Below, piece after piece: positions 1 through 64,000 of a stretch of 64,000 nucleotides of DNA (positions are counted from its first letter, which is position 1; every line of letters begins with the position of its first letter). This DNA is from an uncultured Bacilli bacterium (GTDB lineage: Bacteria; Bacillota_I; Bacilli_A; RFN20; CAG-449): contig CANRPC010000001.1 of assembly GCA_947632435.1 (NCBI GenBank), positions 75,986 through 139,985 on the forward strand. Direction: 5' to 3'. The position numbers and the translations under genes are program-made. The notes beneath the pieces are model-generated. The model was not told the origin of the DNA and did no database searches. It saw only the letters and a list, made by a program, of their open reading frames with translations.

Positions 1-29
1 AATGGTTAGATGCAATTTCTAAAGAATTT

Positions 30-1298
30 ATGTCACAAACTGGAATAAGAGTTAGTTTTGATCCAGATAGTGCTATTCTTCAAAAAATTGACCAACAATT
101 AACAGGGAAAACTAATTATGACATTTTTATGTCCCATGGTATAAATTGGCAAAACTATGCAAGTAGAGATTTACTTGCTAATCTTGATGATTTATATGAT
201 GAAGTTGTTGATACTAAAACAGGTAAAAAATTTGTTGACCGTTTCAATAATGGATCAGCGGAATTAAGTAGATATAAAAATAGTAATGGCGAAGAACATT
301 ATTACAAAGTGAACTGGACTCAAGGTGCAGGTGGACTTATTTATAATGTTGATATGTTTAATGAGCATGGTTGGAGCGTTCCAGAAACTTATGATCAATT
401 ATTATCTTTATGTGAACAAATCACTGCATCAGGTATTAAACCATTTGCATGGGCTGGTGGAGGAAACTCAAGAGATTACTATTGGGATTATTTAATTTAT
501 GAATGGTGGGCAGAATTAGATGGCAAAGATAATTTTAATGAATGGTTAACATATAAAGGACCAGATGGAACATATCGTAATGGTTATCAAAATTATGATC
601 CAAATGGTCGAGGTGAAAACTTTAAAAAAGCTTTTGGTATGTGGTATGATTTAATTGCAAAGCACCCTGAATATTCAAATGATAAACCATGGGGTGCTAA
701 TTTGATTGATGCTCAAACTGAATTCTTTAATGAAAGAGCGGCCATGATTCCATATGGACAATGGGGTAAACGTGAAATTCAAAATAATTTTGGTGATAAA
801 TTTAATTTTGAAGTTAAATTCATGAGAACACCTAAAGCTAAAGCTGAAAGTGATTATTACAATTTTATGGTCGGTTTTGGTGATTCAATTATTATTCCAG
901 AGAATTCTCCAAATAAAGAAATAGCTAAACAATTTATAAAATTTTTACAAACTGAATGGGCATGTAAAAAGTTTGTTGAATTAGCTCAAGGACCATTCTT
1001 ATCATTTGATTATAGCGATTTTGATATGAGTGATTTAACAAGTAAAGATCCATATATTGCTTCAATGTATGAAATCGTTTCTAATTCAGTCAATATTTCT
1101 GATGCCACAAATTCACCAATTGTAATTTTAAATAGTTCAACAGATGTTTCACCATGGGTTAATAATAAAAGATATTATACAGATGCTGCTTCAAAACCAA
1201 ATGAATATACTACAGAAAAAGTAATGAATAGTGTATATGATTCAGCAAGATCTTCTTGGGATAAGTTCTGCCGTAATGCAGGCTTGCAAAATAGTTAA
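30..1298 (+). CDS. Extracellular solute-binding protein of a carbohydrate ABC transporter (family 1 SBP). Probably 5'-truncated by the window edge, as no signal peptide is seen.
   Basis: 422-aa ORF immediately upstream of two MalF/MalG-type permeases. Composition and size are typical of sugar SBPs (aromatic/Trp-rich, ~45 kDa). The first Met at 30 is preceded by an open frame to the window edge. Confidence 0.55.
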   Translation: MSQTGIRVSFDPDSAILQKIDQQLTGKTNYDIFMSHGINWQNYASRDLLANLDDLYDEVVDTKTGKKFVDRFNNGSAELSRYKNSNGEEHYYKVNWTQGAGGLIYNVDMFNEHGWSVPETYDQLLSLCEQITASGIKPFAWAGGGNSRDYYWDYLIYEWWAELDGKDNFNEWLTYKGPDGTYRNGYQNYDPNGRGENFKKAFGMWYDLIAKHPEYSNDKPWGANLIDAQTEFFNERAAMIPYGQWGKREIQNNFGDKFNFEVKFMRTPKAKAESDYYNFMVGFGDSIIIPENSPNKEIAKQFIKFLQTEWACKKFVELAQGPFLSFDYSDFDMSDLTSKDPYIASMYEIVSNSVNISDATNSPIVILNSSTDVSPWVNNKRYYTDAASKPNEYTTEKVMNSVYDSARSSWDKFCRNAGLQNS

Positions 1299-1303
1299 AG
1301 ATT

Positions 1304-2242
1304 ATGAGTGGGGCTTTTGTAAAAAAAGAGGATAAGCAATTTGAAAAACGCAAGCGCAAATTTCCGCGTACTGCGTTTTTCATTATATTAATGCTATTTT
1401 ATCCTATATTTCATTTTTTATTGATGTGGTTTGGTGTCAATATAAATTCGATATTATTAACTTTTCAATACGTTAAACCAGGTGGTGCACATCTAGAATG
1501 GGTACCAATTGATCAATTATTTATTAATTATATTAATATATTTAAAGATTTTTCCGACCCTCAAGTTAGTAGTATGTATACAGCAAGTTTAGTTTATTTT
1601 GTACTAAACTGTTTGATAACATTACCAATATCATTATTGTTTGCTTACTTTATATTTAAAAAAATTTACGCTGCAGGTGTTTTTAAAGTTATATTTTATC
1701 TTCCATCAATTCTCCCTATTGTCGCACTTACATTAGTGTATACAATGGCATTTGGTAACAAAGGATTTTTAACTCCTTTGTTTGGATGGTTTGGTGTTGA
1801 TACATCGACATTCTTTTTAGGAAAAACGGCAAAATGGATGGTTTGGATTTTCTGTTTCTGGACAGGAATAGGATACAATGTCATGATGCTAACTGCTGGA
1901 ATGGCACGTATTCCAAGAGATATTCTTGAATCATCTAAGATGGATGGAGTTCCACCTCTTAAAGAATTTATCTATATTATTATCCCATTAACATGGCCAA
2001 CAATAACAACATTATTTATTTTTGGAATGATGGGAGTATTTGGAACATATTTGCAACCTATGTTATTAGTTCAAGGTCAACATGGAACTAATACGATTGG
2101 ACTTCAAATATTTAATGAAGCAAATAATGTTGCTAAAAACCATCCTGCTACAATAGGACTATTTTGTACTATGATTGGTACACCAATTGTTTTAGGTGTA
2201 AGAGCGTTGTTAAATCACTTCTTTAAGGAGGTGAACTTCTAA
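1304..2242 (+). CDS. Sugar ABC transporter permease (MalF/UgpA-type)
   Basis: 312 aa with about 6 TM segments. Basic N-terminus then a hydrophobic helix. It is followed by a second permease whose ATG overlaps the stop (ATGTCA at 2242). Confidence 0.75.
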   Translation: MSGAFVKKEDKQFEKRKRKFPRTAFFIILMLFYPIFHFLLMWFGVNINSILLTFQYVKPGGAHLEWVPIDQLFINYINIFKDFSDPQVSSMYTASLVYFVLNCLITLPISLLFAYFIFKKIYAAGVFKVIFYLPSILPIVALTLVYTMAFGNKGFLTPLFGWFGVDTSTFFLGKTAKWMVWIFCFWTGIGYNVMMLTAGMARIPRDILESSKMDGVPPLKEFIYIIIPLTWPTITTLFIFGMMGVFGTYLQPMLLVQGQHGTNTIGLQIFNEANNVAKNHPATIGLFCTMIGTPIVLGVRALLNHFFKEVNF

Positions 2243-3186
2243 TGTCAGTTTCTGCTTTTGTTAAACAAAAAATAAAAAACAAACGCAATCAGCTTCGTCA
2301 AGCAGATTATGAAAGAAAAAACGATCTTTTATATAAAAGGCATCGTAGTGAAAAAGTATTGTATATAGCAATGTTTATTATATTTTTATTCTTTGCTATC
2401 ACATATATTTTCCCTTTTATTTGGGTTTTATATAACGGATTTAAAACAAGAACAAATTTTGCCAATGATTATATTGGTTTACCAACAAGTTGGACATTTA
2501 AAAATTTTATTGATGCCTTTACTTATTCTAAGCCTGAAACTCAAGGCTTTAACATATTTCAAATGTTAGGAATGTCAGTACTACTTTCCGTTTGTGGCAC
2601 ACTTGTAACAGTATTTGTATCTTGCTGTGCTGCTTATGTTGTAGCAAAATACGAATTTCCAGGTAGAAGTTTAATTTTAGGAGTAGTCATATTTACAATG
2701 ATTATTCCAATAGTTGGTTCATTACCAAGCCAAATTCAATTAATGAAAAATCTTGGACTTGATGGGAAAATAATTGGAGTAATTTTCTTATATAGTGGAG
2801 GCTTTGGAATGAATTTTATGCTGCTATATTCATTCTTTAAAAATTTATCTTGGACATATGTTGAAGCGGCTAAAATTGATGGTGCATCAGATTTTAGAAT
2901 TTTTAGATCTATCATCTTACCAATGGCAAAAGGACCAATTATTGCAATTTCTATTATTACTTTAATTGGACAATGGAATGATTATATGACTCCAATGATA
3001 TATCTTCCAGATAAACCTACAATTGCTGTCGGATTAAAACTATTATCAGATGCTATGCAACAAGAAGGCAATTACGTATTATTATTTGCCTCAATTACAT
3101 TAGCAATATTACCAATTATTCTTATGTTCTGTTTTTTCTCAAAAACAATTATGGAAAATACTTCAGTCGGTGGACTAAAAGGTTAA
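2242..3186 (+). CDS. Sugar ABC transporter permease (MalG/UgpE-type)
   Basis: 314 aa, polytopic. An EAA-like loop region (AKIDGASDFRIFRSIILP) is typical of ABC permease MalG-type subunits. Confidence 0.75.
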   Translation: MSVSAFVKQKIKNKRNQLRQADYERKNDLLYKRHRSEKVLYIAMFIIFLFFAITYIFPFIWVLYNGFKTRTNFANDYIGLPTSWTFKNFIDAFTYSKPETQGFNIFQMLGMSVLLSVCGTLVTVFVSCCAAYVVAKYEFPGRSLILGVVIFTMIIPIVGSLPSQIQLMKNLGLDGKIIGVIFLYSGGFGMNFMLLYSFFKNLSWTYVEAAKIDGASDFRIFRSIILPMAKGPIIAISIITLIGQWNDYMTPMIYLPDKPTIAVGLKLLSDAMQQEGNYVLLFASITLAILPIILMFCFFSKTIMENTSVGGLKG

Positions 3187-3206
3187 TAAAAAAGGAGATA
3201 TAAAAT

Positions 3207-4589
3207 ATGAAAAACAAAAAAGTATTAATTCTTTCACTATCATTACTCTTTGTAGGATTATCTTTGACAAGTTGTAATTCTAATCAAAACTCTTCAAATT
3301 TAGAGGATAAGATTGTATTAACAATCTCTGGACCAACATCGGTTGAAGTTGGTTCATCAATTCGCTTAGTAATTGATATTACTAATGATGATAATCGTGA
3401 AGGCTATGTAGTTACAAGTTCAGATTCAAATATTGCCACAGTTTCTCAAGAGGGTGTTGTTACAGGAGTTAGTGAAGGATCAGTAACAATTACTGTTACT
3501 TCAAGAGCAGATGAAGAAGTTGTCAAAACATATATTATTGATGTTGTAGAATCGACAATTCCAACTTTAGAAATTAAAGCTAGTACTGATGCAACAACAG
3601 TTTTCGGCTCAGTTGTTTTTTCTGCTGAAATACATAATCCAAATAATTTTGAAGTTAAATATAAATGGTCTTTAAAATATGGTCATGGAACATTAGTGGG
3701 CAACAAATCAGAAAATGTTGAATTTATGGGTTTAAGTTCAGGCGATGATGTTGTAGAACTTGAAGCACAAGTTGGACCATATACTTTAAAAACATCAAAA
3801 CATATTTATGTTGGCGAAAACTACGCTAATTGGACAGAAATTAAAACTAAAGATGAATTGCTTAATTTAGTAAATAAAACAGGTGATCACACTGGAAATT
3901 ATTATTTAAGTGATGATATTGATTTAGAAGGAACAGACATTCTTTATAATGCTGCTCGAGGTGGATTTGGTGGTACTTTAGATGGTCGAGGACATAAAAT
4001 CTACAATTTTAAAGTTCAAGGTAATCCTTCAGGAGAAGGTTATGATGGTGCAGGTCTTTTTTCTAAGATAACTGGTGCTGTAAAAAATCTTTCATTAGAT
4101 TGTGAAATTCCTGAAACAGGTTCAGGTTGGGGTTCAGGTTCATTAGCGGCCACAATTACTGGTACTGTTGAAAACTGTTATTTTAAAGTTAATCATTCAT
4201 TTAACAATGGATTATGGGAAGAAAAAAATAATGGATGGCGTCCTGCATGTTCTGCAATTTCTGGTATGATGGAAGGATTAGTGCGTGATGTTGTTGTCGA
4301 AGTCGCAGACAATGAAGGTAAACATACAATCTATGCTGATGTTGCTTATCCTACAGGTGGAACCAATGCGACAGATTTATATAATAAAGGTCAATTTAGA
4401 AATTTCTATACTAATCAAGCACTTGCCAATGTCGGTGGTGAAGATTGGGATTGGGGAGCTAGAAAACCTAATTTAGCTGAATATAGTGTTAATATTAATT
4501 TTGCCACAACAAAAGCAAATTATTATGATTTAAATGAAACACTCTGGAACTTAGTTGATAATCAAGTTCCAACATTAAAAAACATCTAG
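3207..4589 (+). CDS. Surface lipoprotein with a bacterial Ig-like (Big_2) domain and a GLUG-like domain
   Basis: Signal peptide plus lipobox (LTSC). Big_2-like segment (ITVTS...VVTGVSEGSVTITV). Motif GGFGGTLDGRGHKIYNF plus GLFS, typical of the Firmicute GLUG surface-protein domain. Confidence 0.5.
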   Translation: MKNKKVLILSLSLLFVGLSLTSCNSNQNSSNLEDKIVLTISGPTSVEVGSSIRLVIDITNDDNREGYVVTSSDSNIATVSQEGVVTGVSEGSVTITVTSRADEEVVKTYIIDVVESTIPTLEIKASTDATTVFGSVVFSAEIHNPNNFEVKYKWSLKYGHGTLVGNKSENVEFMGLSSGDDVVELEAQVGPYTLKTSKHIYVGENYANWTEIKTKDELLNLVNKTGDHTGNYYLSDDIDLEGTDILYNAARGGFGGTLDGRGHKIYNFKVQGNPSGEGYDGAGLFSKITGAVKNLSLDCEIPETGSGWGSGSLAATITGTVENCYFKVNHSFNNGLWEEKNNGWRPACSAISGMMEGLVRDVVVEVADNEGKHTIYADVAYPTGGTNATDLYNKGQFRNFYTNQALANVGGEDWDWGARKPNLAEYSVNINFATTKANYYDLNETLWNLVDNQVPTLKNI

Positions 4590-4606
4590 AAAGGATGTAA
4601 AACAAT

Positions 4607-5986
4607 ATGAAAAAAATATTACTTAATACGCTAATATTTTCTTCGGTTATAGTTGGAAGCATGATGCTTTCATCTTGTAATAATGTTAGAAGATCGGTTT
4701 CCTTAAAAAATGGGGATCATTATTTTATAAATAATTCTTATATTGATTTAAATAATATTCCAGAACAAATTCAATTTGCAATTGAAATTGAAGGAAAAAT
4801 TCAAGATATTTCTGTTGGAACAATTTTAATTAAACCAAAAGATTTTAATTATAGGAAAGGCATTTTAACAATTAATGGTAATGTTTTAAAAGATGAATAT
4901 GGTGAATTAAAAATTTCTTCTGGCGATAATAGATTTGAAATTTTTACAGGGTCAACAATGTATTATCATAGTTGTCTAATGGTCGATAAAGTAATTAAAA
5001 CACCTGAAGATTTCCAAAGTATAAATAACAATCCTTTAGGATCATATATTCTTGGAAATGATATCGATTTTGAAAACTCTAATATTACTAATTTTGAACC
5101 ATTAGGTTATGCCGAAAGTGATTCCCATTATAATCAAGAATTCGGTGGAGTTTTTGATGGTAATGGTTATGCCATAAAAAATTTACAAACACGTTATAGT
5201 TTAGATGGTCCAGAAGATGATAAAGTCGATGGAATAGATCAATATGAAGGTCATTTTGTTTTCCAAGATGATGCTCATAGTGCAGGTACTCAATTTGGTG
5301 TTTTCCAATCAATTTCAAAAAGTGGCATTGTAAGAAATGTTTCATTTAATAATTGTTTTATTTTCGGTAAGACAATTGTTGGTGTAGTTGCTGGTACTAA
5401 TAATGGATTAATCGAAAATGTATTTATCGATAAAAATTGTCAAGCAATAGCAGCAACCCATTTTTATGATGATGATTGTAATGTTGGTACAATTGCAGGC
5501 ATTAATGGTGAAGGAACAATCAAAAATGTCATTTCTATGGGAACATCAAAAATCGTTAAGAATTATATTGATTATGATGATAGTGCTTATGATGATTTAG
5601 CAACGGAAGAAGTTGAAACTAGTCATAATTTCTGGAGTGGCATAAAAAGTGAAGAAAATATGGATTCAAATGGATTAGTTTCAACTGGAGTATATGCAGG
5701 AATTGGAATGTCTTGGGGAGAAGCATATGATTGTGTTGCAATGCAATTTACAAATGCAAGTGTTGCACCTAATCTTTATGCACCATTTGGTCAAACTCAT
5801 TTAGCCATTAATAAGCCATCTAGTGGTGCTGAAAATACAGGATTAATTAGTAATTGTGTAGTCTTAACAGAAGATGAAATGAAAAATGCAAGTACTTACA
5901 CTAAATTTTCATCTGCTATTTGGAATATAAGTGAAGGAACTATTCCAACATTTAAAAATCCATATCCAACTGCTAAATATCATTAA
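4607..5986 (+). CDS. Surface lipoprotein with a GLUG-like domain
   Basis: Signal peptide plus lipobox (LSSC). Motif EFGGVFDGNGYAIKNL plus GVFQS, paralogous to the motif in 3207..4589 and 19967..22265. Confidence 0.45.
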   Translation: MKKILLNTLIFSSVIVGSMMLSSCNNVRRSVSLKNGDHYFINNSYIDLNNIPEQIQFAIEIEGKIQDISVGTILIKPKDFNYRKGILTINGNVLKDEYGELKISSGDNRFEIFTGSTMYYHSCLMVDKVIKTPEDFQSINNNPLGSYILGNDIDFENSNITNFEPLGYAESDSHYNQEFGGVFDGNGYAIKNLQTRYSLDGPEDDKVDGIDQYEGHFVFQDDAHSAGTQFGVFQSISKSGIVRNVSFNNCFIFGKTIVGVVAGTNNGLIENVFIDKNCQAIAATHFYDDDCNVGTIAGINGEGTIKNVISMGTSKIVKNYIDYDDSAYDDLATEEVETSHNFWSGIKSEENMDSNGLVSTGVYAGIGMSWGEAYDCVAMQFTNASVAPNLYAPFGQTHLAINKPSSGAENTGLISNCVVLTEDEMKNASTYTKFSSAIWNISEGTIPTFKNPYPTAKYH

Positions 5987-6017
5987 TTTTATTCAATCTA
6001 ACAAGAGGAGATTTTAT

Positions 6018-9000
6018 ATGGTTAAATATTATTTCTCAGGTGATACTTTTTTCATTGATGATTTTCAAAATGCTAAAACATTTTCATCGTTTTTTCCTGC
6101 TGTAAGTGGAATTGATGGTAAACCAATGTGGACATTTTATTGTTCTAAAGGACAAGCATTATCTTCATTTGGTGTAAATTCAAAATCTACACCAATAATT
6201 CCCTTTGATAGTGCTAATCTTGCATATCAAAATATTGCTTTAAAATCTTTTAGAACTTTTATAAAGTGTAATGATGAATATCTTGAACCATTTTCATCAT
6301 TAGATAACCATTTAACAAGAATGGAAATAGATAAAGCAAAATTATCAATTTCAGAAGAAGAAAAAGATTTTAAAATTAAAATTATTTACTCAAATGTTCC
6401 ACATCGTTGTTACAGTGGTTTAATTAGAAAAGTTAAAATTACTAATACCTCTAATGAAACTAAGCATTTTAAAGTTTTAGATGGTTTACCAATTTTCTTC
6501 CCTCATGGACTTTCAAATTTTGATTATAAAGAATTAGTTTCTTTAATGGCGGCTTATTGTCAAGTTCATGATTTAGAAAAAAAGATGCCATTTGTTAAAT
6601 TTAAAACTTCAACTGCCGATTGTAGCGAAGTAAAAGAAGTTAAAAGTGGAAATGCTTTTGTAAGTGTTGATAAAAATGGGAAGCTATTAGATAATGTCGT
6701 GGACTTAAAACTAGTTTTTGGTGAAGATTTATCTTTAAAAGATGCTCGTAATTTTAGATTAAAAGAAAATATATTAAAAGAAAATCAACAAATTGAAAAC
6801 AAACTTCCATGTGCTTTCTCTTTTAGTGAATTTACATTAGCAAAAGATGAAAGTTATGAATTTGCTTCTATATATGGTAAATTTGACAATCAAGAAACAT
6901 TTTTTCAAGAATTATCAAATATTGATTTAAAAACTATTGATAAAATGATTGATGATAGTGAAAAACTAATTGATGATTTACTTTCACCAATTGAAGTATC
7001 TAGCAATTTACCTTTATTTGATAAATATGCTAAACAATCACTTTTAGATAATAATCTTCGTGGAGGATTCCCTTTAGAATTAGCAAAAGGTGTCCCATAT
7101 TATGTTTATGGTCGTAAACATGGCGATATGGAAAGAGACTATAACTTCTTTAAAATTCGTGATACATATTTTTCATCTGGAGAAGGTAATTTTAGAGATG
7201 TAAATCAAAATCGTCGAAATGACATATATTTTTATCCTTTTGTTAAAGATTATAACATTAAAATATTCTTTGATTTAATTCAAGTCGATGGTCAAAATCC
7301 ATTAAATGTTAGACCACCAAGATTTGTTTTAAATAATGAAGAAATACTAAAAAATATTAAAGATAATGAATTGAAAAATATTTTAAGTAAACCTTATGAA
7401 CCTTCAGATTTATATTCATATTTAAAAGATGTTAAACAAGATTCAGATTTACAAAAAACCTTTGAATATTATATTTCTTTATCTTTACAAGAAGTCGAGG
7501 CAAATTTTGGCGAAGGTTATTGGATTGATCATTGGACATATAATGTAGATTTATTAGAAAATTTTGTAAGTGTCTATCCTGATAAAATTGAAGAATTATT
7601 ATTTAGAGATGATTATTGTTATTTTTATTCGCCTGTTAAAGTAGAACCTCGTAAAGAAAAATACTGCTTACTTAAAGATAATCGCATTCGTCAATATGGG
7701 GCACTTGATTTAAAAAAGTTAAAAAAAGAATGCGAAAAAATGCATTTTGATTTAACAAAAACATCATGGTTAAAAAATAAAAATGGTGAAGTTTATAAAA
7801 CAAGTTTAATTTCAAAAATTGCAAATCTTGCATTAATTAAATTTTCAACCTTAGATTCTAAGCAATTAGGTATTGAAATGGAATGTGAAAAACCAGGTTG
7901 GAATGATGCAATGAATGGCTTACCTGGTTTATTTGCCTCAAGTGTTGGTGAAAGTATTGAATTATTAAGACTTGTTGAATTTTTTATAAAACATAGTAAA
8001 CAATTTGCTAATAAAGAAATTCCTTTCTTAAATGAACAATATCATTTATATCGCGATATTGAAAAATATACAAAACTTCTCAATAAAGGCCTTATAAGTC
8101 AATTTGAATATTGGGATAAAGTTACTACAAGTAGAGAAAATCTTAGAGAAGCTACTCATTTATTTGTAAAAGGTAAAATTGTAAAAGTAAAAATATCTTC
8201 ACTTCTTGTTTTATTTAAACGCATGAAAAAGATGCTTATAAAAGGTATTAAAACTGCTAAAAAAATTGGAGGAGGTATTCTTCCTTCATATCTTATTTAT
8301 GAAGTTAAAGATTATCAAAAAACAGGTTATATTAATCATAATGGATATGAAACTGTTAAAGTTAAAGAATTTGAATTAAAGTTATTACCTTTATTTTTAG
8401 AGGCATCAGCAAGATCTTTCAAAGTTGGTAAAGAAATAACATCAAGAAAAGATTATCAACTTATTAAAAAAACAGATTTATATGATAAAAAAATTCACAT
8501 GTATAAAACATGCGCGGATATTGATGAAGCACCATTTGAAATTGGACGTGTTCACGCTTTTACTAAAGGTTGGTTAGAAAGAGAATGTGTCTTCTTACAT
8601 ATGACATATAAATATATTTTAGGATTATTAAAAGGTGGATACTATAAAGAGTTCTATAATGAAATAAAAGACAATTTCGTATATAATCGTGATCCTTATG
8701 TCTATGGAAGAAATCCAATTGAAAGTTCTTCATTTATTGTCCCTACTTGTAATCCCGATTCATCTTTACATGGTAGAGGTTTCTTTGCTAGATTAACTGG
8801 AGCAAATGCCGAATTTTTAGATATGTATAATACGATGATTTTTGGAACACAATTATTTGTATTTGAAAATAATGAATTAAAATTAAATATGAATCCACTT
8901 CTTGATAAATCATTTTTTAAAGAAGATGGAACATTCACATTTAAATTATTGAATTCAATTAAAGTAACGTATTTAAATCCAAACAAAATAAATGCTTATG

Positions 9001-9116
9001 AAAAAAAGAAATTAACTTATATTATTGATGGAATTACTTATAATGAAGTCAAAGGATCTCTAGCTGAGAAAATACGCGATGGAAGAATTAATTCTTTCAA
9101 AGTTATAATTGAATAG
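6018..9116 (+). CDS. Large intracellular glycoside phosphorylase/hydrolase of the GH94 clan (GH94/GH149/GH161-like). Proposed to be a beta-1,3-gluco-oligosaccharide (laminaribiose/laminarin) phosphorylase.
   Basis: 1032 aa from ATG 6018 (RBS aagaggag at 6003-6010). The ORF-track start at 5931 overlaps the upstream gene. No signal peptide. Motif PGWNDAMNGLPG resembles the catalytic DWNDG(M/L)N region of GH94 phosphorylases. Context: GH16 and GH30 glucanases plus a sugar ABC transporter. Family assignment is inferential. Confidence 0.4.
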   Translation: MVKYYFSGDTFFIDDFQNAKTFSSFFPAVSGIDGKPMWTFYCSKGQALSSFGVNSKSTPIIPFDSANLAYQNIALKSFRTFIKCNDEYLEPFSSLDNHLTRMEIDKAKLSISEEEKDFKIKIIYSNVPHRCYSGLIRKVKITNTSNETKHFKVLDGLPIFFPHGLSNFDYKELVSLMAAYCQVHDLEKKMPFVKFKTSTADCSEVKEVKSGNAFVSVDKNGKLLDNVVDLKLVFGEDLSLKDARNFRLKENILKENQQIENKLPCAFSFSEFTLAKDESYEFASIYGKFDNQETFFQELSNIDLKTIDKMIDDSEKLIDDLLSPIEVSSNLPLFDKYAKQSLLDNNLRGGFPLELAKGVPYYVYGRKHGDMERDYNFFKIRDTYFSSGEGNFRDVNQNRRNDIYFYPFVKDYNIKIFFDLIQVDGQNPLNVRPPRFVLNNEEILKNIKDNELKNILSKPYEPSDLYSYLKDVKQDSDLQKTFEYYISLSLQEVEANFGEGYWIDHWTYNVDLLENFVSVYPDKIEELLFRDDYCYFYSPVKVEPRKEKYCLLKDNRIRQYGALDLKKLKKECEKMHFDLTKTSWLKNKNGEVYKTSLISKIANLALIKFSTLDSKQLGIEMECEKPGWNDAMNGLPGLFASSVGESIELLRLVEFFIKHSKQFANKEIPFLNEQYHLYRDIEKYTKLLNKGLISQFEYWDKVTTSRENLREATHLFVKGKIVKVKISSLLVLFKRMKKMLIKGIKTAKKIGGGILPSYLIYEVKDYQKTGYINHNGYETVKVKEFELKLLPLFLEASARSFKVGKEITSRKDYQLIKKTDLYDKKIHMYKTCADIDEAPFEIGRVHAFTKGWLERECVFLHMTYKYILGLLKGGYYKEFYNEIKDNFVYNRDPYVYGRNPIESSSFIVPTCNPDSSLHGRGFFARLTGANAEFLDMYNTMIFGTQLFVFENNELKLNMNPLLDKSFFKEDGTFTFKLLNSIKVTYLNPNKINAYEKKKLTYIIDGITYNEVKGSLAEKIRDGRINSFKVIIE

Positions 9117-9127
9117 GAGAAAGCAAA

Positions 9128-10555
9128 ATGAAAAAGAGTAGTTTTTACTTAACTTTATGTGTACTTAGTGCTATATCGTGTTTAACAGGATGTAATAATT
9201 CAAATGGTAAAAGTGAAGATGCACCATTGAAAGTTAGAATTTCAGAAACTTGCCCTAAGCTTGTTCAATGTGGCAATACTATTAATCTTCAAGCTGATGT
9301 TTTAAATGATAAAAGCAATAAAGGTGTAACTTGGACTGGAGATGATAATTTAGTTGCCACGATTAGTGATGATGGTAAATTAACAGGTCTTTCTCAAGGT
9401 ACAGTTAAAGCAACCGCGAAAAGTATTACTGATCCAACTCAAACGGCAGAAGTAGTTGTCAATGTAAATTATAATACTTTGATTTCTGTTGAAATAACGA
9501 CAAAACCTTCCTCAATTAAAGTTGGAGAAACCATTAAATTAAGTGCATCAATAAATGGTGATCCCACAAATAGTGGTATTGGTTGGATGGTTAATAATGA
9601 GGCTTTAGCTACGATTGATCAAGAGGGAAATCTCACTGCGATTCAAATGGGACTTGAAGGAAAAATAATTGTTAATGCCTTTTCGAAAATTAATCCTTCA
9701 GCTACAAGTTCAAATTTAACAATTGAAATCAAACCATCAAGTAATGGTGAAGAAGCCATTGAAGATTTAGTTGAAAAAGTTGGCGATTATCGTTTAATCT
9801 TTAAAGATGATTTTTCATCTAATAACCTTAATAAAAATAACTGGGAAGTTATGATTGGTGATGGTAAAAAATATGGAGTTACCGATTGGGGTAATGATGA
9901 AAAGCAATTTTATCGCGAAGATAATATTAAATTTAAAGATCAAGAAATGTATATTGTTGCTAAAAAAGAGACAGAACGTAATGATACAAGAGGAAAAACT
10001 TATACCAGTGGACGAATTCGTTCTGAAAATTTAGTTTCTTATACATATGGTAGAATTGAAGCTCGTATTGCTTGCCCATTTGGTGATGGTCTATGGCCAG
10101 CATTTTGGATGTTACCTGATTCAAAAGATAATCCTTATGGAGGTTGGCCAAACAGTGGTGAAATCGATATTATGGAAGTAAGAGGTCGTCAACATTATTC
10201 AATGTTTGGAACAATCCATATTTCCGATGAATATGGAATTCATGATACACGTGCTTCTGATTATTTATTTCCAGAAGGTCAAGATATATCTAATTATCAT
10301 AAATACGCGGTTGAATGGGAAGAAGGATCTATTAAATGGTTTTGTGATGATGTACTTTATCTAACAATTGATAAAGATCATAATCCTTGGACATTAAAAG
10401 AAGGTACAGGAGTTTTCCCTTCACCATTTGATAAAAAATTTCATATTTTAATTAACATGGCAGTAGGAGGAAATTTTGATGGCAATCGTTTACCATTAGA
10501 TAAAGAACTACCAGCTTATATGAAAATTGATTATGTAAAATGGTTTAAAAAGTAG
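9128..10555 (+). CDS. GH16 endo-beta-1,3(4)-glucanase (laminarinase) lipoprotein with two N-terminal Big_2 domains
   Basis: Signal peptide plus lipobox (LTGC). Two Ig-like segments. The C-terminal domain has the GH16 catalytic motif SGEIDIMEV (ExDxxE) and WPAFWMLP. Confidence 0.75.
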   Translation: MKKSSFYLTLCVLSAISCLTGCNNSNGKSEDAPLKVRISETCPKLVQCGNTINLQADVLNDKSNKGVTWTGDDNLVATISDDGKLTGLSQGTVKATAKSITDPTQTAEVVVNVNYNTLISVEITTKPSSIKVGETIKLSASINGDPTNSGIGWMVNNEALATIDQEGNLTAIQMGLEGKIIVNAFSKINPSATSSNLTIEIKPSSNGEEAIEDLVEKVGDYRLIFKDDFSSNNLNKNNWEVMIGDGKKYGVTDWGNDEKQFYREDNIKFKDQEMYIVAKKETERNDTRGKTYTSGRIRSENLVSYTYGRIEARIACPFGDGLWPAFWMLPDSKDNPYGGWPNSGEIDIMEVRGRQHYSMFGTIHISDEYGIHDTRASDYLFPEGQDISNYHKYAVEWEEGSIKWFCDDVLYLTIDKDHNPWTLKEGTGVFPSPFDKKFHILINMAVGGNFDGNRLPLDKELPAYMKIDYVKWFKK

Positions 10556-10564
10556 GAGGAAACT

Positions 10565-11968
10565 ATGGGATTATTTAATAGCAAATCTTTAGAAGAAAAA
10601 GAAGAATTAAAGCGTAAAGAAGAACAAGAAAAATTACTTGAAAAGCAACGTGATCGTATTTATAAAGAAACAATTAATTATCAAAAAGAACATCAAAAAG
10701 AATTAAAAGTTGCTCCGCAAGATAGTTTTATTTCTTTACAACATATTAACAAGATTTATGGAAATAGAGTTCAAGCAGTTTTTGATTTTAATCTTGAAAT
10801 TAAAGAACATGAATTCGTAGTACTTGTTGGCCCTTCAGGATGTGGTAAATCGACAACTTTAAGAATGGTCGCAGGACTTGAAGCTATCACTTCTGGTGAT
10901 TTATATATTGATAAAGTTTATTCTAATGATTTAGAGCCTAAAGATCGTAATTTATCAATGGTATTCCAAAATTATGCTCTTTATCCTCATATGTCAGTAT
11001 ATAATAATATGGCATTTGGTTTAAAAATGCGTAAGTTACCAAAAAATGAAATTGATGAAAAAGTTCATCGTGTAGCAAAAATCCTTCAACTAGAAGATTA
11101 TTTAGATCGTAAACCAAAAGCATTATCAGGTGGTCAATGTCAAAGAGTGGCTTTAGGTAGAGCAATTGTTCGCGATACAAAATTATTCTTAATGGATGAG
11201 CCTTTATCAAATCTTGATGCTAAATTAAGAGTGCAAATGAGAAGTGAAATTGTCAATTTACATGAAACATTAGGTTCAACCACAATTTATGTTACTCACG
11301 ATCAAACAGAAGCAATGACAATGGCAACAAGAATTGTCGTTATGAATAAAGGACGTATTCAACAAGTTGGTACGCCTAAAGAAGTTTATAATCATCCTAG
11401 CAATATTTTTGTGGCCACATTTATTGGTTCTCCAGCGATGAATATATTATCCGCGACTTATGATAAAGGAAAAGTTATTTTAAAAAACGGATTTGAAATT
11501 CAATTGCTTGAAGAACAAATAAAATTACATGATGAATTTTATAAAAATGAATATGATTCTCTTATGAAAAGAAAAGATGAACTTCTTCATAATGAAGAAA
11601 CATTAAGTGAAGAAGAAAAAATTCTCAATAAACAAGAAATTGAAAAAATTGAAAAACATTTAGAAACGATTAAAGAATATCGACAAAGTAATAACCATCC
11701 AATTTATTTTGGAGTTCGTCCAGAAAATATTACCGAAGAAGGTTTGTCAACTAATGCGACAAAACTATCTACTCCGCTTGAAATTGAAGTATTTACTGCT
11801 GAATTATTAGGGCAAGAATATTATATTCATGCTAATATTAAAGATGAAAGACTTATTTCCAAGATTTCCGCGATTAGAGATATTTCCAATCATGAAAAGA
11901 TGAAATTAGTCTTTGATTTAGAAAAGATTCATCTTTTTGATATGATGACACAAAAATATATGGCATGA
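10565..11968 (+). CDS. msmK: Sugar ABC transporter ATP-binding protein (MsmK/MalK family) with an N-terminal coiled-coil extension and an insertion in the C-terminal regulatory domain
   Basis: Walker A (GPSGCGKST), Q-loop, signature (LSGGQCQRV), Walker B (LFLMDEP), H-loop (VTHDQ). About 65 extra charged residues at the N-terminus and a ~60-aa charged heptad-like insertion in the TOBE-like C-terminal domain. 467 aa, versus about 370 for typical MalK. Confidence 0.8.
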
Positions 11969-12459
11969 GTTACAATTTATTAGATGATAAATATATTCAA
12001 GATTTAAAAAAGAAAATTACTAATTATCGTTTAAGTATAATTTTCTTATTGCTACTTGGAATATTAATAACGTTTTTGATTTTTTTCTTTCAAACTAGAA
12101 AGACAATGACGATTTTCATATGGCTTGGAACATTATCAATAAGTATTATTTTAATTACCATTTCATTTATTGTTTTTACTTTATATGAACCAAAACAAAA
12201 GGTTTTACAAAAACTTAATAAAGCAAAAAAAAATTCACCTATTAAATATGATTTTTTGCTTACTAATTATTATGAAAATTATGTTACATATGATGGCTTT
12301 CATGCTAAAAAAATAATGGTAAGAAATAATGATAGTGAAATAGATTTAACATATTTTTTAAATGCTGAAGACGCTATTAAATTAGAAATCGGAAAACATT
12401 ATGAAATGGAAGTTGTAGATCGTCTTATCCTTTTCATAAAGGAGAAACAAGATGAATGA
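11965..12459 (+). CDS. Hypothetical small membrane protein (2 TM)
   Basis: 164-aa ORF overlapping the msmK stop. Two hydrophobic helices. No recognisable motif. Confidence 0.3.
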
Positions 12460-13096
12460 ACTTACAAAACGTAAAATAAAACATTATATTGAATATAATT
12501 GGATTATCATTATATTAATTTTTATTATAACTTATGTTTTTTTCTTCTATACGATATCAAATATTGATGCTTATAAAAGTTATGAACAATTAAATTTTTT
12601 TATTGTTGCGCGAGCTTTAAAGGATGAAGATTTAAAAAACGATTTAATGAATCAAGATAAACGAATTCTTAAATATAATTGGTATTTATATCCTCCTGAA
12701 TTAGATAATTTATATGTCCTTTATCAAGCATTTGGTGAAAACGCTGATATATTATTATTTAGTAAAAGTGATTTAGAAGATTTATCTTCGACAATTAAAG
12801 GAACATTTTTACAAATTGAAGGTGAATTTAAAAACTCATTAATGGAAGGTGTTAAAGAATTAGAAACATTTCAATATGAAAATAAAGATTATGGATTAAA
12901 AATATTTGATTGCAATAATGAAGATTATAATAATAAATATAATTTTTCAGCTTTTTTAGATTTTGCAAATAATGATGATTATTATTTAGTTTTTGCCAAA
13001 AATAGTAAAAAGTTTTGTGAATGTGGAAATAATTCTAATGATATGGCTCTAGTTGCTGCGAATACTATTTTAAGGAGATATGCCTATGAAAGTTAA
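12452..13096 (+). CDS. Hypothetical protein with an N-terminal TM anchor
   Basis: 214-aa ORF overlapping its neighbours (translational coupling). One N-terminal hydrophobic helix. Confidence 0.3.
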   Translation: MNELTKRKIKHYIEYNWIIIILIFIITYVFFFYTISNIDAYKSYEQLNFFIVARALKDEDLKNDLMNQDKRILKYNWYLYPPELDNLYVLYQAFGENADILLFSKSDLEDLSSTIKGTFLQIEGEFKNSLMEGVKELETFQYENKDYGLKIFDCNNEDYNNKYNFSAFLDFANNDDYYLVFAKNSKKFCECGNNSNDMALVAANTILRRYAYES

Positions 13097-13898
13097 ATAT
13101 AATAGTAATTTGCCACGTACACGTTTTGAACAAATAATTGATGTTCTACATTATCATCTTTTTGAAATAATTATTGCAAGTATCTATACTTTTTTATTTT
13201 CTCTTCCTGCATTTTTATGGATAATATTTACTTCTTCTACTTCAATTTTTCAAGGAGAATATTTATTAAATGTCATCTTGATTTATGGAGTATTAGCAAT
13301 TTTAATTGGAGTAATGGGATTAGGATATGCTGGAGGTTTATATTTTTTTAAACGCTTACTATTTAATGAAGGGGTAAATATAAATAAAGATTATATTATT
13401 GGGATAAAGAAAAATGGAAAAAATTTATTTATTATCTTTTTGTTACTTGGATTAAGTTATTTATTATTACATACTTCTATATCCATGATTAATAATTTAA
13501 ACTTAGAAATAAATTTAAAAATAATTATGATAGGTATATCATATGCTTTATTTTTTATTATCATGATAATTATCTTATTTATGGCAACTCAGACAATATT
13601 ATACCAAGCATCATTTAAGCAATTATTATTAAATGGAATTTTATTTTGCTTTGGATATTTATATAAAAATATTTTTATTTTATTAATCTCTTGTTTACCA
13701 TTTATATTTTTTGAATTTTCTCTGATTGATATTTTAAAGTGGCTTAGTGTTTTAATATCGATGGGATTTTATTTTGGATTTTCACAAGTTGTACTTACTT
13801 CATTTTCATTTCATGTATTTGATTTAACAATTAACAAAAAACAATTTAAGGATTATTTAAGGAAAGGATTAGCAAAAAATGAAACAGATAACCTCTAA
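13080..13898 (+). CDS. Polytopic membrane protein, possibly DUF624/YesL-like (a family often encoded beside sugar ABC transporters)
   Basis: 272 aa with 5-6 TM helices. Position within a carbohydrate-utilisation operon. Family assignment is weak. Confidence 0.3.
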   Translation: MPMKVKYNSNLPRTRFEQIIDVLHYHLFEIIIASIYTFLFSLPAFLWIIFTSSTSIFQGEYLLNVILIYGVLAILIGVMGLGYAGGLYFFKRLLFNEGVNINKDYIIGIKKNGKNLFIIFLLLGLSYLLLHTSISMINNLNLEINLKIIMIGISYALFFIIMIIILFMATQTILYQASFKQLLLNGILFCFGYLYKNIFILLISCLPFIFFEFSLIDILKWLSVLISMGFYFGFSQVVLTSFSFHVFDLTINKKQFKDYLRKGLAKNETDNL

Positions 13899-15180
13899 AT
13901 TTAATGATTATTTTAAAGAATATAAACTAAAAAGTAGTGAGGAAACTCCACTTATTAAAGTTGATGAAACAGTATTTTTTCAAACACATTTAGGATTTGG
14001 TGGAGCTTTTACCGATGCTGCATGTTCGATTTTTTTAATGTTAGATGAAAAGCAAAAAGACGAAGTTATAAAAGCATATTTTTCTTTAGAAGGACTTAAT
14101 TATAACTTAGGAAGAATGACAATTGGATCTTGTGATTTTTCACGCTTTGAATACGATTATATTAAAGATTATAATGGTGAAGATTTTGCTTTAAATCATG
14201 ATAAAGAATATATTTTTGAATTTTTAAAAAGAGCAAATAAAGAAAATAAATTAACACTTATGGCTTCTTCTTGGTCAGCACCAAAAATGTATAAAACAAA
14301 TTTTGATAAATGTCATGGTGGTTATTTAAAAAAAGAATGCTATTCTTTATATGCAAAATATATGGTTAATTACATTAAACATATGTCTAAAGAAGGCTTT
14401 GATATCACATATTTAACAATTCAAAATGAACCAGAAGCAGTCCAAACATGGGAATCTTGTATTTTTACTCCTCAAGAAGAATTTGCTCTTGCAAAATGTA
14501 TTTATAAGGAGTTAAAAACTTATTCTTTAGATACAAAATTACTTCTTTGGGATCATAATCGTGATTCAATTGTAAATAGAGTTAAAGGTTATTATGAAGA
14601 TAAAGATGCCGAGGAAATAATTTATGGTTTTGCTTATCATTGGTATGATAATGGTTTTTATGATAATTTAACTATTGTTCATAATATGTGCCCTAATAAA
14701 CATCTTTTCTTCACTGAGGGATGTATTGAATTATTAAATTTGAATAAAGATGATCCAAAAAGTGCTTCAGGAACAATGCAAAATGCCTTACGTTATGCCA
14801 AAAATTATATTATGGATAGTTTGAACTATTCAGAAGCTTTTATTGATTGGAATTTACTTTTAAATGAACATGGTGGTCCAAATCATGTTGGTAATTATTG
14901 TGAAGCTTTAATAATGTTTGATAAAGACTTAAATAAATTGATATATAATCCTTCATATTATGTTGTTAAACATTTTGCTCACTTTATAAAAAAAGGCGCT
15001 AAAAGAATTAAGATTGAAAATGAAAGTGATATTCTTGCTACATCATATTTAAATCCTAATAATGAAGTAGTGGTTATTTTGTCAAATGAAAAAGAAGCAA
15101 CTTCTTTAACTCTTGAAATTAAAAATCAGAAGGTTTTGGTGGAATTACCTGCATATTCAATTACGACAATTATCTGCTAA
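13879..15180 (+). CDS. GH30 glycoside hydrolase (glucosylceramidase / endo-beta-1,6-glucanase-like), cytoplasmic
   Basis: The N-terminal region FQTHLGFGGAFTDAA is characteristic of GH30. The TIQNEPE region is consistent with a (beta/alpha)8 GH-A fold. No signal peptide. Confidence 0.65.
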   Translation: MKQITSKFNDYFKEYKLKSSEETPLIKVDETVFFQTHLGFGGAFTDAACSIFLMLDEKQKDEVIKAYFSLEGLNYNLGRMTIGSCDFSRFEYDYIKDYNGEDFALNHDKEYIFEFLKRANKENKLTLMASSWSAPKMYKTNFDKCHGGYLKKECYSLYAKYMVNYIKHMSKEGFDITYLTIQNEPEAVQTWESCIFTPQEEFALAKCIYKELKTYSLDTKLLLWDHNRDSIVNRVKGYYEDKDAEEIIYGFAYHWYDNGFYDNLTIVHNMCPNKHLFFTEGCIELLNLNKDDPKSASGTMQNALRYAKNYIMDSLNYSEAFIDWNLLLNEHGGPNHVGNYCEALIMFDKDLNKLIYNPSYYVVKHFAHFIKKGAKRIKIENESDILATSYLNPNNEVVVILSNEKEATSLTLEIKNQKVLVELPAYSITTIIC

Positions 15181-15206
15181 CTAATATTAAAAATGGAGAA
15201 TTATAC

Positions 15207-16625
15207 ATGGAAAAACCCAAGATTATAAAAATATTACCAATAAGTTTATTTTGTTCTTTGTTATTATCTTGTAATATTAATGTTACTTCAAAAATAACTT
15301 CATCTTCTAAAGAAACTTATAATGAAGTTAGTACATCAAAAGATGATTCTCAAATATCAAGTGAAACTTCTTCTTGTGAATCAACAACTTCAACCTCGAA
15401 CTCTTTAAGTTTTAATAATGAAGAAGAATTATTAATAAATAATGATTTTAATAGTTTATCTAGTTGGCAACTTATTGAAAGTCATGGATGTATTATAAAA
15501 GAAAAAAGTCATGGTAATTCTGAATTAGTTTTAGATGTCAATAATAGTTCTGCGATTGAAACTTGGTCTGCTCAATTAATTCAAAATTCTATTCCTTTGA
15601 AATATGGAAAAGAATATAAAGTTGAATTTATAATTAAAAGTTCTATTGATCGACCATTTAATTTTGTTCTTCAATCCATGGATTATTCTAAATACTTAAT
15701 TAATGAAATCATTGAATTGAAAGCAAATCAAGAGTATCATTTTTTTAAAATTGTTACTTGTAAAGTAGAAACATCTTATCTTTATGGTTTCTTATTAGGA
15801 AAAATTAATAACATTACAAATAATCAACATGAAATAACTATTAAAAATGTATCTTTAATTGGTGAAAAAAATAAACAAGAAACTGAAGGTTTAGATGGTA
15901 CAACTTCAATTCCACCTAGTGAAAGTCATTCAAGAAAACTACTTTGGAGTGATGAATTTAATGAAGAAGAAGTTGATAAAACAAAATGGACTTTTGAAAT
16001 TGGAAATGGTGCAGGTGGATGGGGAAATAACGAATTACAATACTATACAGATCGTAAGGAAAATGTCAAAGTTAGTAATGGTTCTTTAAAAATTATTGCT
16101 TTAAATGATCGTTATTTGAACTATAATTATTCTTCAACACGTATAATTTCTAAAGATAAATTTGAATTTCATTATGGATATGTTGAAGCTCGTATAGCTT
16201 TACCTTCTTTAGTTGGTATTTGGCCAGCATTTTGGATGCTAGGGGCAAATATTGATGAAGTTAGTTGGCCTAAATGTGGTGAAATAGATATTATGGAAGC
16301 AATTAATGATGAAAGTAAAGTATATTCAACGCTTCATTATAATGAAAATAATCATGTTTCAAAAGGTAATAATGGAAAAATGATTGTTGATAGAACTGAT
16401 TATCATATTTATGGTATGGAATGGCAAGAAGACATAATGAAATTTTATTTAGATGATGTCAATATATTTGAATTTGCTATTTCTTCAAATAATGGAACAA
16501 GTGCATTCCAAAAAGATTTCTTCTTTATTTTTAATGTTGCTGTAGGTGGTAATTGGCCTGGATTTAATATAGGAACAGCATTTCCTCAGACGATGAGTGT
16601 TGATTATCTAAGAGTTTATCAATAA
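15207..16625 (+). CDS. GH16 beta-glucanase lipoprotein with a Ser/Thr-rich linker and an N-terminal putative carbohydrate-binding region
   Basis: Signal peptide plus lipobox (LLSC). S/T-rich linker. C-terminal GH16 motif CGEIDIMEA and WPAFWMLG. Confidence 0.7.
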   Translation: MEKPKIIKILPISLFCSLLLSCNINVTSKITSSSKETYNEVSTSKDDSQISSETSSCESTTSTSNSLSFNNEEELLINNDFNSLSSWQLIESHGCIIKEKSHGNSELVLDVNNSSAIETWSAQLIQNSIPLKYGKEYKVEFIIKSSIDRPFNFVLQSMDYSKYLINEIIELKANQEYHFFKIVTCKVETSYLYGFLLGKINNITNNQHEITIKNVSLIGEKNKQETEGLDGTTSIPPSESHSRKLLWSDEFNEEEVDKTKWTFEIGNGAGGWGNNELQYYTDRKENVKVSNGSLKIIALNDRYLNYNYSSTRIISKDKFEFHYGYVEARIALPSLVGIWPAFWMLGANIDEVSWPKCGEIDIMEAINDESKVYSTLHYNENNHVSKGNNGKMIVDRTDYHIYGMEWQEDIMKFYLDDVNIFEFAISSNNGTSAFQKDFFFIFNVAVGGNWPGFNIGTAFPQTMSVDYLRVYQ

Positions 16626-16666
16626 AAATATTTTGATAATTGATACATTTTAAATTCAATTATCTA

Positions 16667-16716
16667 GAAATCGATTTCCAACAAACATTGAAAATGAAAG
16701 CGGTTTCATTTATAAT
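16667..16716 (+). promoter_or_regulatory. Promoter of the surface-protein gene. It comprises a perfect 12-bp palindrome GAAATCGATTTC (16667-16678), a -35-like TTGAAA (16688-16693), a cre-like site TGAAAGCGGTTTCA (16695-16708) in the spacer, and a -10 TATAAT (16711-16716).
   Basis: Read directly. cre consensus WTGNAANCGNWNNCW. The same architecture recurs at 19890-19939 upstream of the paralogous gene. Confidence 0.5.
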
Positions 16717-16742
16717 ATAAAAGATGAAAGGAATGAAAATTA

Positions 16743-18764
16743 ATGAAAACTAAAAATAAATCAAAATTATTAATTCTTGCAGCATTAACCTTAGTTAGTT
16801 CTTCAGCTGTAAGTTTAAAATCCTATGTTTTTCCACAAGAAAATATCATAGTAAAAGCTAAAGAAGTTTCGATAAATATTGATGCTTCTCAAACTAAAAT
16901 TGAAGGTGCGGGAGTTATAATATTTTTAAGTGATAAACCAAATATTACAGTCGATAATCTTAAAGTCACTATTAAAAGCTTTGAATCCACACAATTTGAA
17001 AACTATAAAGACACAATTCTTTCTAAAGGCATAGAAAATCCTGAATATAATCCTGAAAATGGACGTTTTTATGGCACCATTTCTAATGGTTTCCCTAATG
17101 GTTCTGATGTTAAAATTCTTATTAATGTTTCTTATGAACTAAATGGTGATACTTATTCTAAAGATCTTTTATTTGAAGGAAATAAATATAATCCAAATTA
17201 TGGTTTAAGTGCTTTAAATGCTCCTATGAATGCAAAAATTATTAATAACGTGTTAACTTTTGATGAAGTTAGTAATGCCACAGGATATCATATTGAATAT
17301 CGTAAAGAGAATAAAGTTGATAAAGTCTATGAACAAGATGTTCAAAATGGTGAAACTTTAAATCCGATTATTGCTCAAGGAACATATTATGTATTTATTA
17401 AAGCATTAGGTGATGGTGAAACTTATGGTGATTCAGAATATATTGAAGTAGATGGAACTTATATTGCTCAAGAAATTGAAGCACTTCCTATTCAAATTGA
17501 TGCCTCTTTAACTAAAATTGAAGGTGCTGGTGTTGAAATATATTTTGCTGAAATGCCTGATATTTCACTTTCTGATATTAATATAACAATACTAGATTTT
17601 GAATCAACGCAATTTGCTAACTACAAAGATTCAATTATGAATAATGGATTTAATAAAGTTGATTATAATCCTTCAACAGGACGTTTTTTTGGCACGATTG
17701 CTAATGGTTTTCCTAATGATTCTGATGTTGTAATAACATTTAGAATTATGTATTCATATAATGAATCTTTATATATGCAGGATTTAGTATTTGTTAGTAA
17801 TGTATATAAAGCAAATTATGGTTCATTAATTACTTTAGATAGTCCAACAAATGCTAGAGTTGAAGGTAATAAAATTTTCTTTGATGAAGTAGCTAATGCA
17901 AGTTCTTATCATATTCAATATCATAAAGAAAGTGATGATTCAGTTGTCTTTGAAAGTGATATAACTTCTGGTTCCGAATTAGAAAGTAGATTAGATGCTG
18001 GTTCTTATAAAATATATATTAAAGCGGTCGGAGATGAAGAAAACTATGCTGATTCAATATATGTTGAAGCATCTAATATTTATGTAGTTAGTGAAAAAGA
18101 ATTACCAACTGTTGGAGAACCAATTGCAATTGATGAAGAGCAAACGAAAATAACAGGCGCGGCAGTTGAAATATATTTAAAAGATAAACCAAATATTCCT
18201 TCTATTGCTATTCAAGCTAAACTTGTTTATTTTGATTCTAAAGAAGGAGATCCAAATAATCTTCTTGAATCACAATTCTTAAGTAAAGAATATAATCAAG
18301 AAAATGGGAGATTATTCTTAACTTTAGCAAATGGTTATGATGAATCATTGACACCAAAACATATCATTAAGATTTCTTATGAATTAAACGGAAAAACTTA
18401 TTTACAAGAATTACAATTTGTTAAAAATCAATATTGTACACTTGGCTTTACCTATGCTTTTGCCGAACAATGGAAACTTGATGAATCAGAAGTTAGATAT
18501 ATTGGAAAAGTGTATTTAGGTGATAAAACACTTGATGATTTAACAAAGAAATATTCCAAAATTAAATTCAAAATTGAAACAAAATATAATGGCGAAGATA
18601 AAATTGTGGAATTAGATACTAAATATGTTATGAAATCTATTAATGCTGGATTTAATGAAGAATTAACCGCAGAAGATGGTTGGTATTTCTGCTTAGTTAA
18701 TGTCAAAGTAGCAAGTGGAACAACAATTAGTAAAAATGCAGTAGTTACTGTTACAATAGAATAG
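16743..18764 (+). CDS. Secreted/surface protein with three ~200-aa internal repeats and a conserved C-terminal domain shared with 19967..22265
   Basis: N-terminal signal peptide. Repeat units begin IDASQTKIEGAGV / IDASLTKIEGAGV / IDEEQTKITGAAV, with about 620-bp nucleotide periodicity (16870, 17490, 18120). The C-terminus RYIGKVYLGDK...AEDGWYFC is paralogous to the end of the 20238 ORF. Confidence 0.5.
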   Translation: MKTKNKSKLLILAALTLVSSSAVSLKSYVFPQENIIVKAKEVSINIDASQTKIEGAGVIIFLSDKPNITVDNLKVTIKSFESTQFENYKDTILSKGIENPEYNPENGRFYGTISNGFPNGSDVKILINVSYELNGDTYSKDLLFEGNKYNPNYGLSALNAPMNAKIINNVLTFDEVSNATGYHIEYRKENKVDKVYEQDVQNGETLNPIIAQGTYYVFIKALGDGETYGDSEYIEVDGTYIAQEIEALPIQIDASLTKIEGAGVEIYFAEMPDISLSDINITILDFESTQFANYKDSIMNNGFNKVDYNPSTGRFFGTIANGFPNDSDVVITFRIMYSYNESLYMQDLVFVSNVYKANYGSLITLDSPTNARVEGNKIFFDEVANASSYHIQYHKESDDSVVFESDITSGSELESRLDAGSYKIYIKAVGDEENYADSIYVEASNIYVVSEKELPTVGEPIAIDEEQTKITGAAVEIYLKDKPNIPSIAIQAKLVYFDSKEGDPNNLLESQFLSKEYNQENGRLFLTLANGYDESLTPKHIIKISYELNGKTYLQELQFVKNQYCTLGFTYAFAEQWKLDESEVRYIGKVYLGDKTLDDLTKKYSKIKFKIETKYNGEDKIVELDTKYVMKSINAGFNEELTAEDGWYFCLVNVKVASGTTISKNAVVTVTIE

Positions 18765-18774
18765 GAGCAAAAAA

Positions 18775-19092
18775 ATGAAAAAGATTAAAAAAAGTGTTTT
18801 ATTAATTCTCAGCTTATGTGGATTAGTATTAGTTGGCTGTACATCTAAAACAAGTTCTTCTTCAAGTAATAAAGAACAAAGTTCATCTTTAGTTTCAGAA
18901 ACTACCTCAGAAGATTCTTTATCAACAGAAGAAGTTAATACAACAAGTCAATTAACTCCAACAAGTGAAAATAAAACTACTAAATCCGAGACAACCACAA
19001 GTAGTAAAGAGCAGACATCATCTAAAGAAGGCGGGTTTCAGCAAACTAGTGATAATTTAAGTGAGCAATGGGGTTCATTAATACCATATTAA
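18775..19092 (+). CDS. Small Ser/Thr-rich lipoprotein
   Basis: Signal peptide plus lipobox (LVGC). The low-complexity S/T/E-rich remainder is typical of a surface linker protein. Confidence 0.35.
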   Translation: MKKIKKSVLLILSLCGLVLVGCTSKTSSSSSNKEQSSSLVSETTSEDSLSTEEVNTTSQLTPTSENKTTKSETTTSSKEQTSSKEGGFQQTSDNLSEQWGSLIPY

Positions 19093-19101
19093 TATTTATA
19101 A

Positions 19102-19124
19102 CGGAGATTAGATATCTCCGTTTT
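19102..19124 (+). terminator. Rho-independent terminator
   Basis: Perfect hairpin CGGAGAT-tag-ATCTCCG followed by TTTTCTTT. Confidence 0.7.
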
Positions 19125-19142
19125 CTTTAGGAGAAAATTTAA

Positions 19143-19865
19143 ATGAAACTAATATTTATTCGCCATGGGGATCCCGATTATGAAAATAACACCTTAACAG
19201 AACAAGGATTTAAAGAAATAGCCTCTTTAGCGGATTATTATAAAGAATTAAATTTTAAAAAAGCATATTGTTCATCTTTAAATAGAGCTAAATTAACCGC
19301 AAAAGCTTTTTTAAAACCACATAATAAAAAAGCAATAATTTGTAATTGGCTAGATGAATTTGCTTTTAAAGTTAAAGTTCCTTATTCTAAAGAAACAGTT
19401 TTAAATATGGACTTTTTACCAAGTTTTTTTACAACCCAAGATGATTTTTATAATAATGATTGTTATTTAGATAATGAAGTAATGCGTTCAGCAAATATAA
19501 AAGAACATTATTATGAAGTAGTAAATAAATTTGATGAACTACTTGTTAAATATGGTTATATAAGAGAAGGTAAATTTTATAAAGTAAAAAAAGCAAATAA
19601 AGACACATTAATTTTTATTTGTCATTTTGGCATTATGAGTGTATTAATGTCGCACCTTATGGGAATACCATTTGTTTTATTAACTCAATCATTTATTTGC
19701 CCACCAAGTGGAGTAACAACTTTAGTTACTGAAGAAAGAGAAAAAGGAATAGCTCAATTTAGATGTTTAGAATATGGCAATATAGATCATTTAAAAAAAG
19801 CAAATATTAAGCCTAGTTTTATGGGTAGATTTTGTGAAATATATGAATCTAATGAACGACATTAA
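19143..19865 (+). CDS. Histidine phosphatase superfamily protein (phosphoglycerate mutase-like)
   Basis: N-terminal LIFIRHGD (the RHG catalytic motif), about 240 aa. Confidence 0.6.
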   Translation: MKLIFIRHGDPDYENNTLTEQGFKEIASLADYYKELNFKKAYCSSLNRAKLTAKAFLKPHNKKAIICNWLDEFAFKVKVPYSKETVLNMDFLPSFFTTQDDFYNNDCYLDNEVMRSANIKEHYYEVVNKFDELLVKYGYIREGKFYKVKKANKDTLIFICHFGIMSVLMSHLMGIPFVLLTQSFICPPSGVTTLVTEEREKGIAQFRCLEYGNIDHLKKANIKPSFMGRFCEIYESNERH

Positions 19866-19889
19866 TATGCTCAAAATAGATCAAGCTTA

Positions 19890-19939
19890 GAAATCGATTT
19901 CTATAAAATCTTGCAAATAAAACCGCTTTCATGTATAAT
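19890..19939 (+). promoter_or_regulatory. Promoter of the phase-variable surface-protein gene. It comprises the palindrome GAAATCGATTTC (19890-19901), a -35 TTGCAA (19911-19916), a cre-like site AAAACCGCTTTCA (19918-19931), and an extended -10 TGTTATAAT (19932-19939).
   Basis: Read directly. It is paralogous to 16667-16716. Confidence 0.5.
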
Positions 19940-19966
19940 TTATTTGAAAAGGAGAGAGTAAAAAAA

Positions 19967-22265
19967 ATGAAAAAATTTAAAAACTCAAAACTTATTGCTC
20001 TTACTGCTTTTATGCTATTTGGAGCAAATTATGCTGCACAAGCAAACTATAATAATAAAATTGTAACAAAAGCTGAAGCTAATGATGTAGTTACAATTTC
20101 AAACAAAGAAGATTTATTAAAGTTCTTTGATGGAAGTGCAAATTCATGTAATAAGGATGCTATTCTTACAGAAGATATAGATTTAGAAGGAAAAGTATTT
20201 GTTAATGTAGCTATGGCAGGCGAATACAACGGAAATTTTGATGGGGGGGGGGCATACAATTTCTAATTTTATTTCCAAAGGTCCTGGTTTATTTAATATA
20301 ATTGGTACTAATGGTAAAGTATCTCAATTAAATTTATCTGTTGATAATGGTGGTAAAATTGGTGGTGGAACTCTTGCTTATCAAAATAATGGTACAATTG
20401 AAAATTGTTTTGTACATTTAATTTTATCTGAAAGTTGTAATACATATGGAGCTATTTGTTTAGTAAATAGTGGATCAATTATTAACTGTAAAACTTATAT
20501 TGAATTTTTAGATAGTGCTACTTCATCAAATAACATTTATCCAATTGCAAAAAATGGAACATTTACTGATTGTAGTTATAACTCTAATCAAACAAATGGA
20601 TTTGCAAATTTTGAAAAAGTAACTCGTGATGAATCTATTACACCAAATCAAAATATGCCAACATTAGATCAACTTGAAACACCAACAGATGTTAAAGTTG
20701 AAAATAATGTTCTTTCATTTAATCCTGTTGATAATGCAACAAATTATGAAGTTACTTACTTTGATGAAACTGGAAGTAATAAAAAAACAGAAAAAATTTC
20801 ATCAACTACTTATACTTTAACTGATGACTCACTCTTTCCTGGAACATACACAATAAAAGTTAGAGCCTTAGGCGATAATAAAACATATGCTAATTCAGAA
20901 TATGCTATTGCCACAGGTACTTTTGTTGTTGAAGAAAAAGAAGGTTTACCAATTGAGATAAATAATGCACAAGAAACTTCAATTAATGGAGATCAAATAT
21001 TTATTTATACTTCAAATTTAGCTAATGCAAAACAGGAAGATATAAGCATTAGAATAGTTAATATTGAAACAAATAATCATAATAATGATGAATTTTATCA
21101 ATCTTTAATTAATTCATCAGCTAAAATTCAAGAATTTAATGTTTATTCTGATGCAAGTCAAAGAATTTATGGAATATTGAGTAAAGGTTTACCAGAAGAT
21201 AATGAACGAATAATTACGGTTGAATTAAGTGCAGTAGTAGGTAAACAATTCTATAAACAAAAATTAATTTTTGTAGGAAAAGAATATAAACCTAATTATG
21301 GTAAAATAGAAGAATTATCTGCTCCAACAAATGTTTCATTAGTTGATAATACTTTAAAATTTGATGAAGTAGAACATGCTATTGGATATCATGTTCAATA
21401 TCGTAATGTTAATGGTGGTGTAGAAGCTGAACATGATATAGAACCTAATGGTGAATTAACAGCCAAATTAGAAGAAGGAACATATACATTATTTTTAAGA
21501 GCTCTTGGTGATGAAATAGATTATACATCATCTTCATATGTTGAAGTTTCTGAAAAATTTATTGTTGCTGGAAAAGAATTACCTGAACTTGGTGCTCCAA
21601 TAAAGATAAAAGAAGAAGGAACAAAAATTTCGGGTGATCAAGTATTTATTAGATTTGAAGATGCTCCAGATATTACAAAAGAAGATTTCACTATAAAAAT
21701 TATTGATTGTGTATCTGCAAGCGGAAATGGAGTTGCTGATGTTATTAAAAAACAAACTCTTAAAAAAGTAAGTTATTCAAATGGTGAATTATATTGCACA
21801 ATGGGTGCAGGTATTCCTGATGAAACTGATTTAGTTACAACAATTAGAGTTTCATATGAAAAAGATAATGTCGTTTATTTACAAGAATTAGTATTTGATG
21901 GATTAAAATATGATTCTGAAAGAGCTGAAGATTGTAATTTAGGATATGCATATCCATATGGCACCCAAATGAGTCAAAATAATACAAAGATTCGTTATAT
22001 TGGTAAAGTATATGTTGGTGCTAAAGCAGTTGTAGATTTATCAAGTAAATATGCAAATATTAAATTTAAAATTGCTGCAAAAATCAAAGGTGAAGAAAAG
22101 TGGACTGAATTAACCACTAATATGATTATGAAATCATTAAATGCTGGATTTGGTGAACAAGTTACTGCAGAAGATGGATGGTACTATTGTGCGGTTGTAA
22201 TAAATAATTTGCCTACAGGTGAAAACGCTTTTGAGCCTCTATCTTTCACTGTGACATTAGAATAA
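19967..22265 (+). CDS. Large surface protein (signal peptide, GLUG-like motif, repeat region, conserved C-terminal domain). It is split into two ORFs (to 20266, and 20238 onward) by a +1 frameshift inside a G10 homopolymer. This is probably a phase-variable gene currently in the OFF state.
   Basis: ATG 19967 with RBS aaaggagag. Signal peptide MKKFKNSKLIALTAFMLFGANYAAQA. ORF1 ends ...GNFDGGGAYNF* and ORF2 continues GGGHTISNF. With 9 or 12 G the reading is NFDGGGHTISNF, which matches the FDGnGhtIsN GLUG-like motif of the paralogs at 3207 and 4607. Confidence 0.6.
20243..20252 (+). repeat. Poly-G homopolymeric tract (G10) inside the surface-protein gene. It is a candidate slipped-strand phase-variation switch.
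   Basis: Ten consecutive G in a genome of roughly 28% GC. The tract sits exactly at the frameshift joining the two ORFs. Confidence 0.8.
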
Positions 22266-22278
22266 GGAGAATTTGCAT

Positions 22279-22419
22279 ATGAAAAAGATTTATGAAAAAC
22301 CAATTTTAAATATAGATGAAATTTGTTTAGAAGATGTCCTTACAATTTCAGGCGCAGAAGATGGCATTGGAACTGAATTTGATTTTGAGAATTTAGAATG
22401 GAATGATGGTCTATTTTAA
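22279..22419 (+). CDS. Unannotated 46-aa small ORF (MKKIYEKPILNIDEICLEDVLTISGAEDGIGTEFDFENLEWNDGLF). It may be a double-glycine-type leader peptide.
   Basis: ATG 22279 with SD aaggag 8 nt upstream, directly after the surface-protein stop, followed by a terminator. A leader-like LEDVLTISGA precedes an acidic 20-aa C-terminal part. Not in the ORF track (under 60 aa). Confidence 0.25.
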   Translation: MKKIYEKPILNIDEICLEDVLTISGAEDGIGTEFDFENLEWNDGLF

Positions 22420-22452
22420 TTATTAAGTTTCTTAATTTAATTAAATTTTATA

Positions 22453-22482
22453 AACGGGGATGAATAATCCTCGTTTTGTTTT
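22453..22482 (+). terminator. Rho-independent terminator
   Basis: Stem AACGGGGA / TCCTCGTT (one G-U pair) with a 7-nt loop, followed by a T-rich tail. Confidence 0.5.
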
Positions 22483-22554
22483 CTTAAAAATGAAAAAAAT
22501 GATATTTAAGTATTTAATTTTAATATATACTTATTATTAAATAGGGTGATTTAA

Positions 22555-23484
22555 ATGATTATTAACACTGGGCAAAGAACAGATATACCAGCATTTTATT
22601 CTAAATGGTTTATAAATAGAATAAAAGAGGGCTATGTTTTAGTTAGAAATCCATTTTATCCAAAATTAGTTACTAAATTTATTTTAGATCCTAATGTTGT
22701 TGATGTTATTGGATTTTGTAGTAAAAACCCTAGACCAATGTTTCAATATTTAAATGAATTAAAAAGATTTGGTCAATTTTGGTATATAACAATAACTGGT
22801 TTTGAAAATGATATAGAACCTAATGTTCCTTCGATTAATCAAGTAATAGAGGACTTTAAATATTTATCAAATAAAGTTGGAGTATTGTCTATATGCTGGA
22901 GATATACACCAATTATTATCAATGAAAAATATACTTTAAAAAGGCATATAGAAACATTTAAATATATCGCAGAAAATCTTAAAGGGTATACTTCTCTTGC
23001 TGTTTTTGGTTTTCTTGATTTATATGATAAATTAAAAAAGAATCATCAAGAACTTAAAGATTGCTCTGATGAAGATAAAATCATTATTACTAAAGAATTT
23101 ATAAAAATTGCTAAAAATAATAATATGGAATTAAGATTATGTTCAAAAGAAAAATGGCTTCAAGATTATGGAATAGATGTAAATGGTTGCATGAGAATTG
23201 AAGACTATGAAAGAGCAATTTCATCAAAGTTAGTAATTAAAAAGAAAATGCAAGCAAGAAAATCTTATTGTGCTTGCTATTTATCTAATGATATTGGAGC
23301 TTATAATACTTGCTTACATTTTTGTTCTTATTGCTATGCGAATAAAGATAAAAATGAAGTATTAAAAAATAATGCTCTTCATGATGATAATTCACCATTT
23401 TTAATTGGTAATTTAAAAGAAGATGATGTTATTAAAGAATATCCTGCAAAAAGCAATAAAACTGATGAAATAACTTTATTTTGA
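22555..23484 (+). CDS. DUF1848-family protein with a C-terminal Cys cluster (CxxxCxxC)
   Basis: The N-terminus MIINTGQRTDIPAFYSKWF matches the conserved start of DUF1848 proteins as I recall it. C-terminal CACY...CLHFCSYC. Confidence 0.45.
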   Translation: MIINTGQRTDIPAFYSKWFINRIKEGYVLVRNPFYPKLVTKFILDPNVVDVIGFCSKNPRPMFQYLNELKRFGQFWYITITGFENDIEPNVPSINQVIEDFKYLSNKVGVLSICWRYTPIIINEKYTLKRHIETFKYIAENLKGYTSLAVFGFLDLYDKLKKNHQELKDCSDEDKIIITKEFIKIAKNNNMELRLCSKEKWLQDYGIDVNGCMRIEDYERAISSKLVIKKKMQARKSYCACYLSNDIGAYNTCLHFCSYCYANKDKNEVLKNNALHDDNSPFLIGNLKEDDVIKEYPAKSNKTDEITLF

Positions 23485-23681
23485 TTTTTGTATAAGTTTA
23501 AAGCTTATAATTTTTAACACAATAATTTAATATTAATTTGATTTTAACATTTATTTTTTTTAATAATTTTTCACAAAAATAAATTAATTTTGTTTGTTTT
23601 CATATCAAACGGAACACTTTATTGACAAATTATTTATATATTAGTATATTATAAATGAATCAAATATTTAGGGGTGCAAAA

Positions 23682-24281
23682 ATGAACAAAAAAAAATATT
23701 CTTCATCGATAAAAAAAACACCATTTAAATATACAATATCAAAAAAAATAGCTGGATTAATGTTAAATAAATTAGATAGAAATGAAATTTATAACACATG
23801 TTTTAATTGTAATTATATTGAAATTGATTCTCTTGAAAGAAGAAGAGAAATTACAAATGTTATCTATAATAGGTTGTTAGAACTAGATAATTATTTGCTC
23901 GATTATTTTTATAATGGAGATGTTATAACTTCTAAATTTATTTTAGTATATGCTATAGCAAAATCCGATTCACTTTTTTTTGATTTTTTATTTGAAGTAT
24001 ATCGCGAAGCTTTGTTAGGAAATAAAAATTATATTTCAATTGATGATTTTGAAACATTTTTTTCTTCAAAAAAGGAATGTGATGTTGTTGTTTCAAAATG
24101 GGGAAATTTTACAATTGACCAATTAGCCAAAGGATATAGGAATATTTTAGTTGAATCTGGACTTGGAACTAGAATTAAAAGAAATATAAATGTTGAAAAG
24201 ATAACTATTCATCCAAATATTGAAGAGCATATTCAATTAATTGGAGATAAAAAATTTTTACAAGCATTATTAGGAGTGTAG
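23682..24281 (+). CDS. brxA: BREX type 1 BrxA (DUF1819-like)
   Basis: About 200-aa helical protein, first gene of a six-gene cluster with BREX-1 order and sizes. Start chosen at the internal ATG 23682 (RBS aggggtg), because the ORF-track ATG 23655 sits within the predicted -10 region. Confidence 0.5.
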   Translation: MNKKKYSSSIKKTPFKYTISKKIAGLMLNKLDRNEIYNTCFNCNYIEIDSLERRREITNVIYNRLLELDNYLLDYFYNGDVITSKFILVYAIAKSDSLFFDFLFEVYREALLGNKNYISIDDFETFFSSKKECDVVVSKWGNFTIDQLAKGYRNILVESGLGTRIKRNINVEKITIHPNIEEHIQLIGDKKFLQALLGV

Positions 24282-24286
24282 TAAGT

Positions 24287-24895
24287 GTGAGAAGTATAAA
24301 TGAAAGAAGTTTGAATGAACGTTTTAATGAACTTGAGGATAGAATGCAATCCGTTGAATCATTAACAAGATATGGTACTGCCAACGACATGAAGTTTTAT
24401 ATTTTTGATTATAATCCAAAAGATGAATACGCAGTTAGAAAAGAAATCAAAAAATTAAAAGAACATAATCAAAATATTATTGAATTTGATCTATATGAAA
24501 TGATGCTTGAAATCATTGAGAAACAAGGATATACAGAAGATGTAATTCGAGCAGAAACAGAATATGATAAAGAACATTTGCTATCTGAGATTTTTCAACC
24601 TATTTTATCAGTTGAAGAGTCAAATAATGAGTTTTTAGAAATGTTTAAATTAAGGGCATATGATGATGGATCAAAAATCATTTTGATAACAGGTGTAGGA
24701 AAAGCTTATCCAGTAATTAGAAGTCATACAATACTGAATAATTTACAAAGCATTTTCAGAAAAAATCCTGTTGTCATGATGTATCCAGGAAGATATGAAA
24801 CTAAGCAAAAAATGACTTTACGATTGTTTGATCGATTAGATGATGATAATTATTATAGAGCATTTCCACTAGTTGAAAGGAGAATTAGCAAATGA
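24287..24895 (+). CDS. brxB: BREX type 1 BrxB (DUF1788-like)
   Basis: 202 aa, second gene. Its stop overlaps the brxC start (ATGA). Confidence 0.5.
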   Translation: MRSINERSLNERFNELEDRMQSVESLTRYGTANDMKFYIFDYNPKDEYAVRKEIKKLKEHNQNIIEFDLYEMMLEIIEKQGYTEDVIRAETEYDKEHLLSEIFQPILSVEESNNEFLEMFKLRAYDDGSKIILITGVGKAYPVIRSHTILNNLQSIFRKNPVVMMYPGRYETKQKMTLRLFDRLDDDNYYRAFPLVERRISK

Positions 24896-27800
24896 TTATA
24901 AAAGATTTATTTAAAAAACCTATTGATAGAAGTATTCAAGGCGTAGTAACTATAGGTAATGAAGATGAAGAACAAAAATGGCAAGAATTAGAAGAATATG
25001 TTTGTACAGGAGAAATTACAAAACAATTTAGAATTTTCTTTAGAAAATATCGCGAATCAATTGCTGCTCCTACTGAAAAAATGGCTGCTTGGGTTACTGG
25101 ATTTTTTGGCTCTGGTAAATCACATTTTCTTAAAATATTAGGTTACATTCTTGAAAATGAGATAGTAGCTGGAATGAATGCAGTTGACTATTTCAATGAT
25201 AAAATTCAAGATGAGATGCTGCTTGCTGATATGAAAAAATGTGCTTCAGCAAATAACAAAGTTGTCTTATTTAATATTGATTCAAAAGCAAAATCAGATT
25301 CTAAAAATAAGACTCAGGCTATTATGGATATCATGCTTAGAGCATTTAATGAATCTGTTGGTTATTGTGGTGATAGACCATGGGTTGCGGATCTTGAAAG
25401 AATGCTTGATGAAGAAGGGTTATTAAATGATTTTGTTACTAAATTTGAAAAACTTTCTGGTCGTGATTGGAAAGCAAATCGATCAAAAGCTGCATTAAAT
25501 AAAAAAATCATAATTGATGCTTTAGTAGAAGTTAGAAAAGTTCCAAGAACAGATGCTGAAGATTATATTAATGATCAAATTAATAATTACACAAATTCTA
25601 CAGAGGATTTTGCAAAGATTGTTAACGAATATTGCAAAAAGAATAAAGCAAGAATCATTTTCTTGATGGATGAAGTTGGACAATTCATAGGTGATAATAC
25701 ACAATTAATGTTGAATTTACAGACTTGTGTTGAAGATTTGGGAAAATATTGTAAAGGACAAGCATGGGTTGTTGTTACATCACAACAAGAACTAAAAGCT
25801 ATGATTGATTCTACTAAGGATAAACAACAAGATTTTTCAAAAATTCAAGCAAGATTTGACACTAGAATTTTATTAAGTGGAGCAGAAGCAGGAGAGGTTA
25901 TAAAAAAACGTATTCTTGATAAAAAGGATAATGCAGTTAATTCTTTAAAATCATTATATGATAGCAATGCAAATAAAATTTCTAATTTAATTTTATTTGC
26001 TGGAACTCCTTCATGGAGCGGATATAAAGATGCAGAAGATTTTAAAAATGTATATCCTTTTGTGCCATATCAATTTGAATTACTTCAAAAGGTTTTCACT
26101 GCAATTAGAGAACATGGTATGTCTGAAGGTAAACATCTTGCACACTCTGAACGTTCTCTTTTAAGTGCATTTCAAGAATCTGCCAAAAAATATAGTGATG
26201 CTGAAACAAATATATTAATTCCATTTGATAGTTTTTATTCTACAATTGAACAATTTATTGATTGGGATATAAAAAATGTTTTTACTTCAGCAGAAAATAA
26301 GGCAACGCTTAGTGATTTTGATTTAAGAGTTCTAAAAATTTTATTTATGATTCTTCATGTAAAAGAAATGCCTGCAACAATAGATAGAATTGCAACATTG
26401 ATGATTGAATCGTTAAATGAAGATAAAGTTTTATTAAAAAAAGACATTGCTGAGTCATTAAAGGTTTTAGAAAAAGAAACATTAATTCAAAAAAATGGTG
26501 ATGAATTTGATTTTTTAACTAATGAAGAACAAGATGTTAATAAACAAATTAATCATGTCGATTATAATGAAGGCGAAGTTAAAAGAAATATTCTAGACAT
26601 TGTTTATGATAAAGTTCTTGAGCTAACTACTAAATTTCGTTATAAAAATAGATATGATTTTTCACTAAATAGATATGTTGATGATGAATTAAAAGGCAGT
26701 CATGGACAAGATAATATCTCTATTAAAATTATGACTAATTTTTCTGGAATTTCTGATCCAACCATGTTTGCGTCAGAATCTACAAGGAGCAATGCTCTAG
26801 TTGTTGATTTAACTGAAGGTAATTTTATTGAAGAATTAACTAGAGCAAACAAAATTTCACTTTATAAAAGAAACAATAGCAGTTCTTTATCTGTTTCAAT
26901 GACTGAAATTATGGCAAAGAAATCAGCTGAGCTTTCAGAAAGAGTTAAGAGAGCTGAAGAAATTATTAAAGAGTCACTTAGATCAGCACCAATTTATTTT
27001 AATGGAAATATAATTGATATAAAACAAAAAGATGGTAAAGATAGGTTAAATGATGCCTTAAATCAAGTTGTTGAACAAGAATATTATAAATTAGGATATG
27101 TGTCTTATTTTTATCAAGACCAAAAATCAATTTTAGAAGTTTTAAATTCAAATAATAATGGATTGTTTGGGAATGACATTGCAGGAGATGCAAATGAAAA
27201 AGCATTTCAAGAAATTTTTGATAAAATAAAAAATGATAAAAATATTGCTAAAAGAACAAATGTAAAAGAATTATTGGATCATTTTTCTAAAAAACCATAT
27301 GGTTGGAGAGATTTAGATGTTCTTGGTATGGTAGCTAAATTATTTAAATTAGAATTACTTCAAATATTTATTCATGATGTTCTTGTTGATGACAAAAATT
27401 ATAGTTTTAAAAATGATTTTGTAAAGAAAAATAGTCTTGATACAATGGTTGTTAGAGTTCAAGAAAAAATAGATGAATCAGTATTAATTCAAGTAAAACA
27501 AATTATGAATAAAATTTATTCATTATCACTTCAAATAAATGAATCTGAAATGAAAAAAGAGGTATTAAATTTCTTTACTAAAAAAAGAGATTTCTTAAGT
27601 AATTTAAAGATTAAATATGGTAATGAATTTGCAGGAGCTTCTTGCGTTCCTAGCATTTATAAAGATATTGATGAAATTGTTAGAACAAATGATTCTGCAA
27701 CTATTTTTAATGAAATTATTTTAAGAAAATATTCACTTGAAGAAAAATCTGAGATTTTAGAACAATTAGAAAGTTTTTACAAAGATGGCAGTAATCAACA

Positions 27801-28452
27801 AAAGGTATATAATGATGCTTTAGAAATTGTTAAATGGTATTACCAAAACAACAATTTATTGAATGCTTTAAATAAATTAGATGACGTAATTTTTAGTATA
27901 GATGAAATTCTTAAAATGGATGTTCCTTTTACTAAAATTAATCTATTAAGTGATTTAGTATTCAAAGCAGGAGAAGTAAAAGAACAAATATTAGAAGAAA
28001 AATATAATGAAGTAATTAATTCATTAAATGATGATCAAAAAAATATTAAAAATGAATTTGTTGGTGTTACAAGTTCTGATTTATCTGAATTTAAGAAAAA
28101 CAAAATAAAAGATAAATATGATAAGATTGAACATATGTATCAATCATGGTATAACACTTTATCAAATAAAACTCAAAATCTTGATTCTTATGTTGTATCA
28201 AGTCAAAACACAGTGGAAGATTTCAAAAAATTTATTAGTTCTATAATGGCTGAGGTGGAATCTATTCCTTATGGTGATAATTCTAACCAACCAGTAAAAG
28301 AAATAAAAAGAAAAAATGTTAGAGTCATTGATTGTGTTCCTATTGCTAAGAAAAGAATAAAGTCAAAAGATGATATTGATAGTGTTATTCAATCAATTAG
28401 AAAAGCATTAGAAGAAGCACTTCAAAATAACGATGAAATAACAATTAATTAA
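24892..28452 (+). CDS. brxC: BREX BrxC/PglY ATPase
   Basis: 1186 aa. N-terminal IQGVVTIGNEDEE...WVTGFFGSGKSHFLKILGYILEN matches the BrxC/PglY P-loop region (GxFGSGKSHF). A long helical C-terminus. Confidence 0.85.
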   Translation: MIIKDLFKKPIDRSIQGVVTIGNEDEEQKWQELEEYVCTGEITKQFRIFFRKYRESIAAPTEKMAAWVTGFFGSGKSHFLKILGYILENEIVAGMNAVDYFNDKIQDEMLLADMKKCASANNKVVLFNIDSKAKSDSKNKTQAIMDIMLRAFNESVGYCGDRPWVADLERMLDEEGLLNDFVTKFEKLSGRDWKANRSKAALNKKIIIDALVEVRKVPRTDAEDYINDQINNYTNSTEDFAKIVNEYCKKNKARIIFLMDEVGQFIGDNTQLMLNLQTCVEDLGKYCKGQAWVVVTSQQELKAMIDSTKDKQQDFSKIQARFDTRILLSGAEAGEVIKKRILDKKDNAVNSLKSLYDSNANKISNLILFAGTPSWSGYKDAEDFKNVYPFVPYQFELLQKVFTAIREHGMSEGKHLAHSERSLLSAFQESAKKYSDAETNILIPFDSFYSTIEQFIDWDIKNVFTSAENKATLSDFDLRVLKILFMILHVKEMPATIDRIATLMIESLNEDKVLLKKDIAESLKVLEKETLIQKNGDEFDFLTNEEQDVNKQINHVDYNEGEVKRNILDIVYDKVLELTTKFRYKNRYDFSLNRYVDDELKGSHGQDNISIKIMTNFSGISDPTMFASESTRSNALVVDLTEGNFIEELTRANKISLYKRNNSSSLSVSMTEIMAKKSAELSERVKRAEEIIKESLRSAPIYFNGNIIDIKQKDGKDRLNDALNQVVEQEYYKLGYVSYFYQDQKSILEVLNSNNNGLFGNDIAGDANEKAFQEIFDKIKNDKNIAKRTNVKELLDHFSKKPYGWRDLDVLGMVAKLFKLELLQIFIHDVLVDDKNYSFKNDFVKKNSLDTMVVRVQEKIDESVLIQVKQIMNKIYSLSLQINESEMKKEVLNFFTKKRDFLSNLKIKYGNEFAGASCVPSIYKDIDEIVRTNDSATIFNEIILRKYSLEEKSEILEQLESFYKDGSNQQKVYNDALEIVKWYYQNNNLLNALNKLDDVIFSIDEILKMDVPFTKINLLSDLVFKAGEVKEQILEEKYNEVINSLNDDQKNIKNEFVGVTSSDLSEFKKNKIKDKYDKIEHMYQSWYNTLSNKTQNLDSYVVSSQNTVEDFKKFISSIMAEVESIPYGDNSNQPVKEIKRKNVRVIDCVPIAKKRIKSKDDIDSVIQSIRKALEEALQNNDEITIN

Positions 28453-28463
28453 GAGGTGAACTT

Positions 28464-31045
28464 ATGGATAAAAGGGCATTACAAACTTATGCTGAATGGG
28501 CTAAGAAAAACTTAGAAAATCAAATTGAAGTTTCACTAAAAACATTAGGAATTAATAGCGATAATGATATTAAACAAGCTAGAAAAGTTGGTGAATATAC
28601 GATTATAGATGGAGATTCTAATTCCTATTCAGCAGATTTATATGATAAGCGAAATGATATTACAAATTTGATTAAATCAGATGGTTACAAAAATGTTATT
28701 GAAGAGTTTGCGTATACTTGGTTTAACAGAATAATAGCACTTAGATTTATGGAAGTTCATGACTTTTTACCTCACGGATTTAGAGTGCTTTCTTCTAGAG
28801 ATGGTAGTTTTGAGCCTGAAATTCTTAAAAATCTTAATTATGTTAAAGATGATTTAAAGTTAGATATGAGTATTATAGCTAGTCTTAATTCTCAAGGTAA
28901 AATAGAAGAAGTTTATCGATATGTTTTATTTAAACAATGTAATGCATTATCTAAGATTTTACCTATGCTTTTCAGTAATGAAAGTGCATATTTAGAATTA
29001 CTTCTTCCAAAAGCATTATTAAAAGGTGACACAATAATTACTAAACTTTTAGAAATAGATGAAAATAGCTTTTTAGAAGATGTAGAAGTAATTGGTTGGT
29101 TATATCAATTTTATGTAGCAAATGATAGACAAGAATTTAGAGATGCCAAAGTAGTCACAAAAGATTTAATTCCAACATTAACACAAGTATTTACTCCAGA
29201 TTGGATTGTTCGATACATGACAGAAAATTCACTTGGTAGATTGTGGCTAGAAAGTTATCCTAATTCTTCAATAAAATCAGAAATGAAATATTATGTTGAA
29301 GATGCAAAACAAGAAGAAGATATTCAAAAGAAAATTAATGAAATTAAATACAAAAATGTAAATCCCGAAGACATTAAAGTTATTGAACCATGTTGTGGCT
29401 CGGGACATATTTTAGTGTATATTTTTGATTTATTATTTAAAATGTATGAAGAAAAGGGTTATCAACAAAGAGAAATTCCTTCTTTGATATTATCTAAGAA
29501 CATATATGGATTAGAAATTGATAAACGTGCTACACAGCTTGCCACATTTTCATTAATTATGAAAGCAAGAAAATTAAATAATAGGTTTTTTAATGAAAAA
29601 TATTATGTTGAACCAAATGTAATTGAAATTTATGATTCAAGATTCTTTTTGGACTTTGATTATAAATCACAAATGGTAAGTTTAAAATTATTTAGTGACG
29701 AAGAAATAAAAGCAACAACTGAACTTATTGAAACATTTAGGTATGCCAAAACAATTGGATCACTTTTAATTATGCCTAAGATTAATATTTCATTAGTTGA
29801 AAATGTAATTGAAAAATTAACTAATAAAGCTGTTAATACTATATTTAATAATAAATTTATTGCTAATGGTCCTAAATTTCTTTCAAAATTAATTAATCAA
29901 TATAAAATAATGGCTAATAAATATGATGTTATGATCACAAACCCACCATATCTTGGAATATCAAAAATGGAAGCAAATCCTAAACGATATTTATCAGCAA
30001 AATATCCTAATAGTAAATCAGATATGTTTGCAATGTTTATGGAAACACCATTTGTTAAGAAAAATGGATTTAGAGCTATGGTAAATCCTGATTCTTGGAT
30101 GTTTCTTGTTAGTTATGAAGAATTAAGAAAGCAAATTATATTTAATGAAAGCATAGTGAATATGATTCATTTAGGGCTTGGAGCTTTTGATGCAACTGTT
30201 CAAACGACTTCATTTGTTATACGTAACTCTGCAATTGCTGGAAATGGTGTTTATTTCCGCCTTGTTGATGAAAAAGATAAAGAAAAAGCATTTTTGTCGG
30301 GGGGGGGGGTATAACTGCTAAATTAATTACCTTTTATAAAATACCAGGTTGCATATTATCATATTGGATTTCTAAAAAAACCATTGATAACTTCTTAAAT
30401 AAAAAACTTGGCGATGTAATAGTTACACGTGAAGGAATGGCAACAGCAGATAATGATAAATTTTTAAGACTTTGGAGCGAAGTTGCATTCACTAAAATTT
30501 ATTTTTGTGCAACTGATTATATTAATGCATTATATACGGGATATAAGTGGTTTCCATATAATAAGGGCGGTGTATTTAGAAAATGGTATGGCAATAATGA
30601 ATATATTGTAAATTGGCAAAATGATGGATTTGATATAAAAAATAACAAAGATGAAAAAAGCAAAAAAATTAGAAGTCACAATTATAATGGCAAATATGGT
30701 TTTTTGGAAGGAATTACATGGAGTTCGCTTTCAACGGGGTCCTTTTCATTAAGATATTCTCCTAAAGGATTTTTGTTTGATTCGAAGGGAGCAAAAGGCT
30801 TTCCAAATAATTCGAACGAAATTTGGTTTATTATGGGGTTATTAAATTCTCAAGTTGCAAAACATTATCTATCGTTTATAGCTCCAACAATTGACTATAA
30901 AGTTGGTGATATTATTCAAATACCATTTATAAAAAACAAAGAAAATAAGGTTAACGAATACGTTAAAAAAAATATTCAAGTTGTAAAGAAAGATTGGGAT
31001 TCTTTTGAAACTTCATGGGATTTCAAAAAACACCCATTAATATAA
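28464..31045 (+). CDS. pglX: BREX PglX N6-adenine DNA methyltransferase (N-terminal domain, MTase core and first target-recognition module). It is interrupted by a frameshift in a G11 tract, giving ORFs 28464..30314 and 30311..31045.
   Basis: N-terminal YTWFNRIIALRFMEV (the conserved PglX start). SAM-binding EPCCGSGHIL and motif IV NPPY (MITNPPYLG). The protein continues without a stop in the -1 frame after the G-run (GGG ITAKLITFYKIPGCILSYWIS...). 9 or 12 G would restore the frame. Confidence 0.75.
30299..30309 (+). repeat. Poly-G homopolymeric tract (G11) within pglX. It is a candidate phase-variation switch, currently OFF.
   Basis: Eleven consecutive G located precisely at the pglX frameshift. 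G-tract phase variation of pglX is established for the Streptomyces Pgl system and other BREX loci. Confidence 0.8.
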
Positions 31046-31086
31046 GGAGCGCATTCCTCCTAAATGAATGCAAAGGAGGAAAAAAT

Positions 31087-31818
31087 ATGGAATCAAAACA
31101 TTTAAGATATGAGATAGCATCTACAAAATTTAATATGATACCTGGAAATCCTATTGCATATTGGATAAGTAATGCGTTTAGAAATATTTTTTCAATGGGA
31201 ATTCCTATCGAAAAAATAGGAGACGTTAGGACAGGGATATCAACTGGTAAAAATGATTTATATCTTCGTTTATGGTATGAGATATCTTGTAGTTCTATTA
31301 ATTTTTATCAAACTAATATTAATAAGATTAACTTAAATGAAAAAAAATACATTCCTTATAATAAAGGTGGTGATGCTAGAAAATGGTATGGCAATAATGA
31401 ATATGTAGTTAATTGGTCACAGCATGATAAATTTCATCGTAGCAGACCTAATTTTTCAGATATTTATTTAAAAAAAGGATTAACTTGGTCATTTGTTACT
31501 TCTGGCATGTTTTCATCAAGATATTATCCAAATGGTTTTTTATGGGATGTTGCTGGATCTCCTTGCGTTTTTAATGATGATAGCAGTTTATATTATATTT
31601 TAGGATTTCTATCTACTAAAATTGCTTCTAATATTTTAAAGTTAATTAATCCAACCCTTAATTGTCAAGTAATTGATATACAAAGAGTTCCTATAATTGA
31701 TACTGATAATGATAAGGATAAAGTTATAAATATCTCTATTATGTCAGTTAAAAAATCGAAAGATGATTGGGATTCTTTTGAAACTAGTTGGGATTTCAAA
31801 AAACATCCATTAATTTAA
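31087..31818 (+). CDS. Second, divergent copy of the PglX target-recognition module, encoded as a stand-alone ORF with a strong SD
   Basis: 244 aa from ATG 31087 (SD aaaggagg at 31072-31079). It is paralogous to residues after the G-tract in pglX: both contain AYWIS, LRLW, YNKGG..RKWYGNNEY.VNW, and end with the identical DWDSFETSWDFKKHPLI. The central regions are diverged. Confidence 0.6.
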   Translation: MESKHLRYEIASTKFNMIPGNPIAYWISNAFRNIFSMGIPIEKIGDVRTGISTGKNDLYLRLWYEISCSSINFYQTNINKINLNEKKYIPYNKGGDARKWYGNNEYVVNWSQHDKFHRSRPNFSDIYLKKGLTWSFVTSGMFSSRYYPNGFLWDVAGSPCVFNDDSSLYYILGFLSTKIASNILKLINPTLNCQVIDIQRVPIIDTDNDKDKVINISIMSVKKSKDDWDSFETSWDFKKHPLI

Positions 31819-31835
31819 AAGAATAGGAGTCATAT

Positions 31836-32894
31836 ATGGCAAACAAGAACAATAACAAAGAAGTCACAATACGAAGTTCTGCTGCAGAATATTTAACTTA
31901 TGTGGCATCGGTAGGAGAAGAAACGCAAAATATAGAGGTAAGGTATGAAGATGAAAATATATGGTTAACGCAAAAAATGTTGGGATTACTTTTTAATGTT
32001 GAACCCCATACGATTAATTATCATATTAAAAAAATATTTGCAGATAGTGAATTAAGTGAAGATTCAGTTACTCGAAATTTTCGAATAACTGCCAGTGATG
32101 GAAAAACTTATGAAACAAAGCATTATAATCTTCAAATGATTATCGCAATTGGTTTTAAAGTTAACTCTGAAAGAGCCGTTCAATTTCGTAAATGGGTAAA
32201 CCAAATTGCATCCGAATATACAATTAAAGGATGGGTTATGGATGATGAGCGATTGATTAGAGGAACTTATTTAACTGATAAGTATTTTGAAGAACAATTG
32301 GAAAGGGTTCGTGAAATACGTGCCTCTGAAAGAAAGTTTTACCAAAAAATAACCGATTTATATGCTACTGCAATTGATTACGATAAGGAAGCTTTAGCAA
32401 CAAGAAGATTTTATGCCACAGTTCAAAACAAAATGCATTATGCTATTCATGGCCATACAGCAGCAGAATTAATTGTAGAACGGGCAGATTCAAAAAAAGA
32501 ACATATGGGACTTACTACATGGAAAGATAGTCCTGATGGAAAGATTCAAAAATCAGATGTAATTATTGCTAAGAATTACTTAACTGAATTTGAACTTAGT
32601 CAACTAAATAGAATGGTAAATGCGTATTTGGATTTTGCCGAAAATATGGCTCAAAGAAAAATTCCACTTACAATGGAAGATTGGGAAAACCGGCTTAATT
32701 CATTTATTGAAATGTTTGAATATGGGCTTTTAAAAGATGCGGGCAAAGTTTCAAACGAAATTGCAAGACTTCACGCAGAAACAGAGTTTGAAAAATATAG
32801 AGTAATTCAAGATGCATTGTTTATGTCCGATTTTGATAAGTATGTGCTTGAATTGGAAGAACATATTAAAAAAAATAAAAACAATAAGAAGTAA
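31836..32894 (+). CDS. rhuM: RhuM-family (virulence-protein RhuM / Fic-DOC-associated) protein embedded within the pglX region
   Basis: YNLQMIIAIGFKVNSERAVQFRKWVNQIASEYTIKGWVMDDERL is highly characteristic of RhuM-family proteins, which are commonly inserted between hsdM and hsdS of type I R-M loci. RBS aggag 7 nt upstream. Confidence 0.75.
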   Translation: MANKNNNKEVTIRSSAAEYLTYVASVGEETQNIEVRYEDENIWLTQKMLGLLFNVEPHTINYHIKKIFADSELSEDSVTRNFRITASDGKTYETKHYNLQMIIAIGFKVNSERAVQFRKWVNQIASEYTIKGWVMDDERLIRGTYLTDKYFEEQLERVREIRASERKFYQKITDLYATAIDYDKEALATRRFYATVQNKMHYAIHGHTAAELIVERADSKKEHMGLTTWKDSPDGKIQKSDVIIAKNYLTEFELSQLNRMVNAYLDFAENMAQRKIPLTMEDWENRLNSFIEMFEYGLLKDAGKVSNEIARLHAETEFEKYRVIQDALFMSDFDKYVLELEEHIKKNKNNKK

Positions 32895-32906
32895 AGGAAC
32901 AATTTT

Positions 32907-33842
32907 ATGGGAAGATTAATAGCTGATAAATTTAAGCAATGGGAAGAAGAGTGTCAAGAAAGATTTAATACTTTAAAAGCCAACGAAGAAGAATTAAACA
33001 GAATTTTCATTGAAATATATGGACTTCAAGATGAACTAACACCTGAAGTTGCAGATAAAGATGTTACTGTTAGATTAGCAGATAGAGAAAGAGATATAAA
33101 GTCATTGATCTCCTATATGATTGGTTTAATTATGGGAAGATATTCCTTAGATGTTGAAGGACTAGCTTATGCTGGAGGCAAGTGGGATTCAAGTAAATAT
33201 ATCACATATAAACCTGATGATGAAGGAATTGTCCCTATATATTCTAAAATTGGTATGTCAGATAGTTTAACTGCAAGAATTATTGAACTTATTAAACATA
33301 TTTATGGTGAGGATACATATCGAGCAAATATAGACTTTATTGCTGAAACTCTAGGAAAAAAACAAAATGAATCATCTGAGGAAACATTAAACAGATATTT
33401 ATGTGATGATTTTTATAATGATCATTTAAAAATATATCAAAAAAGACCTATTTATTGGATGTTTTCAAGTGGTAAAAATAATGGATTTAAATGTCTTATT
33501 TATCTTCATAGATATAGTGAAGATACTCTTGCTATTATTAACTCTAAATATTTTTTAAATGAATCTGCAAGATTAAAAAGAGAAATTGAAGATCTTTTTA
33601 TTCAACTTGAAACCGCAGAAGGAAAAGATAAAATTCGTCTTGAAAAAGAAAAAAAATTAGTGGAAGCAAAATATAAAGAAATGATTGAATATGGACAAGT
33701 ATTAGACCATATGGCAAATCAATATATTCAATTGGATTTAGATGATGGTGTTAAAGTAAATTATGCAAAATTTCAAGGCATTGAAATAATAAATGATAGT
33801 GGTGCAAAAGTTAAAAAAGACTTATTAGTTCCAATAAAGTAA
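32907..33842 (+). CDS. pglX: C-terminal domain of PglX, encoded as a separate 311-aa ORF
   Basis: NRIFIEIYGLQDEL, KRPIYWMFSSGK and GFKCLIYLHRY resemble the conserved C-terminal region of BREX PglX / type IIG-like MTases. This is from memory and not searchable here. Size sum: 616 + ~245 + 311 = ~1170 aa, the normal PglX length. Confidence 0.55.
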   Translation: MGRLIADKFKQWEEECQERFNTLKANEEELNRIFIEIYGLQDELTPEVADKDVTVRLADRERDIKSLISYMIGLIMGRYSLDVEGLAYAGGKWDSSKYITYKPDDEGIVPIYSKIGMSDSLTARIIELIKHIYGEDTYRANIDFIAETLGKKQNESSEETLNRYLCDDFYNDHLKIYQKRPIYWMFSSGKNNGFKCLIYLHRYSEDTLAIINSKYFLNESARLKREIEDLFIQLETAEGKDKIRLEKEKKLVEAKYKEMIEYGQVLDHMANQYIQLDLDDGVKVNYAKFQGIEIINDSGAKVKKDLLVPIK

Positions 33843-33856
33843 GGAGGTCAAACTAA

Positions 33857-36397
33857 ATGGCAAATATAGATTATCAAGAAGCCAAAAAAGAAATAGATAA
33901 GATATTTGAAAATAATATTGGTGAAAGAAAAATTGTTTTTTGGTATGATGCTCCAAAAAATTTTGAAGAAGATATAAAATCAGATAATTTTGAAAAATGT
34001 AAGCTTCTTATTTGTGATAGAAATGAATTTGAAATCAAAAAAACAATTGAACACGATGATTTAGAATCTAATTTTTTGATTTATATCCCAAACGAAAAAC
34101 CAATTGATACTGAAAATTGGTTATTGGATATTCTTATGTATAGTGAAGAATATTATGCTGATACAGTTGCTTTAATAATGAGACGATTCAATCTTTCTAA
34201 TAATGATTTAAGAAAAGTCATTGAAAGTCATTCAAAGTTTTTTGATAGTGAAATTAGAAGCAAGAAACTTTCATCTTATATAAAAATTAATGATAATATG
34301 ACAAGAGATCAATTTAAGTTAGCTATGATGGCGGTTTTAACTAAATCAGATCTATGTTCTATAGAATCAATATTAGAAGAACTTGTATTTGATGATCATG
34401 AACATACAAAATACAATGAATTAAAGAAATTTAAATTTGAAAATTATCTATGGGACCAAATTTGTGAATATTTCAATTATGATGGCGATTTAAAAATTGA
34501 AATGCTTATTAAAAGATTTATATTTACTACTTTTTTAGAACAAATAGAAAATGATGATAAAGAATATTTCACGAAATTGCCATCATATTATGATCAATTT
34601 GTTATTAAGGAAAAAGGTGTAAATGATGCTAGATATTTTATAAATAAAATTAAAAATGATAAAAGGTATGAAAAACTTCAAAATAATCTTGCAGATGAAA
34701 TGAAAATTGAAGGTCTTATTTCTACAAAAGATTTAATGAGTATTCAAAGTGCGGATGTTTTTGAATGCTTTGACAATTTTATTATTGATAAGATTGCTAA
34801 TAGTTTACAAAGTGGTAGTTTAGATTATGAAACTTTTCAAAGAATTATTTATAATCGTATAAATTCAATTTGGTATGAAAAATATAAAAATAAATACAAT
34901 TTTTTATTATCAGTAATTAAATTTTTAAAGGAAATTGAAAAACCAATTAGTCTTGATTCTACAGTTAATGATTATATAATGCAATATACTAAGGAATACT
35001 ATAAAATTGACATGTTTTATAGACATGTTTGTGCAAGCTTCAAAAAAATTGATTCTACAGAAGTTTTTGAAAATTTGATTAATAGAATTGAATCTTTATA
35101 TCAAAATAACTTTTTAGATATTTTAGGAAAAAATTATAATGGTGCATTAAGTAGTCAAAAAGATTGGAATTTTATTGGTGTTAATATGACAAATGATTTC
35201 TATCAGTATATTCAAAAAAATCCTGCAAAAAAAATGTTTGTCATTATATCTGATGCTTTACGATATGAGATAGGATATGAAATATATGAACAAGTAAAAG
35301 CAGATCCAATATTAAAAGGTGGAGCAGAAATTAAATATGCAATTAGTCCATTACCTTCTGAAACTCGTCAAGGAATGGCATCTTTATTACCACACAAAAC
35401 GATTACATATAAAAATAAAGCTTTTTATGTAGATAATGATATGCCTACAAATTCTATTGATGCTAGAAATAATATTTTACAGGCAAAAAATAAAGGATAT
35501 TCAGCAATTAAATTTGATACGATTAATTCATTAACACAAAGTAAATTACGCCAATATATGCAAGATAAAACTTTAGTTTATATCTATCATGATGTTATCG
35601 ATAATGCAGGAGAAAATAAAGAAAATGCAGTATTTGATGTAGTTCAATCTGCAATTGATGACATTATTACTTTAGTAAAAAAGTTATATAATAATTTACA
35701 AATTTCAAATTTCTATATTACGGCAGATCATGGTTTTTTGTATAGAAGAAACGAAATTCATGAATCTAGTAAATATAGTAATATTGTTTCTTTAAAACCA
35801 ACAGAAGTTGCTAAACGTTACGTATTAACTGATGATGAAACATTATCAATTCCGTATACTACTGAATTTAATTTAATTAATTTATCAAATGGTAATATGA
35901 AAGCTATTACTCCAAATGGATATGATTTATTTAAAACACAAGGAGGAGGAATCCAATATGTTCATGGTGGTGCTTCCTTACAGGAAACAATTGTGCCTAT
36001 AATACATATTAGCGAATTAAGATCGAGTAAGTTAAAAGATAGTATTGGACCTGTTGGTGTAAGATTAAAGAGTATAACACGTAAAATAACAAATAGAAGT
36101 TTTACTTTAGAATTTGAACAATATGAAAAAGTAGAAGATAAAAAACAAGCTATAACATGTGAAACATTTATAATTGACGAATTTGGTAATAAAGTTACGA
36201 ATGAATATAAATTTGTAGCTAATTCAAATAGTGATGATTCTTCTACAAGAATTTCTAGAATTAGATTTACACTTAAAAATATTGAATTTGATAGGAACAG
36301 ACCTTATTTTATGATATTAAAAAATATAGATAAACCAGATGAATACATTGAGAAGGAACTTTTCACAATTGATATTATTGGATTTAAAATGTTTTAA
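33857..36397 (+). CDS. pglZ: BREX PglZ (alkaline-phosphatase-superfamily)
   Basis: 846 aa. N-terminal RKIVFWYDAPKNFEED. Central PglZ-domain motif MFVIISDALRYEIGYE. Confidence 0.85.
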   Translation: MANIDYQEAKKEIDKIFENNIGERKIVFWYDAPKNFEEDIKSDNFEKCKLLICDRNEFEIKKTIEHDDLESNFLIYIPNEKPIDTENWLLDILMYSEEYYADTVALIMRRFNLSNNDLRKVIESHSKFFDSEIRSKKLSSYIKINDNMTRDQFKLAMMAVLTKSDLCSIESILEELVFDDHEHTKYNELKKFKFENYLWDQICEYFNYDGDLKIEMLIKRFIFTTFLEQIENDDKEYFTKLPSYYDQFVIKEKGVNDARYFINKIKNDKRYEKLQNNLADEMKIEGLISTKDLMSIQSADVFECFDNFIIDKIANSLQSGSLDYETFQRIIYNRINSIWYEKYKNKYNFLLSVIKFLKEIEKPISLDSTVNDYIMQYTKEYYKIDMFYRHVCASFKKIDSTEVFENLINRIESLYQNNFLDILGKNYNGALSSQKDWNFIGVNMTNDFYQYIQKNPAKKMFVIISDALRYEIGYEIYEQVKADPILKGGAEIKYAISPLPSETRQGMASLLPHKTITYKNKAFYVDNDMPTNSIDARNNILQAKNKGYSAIKFDTINSLTQSKLRQYMQDKTLVYIYHDVIDNAGENKENAVFDVVQSAIDDIITLVKKLYNNLQISNFYITADHGFLYRRNEIHESSKYSNIVSLKPTEVAKRYVLTDDETLSIPYTTEFNLINLSNGNMKAITPNGYDLFKTQGGGIQYVHGGASLQETIVPIIHISELRSSKLKDSIGPVGVRLKSITRKITNRSFTLEFEQYEKVEDKKQAITCETFIIDEFGNKVTNEYKFVANSNSDDSSTRISRIRFTLKNIEFDRNRPYFMILKNIDKPDEYIEKELFTIDIIGFKMF

Positions 36398-36411
36398 GGG
36401 GGAAAACAAAT

Positions 36412-46437: not shown

Positions 46438-47636
46438 AAAAAATATTACTTTTAGGATTTGGAAAATCAAATAAAGCAGTTTATGAATATTTAAAAGATG
46501 ATGAAAATAATTTAATTGAAGTTATAAGTGATGAAGATAAAATAAAAATTAAAAAATTTTATCAAAATTTATCATTATATGATTTGATATTTCGTTCACC
46601 TGGTATCAGTTTATTTAATAAATTATATTTAACAAGCAAAGAATTAGCAAAAGAAGTGACTAATGAAATTGATTATGCTTTACATATTTTAAATAAAGAA
46701 AATGTAATTGCTGTTACAGGAAGTGATGGAAAAACTAGTTTAGTAAGTTTAATTGAACACACCTTAAATTATTATAAAAAAGCAAAAGCCTTTGGCAATA
46801 TTGGTACAACTTTAATAGATAAATTAGCTAAAGCTCAAGAAAACGATTTTATTATCGTTGAACTTTCTTCCTTTCAAATTGAAAATTTAAGTTATGAATT
46901 TCCTTTAGGAATTATAAAAAATTTACATCCTAATCATCTAGATACTTATAAAAGCAAAGAAATTTATTTTGCGAGTAAACTTAAATTAATTAATCATGTT
47001 AAAAATTTAATAATAGGAAATGAATTTAATTATAATTTAAATAAAGAAAAAATCTTACCTTATAACATTTATAAAAAAGGACATTATATATATGAAAATA
47101 ATGTGAAATTGCTTGATATAAATAAACTTAATTTTCAAGATACAACTTTTATTGATAATGTAATTATAACGTTAAAAATCTTAAAATTTTATAATTTTAA
47201 ATATTATCAAATTGAAAATATTTTCAATACTTTTAAAGGAATTAAATATCGACTTGAAAATTTAGGAACTTATAATAATATAACTTTTATAAATGATGGT
47301 AAATCATCAACAAGTTCAGCTTCAAGATATGCTTATAATAATTATAAAGGTAAAAAAATTTTAATTTTAGGGGGAATACATAAATCTCAAAAATTTAATT
47401 TTAAAATTCAAGATCAAGATGAAATTTATATTTATGGATTACATAGAAATAAAATTAAAAAAGAATTAAAAAAAGGAAGGACATTTAAAACATTAAAAGA
47501 AATTCTTTTAAATATTTCTTTACAAGGTAAAATGACGATAATTTATTCTCCAGGATGTTCTTCATTTGATCAATATACAAATTATATAGAACGTAGTCAA
47601 GAATTTGAAAAGTGGGTAAAACAATGGATAAAGTAA
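46434..47636 (+). CDS. murD: UDP-N-acetylmuramoylalanine--D-glutamate ligase (MurD)
   Basis: ATG 46434 overlaps the mraY stop (ATGA). IAVTGSDGKTS is the Mur ligase P-loop. Position between mraY and ftsW. Confidence 0.85.
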   Translation: MKKILLLGFGKSNKAVYEYLKDDENNLIEVISDEDKIKIKKFYQNLSLYDLIFRSPGISLFNKLYLTSKELAKEVTNEIDYALHILNKENVIAVTGSDGKTSLVSLIEHTLNYYKKAKAFGNIGTTLIDKLAKAQENDFIIVELSSFQIENLSYEFPLGIIKNLHPNHLDTYKSKEIYFASKLKLINHVKNLIIGNEFNYNLNKEKILPYNIYKKGHYIYENNVKLLDINKLNFQDTTFIDNVIITLKILKFYNFKYYQIENIFNTFKGIKYRLENLGTYNNITFINDGKSSTSSASRYAYNNYKGKKILILGGIHKSQKFNFKIQDQDEIYIYGLHRNKIKKELKKGRTFKTLKEILLNISLQGKMTIIYSPGCSSFDQYTNYIERSQEFEKWVKQWIK

Positions 47637-48700
47637 GAAAATATTCAAGAAATGCTTTAATTGTTACATTTTTAATTCTTATTTTTGGTGTCTATATGGT
47701 TTACGATGCTTCATATGTTTGGGCGGAATATAAATATGAAGATCAATATTATTTTGTAAAACGTCAAATTTTATTTGCTATCATTGGTATTGTTTTATTT
47801 TTTATCGGGAAAAAAATATCATTAGATTTTTTAAAAAAACATGTCAATAAATTATTATTTCTTTCTTTTGTTTTATTAATTTTAGTTTTAATACCAGGTA
47901 TTGGCTTAATAAGAGGGGGATCATCTTCGTGGTTAGGATTTAGTTTTTTTTCTTTTCAGCCAAGTGAATTTTTTAAAATTGCCATAATTTTATATTTTGC
48001 TAAATTTATTGAAAAAAATTATCAAGATACAATTAAATTAAAAACGATTCTTTTACCTTTATTCATTGTTTTTTTTGGACTTTTTTTAATCATGCTTCAG
48101 CCCGATTTTGGCACTTCAATGGTTATTTTAGCCTCAATTATTATTCAAATGTTTGTCACAAGATTAAAATTTCGTTATTTTATTATTTCTTTTTTCTTTT
48201 TAATCGGATTTGTTACTTTACTTATTGTTTTAGCCCCTTATCGTGCTTTAAGAATTACTTCATTTATTGATCCATTTAAAGATCCATTAGGATCAGGATT
48301 TCAAATGATTCAATCACTTTTTGCCATTTCCCCTGGTTCATTATTAGGACTTGGAGTTTCTTCATCAATTCAAAAATTTTATTATTTACCAGAACCTCAA
48401 ACTGATTTTATTTTTGCTATTGTTGTTGAAGAATTTGGCTTAATAGGAGGATCAATTTTACTTTTTATGTATGGATTTTTATTTTATAACTGTTTTCAAA
48501 TTATCAAAAATAGTTTAAATCGTTTTAAATTATATTTTTCTCTTGGCCTTCTTGCTTTATTTCTTGTGCAAGTATTAATTAATTTAGGTGTCGTTACTTC
48601 ACTTTTACCAGTTACAGGAATAACTTTACCATTAGTAAGTTATGGGGGAAGTTCTTTATGCGTCTTGTTATTTTCATTAGGACTTATGCTTCATGAATAA
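47624..48700 (+). CDS. ftsW: SEDS-family cell division/sporulation protein FtsW/SpoVE
   Basis: About 10 TM. Position between murD and murG. The start may be GTG 47612 or ATG 47624. Confidence 0.8.
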   Translation: MDKVRKYSRNALIVTFLILIFGVYMVYDASYVWAEYKYEDQYYFVKRQILFAIIGIVLFFIGKKISLDFLKKHVNKLLFLSFVLLILVLIPGIGLIRGGSSSWLGFSFFSFQPSEFFKIAIILYFAKFIEKNYQDTIKLKTILLPLFIVFFGLFLIMLQPDFGTSMVILASIIIQMFVTRLKFRYFIISFFFLIGFVTLLIVLAPYRALRITSFIDPFKDPLGSGFQMIQSLFAISPGSLLGLGVSSSIQKFYYLPEPQTDFIFAIVVEEFGLIGGSILLFMYGFLFYNCFQIIKNSLNRFKLYFSLGLLALFLVQVLINLGVVTSLLPVTGITLPLVSYGGSSLCVLLFSLGLMLHE

Positions 48701-49643
48701 AAAAATATTATTATGTGGATCATCTACAGGTGGTCATGTTTATCCAATATTTGCTTTAGGGGAAGAATTAAAAAAGGAATATGATATAACATATTTAGGA
48801 ATTAAAGGACAATTTGAAGAAAGGATATTTAAAGATAAAGCCATTTATTTAAAAGTAAAAAAGAATGTCAAATCTTTAATTTTTGATAAAGATAGTAGAA
48901 AAGAAATTAAACAATATCAAAATACATTAAATAAATTTGATATTTACATTGCTTCAGGAGGAATTGCCACTTATTTAATAACCAGATTTTCTAAAAAAAA
49001 GCCATTATATTTATTAGAGCAAAACGTTATATTAGGTGATGCTAATTTATTATTTGCTTTTAAAGCAAAAAAAATTTTTTTGAGTTATAAAATAAATTCG
49101 ATTTTTAATTTTAAACAAAAACTTGTTGGTAATCCATCTTATCTTCGTTTTAAAAATAATAAAAGAATAAAAAATAAAGTTATTTTTATGTTTGGCTCAT
49201 TATCATCTAAATCACTTACGGAAAAAAGTTTAAATTATTTTTTATCACCATTTTTTTTAAAAGAATATGAATATATTTTAGTAAGTAAAGAAAAAATCAA
49301 ACTTAATAATAATATAAAAGTTATTCCATATTTAAATGTTGAAGAATATTTAGATAGTTCAAATATCTTTTTTTCGCGGGCTGGAGGATCTGCCTCTTAT
49401 GAACTTATGAAATATAATGTTAAAGTTATTTTTGTACCTTCACCATATGTAAAACATCATCATCAAGAAAAAAACGCTCTTTTCTTTTTCAAAAACTTTA
49501 ATTACCCTTATATTTTAGAAAAAAATTTTACTCCTTTAAATATTCAAACCGCTATTTTGAAGATAAAAAATCAAGAATTTTCTTCCTTTCAAGAATTAGA
49601 CACTTATAAACTAATAAAAGGAACAATAGATGAAAATATTTAA
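48693..49643 (+). CDS. murG: UDP-GlcNAc:undecaprenyl-PP-MurNAc-pentapeptide GlcNAc transferase (MurG)
   Basis: The N-terminus ILLCGSSTGGHVYPIFAL is the MurG G-loop. dcw position. Confidence 0.85.
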   Translation: MNKKILLCGSSTGGHVYPIFALGEELKKEYDITYLGIKGQFEERIFKDKAIYLKVKKNVKSLIFDKDSRKEIKQYQNTLNKFDIYIASGGIATYLITRFSKKKPLYLLEQNVILGDANLLFAFKAKKIFLSYKINSIFNFKQKLVGNPSYLRFKNNKRIKNKVIFMFGSLSSKSLTEKSLNYFLSPFFLKEYEYILVSKEKIKLNNNIKVIPYLNVEEYLDSSNIFFSRAGGSASYELMKYNVKVIFVPSPYVKHHHQEKNALFFFKNFNYPYILEKNFTPLNIQTAILKIKNQEFSSFQELDTYKLIKGTIDENI

Positions 49644-50472
49644 CAATAAAAGTATTAAAGAATATTCCTATATAAAAGTAGGTGGTATAGTTAAAAAAAT
49701 AATTTTTGCTTATAATGAAAAAGAATTATTAAATGCTTATTATAAATACCCTAATTGTTTAATTTTTGGTAATACTTCTAAAACCTTATTCGCGTTTGAT
49801 TATTTAGATAGAGAAATAATATTTGATCGAAATAAATATATAATTGATTTAAAAGATAAAGTTTTAATTGGAAGTGGAACACCTCTAAATCAAATTGGTA
49901 ATTATTTTTTTCAACATAATTTATCTGGATTTAGTCAAATTATGACAATTCCAGGACTTTTAGGTGGTTCTATTTGTCAAAATGCCTCCTGTTTAAAGCA
50001 AAATATAAGTGATAATTTAATTGATGTTACATTTTATGAAGATAACATGATAAAAACTTTAAAAAAAGAAGAATTAATTTTTTCTTATCGTTCTTCTTAT
50101 TTTAAATTTCATAAAACTTTAATTTTACACGCTAGTTTTAAAAAAATATTTAAAGAAAAACAATATTTAAGACAAGAATATGAAGAAAGTTTAATAAAAA
50201 GAAAAACACAGCCCTTAAATGAAATAAATTTAGGTTCGATTTTTAAAAATAAAAAAAATTTTCAAGTTGCAAAGATTTTAGATGAACTAAATTTAAAAGG
50301 ATTTTCTCTTAGTAAAGATGTAAGTATTTCCCAAAAGCATCCTAATTTTTTAAATATAAAAAAAGATTGTTCATATAAACAAATTTTACTTTTAATAAAT
50401 ACCATTTTTGTTATATTATATAAACAGAAAGGCATAATATTTCCTTTGGAAATAATTATTATTAAAGGATAA
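49630..50472 (+). CDS. murB: UDP-N-acetylenolpyruvoylglucosamine reductase (MurB)
   Basis: 280 aa in the dcw position after murG. FAD-binding-like N-terminus (IKVGG). Assignment is partly by synteny. Confidence 0.65.
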   Translation: MKIFNNKSIKEYSYIKVGGIVKKIIFAYNEKELLNAYYKYPNCLIFGNTSKTLFAFDYLDREIIFDRNKYIIDLKDKVLIGSGTPLNQIGNYFFQHNLSGFSQIMTIPGLLGGSICQNASCLKQNISDNLIDVTFYEDNMIKTLKKEELIFSYRSSYFKFHKTLILHASFKKIFKEKQYLRQEYEESLIKRKTQPLNEINLGSIFKNKKNFQVAKILDELNLKGFSLSKDVSISQKHPNFLNIKKDCSYKQILLLINTIFVILYKQKGIIFPLEIIIIKG

Positions 50473-50479
50473 AAGTTAG

Positions 50480-51388
50480 ATGAAGCAAAAAGAAAGTTTT
50501 TCCAATGATATTCAAGATAAATTATTTCGTCATAAAACATCTTTTTTTGTGCGTCTAGCAATATTTGGTTTTATCGATATTTTAATTTTAATATATTTTA
50601 TTTCTCCTTTTTCTAAAGTTAATGGTTTTTCTTTAGAAGGTAATTATTATTATGAAAAAAATGAAGTTTTGCAAATTTTAGGGCTTAATAATAATACTTA
50701 TCTTTTTGATGTTGATAAAAAACATTGTGAAGAATTAATTATTAAACATCCTTTATTTGATGAATCTTGTAAAATTAAAATTACACCTTTTAATTTATCA
50801 TTATCTTTAGAAGAAATTGCCTTGACATATAAAGATAAAAACAATAACGTTTATCTTTCAAATGATGCTCTTCTTGATGATAATTTAAAAAATAATCTTT
50901 TAGTTAACGAGAAAATTAAACTTGAGATGAATAATATTCCTATTTTATTATTAGATAATACTAAATATGAAGTTAACAATTTATTAAAAAAATTATCTCT
51001 TGCTATATGTGGATATTATAATGCTAAAATTGATTATTTAGATTATCGTCTTTCTTCAGAAGGAATAAATGGTGATTTTTACTTATATTTTCCGATAAAT
51101 GATATTATAAAAGAGAAATATTTTAATGGAAAAGATGGAAATTTTGCTTTTGTCATCGATGCTTCATCAGTTAAATTTTATTTAAATAAAAATGAAACTT
51201 TAAAAGATTTAGCAAAATATATTATTAAATTTTATCATGATTTAAATGATGATGTTATCACAAGAGTTAATATTGAAAAGGCAACTTTAAAAGAAGAAAA
51301 AATTCTTGATAATGATTTAAGTATTCGTTATTTTCGCTTAAAATATTCTTATGAGAATAAGAAAATTACTATTTTGGCTTTGGAGTAG
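50480..51388 (+). CDS. divIB: Cell division protein DivIB/FtsQ
   Basis: Single N-terminal TM after a basic segment, about 300 aa, located immediately upstream of ftsA. Confidence 0.55.
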   Translation: MKQKESFSNDIQDKLFRHKTSFFVRLAIFGFIDILILIYFISPFSKVNGFSLEGNYYYEKNEVLQILGLNNNTYLFDVDKKHCEELIIKHPLFDESCKIKITPFNLSLSLEEIALTYKDKNNNVYLSNDALLDDNLKNNLLVNEKIKLEMNNIPILLLDNTKYEVNNLLKKLSLAICGYYNAKIDYLDYRLSSEGINGDFYLYFPINDIIKEKYFNGKDGNFAFVIDASSVKFYLNKNETLKDLAKYIIKFYHDLNDDVITRVNIEKATLKEEKILDNDLSIRYFRLKYSYENKKITILALE

Positions 51389-51397
51389 GAGAAATTT

Positions 51398-52555
51398 ATG
51401 GAAGATAATGAAAAACATGTAATAATAGAAATTGCCTCTAAAGAAATAAGAATAATGGTTGGATTTGTTCTTGAAGGTAAAGTTCATGTTATAAGTCTAA
51501 TGAAAGAAAAATGTTCAGGTGTTCATAATGGTATGATTAACGATGAAGATGAAGTTAGTAATACCTTGATAAATTTGATTGAAAAGACAGAAACATTTTG
51601 TAAAATGAAAATTGATTCTTGTTCTTTAATAATTCCACCTCTTGCCTTGACATCTATAAATAATTCTGGCAAAACGTGTACAATTTCTAATAATGGAGTC
51701 AGTTCAATTGATATTCAAAACGCGATAAAAATCGCTGAAAATGTAAATTTAAGTGGCGATTTAACAATTATTGATACAATACCACTTTCTTATATACTTG
51801 ATGAAAAAGTAGATGAAGTATATAAATTACCACCTTTAAATCGCCCAGCAAAACAAGTAATGGTTCAAGTTTTAGTTTATGCTATGTCTAATAAAATTTT
51901 ACAAGAATTTAAAAATGTGGTATTTAAAGCAAATATCAAGATTAACAATTTAATTTCAGCACCTCTTGCAATCGCAAATTATTTTAGTTTAATTGATAAT
52001 TTTCCACATGATTATTTTATTTTAAATATTGGTAGTGAGTTAACTAATTTTGCTTTTATTAAAGACAATATAAAAATAATTGATAATTCTTGTTATCGTT
52101 TTGGATCAAATTATATTAATGATATATTTACTAAAAAATTTTCTCTTAATGATAATTTAGCAGAAAAATATAAATTAATTTATGGTCTTGATGAAAATCC
52201 ATCATTTCCATTTAAACTTGAAAATGGTGTAACTTTATCGATGATGAAAAAAGAAATCATTGAAGCAATGGAAAATTCAATATTGAGTAAAATATTTAAA
52301 GAAATAGAAACGATTTCTAAAAGTGAAAATAATATGATGTATTTATATTTAGTGGGAGGTGGAGCAAAGCTTAAAGGATTATGTTCTTATTTTAAAGACC
52401 ATAATATTGACGCTTTATATCCTGAAATTAATGTTATTGGAGCTCATGATATAAGTTATGTAACATTACTTGGTGGAATTGTTTATAGTAGTAAAAAAGG
52501 TGTTAAAAAAACTGAAGAGAAAAAGCCTAATATTGGCTTAGCAAGAGTAAAATAG
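51398..52555 (+). CDS. ftsA: Cell division protein FtsA
   Basis: Actin-fold motifs (YLVGGGAKLKG), immediately upstream of ftsZ. Confidence 0.85.
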   Translation: MEDNEKHVIIEIASKEIRIMVGFVLEGKVHVISLMKEKCSGVHNGMINDEDEVSNTLINLIEKTETFCKMKIDSCSLIIPPLALTSINNSGKTCTISNNGVSSIDIQNAIKIAENVNLSGDLTIIDTIPLSYILDEKVDEVYKLPPLNRPAKQVMVQVLVYAMSNKILQEFKNVVFKANIKINNLISAPLAIANYFSLIDNFPHDYFILNIGSELTNFAFIKDNIKIIDNSCYRFGSNYINDIFTKKFSLNDNLAEKYKLIYGLDENPSFPFKLENGVTLSMMKKEIIEAMENSILSKIFKEIETISKSENNMMYLYLVGGGAKLKGLCSYFKDHNIDALYPEINVIGAHDISYVTLLGGIVYSSKKGVKKTEEKKPNIGLARVK

Positions 52556-52564
52556 GAGGTTAAA

Positions 52565-53632
52565 ATGGAAGAATTTAATTTTGATGCATTTGATTCATAT
52601 ACAAAAATTGTGGTAATTGGTGTTGGAGGTGCTGGATCAAACGCTGTTAATCGAATGATTGAAGATCATATAGCCAATATTGATTTTTGGGTTTGCAATA
52701 CAGATGCTCAAGCTTTAGCAACATCAAAAGCCGCTCATAAATTTGTTCTTGGAAATGAATTAACTGGTGGTTTAGGTGCAGGCGGTGATCCAAAAGTTGG
52801 CCATGATGCCGCGGAAGCATCTAGTGAAGATATAAAAGAAATTGTCGAAGGAGCAAATATTGTATTTGTCGCTGCTGGTATGGGTGGAGGTACTGGTACT
52901 GGTGCTGCTCCTGTAATAAGTCGAATTGCTCGTGAAGCTGGAGCTTTAACTATCGCAGTAATTACTCGTCCTTTTAATTTTGAAGGCAAAAAACGTAAAA
53001 TTAATGCAGTTCAAGGCATTAATGATTTAAAAGAAAATGTTGATGCTTATATTATTGTATCTAATGATAAAGTGATGTTTGCCAATGGCTCTAATGGCTT
53101 TGTTCAATCATTTAAAGAAGCTGATAAAGTTTTATCTCAATCTGTACGTACAATTACCGATTTGATTACTATTCCTGGACTTATTAATCTTGATTTCAAT
53201 GATATAAAAAATACCTTAAAAGATAAAGGTATTACTCTAATTGGCTATGGATCAGGAAAAGGTGAAAATAAAGCTCAAGAAGCTGCCGCGGCAGCATTAT
53301 GCACTCCATTTTGTGAAGTTGCTATTAATGGAGCAAAATCAGCAATTGTAAATATTACAGTAGGTAAAGAAACAACAAATTATGATGTTCAAGAAACTAT
53401 AAATTACATTTCAAATTCAATGTGTGGTGATAAAGATATTATATTTGGTGTACAACAAAATGATGAATTAGATGATGAAATATTTGTCGCAGTCGTAGCC
53501 ACAGATATTGATGAAGAATTAATAAATGAAGAAAGCCCATTAATTAGAAAACCTGTTTTAGAACAAGAAGATGAAGAAGATGAAGAGGATAATATTTTAC
53601 CAAATTTTTTAAGTAAGGAGGATTTAAAATGA
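52565..53632 (+). CDS. ftsZ: Cell division GTPase FtsZ
   Basis: [10 protein letters not shown], tubulin signature [11 protein letters not shown], and an acidic C-terminal tail. Confidence 0.95.
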
Positions 53633-53880
53633 TAGAATTTCGTTATGACACACAACTTTTAATTGAAGGTAAAAATCTTGATGAAGATAAAATAAATGAA
53701 TATTTTTTAAATAATTTTAAAGGTGATTGCCTATTAGCGGTTGGAGATGATGAATTAATTAAAATTCATTTTCATACTAATGAACCATGGAAAGTGCTTG
53801 AATACTGTGTCACGCTTGGTGAAATTTATGACATTGTCATAGAGGATATGGATCGACAATCTCGTAATTTACATGGTTAA
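53629..53880 (+). CDS. Small hypothetical protein (83 aa) between ftsZ and spoIIGA
   Basis: ORF overlapping the ftsZ stop. No motif recognised. Confidence 0.3.
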   Translation: MIEFRYDTQLLIEGKNLDEDKINEYFLNNFKGDCLLAVGDDELIKIHFHTNEPWKVLEYCVTLGEIYDIVIEDMDRQSRNLHG

Positions 53881-53959
53881 AAAAAATTAACATTTAATAT
53901 ATACTTCGACAAATAATTTCTTTGCTATCGTATACAATCTACTTAAAGGGGGAAAATAT

Positions 53960-54703
53960 ATGATAGCGTTTTTTTATTTATCTAGTTTGATTAATTTCAT
54001 ACTCGCTGTAACATCTTTAGCATGTCTAAGATTAATTTGTTTAAATCAGTTACATAAAGGAGTAAGTATAATTTATATTCTTTTTCATTGTTTATTTGTT
54101 TATTTAACTTATTTAAATGAGCTTTTAAGTTTTTTATTTATCATTTTCTTTACTTTAGCATTTCATTATTTTTTAAACAAAAAATATTTTTTTACTAATA
54201 GTTTAATTTATTTATTTTTCTACTATGGAATAGGATTATTTTTATCGACATTATCAGATTCTATGATCTTAATAAACGGAGCATTAATTTTAACTTCTTC
54301 AAAAGGTTTACTTATTAGTTTACTTATTCCTCTTTTTGGACTATTGATGTTATTTTCCTCTTTAGTCGTTGATAAAACCTTTCACCTACATAATTATCAA
54401 GAAACAATTTATTTAACAATTGGAAATAAAACGGTAGAATTAAAAGGATATTATGATACTGGTAATACTTTGACATATAAAAATACTCCTGTGATTTTCT
54501 TGAATCAAAATTTATTTCCCAATGAAGAATTTCAAGAAGAAATGGATTTTGAAACAATTATTAGTCATGGTAAGACTTTATTAGCAAAAGGATTAGTAAG
54601 TTTAAAAGGGCAAAAAGATGAATTTTTTGTCTATGTAGCAAAAAATTATTCAATACATGATTATCATGGTTGTCAATTATTATTAAATGCTTATTTATTT
54701 TAA
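53960..54703 (+). CDS. spoIIGA: Sporulation sigma-E processing peptidase SpoIIGA
   Basis: Five N-terminal TM helices. C-terminal aspartic protease motif GYYDTGNTL. Immediately upstream of sigE. Confidence 0.8.
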   Translation: MIAFFYLSSLINFILAVTSLACLRLICLNQLHKGVSIIYILFHCLFVYLTYLNELLSFLFIIFFTLAFHYFLNKKYFFTNSLIYLFFYYGIGLFLSTLSDSMILINGALILTSSKGLLISLLIPLFGLLMLFSSLVVDKTFHLHNYQETIYLTIGNKTVELKGYYDTGNTLTYKNTPVIFLNQNLFPNEEFQEEMDFETIISHGKTLLAKGLVSLKGQKDEFFVYVAKNYSIHDYHGCQLLLNAYLF

Positions 54704-54715
54704 AGGAGTTAAAAT

Positions 54716-55402
54716 ATGTTAAAAAATCTCTTTAAAGATTTATTTGGTATTTTAAAAGGCGAAGTAAATTACATTAATGGATCATCATCTTTACCTCCTC
54801 CTTTAGAAAAAGAAGAAGAAGATAAAGCTCTTCAAGAATATGAACAAGGTTCTTTAGAGGCAAGAGATAAATTAATTGTTCATAATCTTCGACTTGTTGT
54901 TTATGTTGCTAAACGTTATGAAACAAATGCCTTTAATCTTGAAGATTTAATTTCTATTGGAACATTAGGATTAGTTAAAGCAATTCAAACGTTTAAATAT
55001 GATAAAAATATTAAATTAGCAACTTATGCTTCAAGATGTATAGATAATGAAATCTTAATGTTTTTAAGAAAAAAATCACGTTTAAAAAATGAAGTTTCTT
55101 TAGATGAACCTTTAAAATGTGATTATGATGGAAATGAATTATTATTGAGCGATATCTTATCAGAAAATGAAAATCTTATAACGGATGGAATCGATTCTGA
55201 TGAAGAAAAAGAAGATCTATATGAGGCAATTGAAAAATTAAAACCGCGGGAAAAAGAAATTCTCTCGATGCGTTTTGGGCTAAATGGATCTAAAGAATAT
55301 ACGCAAAAAGAAACCGCGGAGATTTTAGGTATATCGCAATCATATATATCTCGTTTAGAGAAAAAAATTATAAAAAAGCTTAAAGTTTGTTTAAAAAAGT
55401 AA
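54716..55402 (+). CDS. sigE: RNA polymerase sporulation sigma factor SigE (pro-sigma-E)
   Basis: Pro-sequence then sigma-70 regions 2 and 4 (LVVYVAKRY, region 4 ILGISQSYISRLEKK). Confidence 0.85.
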   Translation: MLKNLFKDLFGILKGEVNYINGSSSLPPPLEKEEEDKALQEYEQGSLEARDKLIVHNLRLVVYVAKRYETNAFNLEDLISIGTLGLVKAIQTFKYDKNIKLATYASRCIDNEILMFLRKKSRLKNEVSLDEPLKCDYDGNELLLSDILSENENLITDGIDSDEEKEDLYEAIEKLKPREKEILSMRFGLNGSKEYTQKETAEILGISQSYISRLEKKIIKKLKVCLKK

Positions 55403-55426
55403 GTTCTTCTCAAAATAAGTTTTGAG

Positions 55427-56203
55427 GTGAACTATGTGTCAAAGTATAAAGTAAATATAAACTTTATCAATACATCAAAACTTAAAACTTTAACAAGTGA
55501 AAAAACAAAAGAATTAATAAAAAAATATAAAGAAGGTAATCCTTCTTTAAAAGAGGAGGTGGCATTAGGTAATACAAAGTTAGTTTTAAGCGTGGTAAAT
55601 CGCTTTAGTAAAAAAAATATTAATCTTGATGATATTTTTCAAGTTGGATTTATAGGTTTAATAAAAGCTATAGATAATTTTGACTTAAGTCTTAATGTTG
55701 CCTTTTCTACTTATGCTGTTCCAATGATTGAAGGAGAAATAAGAAGATATTTACGTGATGATTCTTCATTAAGAGTTTCAAGACAAATTAAAGATTTATC
55801 ATATCGAATTTTAAAAAGTAAAGAACAATTTGCCCAAGAATATTCTTATATACCTTCACTTGAAGACTTACAAAAAGTTTTAAACGAAGATAAAACTAAA
55901 ATTGTCGAAGCTCTTGATGTAAATATCCCTTTAACAAGTTTAGAAGAACCTATTTATAATGATTTTGATGATTCTTTACTTCTTGAAGATACTTTGTTTT
56001 CTCAAGATGAAATGCGAAAACAAATGTATGCTTATTTATATGAAGGAATCGAGGCCTTAAATCCTTTAGAGAAAAGAGTTATCATCGAAAGATATTTTAA
56101 TGGAAAATCACAATTAGATTTAGCATCAGAATTAAATATTTCTCAAGCTCAAGTTTCACGTATTGAAAAATCAGCTTTGTCAACCTTAAAAAAATATGTT
56201 TGA
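55427..56203 (+). CDS. sigG: RNA polymerase sporulation sigma factor SigG
   Basis: Sigma-70 family (FQVGFIGLIKAIDNFD, ISQAQVSRIEK). Follows sigE as in Bacillus/Clostridium. GTG start. Confidence 0.8.
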   Translation: MNYVSKYKVNINFINTSKLKTLTSEKTKELIKKYKEGNPSLKEEVALGNTKLVLSVVNRFSKKNINLDDIFQVGFIGLIKAIDNFDLSLNVAFSTYAVPMIEGEIRRYLRDDSSLRVSRQIKDLSYRILKSKEQFAQEYSYIPSLEDLQKVLNEDKTKIVEALDVNIPLTSLEEPIYNDFDDSLLLEDTLFSQDEMRKQMYAYLYEGIEALNPLEKRVIIERYFNGKSQLDLASELNISQAQVSRIEKSALSTLKKYV

Positions 56204-56444
56204 TAAAATTAAAAAAAATGAAGGAATTGAAATCCCTCCTATTGTGTTTTTTGCTAATAAATATGAAGATTTAGATAAAATTATTGCCTCTTTAGAAACA
56301 GGACATAATGTAATTGTCAATGTAAAAAATCTTGATGATAAAATGAAATATCGCTTACTTGATTTTTTAACAGGTTATGCTTATGCTATGCACATTAAAA
56401 GAGAAAAATTAGAAACGTGGATTTATCTTTTTAAAGTTAATTAA
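56196..56444 (+). CDS. sepF: Short SepF-like cell-division protein (core domain only)
   Basis: VIVNVKNLDDKMKYRLLDFLTGYAYAM aligns with the B. subtilis SepF core [27 protein letters not shown]. 82 aa. Confidence 0.5.
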   Translation: MFDKIKKNEGIEIPPIVFFANKYEDLDKIIASLETGHNVIVNVKNLDDKMKYRLLDFLTGYAYAMHIKREKLETWIYLFKVN

Positions 56445-57298
56445 TAATATTTACTGACGGCAAATGCTCCATATAGACCAGCATCTTGATCAAAACTTGC
56501 ATCAACAAAATTAATTTTATTAAATACGGTATTCTTTAATAATGAATCGACTTTGTTTTTTAACATTGAGAAAAAATATTCTTTTGATTTCATCATCCCA
56601 CCTGATAAAATGACACAATCGACATTATATATAACTTGTAAATTGTAAAAGAATTTAGCAAGTAAAGTTGTATAATCATCTAAAATTAATTCTGCTTTTT
56701 TATCGTTATTTTTAATTTTTTCAAAAAAGGAATGAGCATCATTAATTTCATAGTTATTAAGTATACTTAATCTTACAATACCATTGCCTGATAAAAGATA
56801 TTCTACATCGTAATCTTTATCTTTATAAGTAATTAATTGATGACCTACTTCAAATGGTAAATTAATTAGTTTTCCTTGATAAATTAATCCTGCACCAAGA
56901 CCAGAAGAAATAGTTACAAATAAGAAATTTTGATATTTATCTTTAATACCTAATTTGGCTTCCGCAAGAGCAGAAGCATTTGCATCATTTATAATTTTTA
57001 TTGGTAAAGAAAAATCATGTTCTAGTCTTTCTTTTAAATTTAAACCAGTTACATTTAAATTTGGAGCGTATGTAATAACTCCATTATTTTCTTGTCCACA
57101 TAAAGAAATGCCAATTGCTTGAACATCATAATTATTTAATTCAAGTTTAAGAAGCATTTTTTTAATTTGTTCATATAGTTTTTCTTTAAAATCATGTATA
57201 GATTTTTCTTTAAAAACATTAATTATTTTTGCATTTTCATCAAAGAGAGAAACACGTAAATTTGTTCCTCCTAAATCAATTCCAACATAATATTTCAT
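56441..57298 (-). CDS. glcK: ROK-family glucokinase
   Basis: N-terminus YVGIDLGGTNLRVSLF (ROK ATP-binding), about 285 aa. Confidence 0.8.
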   Translation of the reverse strand: MKYYVGIDLGGTNLRVSLFDENAKIINVFKEKSIHDFKEKLYEQIKKMLLKLELNNYDVQAIGISLCGQENNGVITYAPNLNVTGLNLKERLEHDFSLPIKIINDANASALAEAKLGIKDKYQNFLFVTISSGLGAGLIYQGKLINLPFEVGHQLITYKDKDYDVEYLLSGNGIVRLSILNNYEINDAHSFFEKIKNNDKKAELILDDYTTLLAKFFYNLQVIYNVDCVILSGGMMKSKEYFFSMLKNKVDSLLKNTVFNKINFVDASFDQDAGLYGAFAVSKYY

Positions 57299-57312
57299 AA
57301 ATTAATCCTAAA

Positions 57313-58275
57313 TTATTTAATCAAAGAAGAAACTCTTATTAAAAATCCATTATCTTTGTTTTTCATTTTTAAAGCCTCTTCAATTGGAATGGCAGTCAAT
57401 TTAGACCATACACATCCAACACACATTCCTGATTTACCTTCAAGTAACAAGTCAACTGCAAAAACTCCAAGTCTTGCCGCGCGAACTCTATCTTGCGCGG
57501 ATGGAGTTCCGCCACGTTGAATACGTCCTAAAACTTCAGAACGGGTTTCAATTCCGCAGTCACGTTCAATTTCTCTTGCTAAATCCTTAACATCACAAAG
57601 CTTTTCAGTGATAATAACCATTATATGATGTTTTCCTTCATTAATTTGTTTTCTAATGGAAGTTTTTAATTCATCTTTAGTAATCATATGATCACGAGTA
57701 ATAACTATTTCAGCACCACAGGCGATTCCTGCATAAATTGCTAAATCACCGCAATATCTACCCATAACTTCAATAACAGAACATCGTTGATGTGATGAAG
57801 AAGTATCTCTTAATTTATCAACACATTCGACAATAGTATTTAATGCTGTATCAAATCCTATAGTAAAATCTGTTGAAGCAACATCATTATCTATAGTTCC
57901 AGGAACAGCAATACAATTTATACCTTTTCTTGATAAAGCAAGTGCTCCTTTATATGTTCCATCTCCTCCAATGGTAACTAAGGCATCGATTTGATATTCA
58001 TGCAAAATAGCAACAGCTTCATCTTGTACTTCTTCTTTTTCAAATTCTACTAGACGTGCAGTACCAATTTTAGTTCCACCACGATTTATAATTTCGCTGA
58101 CAAATGATCGATTTACTTCTTCGATTTTTCTTTCTAATATGCCACGATATCCATTATAAATTACATACATTTTTAGACCTTGAGTTAATCCCGCACGTAT
58201 AATTGCTCTTAAACAAGCATTCATGCCTGGAGCATCACCACCAGAAGTTAATACACCAACTCTTTTAATCATCAA
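57313..58275 (-). CDS. pfkA: ATP-dependent 6-phosphofructokinase
   Basis: RVGVLTSGGDAPGMNA, GGDGT and MGR motifs. 320 aa. Confidence 0.95.
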   Translation of the reverse strand: MMIKRVGVLTSGGDAPGMNACLRAIIRAGLTQGLKMYVIYNGYRGILERKIEEVNRSFVSEIINRGGTKIGTARLVEFEKEEVQDEAVAILHEYQIDALVTIGGDGTYKGALALSRKGINCIAVPGTIDNDVASTDFTIGFDTALNTIVECVDKLRDTSSSHQRCSVIEVMGRYCGDLAIYAGIACGAEIVITRDHMITKDELKTSIRKQINEGKHHIMVIITEKLCDVKDLAREIERDCGIETRSEVLGRIQRGGTPSAQDRVRAARLGVFAVDLLLEGKSGMCVGCVWSKLTAIPIEEALKMKNKDNGFLIRVSSLIK

Positions 58276-58597
58276 ATGTTCCTCCCAAAAAACATATATG
58301 TTTTTACTAACTTATCTTAGCACAAGATTTTTTCTTGTTATAGGAAAATGATTAAATTTCAGAAATTGTTTGTAAAACTAAAATATAAATATTGATTTTT
58401 AATAGTAAAATATTTTATTTCTTTTGCAAAACAATAATTTATATGTATTTTATTTTATAAATAAATGACATTGTTTCGACATTTTTTTATAAAATATTTG
58501 ACCTCAATTTAATTTAATTTTAAGATAAAAATGTAGACATAAAACTATTTAGTTTTAAGAAAATACCTAATTTCTATTTTAATCGTGGGAGGAAATT

Positions 58598-60565
58598 ATG
58601 AGTGAATTGAGTTTTGAGTATAAATGTATAAATTTTTTGCAAAAAAATAATGAACAAGCTCTAAAATTTTATTTGTATCAAGAATATGGAAAAAATGGAT
58701 TTATTAGTATCCGTGTTTATATTCCGAAAGATAAGCAAGTTGATTTAGAATATGTTGATTTATATTTTAATGAAAATGGTGTTAATTTTCCTGATTTTAT
58801 TAATAAAGCACCAACTAAACAATTTAAAGCAATTGAAGTTAAAAATGAAAATTCAATTCAAATTAATGTTTCTTCTAAAATGGAACTTAATGGTGTAGGA
58901 GTAATTATTTTTAAATACAAAAATGACAATAAAAGAATTCAAGAAAGAAATATTTATCGATTTGCAATTAATTATTGTAGGAAAGAAATTATTTCTTATG
59001 TAATTAATGAACGTCGAAAAAGTATTAAAATTCAAGTGCTGTTTCCTCGAATTCTTAAAGAAATCGATTTAATAGTTGCACGTAAAGAAGGATCAAAACC
59101 TCTTTTGATTAGTGACATGAAAAATACTTTAAATTCAGATAAAGATTTAATTAGATTAATTCCTAGTGGCAGAGAATTTGATATAAAAGAAAAGGTTATA
59201 AAAAAGGGAATTAAGCCAGATATTGAAGACTATAGATTAACATTTAAAGATCCAAAGGATAATAAGTTTTATTTATTAGTTGATGAAAGTAAAAAAACAT
59301 TAGAAGATATTAAATTAAAAACTTCTAAGCAAAAGAAAAAACCAATTTATAGATGTATTTATTGCGGTAATATTTTAAATAAAAAGTTGTTTGCTAAAAA
59401 AGGTACTTTTTCTTGTGATAATAAAAGAATAGATAATCTTGCGCAAAATGAATATAATCTTGATATTTTATGTACAGAAAATACGTGGATACAAGAGAAC
59501 AATAGAAGTTTAGAAAATTGCTTATTAATGTTACCTAAAAATATATTAAAAAAGCCTTGTATGAATATTGTTGTCGCTGGTCATCAAAAATCAGGAAAAA
59601 CAATATATCTTGCTTCATTGATTGATATGTCTATTGATTCAGTATCTGAAAATCAATATAATTGCTCGGCACCTACTTTGGACATGATTGTTAAAACGTT
59701 TGATAAATCAAAAAATAATAGTGTTAAAGAAATTGTTAATAAAACATTTTATGATAAAAAATTTGAGAAAAAATTTACAGATAATTCAATCTATACTGAT
59801 ATGTCAAGAGGAAGATATAATATTTCTGTAAATAGTCAAATAGAATCGCAAACTCTTGCAGATAAATCAGAACTATTATCATGGAATCCTATTCATTTTG
59901 AAATGGGAAATTTGGGTTTTATTAATTTATATGATGTTCCTGGTGAAATATTTTCACCATCAAGTGTGGAAAAAAATCGTGCTTTCGATATTGCTGACGG
60001 TATTATGTTAATTGTTGATGGTGATGTTCGTAACTCAACAAGTAGCATTAGGCAGGTTAATCCATTTATTGTTGCCACCAATAGTTTAAAGCAAATTGCA
60101 AAAATAGGAACAGATAGTGCTAAAAATTTTTCTGACATTCCTCTAGCTATTGTGTTTACTAAATTAGATTTAAAATTGAAAGAATATACTCCTAAAATTG
60201 ATGCTGCTTCAATAAATGAATGTTTTGATGAAAATGATAATATTGCAAGAGAAGATATTATTTCATTACTTCCTAAAAATGGAATTTATAAAGGTAGTGA
60301 ATTAGAAAAGCATATCGAATTATCTAGCTATGAATTAGAACATTATTTAAAATCTGCAAATGATGAAACTAAAAAAGCATATAAAGATTTATTACATGAT
60401 TATAATAACGTTAAATTTTTTGCAATTAGTGCTTTAGGTAATGACAATTTCTTACAAAATATAAATAATCAATCTAATCCTACAGTATTATGCAAACCAA
60501 AGCGAATAAGGATTGAGTTACCTATTATTTGGTTAATGTATCAAAATAAATTAATTAAGAGGTAG
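58598..60565 (+). CDS. Uncharacterised 655-aa protein with a central P-loop GTPase-like domain and an upstream Cys-containing segment
   Basis: G1 VVAGHQKSGKT, G3 YDVPGE, G4 FTKLD. Preceded by a CIYCGN...FSCDNK segment. The N-terminal 300 aa have no match I can recognise. Confidence 0.45.
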   Translation: MSELSFEYKCINFLQKNNEQALKFYLYQEYGKNGFISIRVYIPKDKQVDLEYVDLYFNENGVNFPDFINKAPTKQFKAIEVKNENSIQINVSSKMELNGVGVIIFKYKNDNKRIQERNIYRFAINYCRKEIISYVINERRKSIKIQVLFPRILKEIDLIVARKEGSKPLLISDMKNTLNSDKDLIRLIPSGREFDIKEKVIKKGIKPDIEDYRLTFKDPKDNKFYLLVDESKKTLEDIKLKTSKQKKKPIYRCIYCGNILNKKLFAKKGTFSCDNKRIDNLAQNEYNLDILCTENTWIQENNRSLENCLLMLPKNILKKPCMNIVVAGHQKSGKTIYLASLIDMSIDSVSENQYNCSAPTLDMIVKTFDKSKNNSVKEIVNKTFYDKKFEKKFTDNSIYTDMSRGRYNISVNSQIESQTLADKSELLSWNPIHFEMGNLGFINLYDVPGEIFSPSSVEKNRAFDIADGIMLIVDGDVRNSTSSIRQVNPFIVATNSLKQIAKIGTDSAKNFSDIPLAIVFTKLDLKLKEYTPKIDAASINECFDENDNIAREDIISLLPKNGIYKGSELEKHIELSSYELEHYLKSANDETKKAYKDLLHDYNNVKFFAISALGNDNFLQNINNQSNPTVLCKPKRIRIELPIIWLMYQNKLIKR

Positions 60566-60568
60566 AAT

Positions 60569-63382
60569 ATGAGCACAAAAGAAACGTATATTTATGAAAC
60601 ATTATATGCAAATGTTCACAATGAAACATCGGGGCATGATGAAATTTATAAAACCAGCAAAAATTTAATAAAAGGGAATCCTGATTATGATTTTGTAATG
60701 AAGGAATGTGCTAAGTTTTTAGGTGTATATGAACTTCATGAATCTAAAGGTTTCATTTTAAATAAGTTAAATAATGATGAAAAACTTGATTTTGATTCAA
60801 TTTATCAAGCATATTCATTTATTGATGGAAAAAGTATTATTAAAACTGCTAAATTAAGAAAAAGTTTAGAAAATTTCCAAATTAGAGGAAGAAAAGAAAT
60901 AGTTAGAAGTTTAGTTTTTAATGACTTAAAATGCTATAATGTTGATTTAATTGATAATGAATATTTAATTGATAATCTAGATATTGACTTTAATATTGTT
61001 GAAGTAGAAGACCAAAAAAAAGTCCAAGAAATTATTCCATTAGAAAATGAAAAAAATGTAATTAATAATTTAGATGAAGAACAATTTTCTTTTACTAATT
61101 TTAATGATATAAACATTGAAGAATTTTTGGCAAATAAAAAGCAAATTGTTAATTTTTTTAATGCATTTTTAAACGCTAAAAAAAATGGCAAAAAATTAGT
61201 GGTACTATATGAAAAAGATGAATTTTTAAATGTTAAATTATATTTAAAAAATACTTTAAAACTCTTTCCTGTTTCTTTGGCTAATAAAATTTGGTTTACT
61301 ACTGGAATTAGCAGTGATGAATTAAGAAATCCAAATTATAATATTCCTTATGATATTTGCATGATTCCATCAATACACGAATACGATTTAATTCACTTTC
61401 AAAAAAATGTAAATAATGTTGTTATAAAAGTTAGTAACAATTCTATTAATGGAACATTTGATTTTGAAAAAAATGATGTTGTAAAATTTCTTATTAATGA
61501 TTTATCTTCTAGTAATTTAAAAAGATTTATAGAATTTAAAAATGATGCATCATTTGATGATAATTCAACATTTTTAGATGGAATTCATTATTTAGAATTA
61601 ATTGTTAATAGTTTAGTTAATATTCAAGATTATTTTTCAACTGAAAAAAAATTAAATTTGATTTTTGATTCATTTAGAATGATTTGTAATAATCCTTTAC
61701 TTGATAGTAATGAAAAACTTGATTGGCTTATATATAGTAATGTTTTTTTGGCATTTAGAAATGTTTTACTTGAAGTAGAAAATAATTTGAATTTAAAAGA
61801 TAGTGTCATTAAGTGTTTTAATTATTTTTATTTAATTTATTGTAAATTAGGAAAAAAAGAAGAATTATTTACAAAAATTTATGATTATATTTTTGTAAAA
61901 ATTAATTTGCTAAACACAGATTATAGAGATAATGATAAAATATCATTTTATGTAGAAATTTTATCGGCATTTTTTAAAAAATGTAATTGGGATAATAATG
62001 TTGATTTTATAAATGATTTGCTTTTTAATATTTTTATTAAAAATAAAGAAGTGTTCTTAACGTTTTTAAAGATATATTTATCGAAGAAACAAGATATAAT
62101 TCAAAATGCTTTAGCTTTATTAAAAAAATTACTTCAAATTAGAAAAAATTTACCAACATATGATCCATTAGAAGATTTAATTGTTGATTTAATAAATTTA
62201 TGTGATAGAAATAATTACAACGAAATATTACAAGAAATATTTAATATTAATGATAGCGATGATATTTGTAGAATTATACATAGTATCATTGAAAGAATTG
62301 ATGAAAATAAATATTTATCATTTGAAAATGTTTTAAAAGATAGGATTAAGATTTATTCAAAGAATAATTTAAAAGAATATAAATTGTTTTTATTGTATTT
62401 TATAGAAGGAACAATTGATAGCGAAAGATTAGCAATTATTGTTAAATGGATTTTTGTAACATATTTAGAAATTAATAAAATTGATAACTATGATGATATT
62501 GTACATATTAAACAAAAAGAGAATGAATTATTTTCTGAATTTACTAAAAATTCTAGTTTTTTAAATAAATTTAGAAAAGTTATTTGCAAACTATATTTTG
62601 AAGATTTGATAAAAGATGATTCCATAAATAAAAAAATCAAAGAAGATGATATTGATGAAAAAACATATGAAGAAATTTTTACTTATATTGATGAAATTGT
62701 TAAATATTCATCTTATTATAATGAATTAAATACTGCATTTAAATGTAAAAAACAAAGTTATATTGATTACTTAAATAATAAAAATAAAGAAAATTCATTA
62801 AAATTATTTAGATGCGAATTTGTAGTACGTAGACTTTTAATTTTAAAAAATAAATCAATAGTTAAAATATTAAAAAAGTGTCATACTCCAAGTGAAATAA
62901 ATGATAAATTCAAAGAAGAAAAAATTAAAATTAGAGGCAATAAAACTGACAATAAAAAATTTAATGAAATTTGTGGAAATTTTGCAATGCAAATTTTACA
63001 AACTGATGAAACTAAAAAGGCTAATCAATTTATAAATTTAATTGAAAAAACACATGAAAATAATATTGCCAATAAAAAAATAAAGTTATTTGACAAATTC
63101 AGTGGTGGTGTACAAATGATTTTTGTAACGCTATTTACTCTTTTAATAAGTTCAGCAATCAATTATTTATTATTTATGACAATATTTCATAAAAGAAATC
63201 TTATTTCACTTTTGATAGTAAGTATCTATTTGATTTTAGTTTCTGTAATTATATATTGGTCAAACTTTAAAGAACGAAGATTGAAAAATGCTGTTATTAG
63301 ATCTTCAACTTATATGTTATGTATTATTTTAGTAACATATTTAATTTATATCGGTGCAGTATTATTACTTGAATTATTTTAA
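60569..63382 (+). CDS. Uncharacterised 937-aa helical protein with three C-terminal TM helices
   Basis: The start is 4 nt after the GTPase stop (operonic). No recognisable catalytic motif. The last ~90 aa are hydrophobic. Confidence 0.35.
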   Translation: MSTKETYIYETLYANVHNETSGHDEIYKTSKNLIKGNPDYDFVMKECAKFLGVYELHESKGFILNKLNNDEKLDFDSIYQAYSFIDGKSIIKTAKLRKSLENFQIRGRKEIVRSLVFNDLKCYNVDLIDNEYLIDNLDIDFNIVEVEDQKKVQEIIPLENEKNVINNLDEEQFSFTNFNDINIEEFLANKKQIVNFFNAFLNAKKNGKKLVVLYEKDEFLNVKLYLKNTLKLFPVSLANKIWFTTGISSDELRNPNYNIPYDICMIPSIHEYDLIHFQKNVNNVVIKVSNNSINGTFDFEKNDVVKFLINDLSSSNLKRFIEFKNDASFDDNSTFLDGIHYLELIVNSLVNIQDYFSTEKKLNLIFDSFRMICNNPLLDSNEKLDWLIYSNVFLAFRNVLLEVENNLNLKDSVIKCFNYFYLIYCKLGKKEELFTKIYDYIFVKINLLNTDYRDNDKISFYVEILSAFFKKCNWDNNVDFINDLLFNIFIKNKEVFLTFLKIYLSKKQDIIQNALALLKKLLQIRKNLPTYDPLEDLIVDLINLCDRNNYNEILQEIFNINDSDDICRIIHSIIERIDENKYLSFENVLKDRIKIYSKNNLKEYKLFLLYFIEGTIDSERLAIIVKWIFVTYLEINKIDNYDDIVHIKQKENELFSEFTKNSSFLNKFRKVICKLYFEDLIKDDSINKKIKEDDIDEKTYEEIFTYIDEIVKYSSYYNELNTAFKCKKQSYIDYLNNKNKENSLKLFRCEFVVRRLLILKNKSIVKILKKCHTPSEINDKFKEEKIKIRGNKTDNKKFNEICGNFAMQILQTDETKKANQFINLIEKTHENNIANKKIKLFDKFSGGVQMIFVTLFTLLISSAINYLLFMTIFHKRNLISLLIVSIYLILVSVIIYWSNFKERRLKNAVIRSSTYMLCIILVTYLIYIGAVLLLELF

Positions 63383-63398
63383 AAAAGGAGTTTAAGGT

Positions 63399-64000
63399 AT
63401 GAGAACAAAAAAGAATAAATTATTTTTTGCATTTTTAATTATATCGATGTTAATTGGAATTGCTTTTTCATGTCTTTCAAGATATTATTTTGGAAAAACT
63501 AATAGCAAAATTAATGATGAAATAAATGAATACATTTATTCTGATACTATTTATAGTATTGAAGATTTTTTGAAAAAACAAAGCAAAAATAATCCTTGGA
63601 TAAAAAATTCTTGTAAAAAAGAAGTATATGCTTATAGTGTTGATAATAAGGAAATAATGAATAATGATCTAATAGAATTTCAAGATAATGGCAATTCAAT
63701 TAAAATGAATGGTGTTTTTAATGGTTATATTAAATACATTAATACATTAGATAATACGTGTGTGGTTAAATATGAATTAAAAAGTGTTTTTGAATCAGAT
63801 GATACTTTAGACATAATAAACTATACAAATGAAGGTTTTTTATTAGATGGAATTTTAACCAAGAAGGAAATTAAAGAAGATATTAAATATTTAAATATTC
63901 CTCAAAAAGAATCAATAAATTGTAAAGATTTAAATAAATTTGCAGCACTTAATTATATTTTTCTTGAAGATGTTAGCAATTTAAATAATTTAAATATTGA
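63399..64000 (+). CDS. Hypothetical membrane-anchored protein (3'-truncated by the window)
   Basis: RBS aaaaggag. N-terminal TM helix. The ORF runs to the window end. Confidence 0.3.
   Translation, partial: MRTKKNKLFFAFLIISMLIGIAFSCLSRYYFGKTNSKINDEINEYIYSDTIYSIEDFLKKQSKNNPWIKNSCKKEVYAYSVDNKEIMNNDLIEFQDNGNSIKMNGVFNGYIKYINTLDNTCVVKYELKSVFESDDTLDIINYTNEGFLLDGILTKKEIKEDIKYLNIPQKESINCKDLNKFAALNYIFLEDVSNLNNLNI

Follow-up and report, generated by a model that had tools for sequence, protein, structure and literature searches.

Putative paired LacI-family operators at the promoters of two paralogous secreted-protein genes in a beta-glucan locus of an uncultured Firmicute

What controls two paralogous genes for secreted proteins that close a beta-glucan utilisation gene cluster, and which proteins would read the two palindromic boxes found at each of their promoters? 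We addressed these questions in a 64-kb stretch of DNA (the window) that carries sigE, sigG and spoIIGA and comes from a low-GC, spore-forming Firmicute. The paralogy stated in the initial annotation is borne out, the two products sharing 37% identity over 535 aa (E 1e-107); gene 1 homologs are rare and are located in beta-glucan loci. That annotation made no mention of the membership of both genes in the beta-glucan utilisation locus. The genes, read from promoters P1 and P2 respectively, and their associated features are as follows:

16743..18764, + strand: gene 1, encoding a 673-aa secreted protein with a signal peptide and repeated Ig/Fn3-like beta-sandwich modules
18775..19092, + strand: small lipoprotein gene, 105 aa, lipobox LVGC, Ser/Thr-rich
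19100..19122, + strand: predicted end of the P1 transcription unit, a terminator-like hairpin (terminator scan)
19967..22265, + strand: gene 2, a gene 1 paralog with an extra N-terminal domain of ~230 aa
20243..20252, + strand: G10 homopolymer in gene 2, the cause of a frameshift
22452..22476, + strand: terminator-like hairpin 3' of gene 2 (terminator scan)

P1 and P2 present the same elements in the same order, namely box 1, then after 9 nt the -35 hexamer, and a TATAAT 17 nt further on, the intervening spacer containing a cre-type 14-mer (box 2):

16666..16679, no strand: P1 box 1, AGAAATCGATTTCC, a CG-centred palindrome of class R (RGAAANCGNTTTCY; motif scan and relatives)
16688..16693, + strand: P1 -35 hexamer TTGAAA (promoter scan)
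16695..16708, no strand: P1 box 2, TGAAAGCGGTTTCA, cre-type (class T), inside the -35/-10 spacer, 0 mismatches to TGWAANCGNTNWCA
16711..16716, + strand: P1 -10 hexamer TATAAT (promoter scan)
19889..19902, no strand: P2 box 1, AGAAATCGATTTCT, class R, within the 16-bp perfect palindrome TAGAAATCGATTTCTA
19911..19916, + strand: P2 -35 hexamer TTGCAA (promoter scan)
19918..19931, no strand: P2 box 2, TAAAACCGCTTTCA, cre-type, in the same place within the spacer as P1 box 2, 1 mismatch to TGWAANCGNTNWCA
19934..19939, + strand: P2 -10 hexamer TATAAT (promoter scan)

Both promoters score highly in the promoter scan (11/12 for P1, 10/12 for P2), and their geometry is fixed: box 2 begins at spacer base 2 in each, the centres of boxes 1 and 2 are 29 bp apart, and these centres lie 70 and 41 nt from the ATG at 16743 and 71 and 42 nt from that at 19967. 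In P1, the centre of box 1 falls ~50 nt 5' of the predicted transcription start. P2 box 2 is close to the reverse complement of P1 box 2. The coordinates thus confirm the shared module of palindrome, cre-like site and TATAAT that had been reported for both genes, with similarity confined to the elements themselves: ungapped identity is 14/14 across box 1, 5/6 at the -35, 13/17 in the spacer and 6/6 at the -10, but 8/38 in the upstream flank and 4/9 in the linker between box 1 and the -35. Because the flanks are at background identity while the boxes are conserved, the pattern indicates selection rather than recent copying, and recent promoter duplication or gene conversion was rejected on these figures.

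The initial annotation had proposed a motif search for both palindromes; at the scope of the window, the search found box 1 enriched and present at both promoters. The 12-mer GAAATCGATTTC has two exact copies in the 64 kb, at 16667-16678 and 19890-19901, and none besides; allowing one mismatch gives 3 matches against 0.32 expected, a number reached in 0/100 shuffles, and the class R 14-mer occurs twice where 0 are expected. Between genes, the window has no cre match other than the two copies of box 2 (window intergenic DNA amounts to ~2.4 kb), and the loci of the relatives extend little beyond the beta-glucan genes. The boxes had been treated as unrelated motifs, which does not hold: both fit the core GAAANCGNTTTC, which has 7 matches in the window at up to one mismatch (2.19 expected), the best four being the four boxes. 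They differ mainly at the outermost positions, where box 1 mismatches the cre consensus TGWAANCGNTNWCA at both ends. All of the 14-mers have a central CG, and the P2 palindrome TAGAAATCGATTTCTA has the form described for local LacI-family operators, an even palindrome of 14-20 bp with central CG (PMC4052901). Boxes 1 and 2 are very probably both functional LacI-family operators.

Relatives of the locus link box 1 to one regulator group. Class R occurs at 13 sites in 8 of 9 loci (84 kb) that carry orthologs of one LacI-family gene, compared with 3 sites in 2 of 74 loci (696 kb) carrying distant paralogs; the ortholog loci with class R are beta-1,3/1,6-glucan loci (GH16, GH30, GH81) and range from 26 to 50% GC. 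Perfect sites in the window and the relatives are intergenic in 21 of 21 cases, although intergenic DNA makes up 4-11% of the sequence. The LacI-family gene lies in or beside the locus in L006, L013/14, L015/16 and L017-L021, and its product scores 97.7 bits against TIGR01481, below the cutoff of 442, indicating that this regulator is not CcpA. In the beta-glucan loci of L006, L013 and L015, each promoter region carries the 12-mer 2-3 times; the LacI-family gene stands directly 5' of a TGnTATAAT promoter that has TGAAACCGGTTTCA over its -35/spacer and RGAAA[T/C]CGGTTTC upstream. Class R also occurs at the own and neighbouring promoters of distant orthologs in GH16/GH30/GH81 loci (L017, 60%; L018, 54%, GC 50%; L019-L021, 36-39%), and L018 carries it both at the LacI gene's own promoter and overlapping a -35/spacer. 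This co-occurrence gives good support to the earlier suggestion that the upstream palindrome is a LacI-family operator, and box 1 is likely the operator of a locus-specific regulator.

The closest relative, L002 (a 52% ortholog), repeats the layout of P1 and P2 with GAAATCGGTTTA, 11 nt, TTGCAA, GAAACCGATTTC in the spacer and TAAAAT, its spacer site being of the box-1 type (class R). The L001 ortholog shows no class R site and instead has the cre-type TGTAAGCGATTACA at the transcription start with TGAAAGCGATTACA nearby. Among more distant family members, no such sites were found in L003/L004 (P0005), the region examined in L005 (P0007) ends at a contig end, and L009 (P0014) shows, at three unrelated promoters, a shifted form of the motif. 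A DNA-pattern scan of reference genomes for the box 1/-35/box 2 module returned two matches, a hairpin 5' of a tRNA gene in a Treponema MAG and, in a Christensenellaceae MAG, a site within an ORF that resembles a regulator gene; both were judged to be chance. The relatives' LacI ortholog group and the motif RGAAANCGNTTTCY appear to be uncharacterised, the sequences being absent from the literature searched.

Box 2 poses the harder question. Lying between the -35 and the -10, it is placed so that any bound protein should block RNA polymerase, which agrees with the repression from the core promoter that had been predicted. It had also been read as a cre site for CcpA; the match to the consensus stands (0 mismatches in P1, 1 in P2), but the identity of the protein does not follow from it. 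Class T (TGAAANCGNTTTCA) adjoins 8 distant LacI paralogs on contigs of 36-72% GC, and TGAAACCGGTTTCA is the operator of PtxS, a non-CcpA LacI repressor of Pseudomonas (PMC5902321). Since class T also serves non-CcpA LacI repressors, its sequence is not diagnostic of CcpA, which is at box 2 a plausible binder only. Furthermore, the class R sites in the L002 spacer and over the L018 -35/spacer indicate that a local regulator can occupy the position of box 2. We consider CcpA the leading candidate for the box 2 binder, at a little under an even chance, and the repressor that would bind box 1 a credible one held with only slightly less confidence; another LacI paralog is unlikely.

Our preferred reading, to which we give an even chance, is that P1 and P2 are near-consensus sigma-A-type promoters, each governed through two LacI-family operators by a local repressor and CcpA. 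Box 1 (AGAAATCGATTTCY), 9 nt 5' of the -35, would be bound by a sugar-responsive LacI-family repressor of the beta-1,3/1,6-glucan locus; the gene for this repressor lies inside the locus in relatives and here would have to lie outside the 64-kb window, in which no LacI-family gene was found (best tblastn hit with the L006 regulator, E = 1.2). Box 2 (TGAAAGCGGTTTCA or TAAAACCGCTTTCA), which fills the -35/-10 spacer, would act as a cre bound by CcpA with HPr-Ser-P, the bound dimer excluding RNA polymerase; ccpA, ptsH and hprK were not found within the window. On this model, transcription from P1 and P2 would require both the release of the local repressor by a beta-glucan-derived oligosaccharide and the absence of any preferred sugar. 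The analysis shows the sites, their fixed geometry, their conservation amid diverged flanks, their intergenic restriction and the linkage of class R to one LacI ortholog group and to beta-glucan loci, whereas binding, repression, effector and box 2 binder are inferred. Two further points count against this reading: box 1 is 5' of the -35, an unusual place for a sole repressor site, and the regular spacing of R-T-R triplets in divergent promoter regions of relatives (66/66, 66/61 and 68/61 bp) would fit one cooperative protein.

Known systems resemble the module in part. As in the CcpA/cre model of Bacillus subtilis (TGWAANCGNTNWCA or WTGNAANCGNWNNCW), box 2 departs from the consensus at no more than one position, sits within the core promoter where cre sites repress, and belongs to a low-GC, spore-forming Firmicute; unlike that model, box 1 lacks the outer T/A positions and the class of box 2 is used by non-CcpA LacI repressors. 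As with local LacI repressors of carbohydrate loci (PMC4052901), the relatives' site stands beside a LacI gene within the locus, their loci hold an ABC transporter with GH16, GH30 and GH81, and there are several sites per locus; co-localisation of site and LacI-family gene likewise recalls LacI-type regulators of Gram-positive polysaccharide utilisation loci. The window locus differs in having no regulator gene and in placing one site 5' of the -35. The 2-ketogluconate-responsive PtxS of Pseudomonas has as its operator the box 2 of L006, L013 and L015, TGAAACCGGTTTCA, near the -10 region from which it represses (PMC5902321), yet organism and pathway are unrelated and PtxS shows only that the 14-mer is not CcpA-specific. 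In Clostridium cellulolyticum, cre-like CG-centred sites 5' of CAZyme genes have been assigned not to CcpA but to the LacI paralogs LfpC1-4 (PMC3656788), which are CcpA-like and present the same ambiguity between CcpA and paralog; their motifs and loci differ from ours, and their assignments are also predictions.

An alternative that we hold tentatively, as possible, is that the LacI repressor of the beta-glucan locus binds both boxes with no part for CcpA, leaving substrate induction alone; occlusion would then fall to box 2, with box 1 as a high-affinity auxiliary, possibly with cooperation between them. It draws on the common core GAAANCGNTTTC, on L002, where class R stands at both positions and the two sites form a mutual perfect 12-bp inverted repeat, on the class R site over a -35/spacer in L018, on the use of class T as a common operator of local LacI paralogs, and on TGAAACCGGTTTCA, which is identical, N positions included, in L006, L013 and L015 directly 3' of the LacI gene; the triplet spacing, moreover, is ~6 helical turns. 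Against it, and in favour of a cre at box 2, stands the systematic separation of T...A flanks at box 2 from R...Y flanks at box 1, conserved amid diverged DNA in P1, P2, L006, L013, L015 and L017, although orthologous promoters are not independent and this dichotomy amounts to perhaps four independent observations. Outside the low-GC clade, the same LacI orthologs are accompanied by class R at 7/7 sites and by class T at 0/7, which counts in the same two ways, and the 29-bp centre distance in the window would leave two dimers offset by roughly a quarter of a helical turn.

We regard it as improbable that CcpA binds both boxes as cre sites and that catabolite control acts here with no locus-specific regulator. 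Box 1 departs from the loose consensus WTGNAANCGNWNNCW at just 1-2 positions, no LacI gene was found in the window or in the examined parts of L002, L001 and L011, and the L001 ortholog has classic cre-type sites and no class R, all of which would fit; class R, however, lacks the T1/A14 positions typical of cre and follows, from lineage to lineage, a LacI ortholog distinct from CcpA, occupying that gene's own promoter in an organism of 50% GC.

Least probable is that the boxes are leftovers of a duplicated promoter or a DNA/RNA hairpin, such as a terminator of the upstream gene, and not protein-binding sites: the genes are paralogous, so their promoters may share ancestry, and pairing between boxes 1 and 2 is possible (folding energy of the L002 region, -21.9 kcal/mol; z = -6.2), but the flanks have diverged around conserved boxes, the motif also stands in single copy at other promoters of relatives, no T-run follows the boxes, an Rfam search gave no matches, and in the window, where the hairpin or terminator reading was rejected, both regions fold like shuffles (z = -1.0 and -0.3) with no call there by the terminator scan.

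The regulatory module is sound but ordinary: it represents ordinary sugar-gene regulation, here in an uncultured gut-type Firmicute, and leaves the understanding of sugar regulation unchanged. For an uncharacterised group of LacI-family regulators, those of beta-1,3/1,6-glucan utilisation loci (laminarin- or yeast-glucan-type) in uncultured gut-type bacteria of low GC, it does supply a candidate regulon and an operator motif that can be tested, RGAAANCGNTTTCY. It also cautions against assigning a promoter site to CcpA solely because it matches cre perfectly.

The regulated genes themselves say less about function. The description 'surface protein' is upheld only in part: the products carry a signal peptide and are predicted to consist of chained Ig/Fn3-like domains, yet they show no anchor motif. 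A Pfam and NCBIfam search of the two proteins gave no family, a protein-pattern scan of reference genome contigs for the 673-aa family gave no relatives, and a structure search matched only generic Ig/Fn3 chains and S-layer proteins, so that the fold points to no specific function. The small lipoprotein gene is probably co-transcribed with gene 1, and L001 and L002 have small ORFs at the matching position. The tie of this rare, unannotated secreted/lipoprotein Ig/Fn3-repeat family to the regulon implies a role in glucan capture.

Gene 2 had been taken as intact, which the G10 run contradicts by shifting the frame and splitting the gene into 19967-20266 and 20238-22265. A tract of G9 or G12 would give 765-766 aa, whereas G10 leads to a stop at 99 aa. 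The tract is made of three consecutive GGG codons, in a context where GGG accounts for 4.3% of Gly codons, and it is probably a slipped-strand phase-variation switch. A more elaborate architecture, which we consider unlikely, would set the locus LacI repressor and CcpA side by side in a fixed, cooperating multi-operator arrangement combined with this poly-G switch: the operators may be placed around -50 and, for the second, within the core promoter or the 5' UTR, and the two repressors, themselves paralogous, may recognise cores that are almost the same apart from the outermost base pair. If true, surface glycan-capture proteins would be under three-layer control by substrate, catabolite state and stochastic phase. 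As a separate observation, the BREX gene pglX is likewise broken, by a G11 tract.

The initial annotation described a palindrome, a cre-like site and a TATAAT hexamer shared by the promoters of two paralogous surface-protein genes, and read them as a catabolite-repression module. Coordinates, spacing and a segment-by-segment comparison bear out the shared arrangement. The promoters of gene 1 (P1) and gene 2 (P2) have an identical layout: the palindrome (box 1), 9 nt, a -35 hexamer, a 17-nt spacer holding the cre-like 14-mer (box 2), which begins at spacer base 2 in both, and TATAAT.

Features of the two promoters and of gene 1 (window coordinates)
16667-16678 (P1) and 19890-19901 (P2): box 1 core 12-mer, GAAATCGATTTC
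16688-16693: -35 hexamer of P1, TTGAAA
19911-19916: -35 hexamer of P2, TTGCAA
16695-16708: box 2 of P1, TGAAAGCGGTTTCA, 0 mismatches to the cre consensus TGWAANCGNTNWCA
19918-19931: box 2 of P2, TAAAACCGCTTTCA, 1 mismatch to the same consensus
16711-16716 (P1) and 19934-19939 (P2): -10 hexamer, TATAAT
16743-18764: gene 1, 673 aa, typical signal peptide
19100-19122 and 22452-22476: terminator-like hairpins (terminator scan)

The 12-mer GAAATCGATTTC has two exact copies in the window and none elsewhere there; allowing up to one mismatch gives three matches versus 0.32 expected, a count reached in 0 of 100 shuffles. In a promoter consensus scan P1 (11/12) and P2 (10/12) are among the top promoter-like sites of the region, and the two box 2 sites are the sole intergenic cre matches within the window. 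Compared ungapped, P1 and P2 agree at 14/14 positions of box 1, 5/6 of the -35, 13/17 of the spacer and 6/6 of the -10, alongside 8/38 of the upstream flank and 4/9 of the linker from box 1 to the -35. Because boxes and hexamers are alike and the flanks have diverged, we read this pattern as the mark of selection acting on separate elements, and the same restriction of identity argues against recent copying as its source. Both boxes fit a common core, GAAANCGNTTTC, which at up to one mismatch has seven window matches versus 2.19 expected, the best four being the P1 and P2 boxes themselves. What separates them is the outer base pair, which is R...Y in box 1, RGAAANCGNTTTCY (class R; 2 window matches versus 0 expected), and T...A in box 2, TGAAANCGNTTTCA (class T, the cre type).

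A hairpin in RNA or DNA at these boxes was rejected, as folding was no better than that of shuffles (z = -1.0 and -0.3); the terminator scan called none at the boxes, and Rfam gave no match for the box regions. When 185,579 reference genomes were scanned for the complete module, two matches came back, both judged to be chance; the complete module is limited to this uncultured lineage.

The gene 1 product matched no Pfam or NCBIfam family. Its AlphaFold model is an all-beta chain (mean pLDDT 79.4) whose top PDB hits are Fn3/Ig domain strings and two S-layer proteins, Sap and SbsC. The gene 2 product, which has an extra N-terminal domain, is 37% identical to it across 535 aa (E 1e-107), and by this comparison gene 2 is a true paralog. 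Homologs of gene 1 are scarce, with 15 among 5.8 billion sequences, every one metagenomic; they occupy similar loci, and several are lipoproteins with added modules. Upstream of gene 1, window positions 1-16625 hold one long co-directional gene string encoding an ABC sugar-binding protein (SBP; cut by the window start, 477 aa in full), two permeases, Big_2 proteins, a 459-aa protein of unknown function, a 1061-aa protein distantly resembling GH149 beta-1,3-glucan phosphorylase, GH16, a MalK-type ATPase, small membrane proteins of 164, 214 and 272 aa, GH30 and GH16+CBM4. Four loci of relatives (L006, L015, L018 and L019) keep the trio of membrane proteins ahead of GH30. From this content, genes 1 and 2 form the tail of a beta-1,3/1,6-glucan utilisation locus. 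The label of surface protein is borne out in part, by a signal peptide but by no anchor motif in the window proteins; 'surface or secreted protein of the glucan locus' is a fair description of both. Directly 3' of gene 1, ahead of the terminator, lies a gene for a 105-aa Ser/Thr-rich lipoprotein (18775-19092, lipobox LVGC), with small ORFs at the equivalent position in L001 and L002; this lipoprotein may tether the 673-aa protein, which has no anchor of its own, to the membrane.

Related loci carry recognisable versions of the same sites. In L002, which holds the closest gene 1 ortholog (52%), the order is GAAATCGGTTTA, 11 nt, TTGCAA, a spacer with GAAACCGATTTC, and TAAAAT. The two L002 boxes (5922-5967) are exact 12-bp inverted copies, AGAAATCGGTTT and AAACCGATTTCT, and for that reason L002 alone folds strongly, into a hairpin of -21.9 kcal/mol (z = -6.2) across the -35 hexamer. 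At L006, L013/L014 and L015/L016 a LacI-family gene lies between GH30 and the family-protein gene; with 97.7 bits against a TIGR01481 cutoff of 442, this regulator is, on profile score, not CcpA. A class R site stands 3' of the LacI gene in L006, L013 and L015, and 33-34 bp on, TGAAACCGGTTTCA covers the -35 and spacer of a TGnTATAAT promoter. The divergent GH16/SBP region of L013 and L015 has three more sites in the order R, T, R, as does L017, whose LacI ortholog (60%) came, like the other distant ones, from a metagenome scan.

R-T-R regions and motif pairs in relatives (locus coordinates)
L013 5931-6071: R-T-R region, centre spacing 66/61 bp
L015 9098-9240: R-T-R region, centre spacing 68/61 bp
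L017 3136-3281: R-T-R region, centre spacing 66/66 bp
L009 7730-7798, 13021-13061 and 14486-14527: motif pairs

These spacings approximate six helical turns, with the outer sites in both 5' UTRs and the middle site upstream of both -35 hexamers. In L018 (54%, an organism of 50% GC), AGAAATCGGTTTCT lies 7 nt upstream of the regulator gene's own -35, and GGAAACCGATTTCC covers the -35 and spacer of a Big_2 protein gene in a locus with GH81 and GH30; L019-L021 (36-39%) have RGAAAACGATTTCC at the regulator promoter and adjoining promoters. Names on the LacI homologs are those of Acholeplasmatales, Bacilli and Erysipelotrichales MAGs. In the more distant L009, three promoters have pairs of a shifted motif variant, AGAAAACCGATTTTCT, together with sites of the TGTAAGCG type. 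One stands before the gene of a family member, one before that of an unrelated 683-aa lipoprotein and one before an operon encoding a membrane protein, MoxR, DUF58 and BatA. These promoters have no glycoside hydrolase gene close by, and the regulon in L009 seems to be a different one.

Class R follows the regulator, with 13 sites in 8/9 LacI-ortholog loci (84 kb) versus 3 sites in 2/74 loci of distant LacI paralogs (696 kb). Perfect sites number 21 across the window and close relatives, and every one is intergenic, counting one that was scored as coding but precedes the likely true start codon; intergenic DNA makes up 4-11% of the sequence. We conclude that class R is the predicted operator of the LacI regulator group of beta-glucan loci, and therefore that box 1 is probably one too, in agreement with the initial proposal of a LacI-family operator at the upstream palindrome. 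The 64-kb window contains no LacI-family gene, and the box 1 regulator would have to be encoded elsewhere in the genome.

A CcpA-bound cre is a plausible reading of box 2. The cre match is perfect in P1 and near-perfect in P2, it lies within the core promoter, where a bound protein would repress, and the host forms spores and has a low GC content. The T...A versus R...Y contrast with box 1 is kept at P1, P2, L006, L013, L015 and L017, and LacI orthologs outside the low-GC clade have class R alone (7/7 sites). However, TGAAACCGGTTTCA is also the PtxS operator in Pseudomonas (PMC5902321), class T adjoins the genes of eight distant LacI paralogs, with contig GC contents of 36-72%, class R occupies the box 2 position in L002 and L018, and cre-like sites at CAZyme genes have elsewhere been given to CcpA-like paralogs (PMC3656788). 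Box 2 thus counts as a CcpA cre at the sequence level only, a match shown here to be insufficient for assigning the site to CcpA. Binding by CcpA comes close to an even chance; the local repressor predicted for box 1 is a substantial possibility for box 2 as well, and another LacI paralog is an unlikely binder. Whichever protein is involved, a dimer within the 17-nt spacer would, from its position, exclude RNA polymerase.

The module resembles a standard arrangement at carbohydrate promoters, in which a locus-specific LacI-family repressor is combined with a cre-type site. Systems of this kind are well known; the regulator group, motif and protein family appear undescribed, and the site sequences had no published match in the literature, the PtxS operator excepted. 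As to the host, which has a very low GC content (about 26%), the genes at 53960-56203 show it to be a spore former: one for a spoIIGA-like protease comes first, and two of the sigma-70 family come after it where sigE and sigG usually lie.

The most unusual features nearby are poly-G tracts in gene 2 and the BREX gene pglX, the window's only G or C runs of at least 6.

Poly-G tracts and BREX cluster (window coordinates)
20243-20252: G10 homopolymer in gene 2, frame shifted
30299-30309: G11 tract, ends the BREX methyltransferase ORF (Eco57I/N6_Mtase domains)
28464-30314, 30437-31045 and 31015-31818: ORFs around the G11 tract
23655, 24287, 24892, 33857 and 36412: BrxA, BrxB, BrxC, PglZ and BrxL

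Gene 2 is interrupted by G10, and G9 or G12 restores an ORF of 765-766 aa. The tract comprises three successive GGG codons, a run unlikely to be neutral because GGG accounts for just 4.3% of glycine codons. Unless the assembly is wrong here, the tract resembles a switch for slipped-strand phase variation of a secreted protein. In pglX, G9 or G12 gives an ORF of no more than 859-860 aa, and the frame breaks again near 31040, so that pglX appears to be either phase-variable or decayed. The BREX cluster further includes a gene of the RhuM family (E 1e-106) and a 311-aa ORF with no annotation (31836-32894), both placed between the fragments of pglX and pglZ.

What the first reader, a model, noticed from the sequence alone, without database searches (positions are those of the whole stretch)
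20243..20252. G10 homopolymer splitting a large surface-protein gene: candidate phase-variable adhesin
The ORF with a signal peptide (19967..20266) ends ...GNFDGGGAYNF*. The downstream ORF (from 20238) begins GGGHTISNF. With 9 or 12 G the fusion reads NFDGGGHTISNF, reconstituting the FDGnGhtIsN (GLUG-like) motif seen in paralogs at 3207 and 4607. That gives a ~765-aa secreted protein. This is the second long G-run in the window, and both lie in classic contingency genes (a surface protein and a restriction/BREX MTase).
Basis: seen in the sequence. Interest (0 to 1): 0.7.

Follow-up and report, generated by a model that had tools for sequence, protein, structure and literature searches.

The report
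Poly-G frameshift switch in surface-protein gene
A run of ten G's splits one gene for a large secreted protein in an AT-rich uncultured gut-type bacterium, and it looks like an ordinary slippage-prone on/off switch caught in the off position, although switching at this site was not observed.

Summary
G10 lies at 20243..20252. It separates a 99-aa ORF carrying a signal peptide (19967..20266) from a 674-aa ORF (20241..22265). G9 gives one 765-aa protein.

The two ORFs are one gene:
- A 756-aa homologue is collinear across the junction.
- About 77 homologous domain copies run straight through it.

The tract is not a coding by-product. GGG makes up 4% of Gly codons in this 25.6% GC window, and none of 34 FDGGGH/Y motifs in other genomes uses a G-run longer than 5.

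A frameshift contingency switch, currently OFF, is the best reading (about 0.6). Direct evidence is missing. The window and four other assemblies of the same strain all read G10, and no product of any other tract length exists among 15 billion proteins.

Indirect support:
- The window's only other G-run, G11 in BREX pglX, reads G10 in one sample.
- Three Synergistaceae paralogues of this family carry 5' poly-C tracts in mixed ON/OFF states.

"Adhesin" is unproven. G12 is probably not a functional ON state. This is a new member of a known kind and of modest interest.

The parts
19911..19939 (+). Promoter-like site TTGCAA-17 nt-TATAAT, 28 nt upstream of the start codon
   Evidence: Consensus scan, 10 of 12 matches. 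Function is inferred.
19950..19958 (+). Ribosome-binding site AGGAGAGAG upstream of ATG 19967
   Evidence: Read directly from the sequence.
19967..20266 (+). ORF A, 99 aa: signal peptide MKKFKNSKLIALTAFMLFGANYAAQA plus the first third of the beta-helix domain, ending GNFDGGGAYNF* in the G10 state
   Evidence: The exact 99-aa product is called in three other assemblies. The signal peptide is judged by eye.
20243..20252 (+). G10 homopolymer. In the G9 state it would be three GGG codons for the G-x-G core of the conserved F-[DE]-G-x-G-[HY] motif (fusion residues 93-95).
   Evidence: Invariance of G93 and G95 in 31 homologous domains. GGG is 4% of Gly codons.
20241..22265 (+). ORF B, 674 aa from ATG 20241 (the ATG is formed by gATG at the start of the tract): the rest of the beta-helix domain, the Fn3/Ig-like stalk and a C-terminal module. 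It has no signal peptide of its own.
   Evidence: This frame has one stop (the terminal one), against 51 and 115 stops in the other two frames.
20084..20606 (+). Right-handed beta-helix head domain (fusion aa ~40-213), cut by the tract after about 55 residues
20664..21923 (+). Tandem beta-sandwich stalk (fusion aa 233-652): two Fn3-like domains alternating with two copies of an unnamed beta domain
   Evidence: Internal and paralogue repeats. Model pLDDT 81.6. Foldseek hits to Fn3 and Ig tandem arrays.
21924..22262 (+). C-terminal ~110-aa module, shared with paralogue 16743..18764 and with otherwise unrelated secreted proteins P0116 and P0119. It may be an anchoring module.
   Evidence: The anchoring role is inference only.
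22279..22419 (+). Conserved 46-aa acidic peptide ORF immediately downstream, preceded by AAGGAGAA. It also follows the intact homologue in L001.
   Evidence: It is called as a gene in L001, L002 and L003.
22452..22476 (+). Terminator-like hairpin with a T-run closing the transcription unit
30299..30309 (+). Second G-run (G11), inside BREX pglX (28464..). It is OFF as assembled. G9 or G12 gives an 859- or 860-aa PglX. It reads G10 in another sample.
16743..18764 (+). Intact paralogue (673 aa) with the same stalk and C-terminal module but no beta-helix head and no G-run
   Evidence: 37% identity over 535 aa.

Best explanation
One gene for a 765-aa secreted protein is interrupted by a slippage-prone poly-G tract. 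The protein has a signal peptide, a right-handed beta-helix head like the one in IgA1 proteases, a stalk of Fn3/Ig-like beta-sandwich domains, and a shared C-terminal module. The tract encodes the Gly-x-Gly core of the head domain's most conserved motif.

With 9 G's the gene is in frame and the full pre-protein is made and exported (ON). With 10 G's, as assembled, translation stops after 99 residues. The remaining 674 codons have no signal peptide and only a fragment of the head domain (OFF). Slipped-strand mispairing during replication adds or removes a G, so a population always holds a minority in the other state. That is a simple-sequence contingency locus.

Shown:
- the tract and its frame arithmetic
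- that the two ORFs are one gene
- the improbability of the tract from codon usage
- the fold
- intact expression signals

Inferred:
- that length changes actually occur here at a useful rate
- that ON cells display the protein on the surface
- that the protein binds or processes a host or dietary glycan or protein
For: One gene:
- P0002 (756 aa) aligns at 40% identity over 98% of the fusion, straight across the junction. Its DNA there is TTTAATGGACAAGGGTAT, with no G-run.
- An exhaustive HMMER search found 702 relatives. 77 domain copies cover fusion aa ~40-210 as one stretch.
- G93 and G95 are invariant in 31 aligned domains.
- AlphaFold gives a single beta-helix with pLDDT 92.6.

Tract is non-random:
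- It is one of only two G or C runs longer than 5 in 64 kb. Runs of at least 9 G are expected 0.02 times.
- GGG is 37 of 925 Gly codons. The seven other Gly-Gly-Gly tripeptides in the window all use only GGA or GGT.
- None of 34 FDGGGH/Y motifs in homologues from other genomes uses a G-run longer than 5, even at 55-65% GC.

Gene still looks live:
- There is a TTGCAA-17-TATAAT promoter, a ribosome-binding site and a terminator.
- ORF B has no internal stop in 671 codons, against 51 and 115 stops in the other frames.

Tracts of this kind do change in this organism:
- The pglX tract is G11 in the window and in ERZ27249578. It is G10 in ERZ27249559, with identical flanks.

Same family switches elsewhere:
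- Three paralogues in a Synergistaceae MAG carry C10 or C12 between the start codon and the signal peptide. One is in frame and two are out of frame.

Not an assembly slip:
- G10 is reproduced in four independent assemblies.
Against: - No length variation was seen at this tract. The window and four other assemblies all read G10.
- The products expected from G6, 7, 8, 9, 11, 12, 13 and 14 are absent from a 15-billion-protein collection. The ON form has therefore never been observed.
- The five sequences differ by one SNP over about 500 nt. They are one strain, probably from one study, so they are weak as independent samples, whichever way they are read.
- The pglX G10/G11 difference rests on contigs at about 3x coverage. 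It could be a consensus error.
- An intact paralogue (16743..18764) could make loss of this gene tolerable.
- The flank pattern, allowing any tract length, found nothing in JGI metagenomes.
Confidence: 0.6

Rival explanations
1. The gene is a plain pseudogene. An in-frame G9 run suffered a +1 slip that became fixed in this strain. The gene is on its way to decay and no adaptive switching is involved.
For: - Five of five assemblies are G10, and no ON product exists in 15 billion proteins.
- A headless paralogue is intact next door.
- pglX is also out of frame in all three copies seen (G11, G11, G10), so the strain may simply be losing functions.
Against: - There is no second lesion in 2 kb of AT-rich coding sequence, and the promoter and ribosome-binding site are intact.
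- This reading still needs the improbable in-frame GGG-GGG-GGG precursor, about 6e-5 per tripeptide from local codon usage.
- A G10 run is itself highly reversible according to established knowledge of homopolymer slippage. Even a "pseudogene" would therefore revert at appreciable frequency.
Confidence: 0.25
2. The G10 allele is itself expressed. RNA-polymerase slippage or ribosomal frameshifting on the G-run yields some full-length protein, so the tract tunes expression level rather than switching it on and off.
For: - G10 is the stable consensus in all samples.
- ORF B stays open.
- Transcriptional slippage on long homopolymers is established in other bacteria. This rests on my own knowledge and was not tested here.
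Against: - No frameshift-stimulating structure or slippery heptamer was examined or is evident.
- Known rescue by transcriptional slippage mostly involves A or T runs.
- There is no expression data.
Confidence: 0.07
3. Sequencing or assembly artefact. The true tract is G9 and the gene is simply intact.
For: - Homopolymers are error-prone.
- The supporting contigs have only 2-2.5x coverage.
Against: The window contig and four separately assembled samples agree on G10 with identical flanks. Random indel errors would not converge on the same wrong length.
Confidence: 0.05
4. These are two genuinely separate genes that happen to abut at a G-run.
For: Public gene calls list them as two proteins, P0005 of 99 aa and P0001 of 674 aa.
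Against: - The junction falls inside one conserved domain and one predicted fold.
- The closest homologue is a single 756-aa protein.
- ORF B lacks a signal peptide.

Confidence: 0.01

Closest known systems
Simple-sequence contingency loci: poly-G/C tracts inside surface-protein and restriction-modification genes of Campylobacter, Neisseria, Haemophilus and Helicobacter (for example PMC8355987, PMC5084427)
   Same: - There is an intragenic G-run of 9-10 near the 5' end (codons 93-95 of 765).
- One length in three is in frame.
- The gene encodes a secreted, surface-type protein.
- The genome is AT-rich, so such runs are otherwise absent.
- A second tract sits in a DNA-methyltransferase gene 10 kb away.
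   Different: - The host is an uncultured low-GC Bacillota-like organism, not a classical pathogen.
- The tract sits in the most conserved motif of a folded domain rather than in a linker or signal-peptide region. Probably only G9, not G12, is functional.
- Switching has not been observed here.
Pgl/BREX pglX G-tract phase variation in Streptomyces coelicolor (Sumby and Smith 2003, as cited in PMC4365076)
   Same: The window's second G-run lies in pglX of a complete type 1 BREX locus and puts it out of frame. The tract length differs between samples, G11 versus G10.
   Different: - The host is AT-rich rather than GC-rich.
- Both observed lengths are OFF.
- This concerns the neighbouring gene, not the surface-protein gene under review.
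Beta-helix domain of M26 IgA1 metalloproteases and of BACOVA_03286 (PDB 3n6z, 7uvk, 7jgj), the region that carries GLUG motifs
   Same: - Homologues give weak Pfam hits to Peptidase_M26_N, Pectate_lyase_5 and Glug.
   Different: - There is no M26 catalytic domain.
- The window protein itself passes no Pfam threshold, and a profile search of PDB sequences finds nothing.
- Sequence identity is 11-20%.
Gram-positive beta-helix adhesins (S. pneumoniae PfbA, L. reuteri SRRP binding region)
   Same: - There is a beta-helix head on an extended stalk, and the protein is secreted.
- The stalk resembles Ig/Fn3 arrays such as the SiiE and Bap stalks.
   Different: - There is no LPXTG sorting signal and no serine-rich repeats.

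Membership tests
SSR (homopolymer) contingency locus | Homopolymeric tract long enough to slip (at least ~8 nt) inside the reading frame or promoter | tested here: met
   G10 at 20243..20252 lies within codons 93-96. Runs of at least 9 G are expected 0.02 times in shuffles.
SSR (homopolymer) contingency locus | Single-unit length changes toggle between a full-length and a truncated product | tested here: met
   In-silico lengths: G9 and G12 give 765 and 766 aa. G7, 8, 10, 11, 13 and 14 give 98-112 aa.
SSR (homopolymer) contingency locus | Tract length is polymorphic between or within populations | tested here: not met
   All five assemblies read G10. Products of other lengths are absent from 15 billion proteins. 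The samples are one near-clonal strain at about 2x coverage, so the test is weak. The sister tract in pglX is polymorphic, G11 versus G10.
SSR (homopolymer) contingency locus | Measured high-frequency, reversible switching of phenotype | not testable with these tools
   This needs reads or cultures.
SSR (homopolymer) contingency locus | Tract is maintained against codon and mutation bias, which is the signature of selection for mutability | tested here: met
   GGG is 4% of Gly codons. The seven other GGG tripeptides avoid it. None of 34 homologous FDGGGH/Y motifs elsewhere uses a G-run longer than 5.
Pfam GLUG (PF07581) / Peptidase_M26_N | Match to the family HMM above the gathering threshold | tested here: not met
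   The fusion protein and its head domain match no Pfam family. Four of 31 homologues hit M26_N and two of 31 hit Glug, at E 0.004-0.15.
Pfam GLUG (PF07581) / Peptidase_M26_N | Same fold as the IgA1-protease beta-helix domain | tested here: met
   [not shown]
Cell-surface adhesin | Export signal | tested here: met
   The N-terminus MKKFKNSKLIALTAFMLFGANYAAQA has a basic n-region, a hydrophobic core and AQA. It is conserved in P0002. It was judged by eye, and no predictor was run.
Cell-surface adhesin | Recognised surface-anchoring signal (LPXTG sortase signal, lipobox, or known wall-binding repeat) | tested here: not met
   There is no lipobox Cys and no LPXTG followed by a hydrophobic tail. 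The C-terminus reads ...NNLPTGENAFEPLSFTVTLE. There is no Pfam wall-binding domain. A shared C-terminal module of unknown role is present.
Cell-surface adhesin | Demonstrated ligand binding | not testable with these tools
   Only architecture is available: a beta-helix head on an Fn3/Ig-like stalk.
BREX type 1 (context of the second G-run) | BrxA, BrxB, BrxC, PglX, PglZ and BrxL in one cluster | tested here: met
   Pfam hits to BrxA, BrxB, BrxC domains, Eco57I/N6_Mtase and PglZ. NCBIfam BrxL at 1078 bits.

The most novel reading that the evidence does not exclude
This beta-helix-headed secreted protein family may be a recurrent, independently evolved target of homopolymer switching in uncultured anaerobes of unrelated phyla.

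- An AT-rich Bacillota-like lineage placed poly-G inside the conserved FDGxGH motif.
- A Synergistaceae genome placed poly-C between the start codon and the signal peptide of three paralogues.

In the window organism the surface protein and BREX defence would form a small set of G-tract contingency loci. If so, simple-sequence phase variation, studied almost only in pathogens, is also a working strategy of commensal or environmental anaerobes. That would complement the invertible-promoter systems known from Bacteroides.
Probability: 0.3. Interest if true: 0.55.

Novelty: new member of a known kind. Interest (0 to 1): 0.35.

Why it matters
If the tract switches, it marks this uncharacterised protein as one the bacterium needs to show or hide. 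The likely pressures are phage, host immunity or changing substrates. The protein is a beta-helix head on an Ig-like stalk, encoded beside a beta-glucan utilisation cluster and a BREX island.

It also gives a concrete, cheap test for simple-sequence phase variation in an uncultured low-GC gut-type bacterium: count tract lengths in reads. The mechanism itself is textbook, so the value lies in annotation and ecology rather than concept. Public annotation currently lists two unrelated hypothetical proteins.

Tried and rejected
- **Pfam and PDB sequence searches.** Pfam found no family for the fusion protein. A profile search of PDB sequences found nothing.
- **First genome-contig scan.** The full-length alignment gave no confirmed relative, and the window genome is evidently not in that collection. 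A 31-sequence alignment was too divergent to seed a scan. The 7-sequence alignment worked.
- **JGI metagenomes.** A flank pattern allowing any tract length from 5 to 18 found no match.
- **Exact look-ups of alternative tract lengths.** Products expected for G6-G9 and G11-G14 of the surface gene are all absent.
- **Neighbouring genes.** Look-ups meant to recover more contigs spanning the tract returned only contigs already seen, or nothing.
- **afdb50 fold library.** It was unavailable.
- **Rfam.** No RNA family was found in the window, so there is no known RNA frameshift element.
- **My own error on pglX.** I first thought G10 would restore pglX. Translation showed that the in-frame lengths are G9 and G12.
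- **Other homopolymers near homologues.** C10 in L058 lies in 65% GC sequence and was not shown to belong to the homologue. C9 in L039 lies upstream of a homologue, and its role is unresolved.
- **Organism identity.** It could not be established beyond "low-GC, Bacillota-like". The nearest relatives of the head domain are uncultured Bacilli/Bacillota MAGs at 38-42% identity.

Full report
**1. Observation**

The run of ten G's is at exactly 20243..20252. ORF A starts at ATG 19967, preceded by AGGAGAGAG, and ends ...GNFDGGGAYNF* at 20266. ORF B runs to 22265 and begins MGGGHTISNF from an ATG (20241) formed by the gATG at the head of the tract.

Translating the region with 6 to 15 G's gives these products:
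- G9 gives 765 aa, reading NFDGGGHTISNF.
- G6, G12 and G15 give 764, 766 and 767 aa.
- All other lengths stop after 98-112 residues.

The window is 25.6% GC. It holds only two G or C runs longer than five: this one and G11 at 30299..30309. Runs of at least 9 G are expected 0.02 times in dinucleotide-preserving shuffles. No other simple-sequence repeat of note is present.

**2. It is one gene**

- A word-indexed search found only four relatives. One of them, P0002 (756 aa), is 40% identical over 98% of the fusion and collinear through the junction (FNGQGYTVSNF). Its DNA there is TTTAATGGACAAGGGTAT, with no G-run.
- An exhaustive HMMER scan of 1.84 billion representatives found 702 relatives. 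Seventy-seven domain copies in them cover fusion residues ~40-210 as one contiguous unit.
- In a 31-sequence alignment, the two outer glycines of the tract-encoded GGG (fusion G93 and G95) are invariant. The middle residue varies (Q, N, G, R, C, A). No sequence has an indel there.
- AlphaFold models residues 28-235 as a single beta-rich domain (pLDDT 92.6, pTM 0.87), with the tract inside strand 63-76 of the model.

ORF A therefore holds the signal peptide and about a third of a domain. ORF B holds the rest without any export signal. The idea of two separate genes is refuted.

**3. The tract is not a coding by-product**

GGG is 37 of 925 glycine codons in the window's ORFs. The seven other Gly-Gly-Gly tripeptides use only GGA and GGT. 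Among 80 loci encoding relatives in other genomes, 34 FDGGGH/Y motifs were found. None is encoded with more than five consecutive G's, even in genomes of 55-65% GC. An in-frame GGG-GGG-GGG in a 25% GC genome is therefore unexpected, at about 6e-5 per tripeptide from local codon usage.

**4. What the protein is**

No Pfam family matches. A few homologues touch Peptidase_M26_N, Pectate_lyase_5 and Glug weakly. No PDB sequence matches a profile of the domain.

By fold, the head is a right-handed parallel beta-helix:

Residues 233-765 model as a string of beta-sandwich domains (pLDDT 81.6) that match Fn3/Ig arrays.

The last ~110 residues recur in three places: the C-terminus of paralogue 16743..18764, the homologues P0002, P0006 and P0008, and two proteins with quite different N-terminal parts. 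That pattern suggests a shared anchoring or sorting module, which is inference only. There is no lipobox and no sortase signal.

The gene has a TTGCAA-17-TATAAT promoter-like site. A conserved 46-aa peptide ORF follows it, and then a terminator.

Upstream lies a beta-glucan utilisation cluster with an ABC transporter, two GH16 genes, a GH30 gene and two lipoproteins carrying the same head domain. Downstream lies a complete type 1 BREX island. "Surface binding or glycan-processing protein" is a fair description. "Adhesin" is not shown.

**5. Does it switch?**

Direct evidence is lacking.
- Four independently assembled metagenome samples (ERZ27249080, ERZ27249559, ERZ27249567, ERZ27249578; 2-2.5x coverage) carry the region with G10 and otherwise identical DNA, apart from one SNP. 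A one-off assembly error is therefore unlikely. These are clearly one strain, however.
- Exact look-ups for the products of G6, 7, 8, 9, 11, 12, 13 and 14 found none among 15 billion proteins.
- A flank pattern tolerant of any tract length found nothing in JGI metagenomes.

The ON allele has never been seen.

**6. Indirect support**

(a) The other G-run, in pglX, gives a 616-aa truncated product at G11. The in-frame lengths are G9 and G12, giving 859 and 860 aa. The G10 product (618 aa) exists in the collection. Its contig, from ERZ27249559, is identical to the window except for one G fewer. ERZ27249578 shares G11. G-runs of this size therefore differ between samples of this strain, with the caveat that coverage is about 3x.

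(b) A Synergistaceae MAG holds three paralogues of the same head-domain family. Each has C10 or C12 between the start codon and the signal peptide. One is in frame and two are out of frame. This is the classic picture of a phase-variable gene family, reached independently.

(c) ORF B has no internal stop in 671 codons, against 51 and 115 stops in the other frames.

**7. Mechanism, with its status**

Shown:
- Tract length sets the frame.
- G10 yields a 99-aa secreted stub, plus an ORF with no leader.
- G9 restores the consensus motif.

From established knowledge of homopolymer slippage (contingency loci; for example PMC8355987 and PMC2831843 in the library):
- A G9-G10 run gains and loses units at rates far above base substitution, so ON and OFF cells should coexist.

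Inferred:
- The switch is used adaptively.
- G9 is the only functional ON length, because G12 would insert a residue into an invariant G-x-G.

**8. Rivals**

- A fixed pseudogene (0.25) fits the uniform G10 and the simultaneous OFF state of pglX. It still needs the improbable G9 precursor, and a G10 run would revert readily.
- Expression through transcriptional or ribosomal slippage (0.07) cannot be tested here.
- Sequencing error (0.05) is contradicted by five concordant assemblies.
- Two separate genes (0.01) is refuted.

**9. Comparison and novelty**

This works like the poly-G contingency genes of Campylobacter, Neisseria and Haemophilus. The neighbouring pglX tract mirrors the published G-tract phase variation of Streptomyces Pgl (PMC4365076).

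Membership in the contingency-locus class is met on anatomy, frame logic and codon-bias criteria. It is not met on observed polymorphism at this tract, and it is untestable on switching rate.

It is a new member of a known kind. Three aspects are mildly unusual:
- the host, an uncultured low-GC Bacillota-like organism
- the placement of the tract in the core motif of a folded domain
- the convergent poly-C tracts in Synergistaceae homologues

Noticed in passing
window 28464..31045, G-run at 30299..30309: BREX type 1 pglX is split by G11. G9 or G12 would give an 859- or 860-aa protein. One other sample (L093, ERZ27249559) has G10 and another (L092, ERZ27249578) has G11, with identical flanks. 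All observed states are OFF.
   Followed up: yes
window 31015..31818 versus 30330..31045: A second copy of the last ~245 residues of PglX follows the first in tandem, at 42% identity. The 3' ends are nearly identical (54 nt at 91%; both end DWDSFETSWDFKKHPLI*). This could be an alternative C-terminal (specificity?) cassette. No recombinase or inverted repeats were looked for.
   Followed up: partly
L017 2892..2901, L027 2885..2896, L084 2893..2904 (Synergistaceae MAG S2R_St_13, JAUNJZ01): Three paralogous genes of the same beta-helix head family each carry poly-C (C10, C12, C12) between the start codon and the signal peptide. L084 is in frame. L017 and L027 are out of frame.
   Followed up: partly
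window 22279..22419; L001 12286..12429: A conserved ~46-aa acidic peptide ORF with its own ribosome-binding site directly follows both the split gene and its intact homologue, upstream of the terminator. Its function is unknown.
   Followed up: partly
window 18775..19092; L001 12450..12716: A small Ser/Thr-rich lipoprotein ending WGxIxY/F follows paralogue 16743..18764. A similar one lies near the homologue in L001.
   Followed up: no
window 30..16625: A beta-glucan utilisation cluster: a 422-aa ORF and two ~313-aa ORFs that I took for the binding protein and permeases (not run against any library), a MalK-like ATPase, two GH16 genes (one with CBM_4_9), a GH30 gene, a 1061-aa protein with no Pfam match, and two lipoproteins (3207, 4607) carrying the same beta-helix head domain as the split gene.
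   Followed up: partly
window 31836..33842: A RhuM-family gene and a 311-aa gene with no family match are inserted between pglX and pglZ inside the BREX island.
   Followed up: no
L039 2623..2631 (Cloacimonadota MAG OY781092): A C9 run lies about 95 nt upstream of the start codon of another homologue, and a tandem paralogue (L060) is adjacent. It could be a promoter-spacing tract. This is unresolved.
   Followed up: no
window 21924..22262; P0116, P0119: The C-terminal ~110-aa module of the split gene also ends two proteins whose N-terminal parts are unrelated to it. I did not classify those parts. This suggests a shared anchoring or sorting module with no Pfam model.
   Followed up: partly

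What the first reader, a model, noticed from the sequence alone, without database searches (positions are those of the whole stretch)
30299..30309. G11 homopolymer inside pglX: slipped-strand ON/OFF switch of BREX, currently OFF
Eleven consecutive G in a genome of about 28% GC. The pglX reading frame continues perfectly in the -1 frame after the tract (FLSGGG then ITAKLITFYKIPGCILSYWIS...). A tract of 9 or 12 G would give one continuous ORF. Poly-G phase variation of pglX is established for the Streptomyces coelicolor Pgl system and has been noted for other BREX loci. Such a tract is not expected by chance in such an AT-rich genome.
Basis: partly seen in the sequence, partly recalled or inferred. 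Interest (0 to 1): 0.8.

Follow-up and report, generated by a model that had tools for sequence, protein, structure and literature searches.

The report
Poly-G switch in split BREX methyltransferase
A run of eleven G's sits exactly at the flexible hinge of the DNA-methylase of a BREX anti-phage system and, by gaining or losing a G, connects or disconnects the enzyme from the first of two alternative DNA-recognition modules; the switch is real and widespread in gut bacteria, but the gene it sits in is built from several separate pieces, so it is more than a simple on/off switch.

Summary
The G11 run at 30299-30309 is real and far beyond chance. It lies in a complete type 1 BREX operon (brxA-B-C, pglX, pglZ, brxL). 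It maps to the flexible hinge between the methyltransferase lobe and the target-recognition domain (TRD) of PglX. With G11 the 616-aa methyltransferase ORF stops two codons later. G9 or G12 fuses it to TRD-A, but only as far as 31045 (859/860 aa).

The rest of PglX is encoded separately: a second, 41%-identical TRD-B with its own ribosome-binding site, an inserted rhuM gene, and a 311-aa C-terminal ORF.

Homologous hinge tracts (G8-G12) occur in 14 of 43 related loci. All 14 carry 2-3 tandem TRD ORFs; none of the 21 single-TRD loci has a tract. Of the 120 closest homologues, 74 stop at the tract and 46 read through. Both states occur within groups ≥97% identical. An otherwise identical contig from another sample has G10.

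This is therefore a genuine hypermutable tract, now in the unfused state. Whether BREX is fully off or re-targeted through free TRD-B is unresolved. It is a new variant of a known kind.

The parts
23655..24281 (+). brxA
   Evidence: Pfam BrxA E=3.7e-36 and PADLOC BrxA E=3.5e-46. The best sigma-70-like match on the + strand (23622-23650) lies just upstream.
24287..24895 (+). brxB
   Evidence: Pfam BrxB E=3.4e-37 and PADLOC E=3.6e-55.
24892..28452 (+). brxC
   Evidence: PADLOC BrxC-PglY over its full length, 1127 bits. Pfam BrxC domains also match.
28464..30314 (+). pglX part 1: N-terminal helical domain plus N6-adenine methyltransferase lobe (616 aa in the G11 state; stop TAA at 30312-30314)
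   Evidence: PADLOC PglX profile PDLC02521 positions 1-613 of 1174, E=1.8e-203. Pfam Eco57I, N6_Mtase and MmeI_Mtase. Its last 200 aa align to E. coli BrxX 431-630.
30299..30309 (+). G11 homopolymer encoding the Gly3-4 hinge; hypermutable tract, currently out of frame
   Evidence: It maps to about BrxX residues 635-640, at the start of the flexible hinge loops 638-675. Homologous G8-G12 tracts are seen. An otherwise identical contig carries G10.
30310..31045 (+). TRD-A: first target-recognition module, in the -1 frame relative to part 1; no start codon near the tract; ends ...DWDSFETSWDFKKHPLI*
   Evidence: PADLOC PglX profile positions 631-869, E=9.8e-88. Aligns to Salmonella PglX 8C45 residues 650-885 (E=2.9e-62) and to BrxX 649-870. 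The frame is open from the tract to the stop.
31054..31081 (+). Intercistronic hairpin UUCCUCCU (31054-31061) : AGGAGGAA (31074-31081) that masks the TRD-B Shine-Dalgarno; an SD-like AGGAG directly after the TRD-A stop can pair with the same anti-SD arm
   Evidence: MFE -10.9 kcal/mol, z=-3.0 against mononucleotide shuffles for the 56-nt spacer. Not significant in a 91-nt context. The same three-element layout, with different sequences, occurs in 9 of 9 long-spacer loci. Function is inferred.
31087..31818 (+). TRD-B: second, stand-alone target-recognition module (243 aa from the ATG behind AAGGAGG; the mechanical ORF starts at 31015)
   Evidence: PADLOC PglX profile positions 620-869, E=1e-75. 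41% identical to TRD-A. A 243-aa gene is called on an independent contig. The 10 closest homologues (≥59% identity) are all stand-alone ORFs of 234-249 aa.
31836..32894 (+). rhuM-family gene inserted between the TRD array and the pglX C-terminal ORF
   Evidence: Pfam Virulence_RhuM E=1.1e-106 and PADLOC PDC-S05 E=1.2e-145. Other loci carry different cargo genes at the same site.
32907..33842 (+). pglX part 3: helical spacer plus C-terminal domain as a separate 311-aa ORF (MGRLIADKFKQWEEEC...)
   Evidence: PADLOC PglX profile positions 878-1166, E=7e-115. Aligns to BrxX 945-1189, E=2.2e-55. It is a separate ORF with the same start motif in every tract-bearing locus that extends far enough to show it (L039 by tblastn and the junction sequence; the L040 contig ends before this point).
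33857..36397 (+). pglZ
   Evidence: Pfam PglZ E=2.7e-41 and PADLOC PglZ E=7e-205.
36412..38439 (+). brxL
   Evidence: Pfam BrxL_N, BrxL_ATPase and Lon_C; PADLOC BrxL 1087 bits.

Best explanation
The G11 run is a genuine slipped-strand (contingency) tract. It lies in the codons for a short poly-glycine linker at the flexible hinge between the methyltransferase lobe and the target-recognition domain (TRD) of a type 1 BREX PglX.

In this lineage PglX is naturally built from separate cistrons:
- an N-terminal methyltransferase ORF;
- TRD-A, which can be joined to it only through the tract;
- a stand-alone TRD-B with its own ribosome-binding site;
- a stand-alone C-terminal ORF.

Replication slippage changes the tract length. 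G9 or G12 gives an 859/860-aa methyltransferase-TRD-A fusion. G8, G10, G11 or G13 gives a ~616-aa methyltransferase lobe and no TRD-A, because TRD-A has no start codon of its own here.

The present G11 state is unfused. Methylation and phage exclusion directed by TRD-A are therefore off (inferred from the published requirement of the PglX TRD for both activities).

Shown here: the tract, its position in the hinge, its frame consequences, its length polymorphism among near-identical sequences, the multi-ORF architecture, and the strict co-occurrence of tract and extra TRD ORFs.

Inferred: the slippage mechanism itself, the phenotypic effect, and what happens to TRD-B and the C-terminal ORF in the unfused state. 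I lean, with no better than even odds, towards this reading: the locus as a whole loses most activity in the unfused state, because the TRD-B ribosome-binding site is masked by a hairpin. The alternative, in which the free methyltransferase lobe works with free TRD-B, remains open.
For: Tract and frames:
- Tract and reading frames. Chance expectation 0.02.
- A complete BREX-1 gene set surrounds it.
- The tract maps between BrxX residue 630 and 649. That is the flexible hinge described as residues 638-675.

Comparative evidence for hypermutability:
- 14 of 43 related loci have G8-G12 at the same junction. With the window that makes 8 in frame and 7 out of frame, and TRD1 is an intact open frame in every out-of-frame locus.
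- Of the 120 closest homologues (≥67% identity), 74 end at the tract (GGV*, GGGV*, GGGYN..) and 46 read on into TRD1. None is full length.
- Groups with N-termini ≥97% identical contain several tract states.
- Contig L046 from another sample is identical to the window over 2,233 nt except for G10.

Architecture:
- Every TRD module ends ...WDFKKHPLI-stop. The next ORF follows behind an SD that overlaps or closely follows the stop codon.
- All 15 tract-bearing loci (window plus 14) have 2 or more TRD ORFs. None of the 21 single-TRD loci has a tract.

Precedent:
- G-tract phase variation of pglX in S. coelicolor (PMC4365076).
- G9 tract in the type IIG gene cj0031 (PMC4889913).
Against: - No read-level data were available, so switching within one population is not shown.
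- The same-strain contigs have only ~3x coverage, so a single-base homopolymer miscall cannot be excluded for any one assembly.
- All three assemblies of this strain are out of frame (G11, G11, G10). No in-frame variant of this exact strain was seen.
- The association of tract with multi-TRD loci could partly reflect inheritance of the hinge-plus-TRD array as one mobile module. Several loci share nearly identical tract contexts despite 56-71% N-terminal identity.
- The phenotypic consequence (BREX off versus re-targeted) is not established by anything computed here.
Confidence: 0.78

Rival explanations
1. Specificity switch rather than on/off switch. The unfused 616-aa methyltransferase lobe is a functional subunit that assembles in trans with the free TRD-B and the C-terminal protein. 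The tract would then toggle BREX between TRD-A-directed and TRD-B-directed motifs (or between A+B and B alone).
For: - Tract-less relatives keep the methyltransferase lobe permanently unfused, with SD/ATG or ATGA-overlap junctions and the layout N | TRD1 | TRD2-Cterm (L006, L031, L049, L050/L051).
- Tracts occur only where a second TRD ORF exists: 15 of 15 against 0 of 21.
- On a rough NJ tree of the N-termini, tract-bearing loci are interleaved with tract-less ones.
- TRD2 and TRD3 ORFs are intact, with their own SD and ATG, in all loci.
- The closest homologues of TRD-B are all stand-alone ORFs.
- The two lobes of BrxX are joined only by flexible hinge loops.
Against: - In the window and 8 other loci the TRD2 SD is sequestered in the minimum-energy hairpin. 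TRD-B may therefore be poorly translated when no ribosomes traverse TRD-A.
- No experiment shows a BREX TRD acting in trans. [quoted passage not shown]
- In the fused state TRD-B would also be made, and its role then is unexplained.
Confidence: 0.3
2. Homopolymer assembly or sequencing error. The true tract is a stable in-frame G9 or G12 and there is no phase variation.
For: - Homopolymers of 10-12 are error-prone.
- The same-strain contigs have ~3x coverage.
- Both poly-G tracts in the window are out of frame.
Against: - Two assemblies of the same strain agree on G11.
- 74 of the 120 closest homologues, drawn from many independent assemblies and sources, stop at the tract in several different registers. 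That is too frequent and too varied for random miscalls.
- The second tract reads G10 in the three further same-strain contigs retrieved. This look-up can only return identical products, so it is biased towards agreement.
Confidence: 0.06
3. Recoding. Ribosomal -1 frameshifting or RNA-polymerase slippage on the G run makes both the short lobe and the fusion from one fixed genotype, so the tract sets a ratio rather than a heritable state.
For: - G GGG GGG is a formally slippery heptamer.
- The G11 state needs exactly a -1 shift to reach TRD-A.
- A stop codon lies two codons downstream of the tract.
Against: - There is no stimulatory RNA structure 3' of the tract (z=+1.2).
- Related loci sit in all three registers (G8, G9, G10, G11, G12). 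No single programmed shift direction is conserved.
- Nearly 40% of homologues are simply in frame.
Confidence: 0.08
4. Decaying pseudogene. pglX has been broken by a frameshift, a partial duplication and a rhuM insertion, and the locus is dead.
For: In this window pglX is in four pieces with a foreign gene inside it.
Against: - The same break points recur in dozens of loci at 50-96% identity: a stop after ...KKHPLI, restart motifs M-x-I/L-R-Y-E and MGRLI(S/A)DKYKEWEEEC, and stop codons overlapped by an SD.
- All pieces are intact in those loci, including TRD1 in every out-of-frame locus.
- All other BREX genes in the window are full length.
Confidence: 0.04

Closest known systems
G-tract phase variation of pglX in the Streptomyces coelicolor Pgl system (BREX type 2; Sumby & Smith 2003, as cited in PMC4365076)
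   Same: A poly-G run inside the BREX/Pgl methyltransferase gene expands or contracts (8 to 7 G in that system). This switches phage resistance heritably and reversibly.
   Different: [quoted passage not shown] Here the tract lies in a 25.6%-GC genome, at the hinge of a type 1 PglX that is split into several cistrons with a spare TRD. The position of the S. coelicolor tract relative to the domains was not checked.
cj0031/cj0032 of Campylobacter jejuni NCTC11168 (type IIG restriction-modification enzyme with a G9 tract; PMC4889913)
   Same: A poly-G tract about two-thirds of the way along a large gamma-class N6-adenine methyltransferase gene splits it into two ORFs when out of frame. The variable TRD lies in the downstream part. 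ON/OFF states alter the methylome. The window's PglX pieces also score strongly on a PADLOC type IIG model.
   Different: Cj0031 is a solitary nuclease-methyltransferase fusion, not a BREX component. It has a single TRD and no stand-alone TRD or C-terminal ORFs. Most Cj0031 alleles lack the tract.
Inversion-driven swapping of the PglX middle (TRD) region, and the Brevibacterium casei split PglX (Milman et al., NAR 2023, PMC9881135)
   Same: Alternative TRD-encoding segments lie next to the expressed pglX. In B. casei PglX is split exactly where the variable region ends, with the C-terminus as a separate CDS. RhuM-family genes are enriched next to such loci.
   Different: Those systems use inverted repeats and an adjacent recombinase. 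Here all TRD copies are on the same strand and each has its own start and SD. No long or high-identity inverted repeats were found, only short AT-rich pairs of 14-28 nt. No recombinase was detected among the ORFs scanned with Pfam, and no sizeable minus-strand ORF lies in the locus. The variable element is a homopolymer.
Canonical single-chain type 1 BREX PglX/BrxX (Salmonella 8C45; E. coli 9EWZ)
   Same: The domain order is the same: NTD-methyltransferase, hinge, TRD, helical spacer, CTD. All parts are recognisable by sequence.
   Different: [quoted passage not shown] Here the chain is broken after the TRD, and conditionally at the hinge, and an extra free TRD is encoded.

Membership tests
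Type 1 BREX | Gene set brxA, brxB, brxC, pglX, pglZ, brxL in one cluster | tested here: met
   All six were found in the canonical order on the + strand, 23655-38439, with strong Pfam and PADLOC scores.
Type 1 BREX | PglX carries gamma-class N6-adenine methyltransferase motifs, a TRD and a CTD homologous to BrxX | tested here: met
   Eco57I, N6_Mtase and MmeI_Mtase domains match. NPPY is visible in the alignment to BrxX. TRD and CTD align to 8C45 and 9EWZ. They are distributed over separate ORFs.
Type 1 BREX | Site-specific m6A methylation and phage exclusion | not testable with these tools
   Requires a methylome and phage assays.
Simple-sequence-repeat contingency locus (slipped-strand phase variation) | Homopolymer of about 8 or more inside a reading frame, far beyond the compositional expectation | tested here: met
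   G11 in a window of 15% G. Expected 0.02 runs of 9 or more G.
Simple-sequence-repeat contingency locus (slipped-strand phase variation) | Length changes move between an in-frame product and early termination, with the downstream frame kept intact | tested here: met
   In-silico G7-G14 series. TRD1 is open in all 7 out-of-frame loci.
Simple-sequence-repeat contingency locus (slipped-strand phase variation) | Tract-length polymorphism among otherwise near-identical strains | tested here: met
   L046 has G10 against G11 in the window, with 0 mismatches over 2,233 nt. Several tract states occur within ≥97%-identity groups. Caveat: coverage of the same-strain contigs is low.
Simple-sequence-repeat contingency locus (slipped-strand phase variation) | High-frequency reversible switching within a clonal population, with a phenotype | not testable with these tools
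   No reads or cultures were available.
Recombinase/inversion-driven PglX TRD shufflon | Inverted partial pglX copies flanked by inverted repeats | tested here: not met
   Both TRDs and all pglX parts are on the + strand. Only short AT-rich inverted matches were found in 28000-34200.
Recombinase/inversion-driven PglX TRD shufflon | Site-specific recombinase gene adjacent to the locus | tested here: not met
   No recombinase domain was found in the ORFs scanned between 16743 and 44714. There are no sizeable minus-strand ORFs in 18000-44000.
Programmed ribosomal frameshift site | Conserved shift direction and a 3' stimulatory RNA structure | tested here: not met
   Relatives occupy all three registers. 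There is no stable fold 3' of the tract (z=+1.2).

The most novel reading that the evidence does not exclude
The hinge poly-G tract is not an on/off switch for BREX. It is a selector among plug-in recognition cartridges.
- In frame, the methyltransferase lobe is covalently tied to TRD-A.
- Out of frame, the free lobe pairs in trans with the stand-alone TRD-B (and, in other genomes, TRD3) and the separate C-terminal subunit.
- One-base slippage would therefore re-targets both self-methylation and phage exclusion to a different DNA motif.
- The conserved three-element RNA layout between TRD1 and TRD2 (an SD-like segment inside the footprint of the terminating ribosome, an anti-SD, and the true SD) would make TRD2 translation respond to whether ribosomes traverse TRD1.

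This would be a Type-I-like separable specificity subunit in BREX, and a new way of coupling a homopolymer to specificity switching.
Probability: 0.27. Interest if true: 0.85.

Novelty: new variant of a known kind. Interest (0 to 1): 0.6.

Why it matters
BREX is widespread, and its methyltransferase PglX decides which DNA is treated as self. Current structural and review literature treats the TRD as an integral part of a single PglX chain.

This locus and its relatives come mostly from gut Bacillota metagenome-assembled genomes. They show a recurrent alternative design:
- PglX is cut on both sides of the variable TRD.
- Two or three TRD cartridges lie in tandem.
- A hypermutable poly-glycine hinge ties or unties the first cartridge.

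If the free lobe works with free TRDs, BREX specificity could be re-targeted by a single-base slip without recombinases. That would explain how these systems keep pace with escaping phages. It would also offer a natural scaffold for engineering BREX specificity.

Even on the conservative reading, the data show that hinge poly-G phase variation of type 1 BREX is common in gut metagenomes: about 60% of the closest homologues are in the unfused state. This matters for predicting defence phenotypes from assemblies. It also matters for annotation, because the stand-alone TRD ORFs currently have no Pfam family and are called hypothetical.

Tried and rejected
2. Exact-protein look-ups for same-strain contigs returned only five short ~3x contigs. 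One spanned the tract with G10 and one with G11.
3. The promoter and terminator scan was uninformative in this AT-rich DNA: 108 promoter-like sites against 122 expected. It showed only a good promoter-like site before brxA and no internal terminator.
4. I looked for inverted repeats or a recombinase that would indicate a shufflon. None was found.
5. I looked for direct repeats that could bring TRD-B under the methyltransferase by deletion. Only a 54-nt 3'-end repeat (91%) and a 65-nt internal repeat (85%) are shared by TRD-A and TRD-B, and there is no shared 5' flank. Deletion would destroy one TRD rather than switch between them, so this was rejected as the switching mechanism.
6. I searched for near-identical TRD alleles at position 1 in one genome and position 2 or 3 in another, as a sign of recent cassette exchange. 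The best cross-position pairs are only 62-71% identical.
7. I looked for an RNA stimulator of frameshifting 3' of the tract. None was found.
8. Stop-codon read-through joining TRD1, TRD2 and the C-terminus was rejected. The pieces are all in one frame in L003 and L023 but not in L004, L030 or the window.
9. Literature searches for BREX with homopolymer or split PglX found the S. coelicolor, Cj0031 and B. casei precedents. They found no description of a hinge tract combined with tandem stand-alone TRDs. The library is incomplete, and Goldfarb 2015 could not be opened.
Full report
**1. The observation**

Window 30299-30309 is eleven consecutive G on the + strand. The window is 25.6% GC, with 15% G. 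The only other G or C run of six or more is a G10 at 20243-20252. Runs of nine or more G are expected 0.02 times in dinucleotide-preserving shuffles. An i.i.d. estimate for a G11 or C11 run is about 6e-5.

The upstream frame reads ...DEKDKEKAFLSGGGV-stop (TAA at 30312-30314). The -1 frame continues GGGGITAKLITFYKIPGCILSYWIS.... Editing the tract in silico gives the following products:
- G9: 859 aa
- G12: 860 aa
- G8: 615 aa
- G10: 618 aa
- G11: 616 aa
- G13: 619 aa

**2. The locus**

Pfam and PADLOC identify a complete type 1 BREX operon on the + strand:
- brxA 23655-24281
- brxB 24287-24895
- brxC 24892-28452
- pglX, starting at 28464
- pglZ 33857-36397
- brxL 36412-38439

The unexpected point is that pglX is not one interrupted gene. 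Against a 1174-position PglX profile, the pieces map as follows:
- ORF 28464-30314 covers positions 1-613 (N-terminal domain plus methyltransferase).
- The -1 frame 30310-31045 covers 631-869. I call this TRD-A.
- A further ORF ending at 31818 covers 620-869 again. I call this TRD-B.
- 31836-32894 is a RhuM-family gene.
- 32907-33842 covers 878-1166.

TRD-A and TRD-B are 41% identical. Both end ...DWDSFETSWDFKKHPLI-stop.

TRD-A aligns to Salmonella PglX (8C45) residues 650-885 and to E. coli BrxX (9EWZ) residues 649-870. The C-terminal ORF aligns to BrxX 945-1189. The end of the methyltransferase ORF aligns up to BrxX 630.

The poly-G codons therefore fall at about BrxX 635-640. This is the beginning of the 'flexible hinge loops (residues 638-675)' that connect the two jaws of BrxX. 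A Gly3 or Gly4 linker at that place should be structurally tolerated (inference).

A restored tract thus yields methyltransferase-TRD-A only. The last third of PglX is always a separate polypeptide here.

**3. Is this decay or design?**

A scan of one genome per species returned 43 related loci. The closest are uncultured Bacilli genomes from rabbit gut, at 95-96% identity. Mapping all parts onto these loci shows a recurrent architecture:
- a methyltransferase ORF;
- two or three tandem TRD modules, each ending ...W(D)FKKHPL(I)-stop;
- sometimes one or two unrelated cargo genes;
- a C-terminal ORF beginning MGRLI(S/A)DKYKEWEEEC;
- pglZ and brxL.

The cistrons are tightly coupled. Typically the junction reads TAG-GAGG-N5-8-ATG, with the stop codon overlapped by the next Shine-Dalgarno. 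All pieces are intact across loci that are only 50-70% identical. This excludes random decay.

The best homologues of TRD-B (≥59% identity, 10 of 10) are stand-alone ORFs of 234-249 aa with no Pfam family.

Canonical single-chain loci are also present, with one TRD and ~1197 aa in one frame (for example L007 and L013).

**4. Is the tract hypermutable?**

Fourteen of the 43 loci carry a G8-G12 run at exactly the same junction, and no other run of eight or more G or C anywhere in 4-18 kb (the only others are two G7 runs and one C7, elsewhere in L011, L033 and L035). Reading frames show:
- In frame (8): L001 (G12); L003, L010, L023, L030, L032, L039 (G9); L040 (G10, in a different register).
- Out of frame (7): the window and L002 (G11); L004 and L033 (G10); L025 (G8); L009 and L036 (G9, in a different register).

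In every out-of-frame locus TRD1 is still a full open frame.

In the 5.8-billion-protein collection, the 120 best homologues of the methyltransferase ORF (≥67% identity) are strictly bimodal. Seventy-four are 614-632 aa and end at the tract (GGV*, GGGV*, GGGYN..., GGYN...). Forty-six are 852-867 aa and read into TRD1. None is full length.

Single-linkage groups with N-termini ≥97% identical contain several states side by side.

For the window's own strain:
- Contig L046 from another sample matches 2,233 nt with no mismatch except G10 instead of G11.
- Contig L045 from a third sample is identical, with G11.

Coverage of those contigs is only ~3x, so any single call could be wrong. The overall pattern across many independent assemblies is what a contingency tract produces, and it is not what sporadic miscalls produce.

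No RNA structure follows the tract (z=+1.2), and relatives sit in all three registers. This argues against programmed frameshifting.

**5. What the tract is coupled to**

All 15 tract-bearing loci (the window plus 14) have at least two TRD ORFs. None of the 21 assessable single-TRD loci has a tract. On a rough NJ tree of the methyltransferase ORFs, the two kinds are interleaved. However, several loci share almost the same tract context despite 56-71% N-terminal identity. The hinge-plus-TRD array may therefore move as a module, and the association is not made of independent events.

Tract-less relatives show fixed splits at the same hinge:
- L006, L049 and L050/L051 are N | TRD1 | TRD2-Cterm (568, 553 and 550 aa for the fused last ORF).
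- L031 has an ATGA overlap with a GGAGG upstream.
- L012 has an interrupted tract, G6TG5.

These cases indicate that an unfused methyltransferase lobe is a normal, maintained configuration in this family.

**6. A second layer: the TRD1-TRD2 spacer**

In the window, the TRD-B start is most plausibly the ATG at 31087, behind AAGGAGG. An independent gene call gives the same 243 aa.

The minimum-energy fold pairs UUCCUCCU (31054-31061) with AGGAGGAA (31074-31081), which hides that Shine-Dalgarno.

All nine loci with a long TRD1-TRD2 spacer have dissimilar sequences. Yet each has an MFE hairpin that sequesters the TRD2 SD (z -1.2 to -4.8). Each also has an SD-like element directly after the TRD1 stop codon that can pair with the same anti-SD arm in the nascent RNA (-1 to -11 kcal/mol).

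This three-element layout implies that TRD2 translation is conditional on ribosome traffic through TRD1. Geometry and energetics do not tell me the sign:
- A terminating ribosome could open the hairpin. That would be coupling, so an out-of-frame tract would also lower TRD-B.
- Alternatively the ribosome could cover element 1 and so favour the masking hairpin. That would be anti-coupling, so an out-of-frame tract would raise TRD-B.

This part is inference only.

**7. Mechanism I commit to**

The tract is a slipped-strand switch that ties the methyltransferase lobe to TRD-A or unties it. In the G11 state no TRD-A is made, because there is no start codon near the tract in this lineage. TRD-A-directed methylation and exclusion are therefore off. 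This follows from published evidence that the PglX TRD determines the motif for both activities.

Confidence in this core is about 0.78.

Whether the whole system is silent, or instead runs on free TRD-B, is unresolved. I give the re-targeting model about 0.27-0.30.

**8. Comparison with known systems**

- G-tract phase variation of pglX is established for the type 2 system of S. coelicolor.
- A high frequency of disrupted pglX genes has been taken as a hint of phase variation in BREX generally.
- The type IIG gene cj0031 of C. jejuni has a G9 tract two-thirds of the way along the gene, upstream of its variable TRD.
- Inversion-based swapping of the PglX middle region, and a B. casei PglX split exactly after the variable region, have been described. 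RhuM genes are enriched nearby.

In the literature I could search, I did not find this combination:
- a type 1 PglX cut on both sides of the TRD;
- tandem same-strand stand-alone TRD cistrons;
- a conserved hinge poly-G that conditionally fuses the first TRD.

A recent review states that, unlike Type I systems, the BREX TRD is an integral part of the methyltransferase.

I therefore class this as a new variant of a known kind.

**9. Verdict**

It is a real contingency tract and it is currently out of frame. However, it acts on a modular, multi-TRD PglX, and 'BREX OFF' is not established.
- Interest is 0.6.

Noticed in passing
window 20243-20252 (gene about 19967-22265, + strand): A second poly-G tract (G10) lies inside a gene for a signal-peptide-bearing protein with no Pfam match (MKKFKNSKLIALTAFMLFGANYAAQA...; NGNFDGGGGHTISNF motif). 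G10 stops the frame after 99 aa. G9 or G12 would give 765/766 aa. It is probably a second contingency locus, encoding a surface protein and also out of frame. The three further same-strain contigs retrieved also carry G10, but the look-up can only find identical products.
   Followed up: partly
window 31836-32894; also L001 10697-11547, L002 12105-13191, L009 11459-13525, L012 11358-12835, L025 3001-3881, L032 9713-10531, L033 11326-13085, L036 11342-13752: The gap between the last TRD ORF and the pglX C-terminal ORF is a hotspot for unrelated cargo genes. The window has a RhuM-family gene (PADLOC PDC-S05). The listed relatives carry one or two different ORFs of 110-522 aa at the same place. 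Their functions were not examined.
   Followed up: partly
L003 8124-8150, L023 9854-9880, L025 1366-1392, L030 7124-7150, L032 8199-8225, L039 534-560: In this subgroup an in-frame ATG lies 7 nt after the G run (GGGGGTATAAYAATGAA). The G run could therefore act as a Shine-Dalgarno, and TRD1 might still be made as a free protein when the tract is out of frame. The window, L001 and L002 lack this ATG. The fixed-split locus L031 has GCGGAGGTATATATATGA at the same place, which resembles an ancestral or derived SD+ATG version of the tract context.
   Followed up: partly
window 31046-31086 and the equivalent TRD1-TRD2 spacers in L001, L002, L009, L010, L012, L033, L036, L040: A three-element RNA layout (SD-like segment directly after the stop codon, anti-SD, true SD) has a minimum-energy hairpin that masks the TRD2 ribosome-binding site. 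It is conserved in structure but not in sequence across nine loci. Whether it couples or anti-couples TRD2 translation to TRD1 translation is unknown.
   Followed up: partly
window 39111-43305 (+ strand) and 22555-23484: Further defence-like genes flank the BREX operon. Downstream are an 891-aa protein with a weak AAA_5 match and a PADLOC candidate PDC-M26A hit, and an overlapping 509-aa ORF with no match. Upstream is a DUF1848 protein that matches a PADLOC DRT-associated model. BREX thus appears to sit in a defence island.
   Followed up: no
protein collection: P0121-P0240 (homologues of window 31087-31815): Stand-alone TRD proteins of about 235-260 aa form a large family with no Pfam domain and are named 'hypothetical protein' where they are named at all. 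They would be missed by domain-based BREX annotation. PADLOC already holds separate PglX fragment models of 607, 593, 707 and 722 positions, which probably reflect the same split architectures.
   Followed up: partly
L012 about 9850-9872: At the homologous hinge the tract is interrupted (G6-T-G5) and out of frame, while TRD1, TRD2 and the C-terminal ORF are intact. It is possibly a stabilised unfused variant.
   Followed up: no

Follow-up and report, generated by a model that had tools for sequence, protein, structure and literature searches.

The pglX gene of the BREX operon described here is probably a conserved, naturally modular variant, not a gene with an excisable insert. The operon lies in a window of 64,000 nucleotides (the whole stretch of DNA analysed; GC content 25.6%) and is a type 1 BREX in the order brxA-brxB-brxC-pglX-pglZ-brxL. 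All BREX genes other than pglX are intact (PADLOC), BrxC Pfam domains are present in homologues of brxC, and no terminator was found when one was looked for within the operon. The features of the locus are as follows.

23655..24281, + strand: brxA (PADLOC BrxA, E=3.5e-46)
24287..24895, + strand: brxB (PADLOC BrxB, E=3.6e-55)
24892..28452, + strand: brxC, a 1186-aa ORF (95% identity to brxC of loci L002 and L003)
28464..30314, + strand: pglX piece 1, N-terminal helical domain and N6-adenine MTase domain, 616 aa (Pfam Eco57I, N6_Mtase, MmeI_Mtase)
30299..30309, + strand: poly-G tract of 11 G at the MTase-TRD hinge (G/C run count and frame analysis)
30311..31045, + strand: TRD1 (pglX piece 2), position-1 target-recognition domain, ending HPLI-TAA, with no start codon of its own near the 5' end
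31036..31042, + strand: ATTAATA copy 1, in the codons for P-L-I that close TRD1, without meaning as a repeat
31043..31089, + strand: TRD1-TRD2 intergenic RNA element (folding energies and SD pairing probability)
31087..31818, + strand: TRD2, a 243-aa target-recognition-domain ORF that stands free (own RBS and ATG), ending HPLI-TAA
31836..32894, + strand: rhuM-family gene in the cargo slot (PF13310, E=1e-106; PADLOC candidate defence family PDC-S05, E=1e-145)
32907..33842, + strand: pglX piece 3, C-terminal domain as a stand-alone ORF of 311 aa, starting MGRLIADKF, with its own RBS
32915..32921, + strand: ATTAATA copy 2, in the codons for R-L-I that open the C-terminal ORF, without meaning as a repeat
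33857..36397, + strand: pglZ (PADLOC PglZ, E=7e-205)
36412..38439, + strand: brxL (PADLOC BrxL, E=0)

The pglX pieces tile the 1174-position PADLOC PglX profile (1-613 for piece 1, 626-869, and 878-1166 for the C-terminal ORF) and likewise the solved BrxX (up to residue 630, 647-870 and 945-1189). Piece 1, with motif I (CCGSGH) and motif IV (NPPY) present, has its residue 608 aligned with BrxX residue 630; TRD2 residues 13-243 align to BrxX 647-870 (E=1e-39), and C-terminal ORF residues 59-291 to BrxX 945-1189 (E=2e-55). The first-pass annotation had correctly placed the end of TRD1 (...SWDFKKHPLI, with TAA at 31043-45), a second TRD ORF with an SD (AAAGGAGG lies ahead of this ORF), rhuM and the PglX C-terminus, and relative to canonical fused pglX there are indeed extra genes between TRD and C-terminal domain. 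It had also treated the MTase core and first TRD as one unit and overlooked the frameshift at the poly-G tract: the core ORF halts just after the 11-G tract and TRD1 lies in another frame.

Sequence comparison indicates that the split is old and under selection. Stand-alone C-terminal ORFs starting MGRLI make up no fewer than 120 protein clusters, with a length of exactly 311 aa in nearly all and identities of 76-100%; the dN/dS of this ORF is 0.05-0.10, and its SD and ATG are conserved in 11/11 loci checked. The split layout recurs in L002, L003, L004, L005, L008, L009, L011-14, L015-23 and L052-62, with MAGs of Bacilli, Clostridiales and Odoribacter among its carriers (all compared loci come from MAG or metagenome assemblies), and L001, the only other contig whose C-terminal ORF is identical, has the same layout as the window. 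In the outgroup, comprising L006, L007 and most of L024-L051, pglX is canonical, a single ORF with one TRD and no poly-G; of the fully fused relatives the nearest, P0368, shares 73% identity in the C-terminal domain. In three distant loci with a single TRD (L030, L041 and L046), cargo follows the N-TRD and precedes a separate C-terminal ORF, and the TRD/C-terminal boundary is therefore a recurrent permissive split site.

These comparative data (the conserved 311-aa ORF, its RBS and dN/dS, and the spread of the layout) favour the fallback of the first-pass annotation, that the C-terminal domain acts in trans. Conservation and secondary structure suggest that the C-terminal protein would assemble with a TRD. 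One long helix is predicted in TRD2 (residues 210-233) and another in the C-terminal ORF (residues 5-38; AF2 models this ORF poorly, pLDDT 61). By alignment, the two correspond to the pair of 'spacer helices' in fused PglX, whose C-terminal half is HsdS-like (PMC11341690). The long helix near the C-terminus of a TRD ORF may dock with its long counterpart near the N-terminus of the C-terminal ORF, as an HsdS-like coiled coil. Against trans assembly stands the result of Went et al., who could not express the C-terminal half of Salmonella PglX, from TRD to C-terminus, by itself (PMC11341690).

The hinge, whose loops connect MTase domain and TRD (bioRxiv 10.1101/2024.04.12.589305), holds the poly-G tract, a hypermutable stretch and one of only two G/C runs of at least 6 in the window. 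At 11 G, TRD1 is out of frame with the MTase core (OFF) and piece 1 stops two codons past the tract. The frame that continues into TRD1 is free of stops, and by frame arithmetic 12 G or 9 G gives a fusion of piece 1 and TRD1 of 860 aa. Homologous tracts span 8-14 G and toggle the frame between near-identical loci: 9 G in L011/L013 versus 10 G in L012, 9 G in L016/L018 versus 8 G in L017, 9 G in L056 versus 8 G in L055, and 9 G in L058 versus 10 G in L057. L003 reads as ON with 12 G, and the window and L002 as OFF with 11 G, single calls that are uncertain, the window's included, because assembly homopolymer lengths are prone to miscalls. The N-TRD1 fusion would be produced only at a permissive poly-G length, and slippage would turn TRD1-dependent BREX methylation and defence on or off.

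All close-family split loci carry at least two direct-oriented TRD ORFs, each ending in HPL[IV] and a stop; L002, L004 and L055 carry three. Termination is always directly past ...WDFKKHPL[IV], a point that in fused PglX is a linker of variable length. TRD1 groups in a clade of poly-G-linked position-1 TRDs with an ATDxIxA signature. For TRD2, the model gives a confident TRD fold (AF2 pLDDT 88.9; Foldseek TMq 0.83 to PglX 8c45), and dN/dS is 0.14-0.17. Its relatives (59-79% identity) are without exception stand-alone ORFs, each around 240 aa long, and every one with a fetched locus sits at position 2, on brxC backbones diverging to 42%. Downstream TRDs, which have an RBS and ATG of their own and evolve under purifying selection, are intact in 13/13 cases, most with a canonical SD. 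TRD2 may be a translated, functional specificity module that shares one C-terminal protein with TRD1; in the ON state the two would compete for this single protein.

Translation of TRD2 may itself be controlled. In the predicted fold of the intergenic element, an anti-SD UUCCUCCU (31054-61) base-pairs with the TRD2 SD AGGAGGAA (31074-81), while an alternative predicted hairpin, GCAUUC (31051-56) with GAAUGC (31066-71), leaves the SD free. The MFE is -10.9 kcal/mol for the SD-masked fold versus -5.8 for the SD-free fold. The SD pairing probability is 0.99 at TRD2 in the window, and it is at least 0.8 at 10/14 homologous junctions versus 9/64 control start sites. Such a two-state RNA hairpin would gate TRD2 translation by masking its RBS. 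The SD-masked fold is thermodynamically dominant in the window, and TRD2 may therefore simply be poorly translated.

We consider it unlikely that TRD2 is instead a silent donor cassette, moved into the expressed position 1 by recombination or gene conversion to change BREX specificity, in the manner of hsdS or pilS but between direct repeats. TRD1 and TRD2 do share a central repeat (D1, 65 nt, 85% identical) and a 3' repeat (D2, 54 nt, 91% identical), at which such an exchange would occur, and the position-1 signature is found in two stand-alone-leader proteins, P0141 and P0319. Switching in type I systems that carry duplicated hsdS genes occurs through recombination (PMC7394358). TRD sets are also wholly different between the 95%-identical backbones of the window, L002 and L003, and TRDs have therefore been exchanged over evolutionary time. 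However, the copies are all direct-oriented, so that reciprocal recombination would delete rather than switch, and no recombinase was found when looked for near the pglX locus. The 3' ends are not homogenised (identity 0.86 both within and between loci of the close group), and the strain-variant sets sampled share TRD order and content and differ in the poly-G tract alone. Position-1 TRDs form a clade of their own and TRD2 relatives with a fetched locus keep to position 2; in a silent cassette the conserved RBS, ATG and RBS-masking hairpin would be needless.

It is less probable still that TRD2 is expressed as a regulator or competitor and not as an alternative specificity subunit, for example limiting BREX toxicity or autoimmunity, or cushioning the switch from OFF to ON, by binding to DNA or to the C-terminal protein. 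TRD2 looks translated and conserved, its RBS appears deliberately masked, and it has no covalent link to the MTase, unlike TRD1, which always has one. However, non-orthologous TRD2 alleles have at most 56% identity, a diversity like that of real specificity domains which better fits diversifying target recognition, and a regulatory role would hardly account for three TRDs at one locus.

The cargo slot, the variable gap from the last TRD to the C-terminal ORF, holds other defence-type genes elsewhere (Shedu, SpbK-like TIR, HEPN or PDC-M14) and is empty in some related loci. RhuM would be independent defence cargo riding in the operon. Many loci have TRD2 but no cargo and some distant loci have cargo but no second TRD; TRD2 and cargo thus vary independently. 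Visible erosion of SduA_C cargo in one relative (349 aa in L058, 132 aa in L057) might be taken, together with the frame break between MTase core and TRD1 in the present assembly, as a sign of a decaying BREX system, in which a frameshift, nonsense mutations and inserted genes have left pglX as a pseudogene of functionless pieces. We regard this as very improbable: every piece is under purifying selection at a level like that of brxC, pglZ and brxL, and break points, start codons and RBSs recur across dozens of divergent loci. The frameshift falls in a conserved G-run whose permissive lengths are the commonest, and the remaining BREX genes are all intact.

The first-pass annotation had proposed that TRD2 and rhuM form a discrete 1.88-kb module within an intact pglX, lost by recombination between ATTAATA repeats to restore a PglX of 1170 aa, as a specificity or regulatory switch. 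Both repeat positions are correct, deletion of 31043-32921 does join HPLI to ADKF in frame, and the differing cargo of related loci implies that DNA has been gained or lost here over evolutionary time. However, the poly-G frameshift would survive the deletion, and a single PglX would result only if the tract also had 12 or 9 G. ATTAATA occurs at chance frequency (85 copies in the window versus 95.6 +/- 10 expected), one further + strand copy lying at 31318 inside the supposed cassette. In fused homologues each of the two Leu-Ile pairs has a position of its own, so the repeats are not a target-site duplication. No intact homologue examined has the junction HPLIADKF: the nearest fused junction, in L006, reads HPLI-QKQA-LIADAF, with 6 residues that the excision product would miss, and linkers in the other fused homologues run from 3 to about 30 aa. 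In related loci that lack cargo (L009, L011, L016 and L019), a stop still follows HPLI and the MGRLI... ORF is still separate. With the C-terminal start and RBS conserved across its clusters, the unchanged layout of L001, and TRD2 and cargo varying independently, precise excision is largely refuted, and we rejected it, as the least probable reading of all, for its chance repeats, distinct LI positions and persisting frameshift.

A naturally modular pglX shares the operon order of canonical type 1 BREX (E. coli HS, Salmonella; PDB 9EWZ, 8C45) and the domain series of PglX/BrxX, namely N-terminal domain, MTase (NPPY), hinge, TRD, spacer helices and C-terminal region. The canonical protein is one polypeptide, whereas the present pglX comprises three or more ORFs, carries poly-G at the hinge and a further free-standing TRD, and has a foreign gene separating TRD from C-terminal domain. 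A split PglX with a separate C-terminal CDS has one recorded precedent, from Brevibacterium casei (Milman et al. 2023, PMC9881135), where one CDS for the N-terminal and middle part precedes a downstream C-terminus CDS and the split was read as letting the middle vary while the ends stay constant; RhuM was found enriched beside inversion-targeted specificity genes (PMC9881135). The B. casei system and the pglX shufflon of Lacticaseibacillus rhamnosus rely on recombinase-driven inversions between inverted pglX fragments (PMC9881135). Here, by contrast, the TRD ORFs are direct and complete with their own RBS, there is no recombinase or inverted repeat, and the variable element is a homopolymer.

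Phase-variable R-M and Pgl genes, S. coelicolor pglX with its G-tract among them, likewise have a G-run, placed inside a specificity or MTase gene, whose changes in length alter the reading frame. Poly-G tracts are also phase-variable in N. gonorrhoeae NgoAV hsdS (PMC9577141), where the tract separates two specificity modules and alters specificity instead of acting as an off switch alone, and in the C. jejuni Type IIG gene Cj0031 (PMC4889913). Unlike those tracts, the present one falls precisely on the hinge that links MTase and TRD in a BREX PglX, with free-standing TRDs and a separate C-terminal protein downstream.

By analogy, the locus resembles type I R-M in its methylase core with separate specificity polypeptides that would dock by long helices, in having several specificity genes per locus, and in the nesting of unrelated defence-type genes such as rhuM within the operon (in type I R-M, between hsd genes). 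It differs in having no HsdR, in the covalent fusion of the first TRD to the methylase at an ON tract, and in dividing one TRD plus one helix (the TRD ORF) from the second helix and C-terminal region (a third protein). Unrelated defence genes also occur inside other BREX operons, including BrxU in E. fergusonii and PARIS in Salmonella ('backup effectors'; PMC12839542, PMC12707154). The known embedded cases sit between BREX genes, whereas the slot described here lies within the pglX coding series, at the TRD/C-terminal boundary, and recurs with many cargos.

A complete type 1 BREX operon lies on the + strand of the window (23655-38439), with all six genes recognized by PADLOC and Pfam in the order brxA-brxB-brxC-pglX-pglZ-brxL. 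Between brxC and pglZ, pglX is not encoded as one polypeptide, and the same is true of all close relatives. It forms a series of + strand ORFs with stops at 30312-30314, 31043-31045 and 31816-31818, and the C-terminal domain is a separate ORF. No internal terminator or promoter above chance was found separating the pieces.

BREX operon and pglX-derived features in the window
23655-24281, +, brxA (PADLOC/Pfam)
24287-24895, +, brxB (PADLOC/Pfam)
24892-28452, +, brxC (PADLOC/Pfam)
28464-30314, +, core ORF (N-terminal and methyltransferase domains), 616 aa, with EPCCGSGH (SAM motif I) and NPPY (motif IV)
30299-30309, +, poly-G tract, 11 G; the core ORF stops two codons later
31043-31045, +, TAA ending the first target-recognition domain, TRD1 (...SWDFKKHPLI)
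31036-31042 and 32915-32921, copies of ATTAATA
31087-31818, +, TRD2 ORF, preceded by AAAGGAGG
31836-32894, +, rhuM-family gene (PF13310, E=1e-106)
32907-33842, +, C-terminal ORF, 311 aa, PglX C-terminus
33857-36397, +, pglZ (PADLOC/Pfam)
36412-38439, +, brxL (PADLOC/Pfam)

The core ORF matches PglX (PADLOC E=2e-203; Pfam Eco57I and N6_Mtase) and holds both hallmarks of a gamma-class N6-adenine methyltransferase, SAM motif I and the NPPY motif IV. TRD2 residues 13-243 align with BrxX 647-870 and residues 59-291 of the 311-aa ORF with E. coli BrxX 945-1189 (E=2e-55), while core, TRD2 and C-terminal ORF tile a single PADLOC PglX profile (1-613, 626-869 and 878-1166). The first-pass annotation of this locus was partly confirmed. 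Its coordinates for the TRD1 end, TRD2, rhuM, the 311-aa ORF and both ATTAATA copies were right, and the ORF at 32907 is a genuine PglX C-terminus. It had read the methyltransferase core and TRD1 as a single ORF, which did not hold, as the core stops two codons past the run of 11 G and TRD1 continues stop-free in a different frame.

The G-tract stands out in a window of 25.6% GC with just two G/C runs of at least 6 in 64 kb, and a length of 12 or 9 G would yield an 860-aa core-TRD1 fusion. In the alignment with BrxX, core residue 608 falls at position 630 and TRD2 residue 13 at position 647, and the flexible hinge between the methyltransferase domain and TRD of BrxX spans residues 638-675 (bioRxiv 10.1101/2024.04.12.589305); the G-tract therefore lies in the methyltransferase-TRD hinge. 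Its position is conserved across related loci (L numbers), with lengths of 8-14. In four sets of loci sharing an identical protein (the C-terminal ORF, or TRD2 for L016-L018), the tract was found both in frame (ON) and out of frame (OFF), although homopolymer miscalls in assemblies are possible and the state of any one locus is uncertain. ON lengths were commoner than OFF lengths. As in contingency loci, the homopolymer is far above compositional expectation and its length toggles the frame between near-identical sequences.

Hinge tract length and phase
L011, L013: 9 G, ON, 861-aa fusion; L012: 10 G, OFF
L016, L018: 9 G, ON; L017: 8 G, OFF
L056: 9 G, ON; L055: 8 G, OFF
L058: 9 G, ON; L057: 10 G, OFF
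L003: 12 G, ON; window and L002: 11 G, OFF

We noticed further features around this tract. The first bases of one metagenome contig (L060, 1-15) are the hinge poly-G itself (12 G), as would be expected if assemblers break at a heterogeneous tract. In several lineages an ATG in the TRD1 frame lies just before the tract or 2-3 codons after it (L005 7014-7030, L008 near 5719-5740, L019 near 7246-7265; library proteins P0242, P0218, P0223 and P0303). With the tract OFF, these lineages could still produce TRD1 as a protein of its own, and the G-run itself could act as a Shine-Dalgarno (SD)-like element. The L005 tract is interrupted (G6TG5). Window TRD1 has no hinge-adjacent ATG, its first ATG being at 30437.

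The separate C-terminal ORF is found well beyond this genome. It forms at least 120 clusters at the 90% identity level, nearly all exactly 311 aa and 76-100% identical. Those inspected start MGRLI[AS]DK, all 11 loci checked have a canonical RBS, and dN/dS against relatives (0.05-0.10) is similar to that of brxC, pglZ and brxL. Across genome contigs, protein-encoding contigs and IMG/VR loci, the same layout recurs in Bacilli, Clostridiales and Odoribacter MAGs: core, G-tract, TRD1, one or two further direct TRD ORFs, optional extra gene(s), C-terminal ORF and pglZ. All 24 TRD ORFs assessed for their ends stop immediately after HPL[IV]. More distant relatives (C-terminal domain 45-53% identical) mostly have a single-ORF, single-TRD pglX without G-tract; in three of them (L030, L041 and L046) a cargo gene stands between the core-TRD ORF and a stand-alone C-terminal ORF, and the linker between TRD and C-terminal domain thus repeatedly tolerates splitting. 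Of the fully fused proteins, the nearest found, P0368, has a C-terminal domain 73% identical, a linker of ~30 aa and no G-tract. Contig-truncated proteins blur the length classes in the 50%-identity representative library. Judged from these sequence comparisons, the pglX split is ancient, widespread and selected, and we regard a modular, phase-variable pglX architecture as the probable reading of the locus.

Two kinds of variant were seen at the split. In L011-L014 (~7985-8003 in L011), TRD2 and the C-terminal ORF share a frame and are parted by one stop and four codons (HPLI-TAG-EVTK-MGR), with the stop and RBS (TAGGAGG) kept. Proteins P0367 (541 aa) and P0369 (562 aa), 72-74% identical to the C-terminal ORF, are chimeric: an unrelated ~200-aa N-terminus precedes only the last TRD segment (...DWDSFETSWDF.HPL) and the C-terminal domain. 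This suggests that the helix pair at this boundary is a conserved structural unit.

It had been proposed at first pass that TRD2 and rhuM form a 1.88-kb cassette whose excision between the ATTAATA copies would restore one PglX. Deleting 31043-32921 does join HPLI to ADKF with the frame kept. As a flanking repeat, ATTAATA is at chance frequency (85 occurrences in the window versus 95.6 +/- 10.4 in shuffled sequence), and the HPLIADKF junction was absent from every fused PglX homologue examined. The nearest fused junction, that of L006, reads WDFKIHPLI-QKQA-LIADAF, and the deletion would lose six residues found there; other fused PglX have 3 to ~30 residues between HPL[IVL] and the next helix. 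Fused junctions keep both Leu-Ile pairs apart, which therefore represent different positions of the protein. Cargo-free relatives still carry the split ORF, with no fused junction, and no recombinase lies within ~10 kb. We rejected excision on the repeat statistics and the homologous junctions; a mobile cassette with target-site duplication fails likewise, as the 7-mer occurs at the chance rate and its copies code for separate sites in the fused protein.

Switching by recombination among TRDs fared no better. An inversion shufflon, as known for hsdS and for pglX of L. rhamnosus and B. casei, has inverted partial copies, inverted repeats and an adjacent recombinase; searching the whole window gave no recombinase, no additional TRD copies and no inverted ones, every TRD being on the + strand, and the best inverted repeats are at most 31 nt with ~71% complementarity. 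Nor was there a sign of gene conversion: TRD 3' ends are not homogenized (identity over 51 nt 0.86 within a locus versus 0.86 between loci) and TRD order is invariant in strain variants.

With these signs of recombinational switching lacking, TRD2 has, at the sequence level, the appearance of an expressed protein and not of a silent donor. Downstream TRDs were intact in 13 of 13 cases, nearly all with SD and ATG. TRD2 orthologues (59-79% identical) are all stand-alone ORFs of ~240 aa, and those with fetched loci sit at position 2 even where brxC is just 42% identical; TRD2 dN/dS is 0.14-0.17. The AF2 model of TRD2 shows a confident TRD fold (pLDDT 88.9; Foldseek TMq 0.83 to Salmonella PglX). 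TRD1 and TRD2 are ~42% identical, and the 65-nt and 54-nt DNA blocks they have in common correspond to the best-conserved motifs of the protein. TRDs at position 1 group in a clade of their own, marked by an ATDxIxA insertion.

The TRD2 SD can pair with an anti-SD (UUCCUCCU) in the interval that follows TRD1, and an alternative hairpin (GCAUUC/GAAUGC) leaves the SD free. Equivalent two-state elements of differing sequence were found in most long-spacer loci, some nearly isoenergetic, and none in loci with 10-14 nt spacers. Of 14 TRD junctions, 10 had an SD pairing probability of at least 0.8, compared with 9 of 64 start sites elsewhere in BREX. The SD-open fold has its 5' arm beginning 7-12 nt past the TRD1 stop in all long-spacer loci, within reach of a ribosome that terminates there and would block the arm. 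The predicted folds suggest that translation of TRD2 may depend inversely on that of TRD1, and so on G-tract phase.

RNA element between TRD1 and TRD2, with predicted energies (kcal/mol) of the SD-masked and SD-open folds
Window: 31043-31089; -10.9 versus -5.8
L002: 7378-7427
L003: 8357-8404
L004: 727-765; -11.9 versus -11.0
L005: 7746-7791
L011: 7209-7250; -12.1 versus -9.8
L015: 7957-8003
L056: 5662-5707
L058: 6132-6176; -15.8 versus -13.2

The RhuM protein matches PF13310 at 356 bits (cut-off 33.7; profile positions 1-247 of 252) and the PADLOC candidate family PDC-S05 (E=1e-145). It had been coupled with TRD2 as one module, a view we abandoned: in relatives the slot between the last TRD and the C-terminal ORF is empty or holds other genes, and RhuM is therefore an interchangeable passenger, not TRD2's partner.

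Contents of the cargo slot
Window: RhuM (PDC-S05)
L002: PDC-M14A and PDC-M14B
L015: resembles L002, by Pfam matches alone and not PADLOC
L005: DUF4357 and an SpbK-like TIR protein
L008: Hypoth_Ymh/PD-Lambda-3_B HEPN-like protein
L058: Shedu SduA_C; eroded in L057
L041: FRG/PDC-S15
L046: DUF4760
L003: family without assignment
L004 and L052: family without assignment
L009, L011, L016 and L019: empty

Slot cargo turns over fast. L057 (7593-7991) and L058 (6942-7991) have an identical C-terminal protein and are a ~650-nt deletion apart, which cuts the SduA_C cargo from 349 aa (L058) to 132 aa (L057). One cargo family of ~275 aa, starting M.KWELAK.IDAKK.VDS, occupies this slot in both an Odoribacter MAG and an unrelated metagenome contig (L004 2235-3059 and L052 7173-7997). 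Its L004 member had no match in Pfam or PADLOC, and the family is a candidate for an unknown defence gene.

The BREX operon itself is flanked by further defence-island genes. Upstream (22555-23484) is a DUF1848 protein (PADLOC 'RTasDUF1848', DRT-associated); downstream (38477-43305) are a cyclophilin-like protein, an 891-aa AAA protein matching candidate PDC-M26A and its 509-aa partner. Ordinary cell-wall genes (Mur ligases, FtsW) come next, so the locus is chromosomal. The sole other G/C run of at least 6 in the window, 10 G at 20243-20252, links a short ORF (19931-20266), whose start MKKFKNSKLIALTAFMLFGANYAAQA resembles a signal peptide, to a 675-aa ORF (20238-22265) in a different frame. 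These ORFs likely encode a phase-variable secreted or surface protein.

How might the pieces work together? That the C-terminal domain acts in trans, the alternative already raised at first pass, is the favoured reading, given a conserved 311-aa ORF with its own RBS and the low dN/dS. At its C-terminal end the TRD2 model has a long helix (residues 210-233) and then a low-confidence DFKKHPLI tail, and the C-terminal ORF starts with a long helix (residues 5-38) in an AF2 model (pLDDT 61) used for secondary structure only. Both align with the two 'spacer helices' of fused PglX, which Went et al. likened to the dimerized coiled-coil spacers of Type I HsdS (PMC11341690), and the split falls in the loop between them. 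The TRD's final helix and tail are the most conserved stretch at its C-terminal end. This fits a common docking surface for one shared C-terminal protein.

Free-standing TRD proteins could then be interchangeable HsdS-type subunits, docking on the shared C-terminal protein via a two-helix coiled coil, with the methyltransferase core working in trans. The hinge poly-G would decide whether TRD1 is covalently attached to the core, and the two-state RNA element would tie TRD2 translation inversely to ribosome traffic through TRD1. With the tract ON, the TRD1 motif would be recognized; with the tract OFF, core, TRD2 and C-terminal protein would recognize a different motif. The TRD ORFs look translated, are conserved and have predicted docking helices; TRD1 is still fused when ON. 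We consider it rather unlikely that the locus is a BREX specificity switch without DNA rearrangement, in which TRD2 is an alternative specificity chosen by the G-tract.

Understanding BREX means assigning roles to both ends of PglX and explaining how methylation is separated from restriction; PglX C-terminal mutations that uncouple these two activities are cited in a 2025 review (PMC12707154). The widespread split form is a natural domain dissection, with TRD and C-terminal domain separate and the methyltransferase-TRD link toggled, and predicts that the C-terminal domain functions in trans. BREX may, like Type I R-M, use exchangeable specificity subunits. Other defence genes (RhuM, Shedu, TIR, HEPN and PDC candidates) repeatedly dock at the TRD/C-terminal boundary, and searching there could aid the discovery of new ones; such loci risk being miscalled as broken or pseudogenized pglX.

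Homopolymer phase variation is known in the pglX of Streptomyces Pgl. It is also known in Type I, III and IIG enzymes (PMC9577141, PMC4889913), and defence genes embedded in BREX loci have been described (PMC12839542, PMC12707154). A split pglX with a separate C-terminal CDS has been noted once, in B. casei, where, as in L. rhamnosus, variation arises via recombinase-driven inversions (PMC9881135). The word 'split' occurs nowhere in the text of a broad 2026 BREX survey, and our search of a library with few of the subscription papers found no earlier description of direct free-standing TRD ORFs or a hinge poly-G in type 1 BREX. The combination of hinge poly-G, direct TRD ORFs, RBS-masking switch, separate C-terminal protein and intragenic cargo slot appears undescribed in the literature searched. 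Canonical PglX is one polypeptide, its TRD stressed as integral to the methyltransferase (PMC12707154), whereas pglX in the window is several ORFs. Type I R-M systems have separate M and S subunits, whereas TRD1 here stays fused to the methylase when the tract is ON.

What the first reader, a model, noticed from the sequence alone, without database searches (positions are those of the whole stretch)
30976..31818. Tandem, divergent target-recognition modules with near-identical 3' ends: a possible silent cassette for TRD exchange
The segment after the G-tract (30311..31045) and the ORF 31087..31818 are paralogous, each about 245 aa. They share the N-terminal flank (Y.IPG.ILSYWIS / PGNPIAYWIS, LRLW), a central YNKGG..RKWYGNNEY.VNW motif, and a nearly identical ~55-bp 3' end. 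Compare gattgggattcttttgaaacttcatgggatttcaaaaaacacccattaat at 30984-31042 with the matching sequence at 31762-31815; both encode DWDSFETSWDFKKHPLI. Their cores are diverged. Conserved flanks with a variable core is the classic arrangement for recombinational specificity switching (type I hsdS TRD swapping, pilin silent cassettes). Here both copies are in direct orientation, so exchange would occur by gene conversion or deletion rather than inversion.
Basis: seen in the sequence. Interest (0 to 1): 0.6.

Follow-up and report, generated by a model that had tools for sequence, protein, structure and literature searches.

The report
Split BREX methylase with spare recognition subunit
The two look-alike segments are two different DNA-recognition modules of a phage-defence (BREX) methyltransferase whose gene is naturally split into pieces. 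The second module is a translated gene of its own, not a silent spare, and in every related locus it comes with a slippery run of G's at the hinge in front of the first module.

Summary
Window 30311-31045 (module A) and 31087-31818 (module B) are paralogues, about 40% identical in protein. They share a 65-nt central block (85%) and a 54-nt 3' end (49/54 identical, all differences synonymous).

Both are the target-recognition domain (TRD) of the type-1 BREX methyltransferase PglX. In this window the gene is in pieces:
- N-terminal plus methyltransferase part, 616 aa
- a G11 tract at the inter-domain hinge, out of frame here
- TRD A
- free-standing TRD B
- a RhuM cargo gene
- a separate C-terminal-domain gene

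The "silent cassette" reading is not supported. B has its own ATG and GGAGG ribosome site in all 24 related loci. It is under purifying selection (dN/dS 0.09-0.17). It shares no 5' DNA homology with A. The shared 3' end is a peptide motif conserved across the whole family, at the exact point where the gene is split.

What is new is the architecture. All 22 loci that have an extra direct TRD gene and a readable hinge carry a G8-G12 tract there; none of 64 other loci do. B's ribosome site is masked by a covarying hairpin just after A's stop codon. Close relatives have replaced whole modules at the conserved junctions.

My best reading is a multi-subunit PglX with two co-produced specificity subunits that share one C-terminal subunit, under a poly-G phase switch. 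The biochemical roles are inferred, not shown.

The parts
23655..28452 (+). brxA (23655-24281), brxB (24287-24895) and brxC (24892-28452): upstream genes of the type-1 BREX operon.
   Evidence: Pfam BrxA, BrxB and BrxC domains.
28464..30314 (+). PglX 'upper jaw': N-terminal helical domain plus N6-adenine methyltransferase domain (contains NPPY). As read here it is 616 aa and stops two codons after the G tract (...LSGGGV*).
   Evidence: NF033452 positions 1-635, 633 bits. Pfam Eco57I, N6_Mtase and MmeI_Mtase. Aligns to 8c45 and 9ewz residues 5-~650.
30299..30309 (+). G11 homopolymer in the hinge between the methyltransferase domain and the TRD. G9 or G12 would fuse the upstream ORF to module A. 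G11 (here) and G10 give stops 1 and 4 codons after the tract.
   Evidence: A homologous G8-G12 tract is present in all 22 loci with an extra TRD gene and a readable junction, and in 0 of 64 others. L003 (G8) and L005 (G9) are otherwise identical over 13.6 kb.
30311..31045 (+). Module A: hinge, TRD and first spacer helix of PglX. It has no start codon of its own and is expressed only as a fusion when the tract is in frame.
   Evidence: NF033452 positions 661-899, E 1.7e-81. Intact ORF.
30552..30616 (+). Central conserved block of module A (PYNKGG..RKWYGNNEY.VNW). Its partner in module B is at 31352-31416.
   Evidence: Direct repeat D1, 85% over 65 nt. The residues are invariant or nearly so in fused, split and free modules.
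30992..31045 (+). Conserved 3' end of module A (DWDSFETSWDFKKHPLI, then stop). Its partner in module B is at 31765-31818.
   Evidence: Direct repeat D2, 49/54 identical. Family-wide motif. In the model of B this segment is disordered when B is folded alone.
31054..31081 (+). RNA hairpin in which an anti-SD (UUCCUCCU, 31054-31061) pairs with the Shine-Dalgarno of module B (AGGAGGAA, 31074-31081). It starts 9 nt after A's stop codon.
   Evidence: P(SD paired) = 1.00. Covariation across 9 loci: 6 pairs changed on both sides, and 0 of 500 shuffles reach the observed covariation score.
31087..31818 (+). Module B: free-standing TRD gene (243 aa) with its own ATG and SD.
   Evidence: NF033452 positions 652-899, E 2.4e-75. 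AlphaFold plus Foldseek to the PglX TRD. Many 230-260 aa homologues that end at the same motif. dN/dS 0.14-0.17 against orthologues.
31836..32894 (+). RhuM-family cargo gene inserted between the TRD genes and the C-terminal-domain gene.
   Evidence: Pfam Virulence_RhuM, E 1e-106. PADLOC candidate defence family PDC-S05, E 1e-145. Absent from compact relatives L003-L008.
32907..33842 (+). Separate gene for the PglX C-terminal domain (second spacer helix and the rest of the 'lower jaw'), 311 aa, with its own start codon.
   Evidence: NF033452 positions 906-1209, E 1.9e-104. Conserved as a separate gene in all tandem loci.
33857..38439 (+). pglZ (33857-36397) and brxL (36412-38439): they complete the type-1 BREX locus.
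   Evidence: Pfam PglZ. Pfam BrxL_N, BrxL_ATPase and Lon_C.

Best explanation
The segments belong to a naturally split, multi-subunit version of the BREX-1 methyltransferase PglX. One gene encodes the 'upper jaw' (N-terminal domain plus methyltransferase). When a poly-G tract in the hinge is in frame, this is joined to TRD A. A second gene encodes a different TRD (B) as a free protein. A third gene encodes the C-terminal domain.

Both TRD modules end in the same helix and tail (…DWDSFETSWDFKKHPLI). In ordinary one-piece PglX this runs straight into the second spacer helix. Here it is the docking end that lets either module pair with the single shared C-terminal subunit to form a complete DNA-binding 'lower jaw'. 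That is why the 3' ends are almost identical.

B is translated from its own ribosome site. That site is masked by a hairpin just after A's stop codon, or in compact relatives it overlaps that stop codon. B is therefore made mainly when ribosomes finish A. A, B and the C-terminal subunit would then be co-produced, and B would give the system a second recognition motif.

Slipped-strand changes in the G tract cut TRD A off from the methylase. Through translational coupling they probably also lower B, so they act as a reversible phase switch. New specificities arise by replacement of whole modules between lineages at the conserved junctions, not by copying B into A within a genome.

Shown: the anatomy, its conservation, the tract-length polymorphism, the TRD fold, purifying selection, the hairpin covariation and the mosaicism.
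Inferred: docking to the C-terminal subunit, use of B by the methylase in trans, a second methylated motif, and the effect of the OFF state on B.
For: - Piece-wise mapping to PglX: N = positions 1-635, A = 661-899, B = 652-899, C = 906-1209 of NF033452. The virtual N+A+C protein scores 1278 bits and aligns end to end with PDB 8c45 and 9ewz.
- Hinge position: it matches the published flexible hinge between the two 'jaws' (Salmonella 654-659, PMC11341690; E. coli 638-675, PMC11842806).
- TRD fold of B. B keeps essentially all residues that are conserved in fused PglX TRDs.
- Conserved gene order brxABC, N-A, B (or B1 and B2), optional cargo, C, pglZ, brxL, in 24 loci from Bacillota, Bacteroidota, Gastranaerophilales and Mariniplasma.
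- Every B and C gene has a start codon and an SD. dN/dS is 0.09-0.17 for both A and B.
- A and B within one locus are always far apart (27-44% identity), as expected for different specificities.
- L018 has two N-TRD genes and one free TRD but only one C gene, which fits a shared C subunit.
- SD-masking hairpin with compensatory changes. In compact loci A's stop overlaps B's SD.
- G tract: 22/22 against 0/64. L003 and L005 differ only by G8 vs G9 over 13.6 kb. Seven of the 22 loci are out of frame.
Against: - No experiment or methylome links B to a motif.
- No locus was found in which the methylase part works with free TRDs only. A is always retained, so trans use of a TRD is unproven.
- If B and C form a lower jaw with no methylase attached, how its sites in the host become methylated is unexplained.
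- The tract/extra-module association may partly reflect linkage, since they lie less than 1.5 kb apart, and shared ancestry. Most tandem loci form one clade in the N-part tree. Only L018 (outside the clade), L028 (nested, lacking both features) and L065 (sister, lacking both) give separate contrasts.
- The hairpin arms used for covariation were picked from predicted structures in 9 of 13 spacer-type loci, so the counts lean towards the structure. L003, L018, L024 and L072 fit less well.
- Homopolymer lengths in assemblies can be wrong.
- The genome scan used the peptide pattern SW[DN]FKKHP, so the census is biased towards loci that have that motif.
Confidence: 0.5

Rival explanations
1. Frameshift-operated TRD toggle. 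With the tract in frame, the methylase uses its covalently attached TRD A. Out of frame, the cleanly truncated upper jaw (616 aa) is released and works in trans with the free lower jaw made of B and C. The poly-G tract would then switch BREX between two specificities without any recombinase. A softer version holds that slippage at the tract supplies some free upper jaws in every cell.
For: - The tract sits exactly at the flexible inter-jaw hinge, and B starts exactly where a lower jaw should.
- The tract co-occurs perfectly with extra TRD genes: 22/22 against 0/64. This includes a separate N lineage (L018) and a nested locus that lacks both (L028).
- Both out-of-frame readings stop 0-5 codons after the tract in 35 of 36 cases, mean 3.0 against 10.8 expected.
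- The Salmonella PglX N-terminal domain alone can be expressed and purified (PMC11341690).
- BREX works as a BrxBCXZ supercomplex that could hold separated jaws together (PMC11842806).
- Truncation of a specificity subunit at a homopolymer tract that changes specificity is reported for some Type I hsdS genes (from my own knowledge, not checked here).
Against: - B's ribosome site is masked by a hairpin that a ribosome finishing A would open, or it overlaps A's stop. This predicts less B, not more, when A is out of frame.
- No lineage has dispensed with A.
- Loci with two free modules (L031, L038, L078) do not fit a binary switch.
- Linkage can explain the association.
Confidence: 0.25
2. B is a silent donor cassette, and the expressed TRD is changed within a genome by gene conversion or deletion between the conserved flanks.
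For: - Conserved central and 3' blocks in direct orientation.
- Whole modules have been exchanged between lineages with break points at the hinge, at the A-3'/spacer/B-5' stretch and at the end of B.
- A few loci show high codon identity in the 3' block: L002 13/15, L025 12/15, L075 11/13.
Against: - B has a conserved start codon and a strong SD, and is under purifying selection.
- There is no DNA homology on the 5' side of the modules.
- Recombination between the direct repeats deletes B or makes an irreversible chimera. No such deletion or chimera appears among near-identical contigs (L003, L004 and L005; L006, L007 and L008; window vs L001).
- Codon identity of the 3' block is only slightly above background, and also between loci.
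- No close A-to-B relatives across loci (at most 60-68% in half-modules).
- No recombinase nearby.
Confidence: 0.07
3. B has no specificity role. It is either a decaying duplicate, or a methylase-less decoy lower jaw (B plus C) that soaks up DNA-mimic anti-BREX proteins such as Ocr.
For: Ocr contacts the TRD and the C-terminal domain, that is the lower jaw (PMC11842806). B with C would form exactly that surface without any catalytic part.
Against: - B ORFs are intact in all 24 loci and have low dN/dS, which argues against decay.
- The variable cores of B are as diverse and as often replaced as those of A. That is expected for sequence recognition and is unnecessary for a decoy, because Ocr binding is described as motif-independent.
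Confidence: 0.08

Closest known systems
One-piece BREX type-1 PglX/BrxX (Salmonella 8c45/8q56; E. coli 9ewz)
   Same: Same domains in the same order. It sits in a full brxA-brxB-brxC-pglX-pglZ-brxL locus. The concatenated pieces align end to end. The TRD fold is shared.
   Different: Here the protein is encoded in at least three genes, with one extra TRD gene, a cargo gene inside the split and a mutable G tract at the hinge. [quoted passage not shown]
Inversion shufflons of pglX (Lacticaseibacillus rhamnosus, L. casei Zhang) and the split 'N+middle | C' pglX of Brevibacterium casei (PMC9881135)
   Same: The same middle (TRD) part of PglX is the variable unit, while the N and C parts stay constant. 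In B. casei the gene is split where the variable region ends, which is the kind of split point seen here.
   Different: Those systems use inverted partial copies and a site-specific recombinase. Here the extra copy is in direct orientation and has its own ribosome site and start codon. There is no recombinase and no inverted repeat. A hinge poly-G tract is present instead.
Homopolymer-tract phase variation of brxX/pglX and of other restriction-modification genes (e.g. Campylobacter Cj0031)
   Same: A long G run inside the coding sequence. Tract lengths differ between otherwise identical sequences. A homopolymeric tract in brxX is mentioned in PMC6326788, and the poly-G of Cj0031 in PMC9881135.
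   Different: The tract is not just anywhere in the gene. It lies exactly at the domain hinge and is found only where further TRD genes follow. The out-of-frame product is a complete upper jaw.
Type I restriction-modification HsdS specificity subunits (TRD plus coiled-coil helix as a separate polypeptide; TRD swapping)
   Same: A free TRD-plus-helix protein. Conserved junctions flank variable recognition cores, and whole-TRD replacement occurs between strains. The PglX C-terminal half is reported to resemble HsdS (PMC11341690).
   Different: B carries one TRD, not two. It has no sequence match to HsdS families (no Pfam hit). Its partnership with the methylase is not shown.
Silent-cassette gene-conversion systems (pilE/pilS, vlsE)
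   Same: Tandem diverged copies with conserved and variable blocks.
   Different: Donor cassettes in those systems lack translation signals and share homology on both sides of the variable block. B has both translation signals and lacks 5' homology to A.

Membership tests
BREX type-1 PglX (NCBIfam NF033452) | Full-length match to the PglX model above its cut-off of 500 bits | tested here: met
   The virtual N+A+C protein scores 1278 bits over model positions 1-1209. The N piece alone scores 633 bits. A (275), B (254) and C (351) are each below the cut-off on their own.
BREX type-1 PglX (NCBIfam NF033452) | Gamma-class N6-adenine methyltransferase core with an NPPY motif | tested here: met
   MITNPPYLG lies in the 616-aa ORF. 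Pfam Eco57I, N6_Mtase and MmeI_Mtase.
BREX type-1 PglX (NCBIfam NF033452) | Genomic context brxA, brxB, brxC, pglX, pglZ, brxL | tested here: met
   Pfam hits for all five partner genes, in order.
BREX type-1 PglX (NCBIfam NF033452) | Single polypeptide carrying methyltransferase, TRD and C-terminal domain | tested here: not met
   There are stop codons after the TRD and separate start codons for B and C. This holds in 24 loci.
PglX target-recognition domain | Fold of the PglX or Type IIL TRD, at the position of the residues that set the motif | tested here: met
   The AlphaFold model of B (pLDDT 88.8) matches 8c45 with TM 0.84 and 9ewz with E 1e-17. It maps to the region holding the engineered specificity residues, 684-838 (PMC11341690).
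PglX target-recognition domain | Determines the methylated and defended DNA motif | not testable with these tools
   Needs a methylome or genetics.
Simple-sequence-repeat phase variation | Long homopolymer inside the reading frame whose length sets the frame | tested here: met
   G11 at 30299-30309. G9 and G12 are in frame; G10 and G11 are out of frame.
Simple-sequence-repeat phase variation | Length polymorphism between otherwise identical sequences | tested here: met
   L003 (G8) against L005 (G9): 0 mismatches and 1 gap in 13,580 nt. Lengths across loci range from G8 to G12, and 7 of 22 are out of frame.
Simple-sequence-repeat phase variation | High-frequency reversible switching within a clonal population | not testable with these tools
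   Needs read-level or culture data.
Recombinase-driven pglX inversion shufflon | Inverted partial pglX copy, inverted repeats and an adjacent recombinase | tested here: not met
   The window has no reverse-strand module. There are no significant inverted repeats. No recombinase was found among the neighbouring genes that were searched.
Silent-cassette gene conversion | Donor copy lacks translation signals | tested here: not met
   An ATG with a GGAGG-type SD is present in all 24 loci.
Silent-cassette gene conversion | Homology on both sides of the variable block between donor and expression site | tested here: not met
   Only the central and 3' blocks are shared. The 5' ends are unrelated at DNA level.
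Separate specificity subunit (HsdS-like way of working) | TRD plus helix as a free polypeptide that assembles with a methyltransferase | tested here: inconclusive
   The free TRD plus terminal helix is shown. Assembly with the methylase or with the C subunit is not testable here.

The most novel reading that the evidence does not exclude
The hinge poly-G tract is a recombinase-free specificity device. By slippage, at the DNA level and possibly also the RNA level, it releases a free methyltransferase 'upper jaw'. That jaw then works in trans with one or more free-standing TRD subunits docked on a shared C-terminal subunit. One BREX locus could thereby switch between, or run in parallel, several recognition motifs. 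This would make PglX a Type I-like M+S enzyme in this lineage.
Probability: 0.28. Interest if true: 0.8.

Novelty: new variant of a known kind. Interest (0 to 1): 0.6.

Why it matters
PglX is the component that decides what BREX recognises, for both self-marking and defence. Published work treats its TRD as part of one polypeptide. The known routes to new specificity are point mutation, inversion shufflons and simple on/off phase variation.

A widespread lineage that encodes TRDs as separate, translated genes next to a severable hinge would show two things. The two 'jaws' of PglX may work as separate subunits, and a single BREX locus may carry more than one specificity.

It also gives a natural, modular scaffold for re-targeting BREX: swap a 240-aa gene. 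It offers a direct test of how the methylase, TRD and C-terminal parts assemble in the BrxBCXZ complex.

The split point is in addition a recurrent landing site for other candidate defence genes.

Tried and rejected
1. Gene conversion at the 3' repeat. I compared codon identity at amino-acid-identical sites in the last 17 codons with the rest of the module, within and between loci. The excess is small and also seen between loci, so protein constraint plus codon bias explains it.

2. 'A's first half is shared with L038/L002.' A first BLASTN suggested break points at the central motif. A 60-nt sliding comparison showed that identity actually drops at the G tract. I withdrew the claim.

3. A-to-B exchange between loci. 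In the half-module BLAST, most apparent cross-position hits were A modules that gene callers had started at an internal Met in out-of-frame assemblies. The real cross-position matches are only 60-68% identical.

4. A clean 'A clade versus B clade' tree. The module tree is star-like, with free modules scattered among TRDs of fused PglX genes. It is not informative beyond showing there is no monophyletic B type.

5. Organism identification. The exact-sequence look-up returned no names. The window's species was not among the genome-scan hits. The closest loci (93% DNA identity) are uncultured Bacilli from rabbit gut.

6. Plasmid collection search with B. It found only ordinary one-piece pglX genes at 42% identity or less.

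7. Literature searches for pglX or BREX with frameshift, homopolymer or poly-G found no description of this architecture.

8. No complex was modelled, because the structure tool folds single chains only and I did not try a fused construct.
Full report
THE OBSERVATION

Window 30311-31045 (A) and 31087-31818 (B) are real paralogues. Protein identity is about 40% (101 identical residues in a 258-column global alignment) and DNA identity is 61%.

Two direct-repeat blocks stand out:
- A central block, 30552-30616 against 31352-31416: 65 nt, 85% identical, with a 28-nt perfect run. It encodes PYNKGG..RKWYGNNEY.VNW.
- The 3' ends, 30992-31045 against 31765-31818: 49 of 54 nt identical.

Both ends encode DWDSFETSWDFKKHPLI and a stop, and all five differences are synonymous.

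WHAT THE SEGMENTS ARE

The region is a complete type-1 BREX locus: brxA, brxB, brxC, pglX, pglZ and brxL. The pglX gene is in pieces. Mapped to the 1210-position NCBIfam PglX model NF033452:

| Piece | Window | Model positions |
|---|---|---|
| N-terminal + methyltransferase ORF, 616 aa | 28464-30314 | 1-635 |
| Module A | 30311-31045 | 661-899 |
| Module B | 31087-31818 | 652-899 |
| C-terminal-domain ORF | 32907-33842 | 906-1209 |

A virtual N+A+C protein, made by adding one G to the tract, scores 1278 bits. It aligns end to end with Salmonella PglX (8c45) and E. coli BrxX (9ewz).

A and B therefore cover the hinge, the TRD and the first helix of the 'double-helical spacer'. The published anatomy agrees:
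- Salmonella: hinge 654-659 and specificity residues 684-838 (PMC11341690).
- E. coli: an upper jaw (N-terminal plus methyltransferase domains) and a lower jaw (TRD plus C-terminal domain), joined by flexible hinge loops 638-675 (PMC11842806).

An AlphaFold model of B built from 60 homologues (pLDDT 88.8) superposes on the TRD of 8c45 (TM 0.84) and of 9ewz. It then matches the DNA-recognition domains of CamA, M.BseCI and M.TaqI.

In the model a long helix (residues 210-230) is followed by a tail, TSWDFKKHPLI, that is disordered when B is folded alone.

THE G TRACT

The tract is G11 at 30299-30309. G9 or G12 fuses the 616-aa ORF to A. G11 (here) and G10 stop 1 and 4 codons after the tract.

B IS A GENE, AND THE ARRANGEMENT IS A CONSERVED DESIGN

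A search with B found 605 homologues. Most of the best 120 are free-standing proteins of 230-260 aa that end at the same ...SWDFKKHPL[IV] stop.

Contigs carrying close relatives share one gene order: brxABC, an 860-aa N-A gene, a 240-aa free module, a 311-316-aa C gene, then pglZ and brxL.

I scanned one genome per species and classified the 79 loci recovered, together with the window and the contigs L001-L008 fetched earlier, using HMMs for the N, module and C parts. This gave:
- many ordinary fused genes;
- 12 loci split as N-module | C without an extra module;
- 24 loci with one or two extra direct modules, counting the window and some redundant contigs.

The tandem loci come from Bacillota, Prevotellaceae, Paludibacteraceae, Odoribacter, Gastranaerophilales and Mariniplasma.

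Further points:
- Every free module and every C gene has a start codon behind a GGAGG-type Shine-Dalgarno.
- dN/dS between orthologous B modules is 0.09-0.17, the same as for A.
- B keeps essentially all residues that are conserved in fused PglX TRDs.
- A and B within a locus are always far apart, at 27-44% identity.

THE 3' IDENTITY

The shared end is a family-wide peptide motif located exactly where the gene is split. It is present in fused genes too, though the scan pattern SW[DN]FKKHP biases that sample.

Codon identity at amino-acid-identical sites:

| Comparison | Last 17 codons | Rest of module |
|---|---|---|
| Within a locus | 62% | 51% |
| Between loci | 54% | 49% |

The window's 12/15 is not exceptional. 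Protein constraint plus AT-rich codon bias explains the DNA identity, and there is no systematic concerted evolution.

My inference is that this segment is the docking end that pairs any TRD module with the separately encoded C subunit. It would form in trans the two-helix spacer that is continuous in ordinary PglX. L018 supports a shared C subunit: it has two N-TRD genes and a free TRD but only one C gene.

THE POLY-G LINK

All 22 tandem loci in which the N-module junction is present carry G8-G12 at the homologous hinge position, even where the flanking sequence has diverged. None of 64 other loci does. It is the only long homopolymer in the pglX region of those loci.

L003 (G8, out of frame) and L005 (G9, in frame) come from different samples and are otherwise identical over 13,580 nt. 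Seven of the 22 loci are out of frame.

Both out-of-frame readings stop 0-5 codons after the tract in 35 of 36 cases, mean 3.0 against 10.8 expected. The OFF product is therefore a clean upper jaw.

Caveat: in a tree of the N part most tandem loci form one clade. Only L018 (another lineage, has both features), L028 (nested, lacks both) and L065 (sister, lacks both) give separate contrasts. The tract and B lie within 1.5 kb of each other, so linkage could produce the pattern.

TRANSLATIONAL CONTROL OF B

In the window an anti-SD (UUCCUCCU, 31054-31061), 9 nt after A's stop, pairs with B's SD (AGGAGGAA, 31074-31081).

In the 13 loci that have a 36-44-nt spacer, the predicted probability that the SD is paired is at least 0.8 in 11. 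In nine of them the stem extends with different but complementary sequences. Six pairs changed on both sides, no shuffle out of 500 reaches the observed covariation score, and versions with the partner slid by a few columns score far lower. The arms were taken from predicted folds, so the counts lean towards the structure.

In compact loci A's stop codon overlaps B's SD.

Both layouts are typical of translational coupling: B is made when ribosomes finish A. This favours co-production of N-A, B and C. It argues against a simple 'B takes over when A is off' switch.

HOW SPECIFICITY ACTUALLY CHANGES

The window is 92-98% identical to L025 and L038 through the methylase part. Identity then drops at the G tract to about 60% across A. 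It returns to 88-90% over the A-3'/spacer/B-5' stretch with L025 (about 75% or less with L038). It falls to about 45-55% in B's core and is 93% again in the C gene.

L002 keeps B (75-90%) but not A. L038 shares its A with L002 (79%) but has two unrelated B modules.

Whole modules are therefore replaced between lineages at the conserved junctions.

I found no sign of exchange within a genome. Near-identical contigs show no chimeras or deletions. No A and B modules across loci are close relatives. There is no 5' homology, no recombinase and no inverted copy.

COMPARISON WITH WHAT IS KNOWN

Already described:
- A homopolymeric tract that may give phase variation of brxX (PMC6326788).
- Inversion shufflons that swap the middle of PglX.
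- A Brevibacterium casei pglX split into 'N+middle | C' where the variable region ends, again with inversions (PMC9881135).
- The two-jaw structure of BrxX (PMC11842806).

A recent survey of BREX diversity lists four regions for BrxX, and the text searches I ran in it found nothing about split or truncated forms (PMC12839542). [quoted passage not shown]

I found no description of direct, separately translated TRD genes coupled to a hinge poly-G. I file it as a new variant of a known kind.

VERDICT

- Observation: confirmed.
- Interpretation: partly supported. TRDs, yes. Modular exchange, yes, on an evolutionary scale. Silent cassette for programmed exchange, no.
- Best explanation (confidence 0.5): a multi-subunit PglX with two co-produced specificity subunits sharing one C-terminal subunit, under a poly-G phase switch.
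- Main rival (0.25): the tract toggles the methylase between the attached TRD and the free TRD.

Both can be settled by a methylome of locked-ON, locked-OFF and B-deleted constructs.

Noticed in passing
window 20243-20252 (ORFs 19931-20266 and 20238-22265): A second long homopolymer (G10) lies at the overlap of a 111-aa ORF and a 675-aa ORF in different frames. A change of one G would fuse them into a protein of about 780 aa. Neither ORF has a Pfam hit, and the 675-aa ORF has no PADLOC hit. It is probably another phase-variable gene. Two G runs of 10 or more in a 25.6% GC window are far beyond chance.
   Followed up: partly
window 31836-32894; related loci L002, L011, L018, L022, L024, L025, L028, L034, L038, L064, L072, L075, L078 (gap between last TRD gene and C gene): The split point between the TRD gene(s) and the C-terminal-domain gene is a recurrent insertion site for same-strand cargo. 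Examples are RhuM (PADLOC candidate PDC-S05), HEPN pEK499_p136 with DUF4160, an AAA_21/AbiEii-like ATPase, a TIR-domain protein, DUF2971, and zinc-ribbon plus membrane-protein pairs. Compact relatives have only a 12-23 nt gap there.
   Followed up: partly
L018:4165-12722: One locus (Gastranaerophilales) has two N-TRD genes (only the first has a hinge G10), one free TRD gene, DUF2971 and RhuM cargo, and a single C-terminal-domain gene. Its first N part belongs to a different PglX lineage from the other poly-G loci.
   Followed up: partly
L026, L052, L082 (positions ~400-6720): In these loci a full-length fused PglX is followed about 110 nt later, on the same strand, by a second N-TRD gene that stops at the HPL motif. 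No second C-terminal part is found in the following 6 kb. In L026 and L052 the second copy has an A8 run at its hinge.
   Followed up: no
L054:1796-7647: A truncated pglX copy (part of the methylase, TRD and C part) lies head to head with a full-length pglX. This is the inverted arrangement expected for the known recombinase-driven shufflons and is a useful contrast to the direct arrangement in the window.
   Followed up: no
window 22555-23484: A DUF1848 protein lies immediately upstream of brxA. It matches the PADLOC model RTasDUF1848, which is associated with defence reverse transcriptases.
   Followed up: no
window 38477-43305: Downstream of brxL lie three ORFs: a cyclophilin-like protein (a homologue sits beside a Thoeris system in L008), an 891-aa AAA_5 ATPase matching the PADLOC candidate PDC-M26A, and an overlapping 509-aa ORF with no family hit. 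The BREX locus appears to sit in a defence island.
   Followed up: no
window 31043-31050 and L018/L024 spacers: Some spacers contain a third element, an SD-like sequence at or just after A's stop codon (window UAAGGAG; L018 GCAGGAGG). It can pair with the anti-SD in place of B's true SD. In L018 and L024 that alternative pairing is the predicted minimum-energy fold. This hints at a two-state RNA switch whose logic I could not resolve.
   Followed up: partly
L001 (4517-nt metagenome contig, identical to window 30884-35400): The only other contig carrying the window's exact B and C proteins begins inside the 3' end of module A, about 110 nt upstream of the conserved 3' block. The assembly may have broken there because of low coverage (about 3x).
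   Followed up: no
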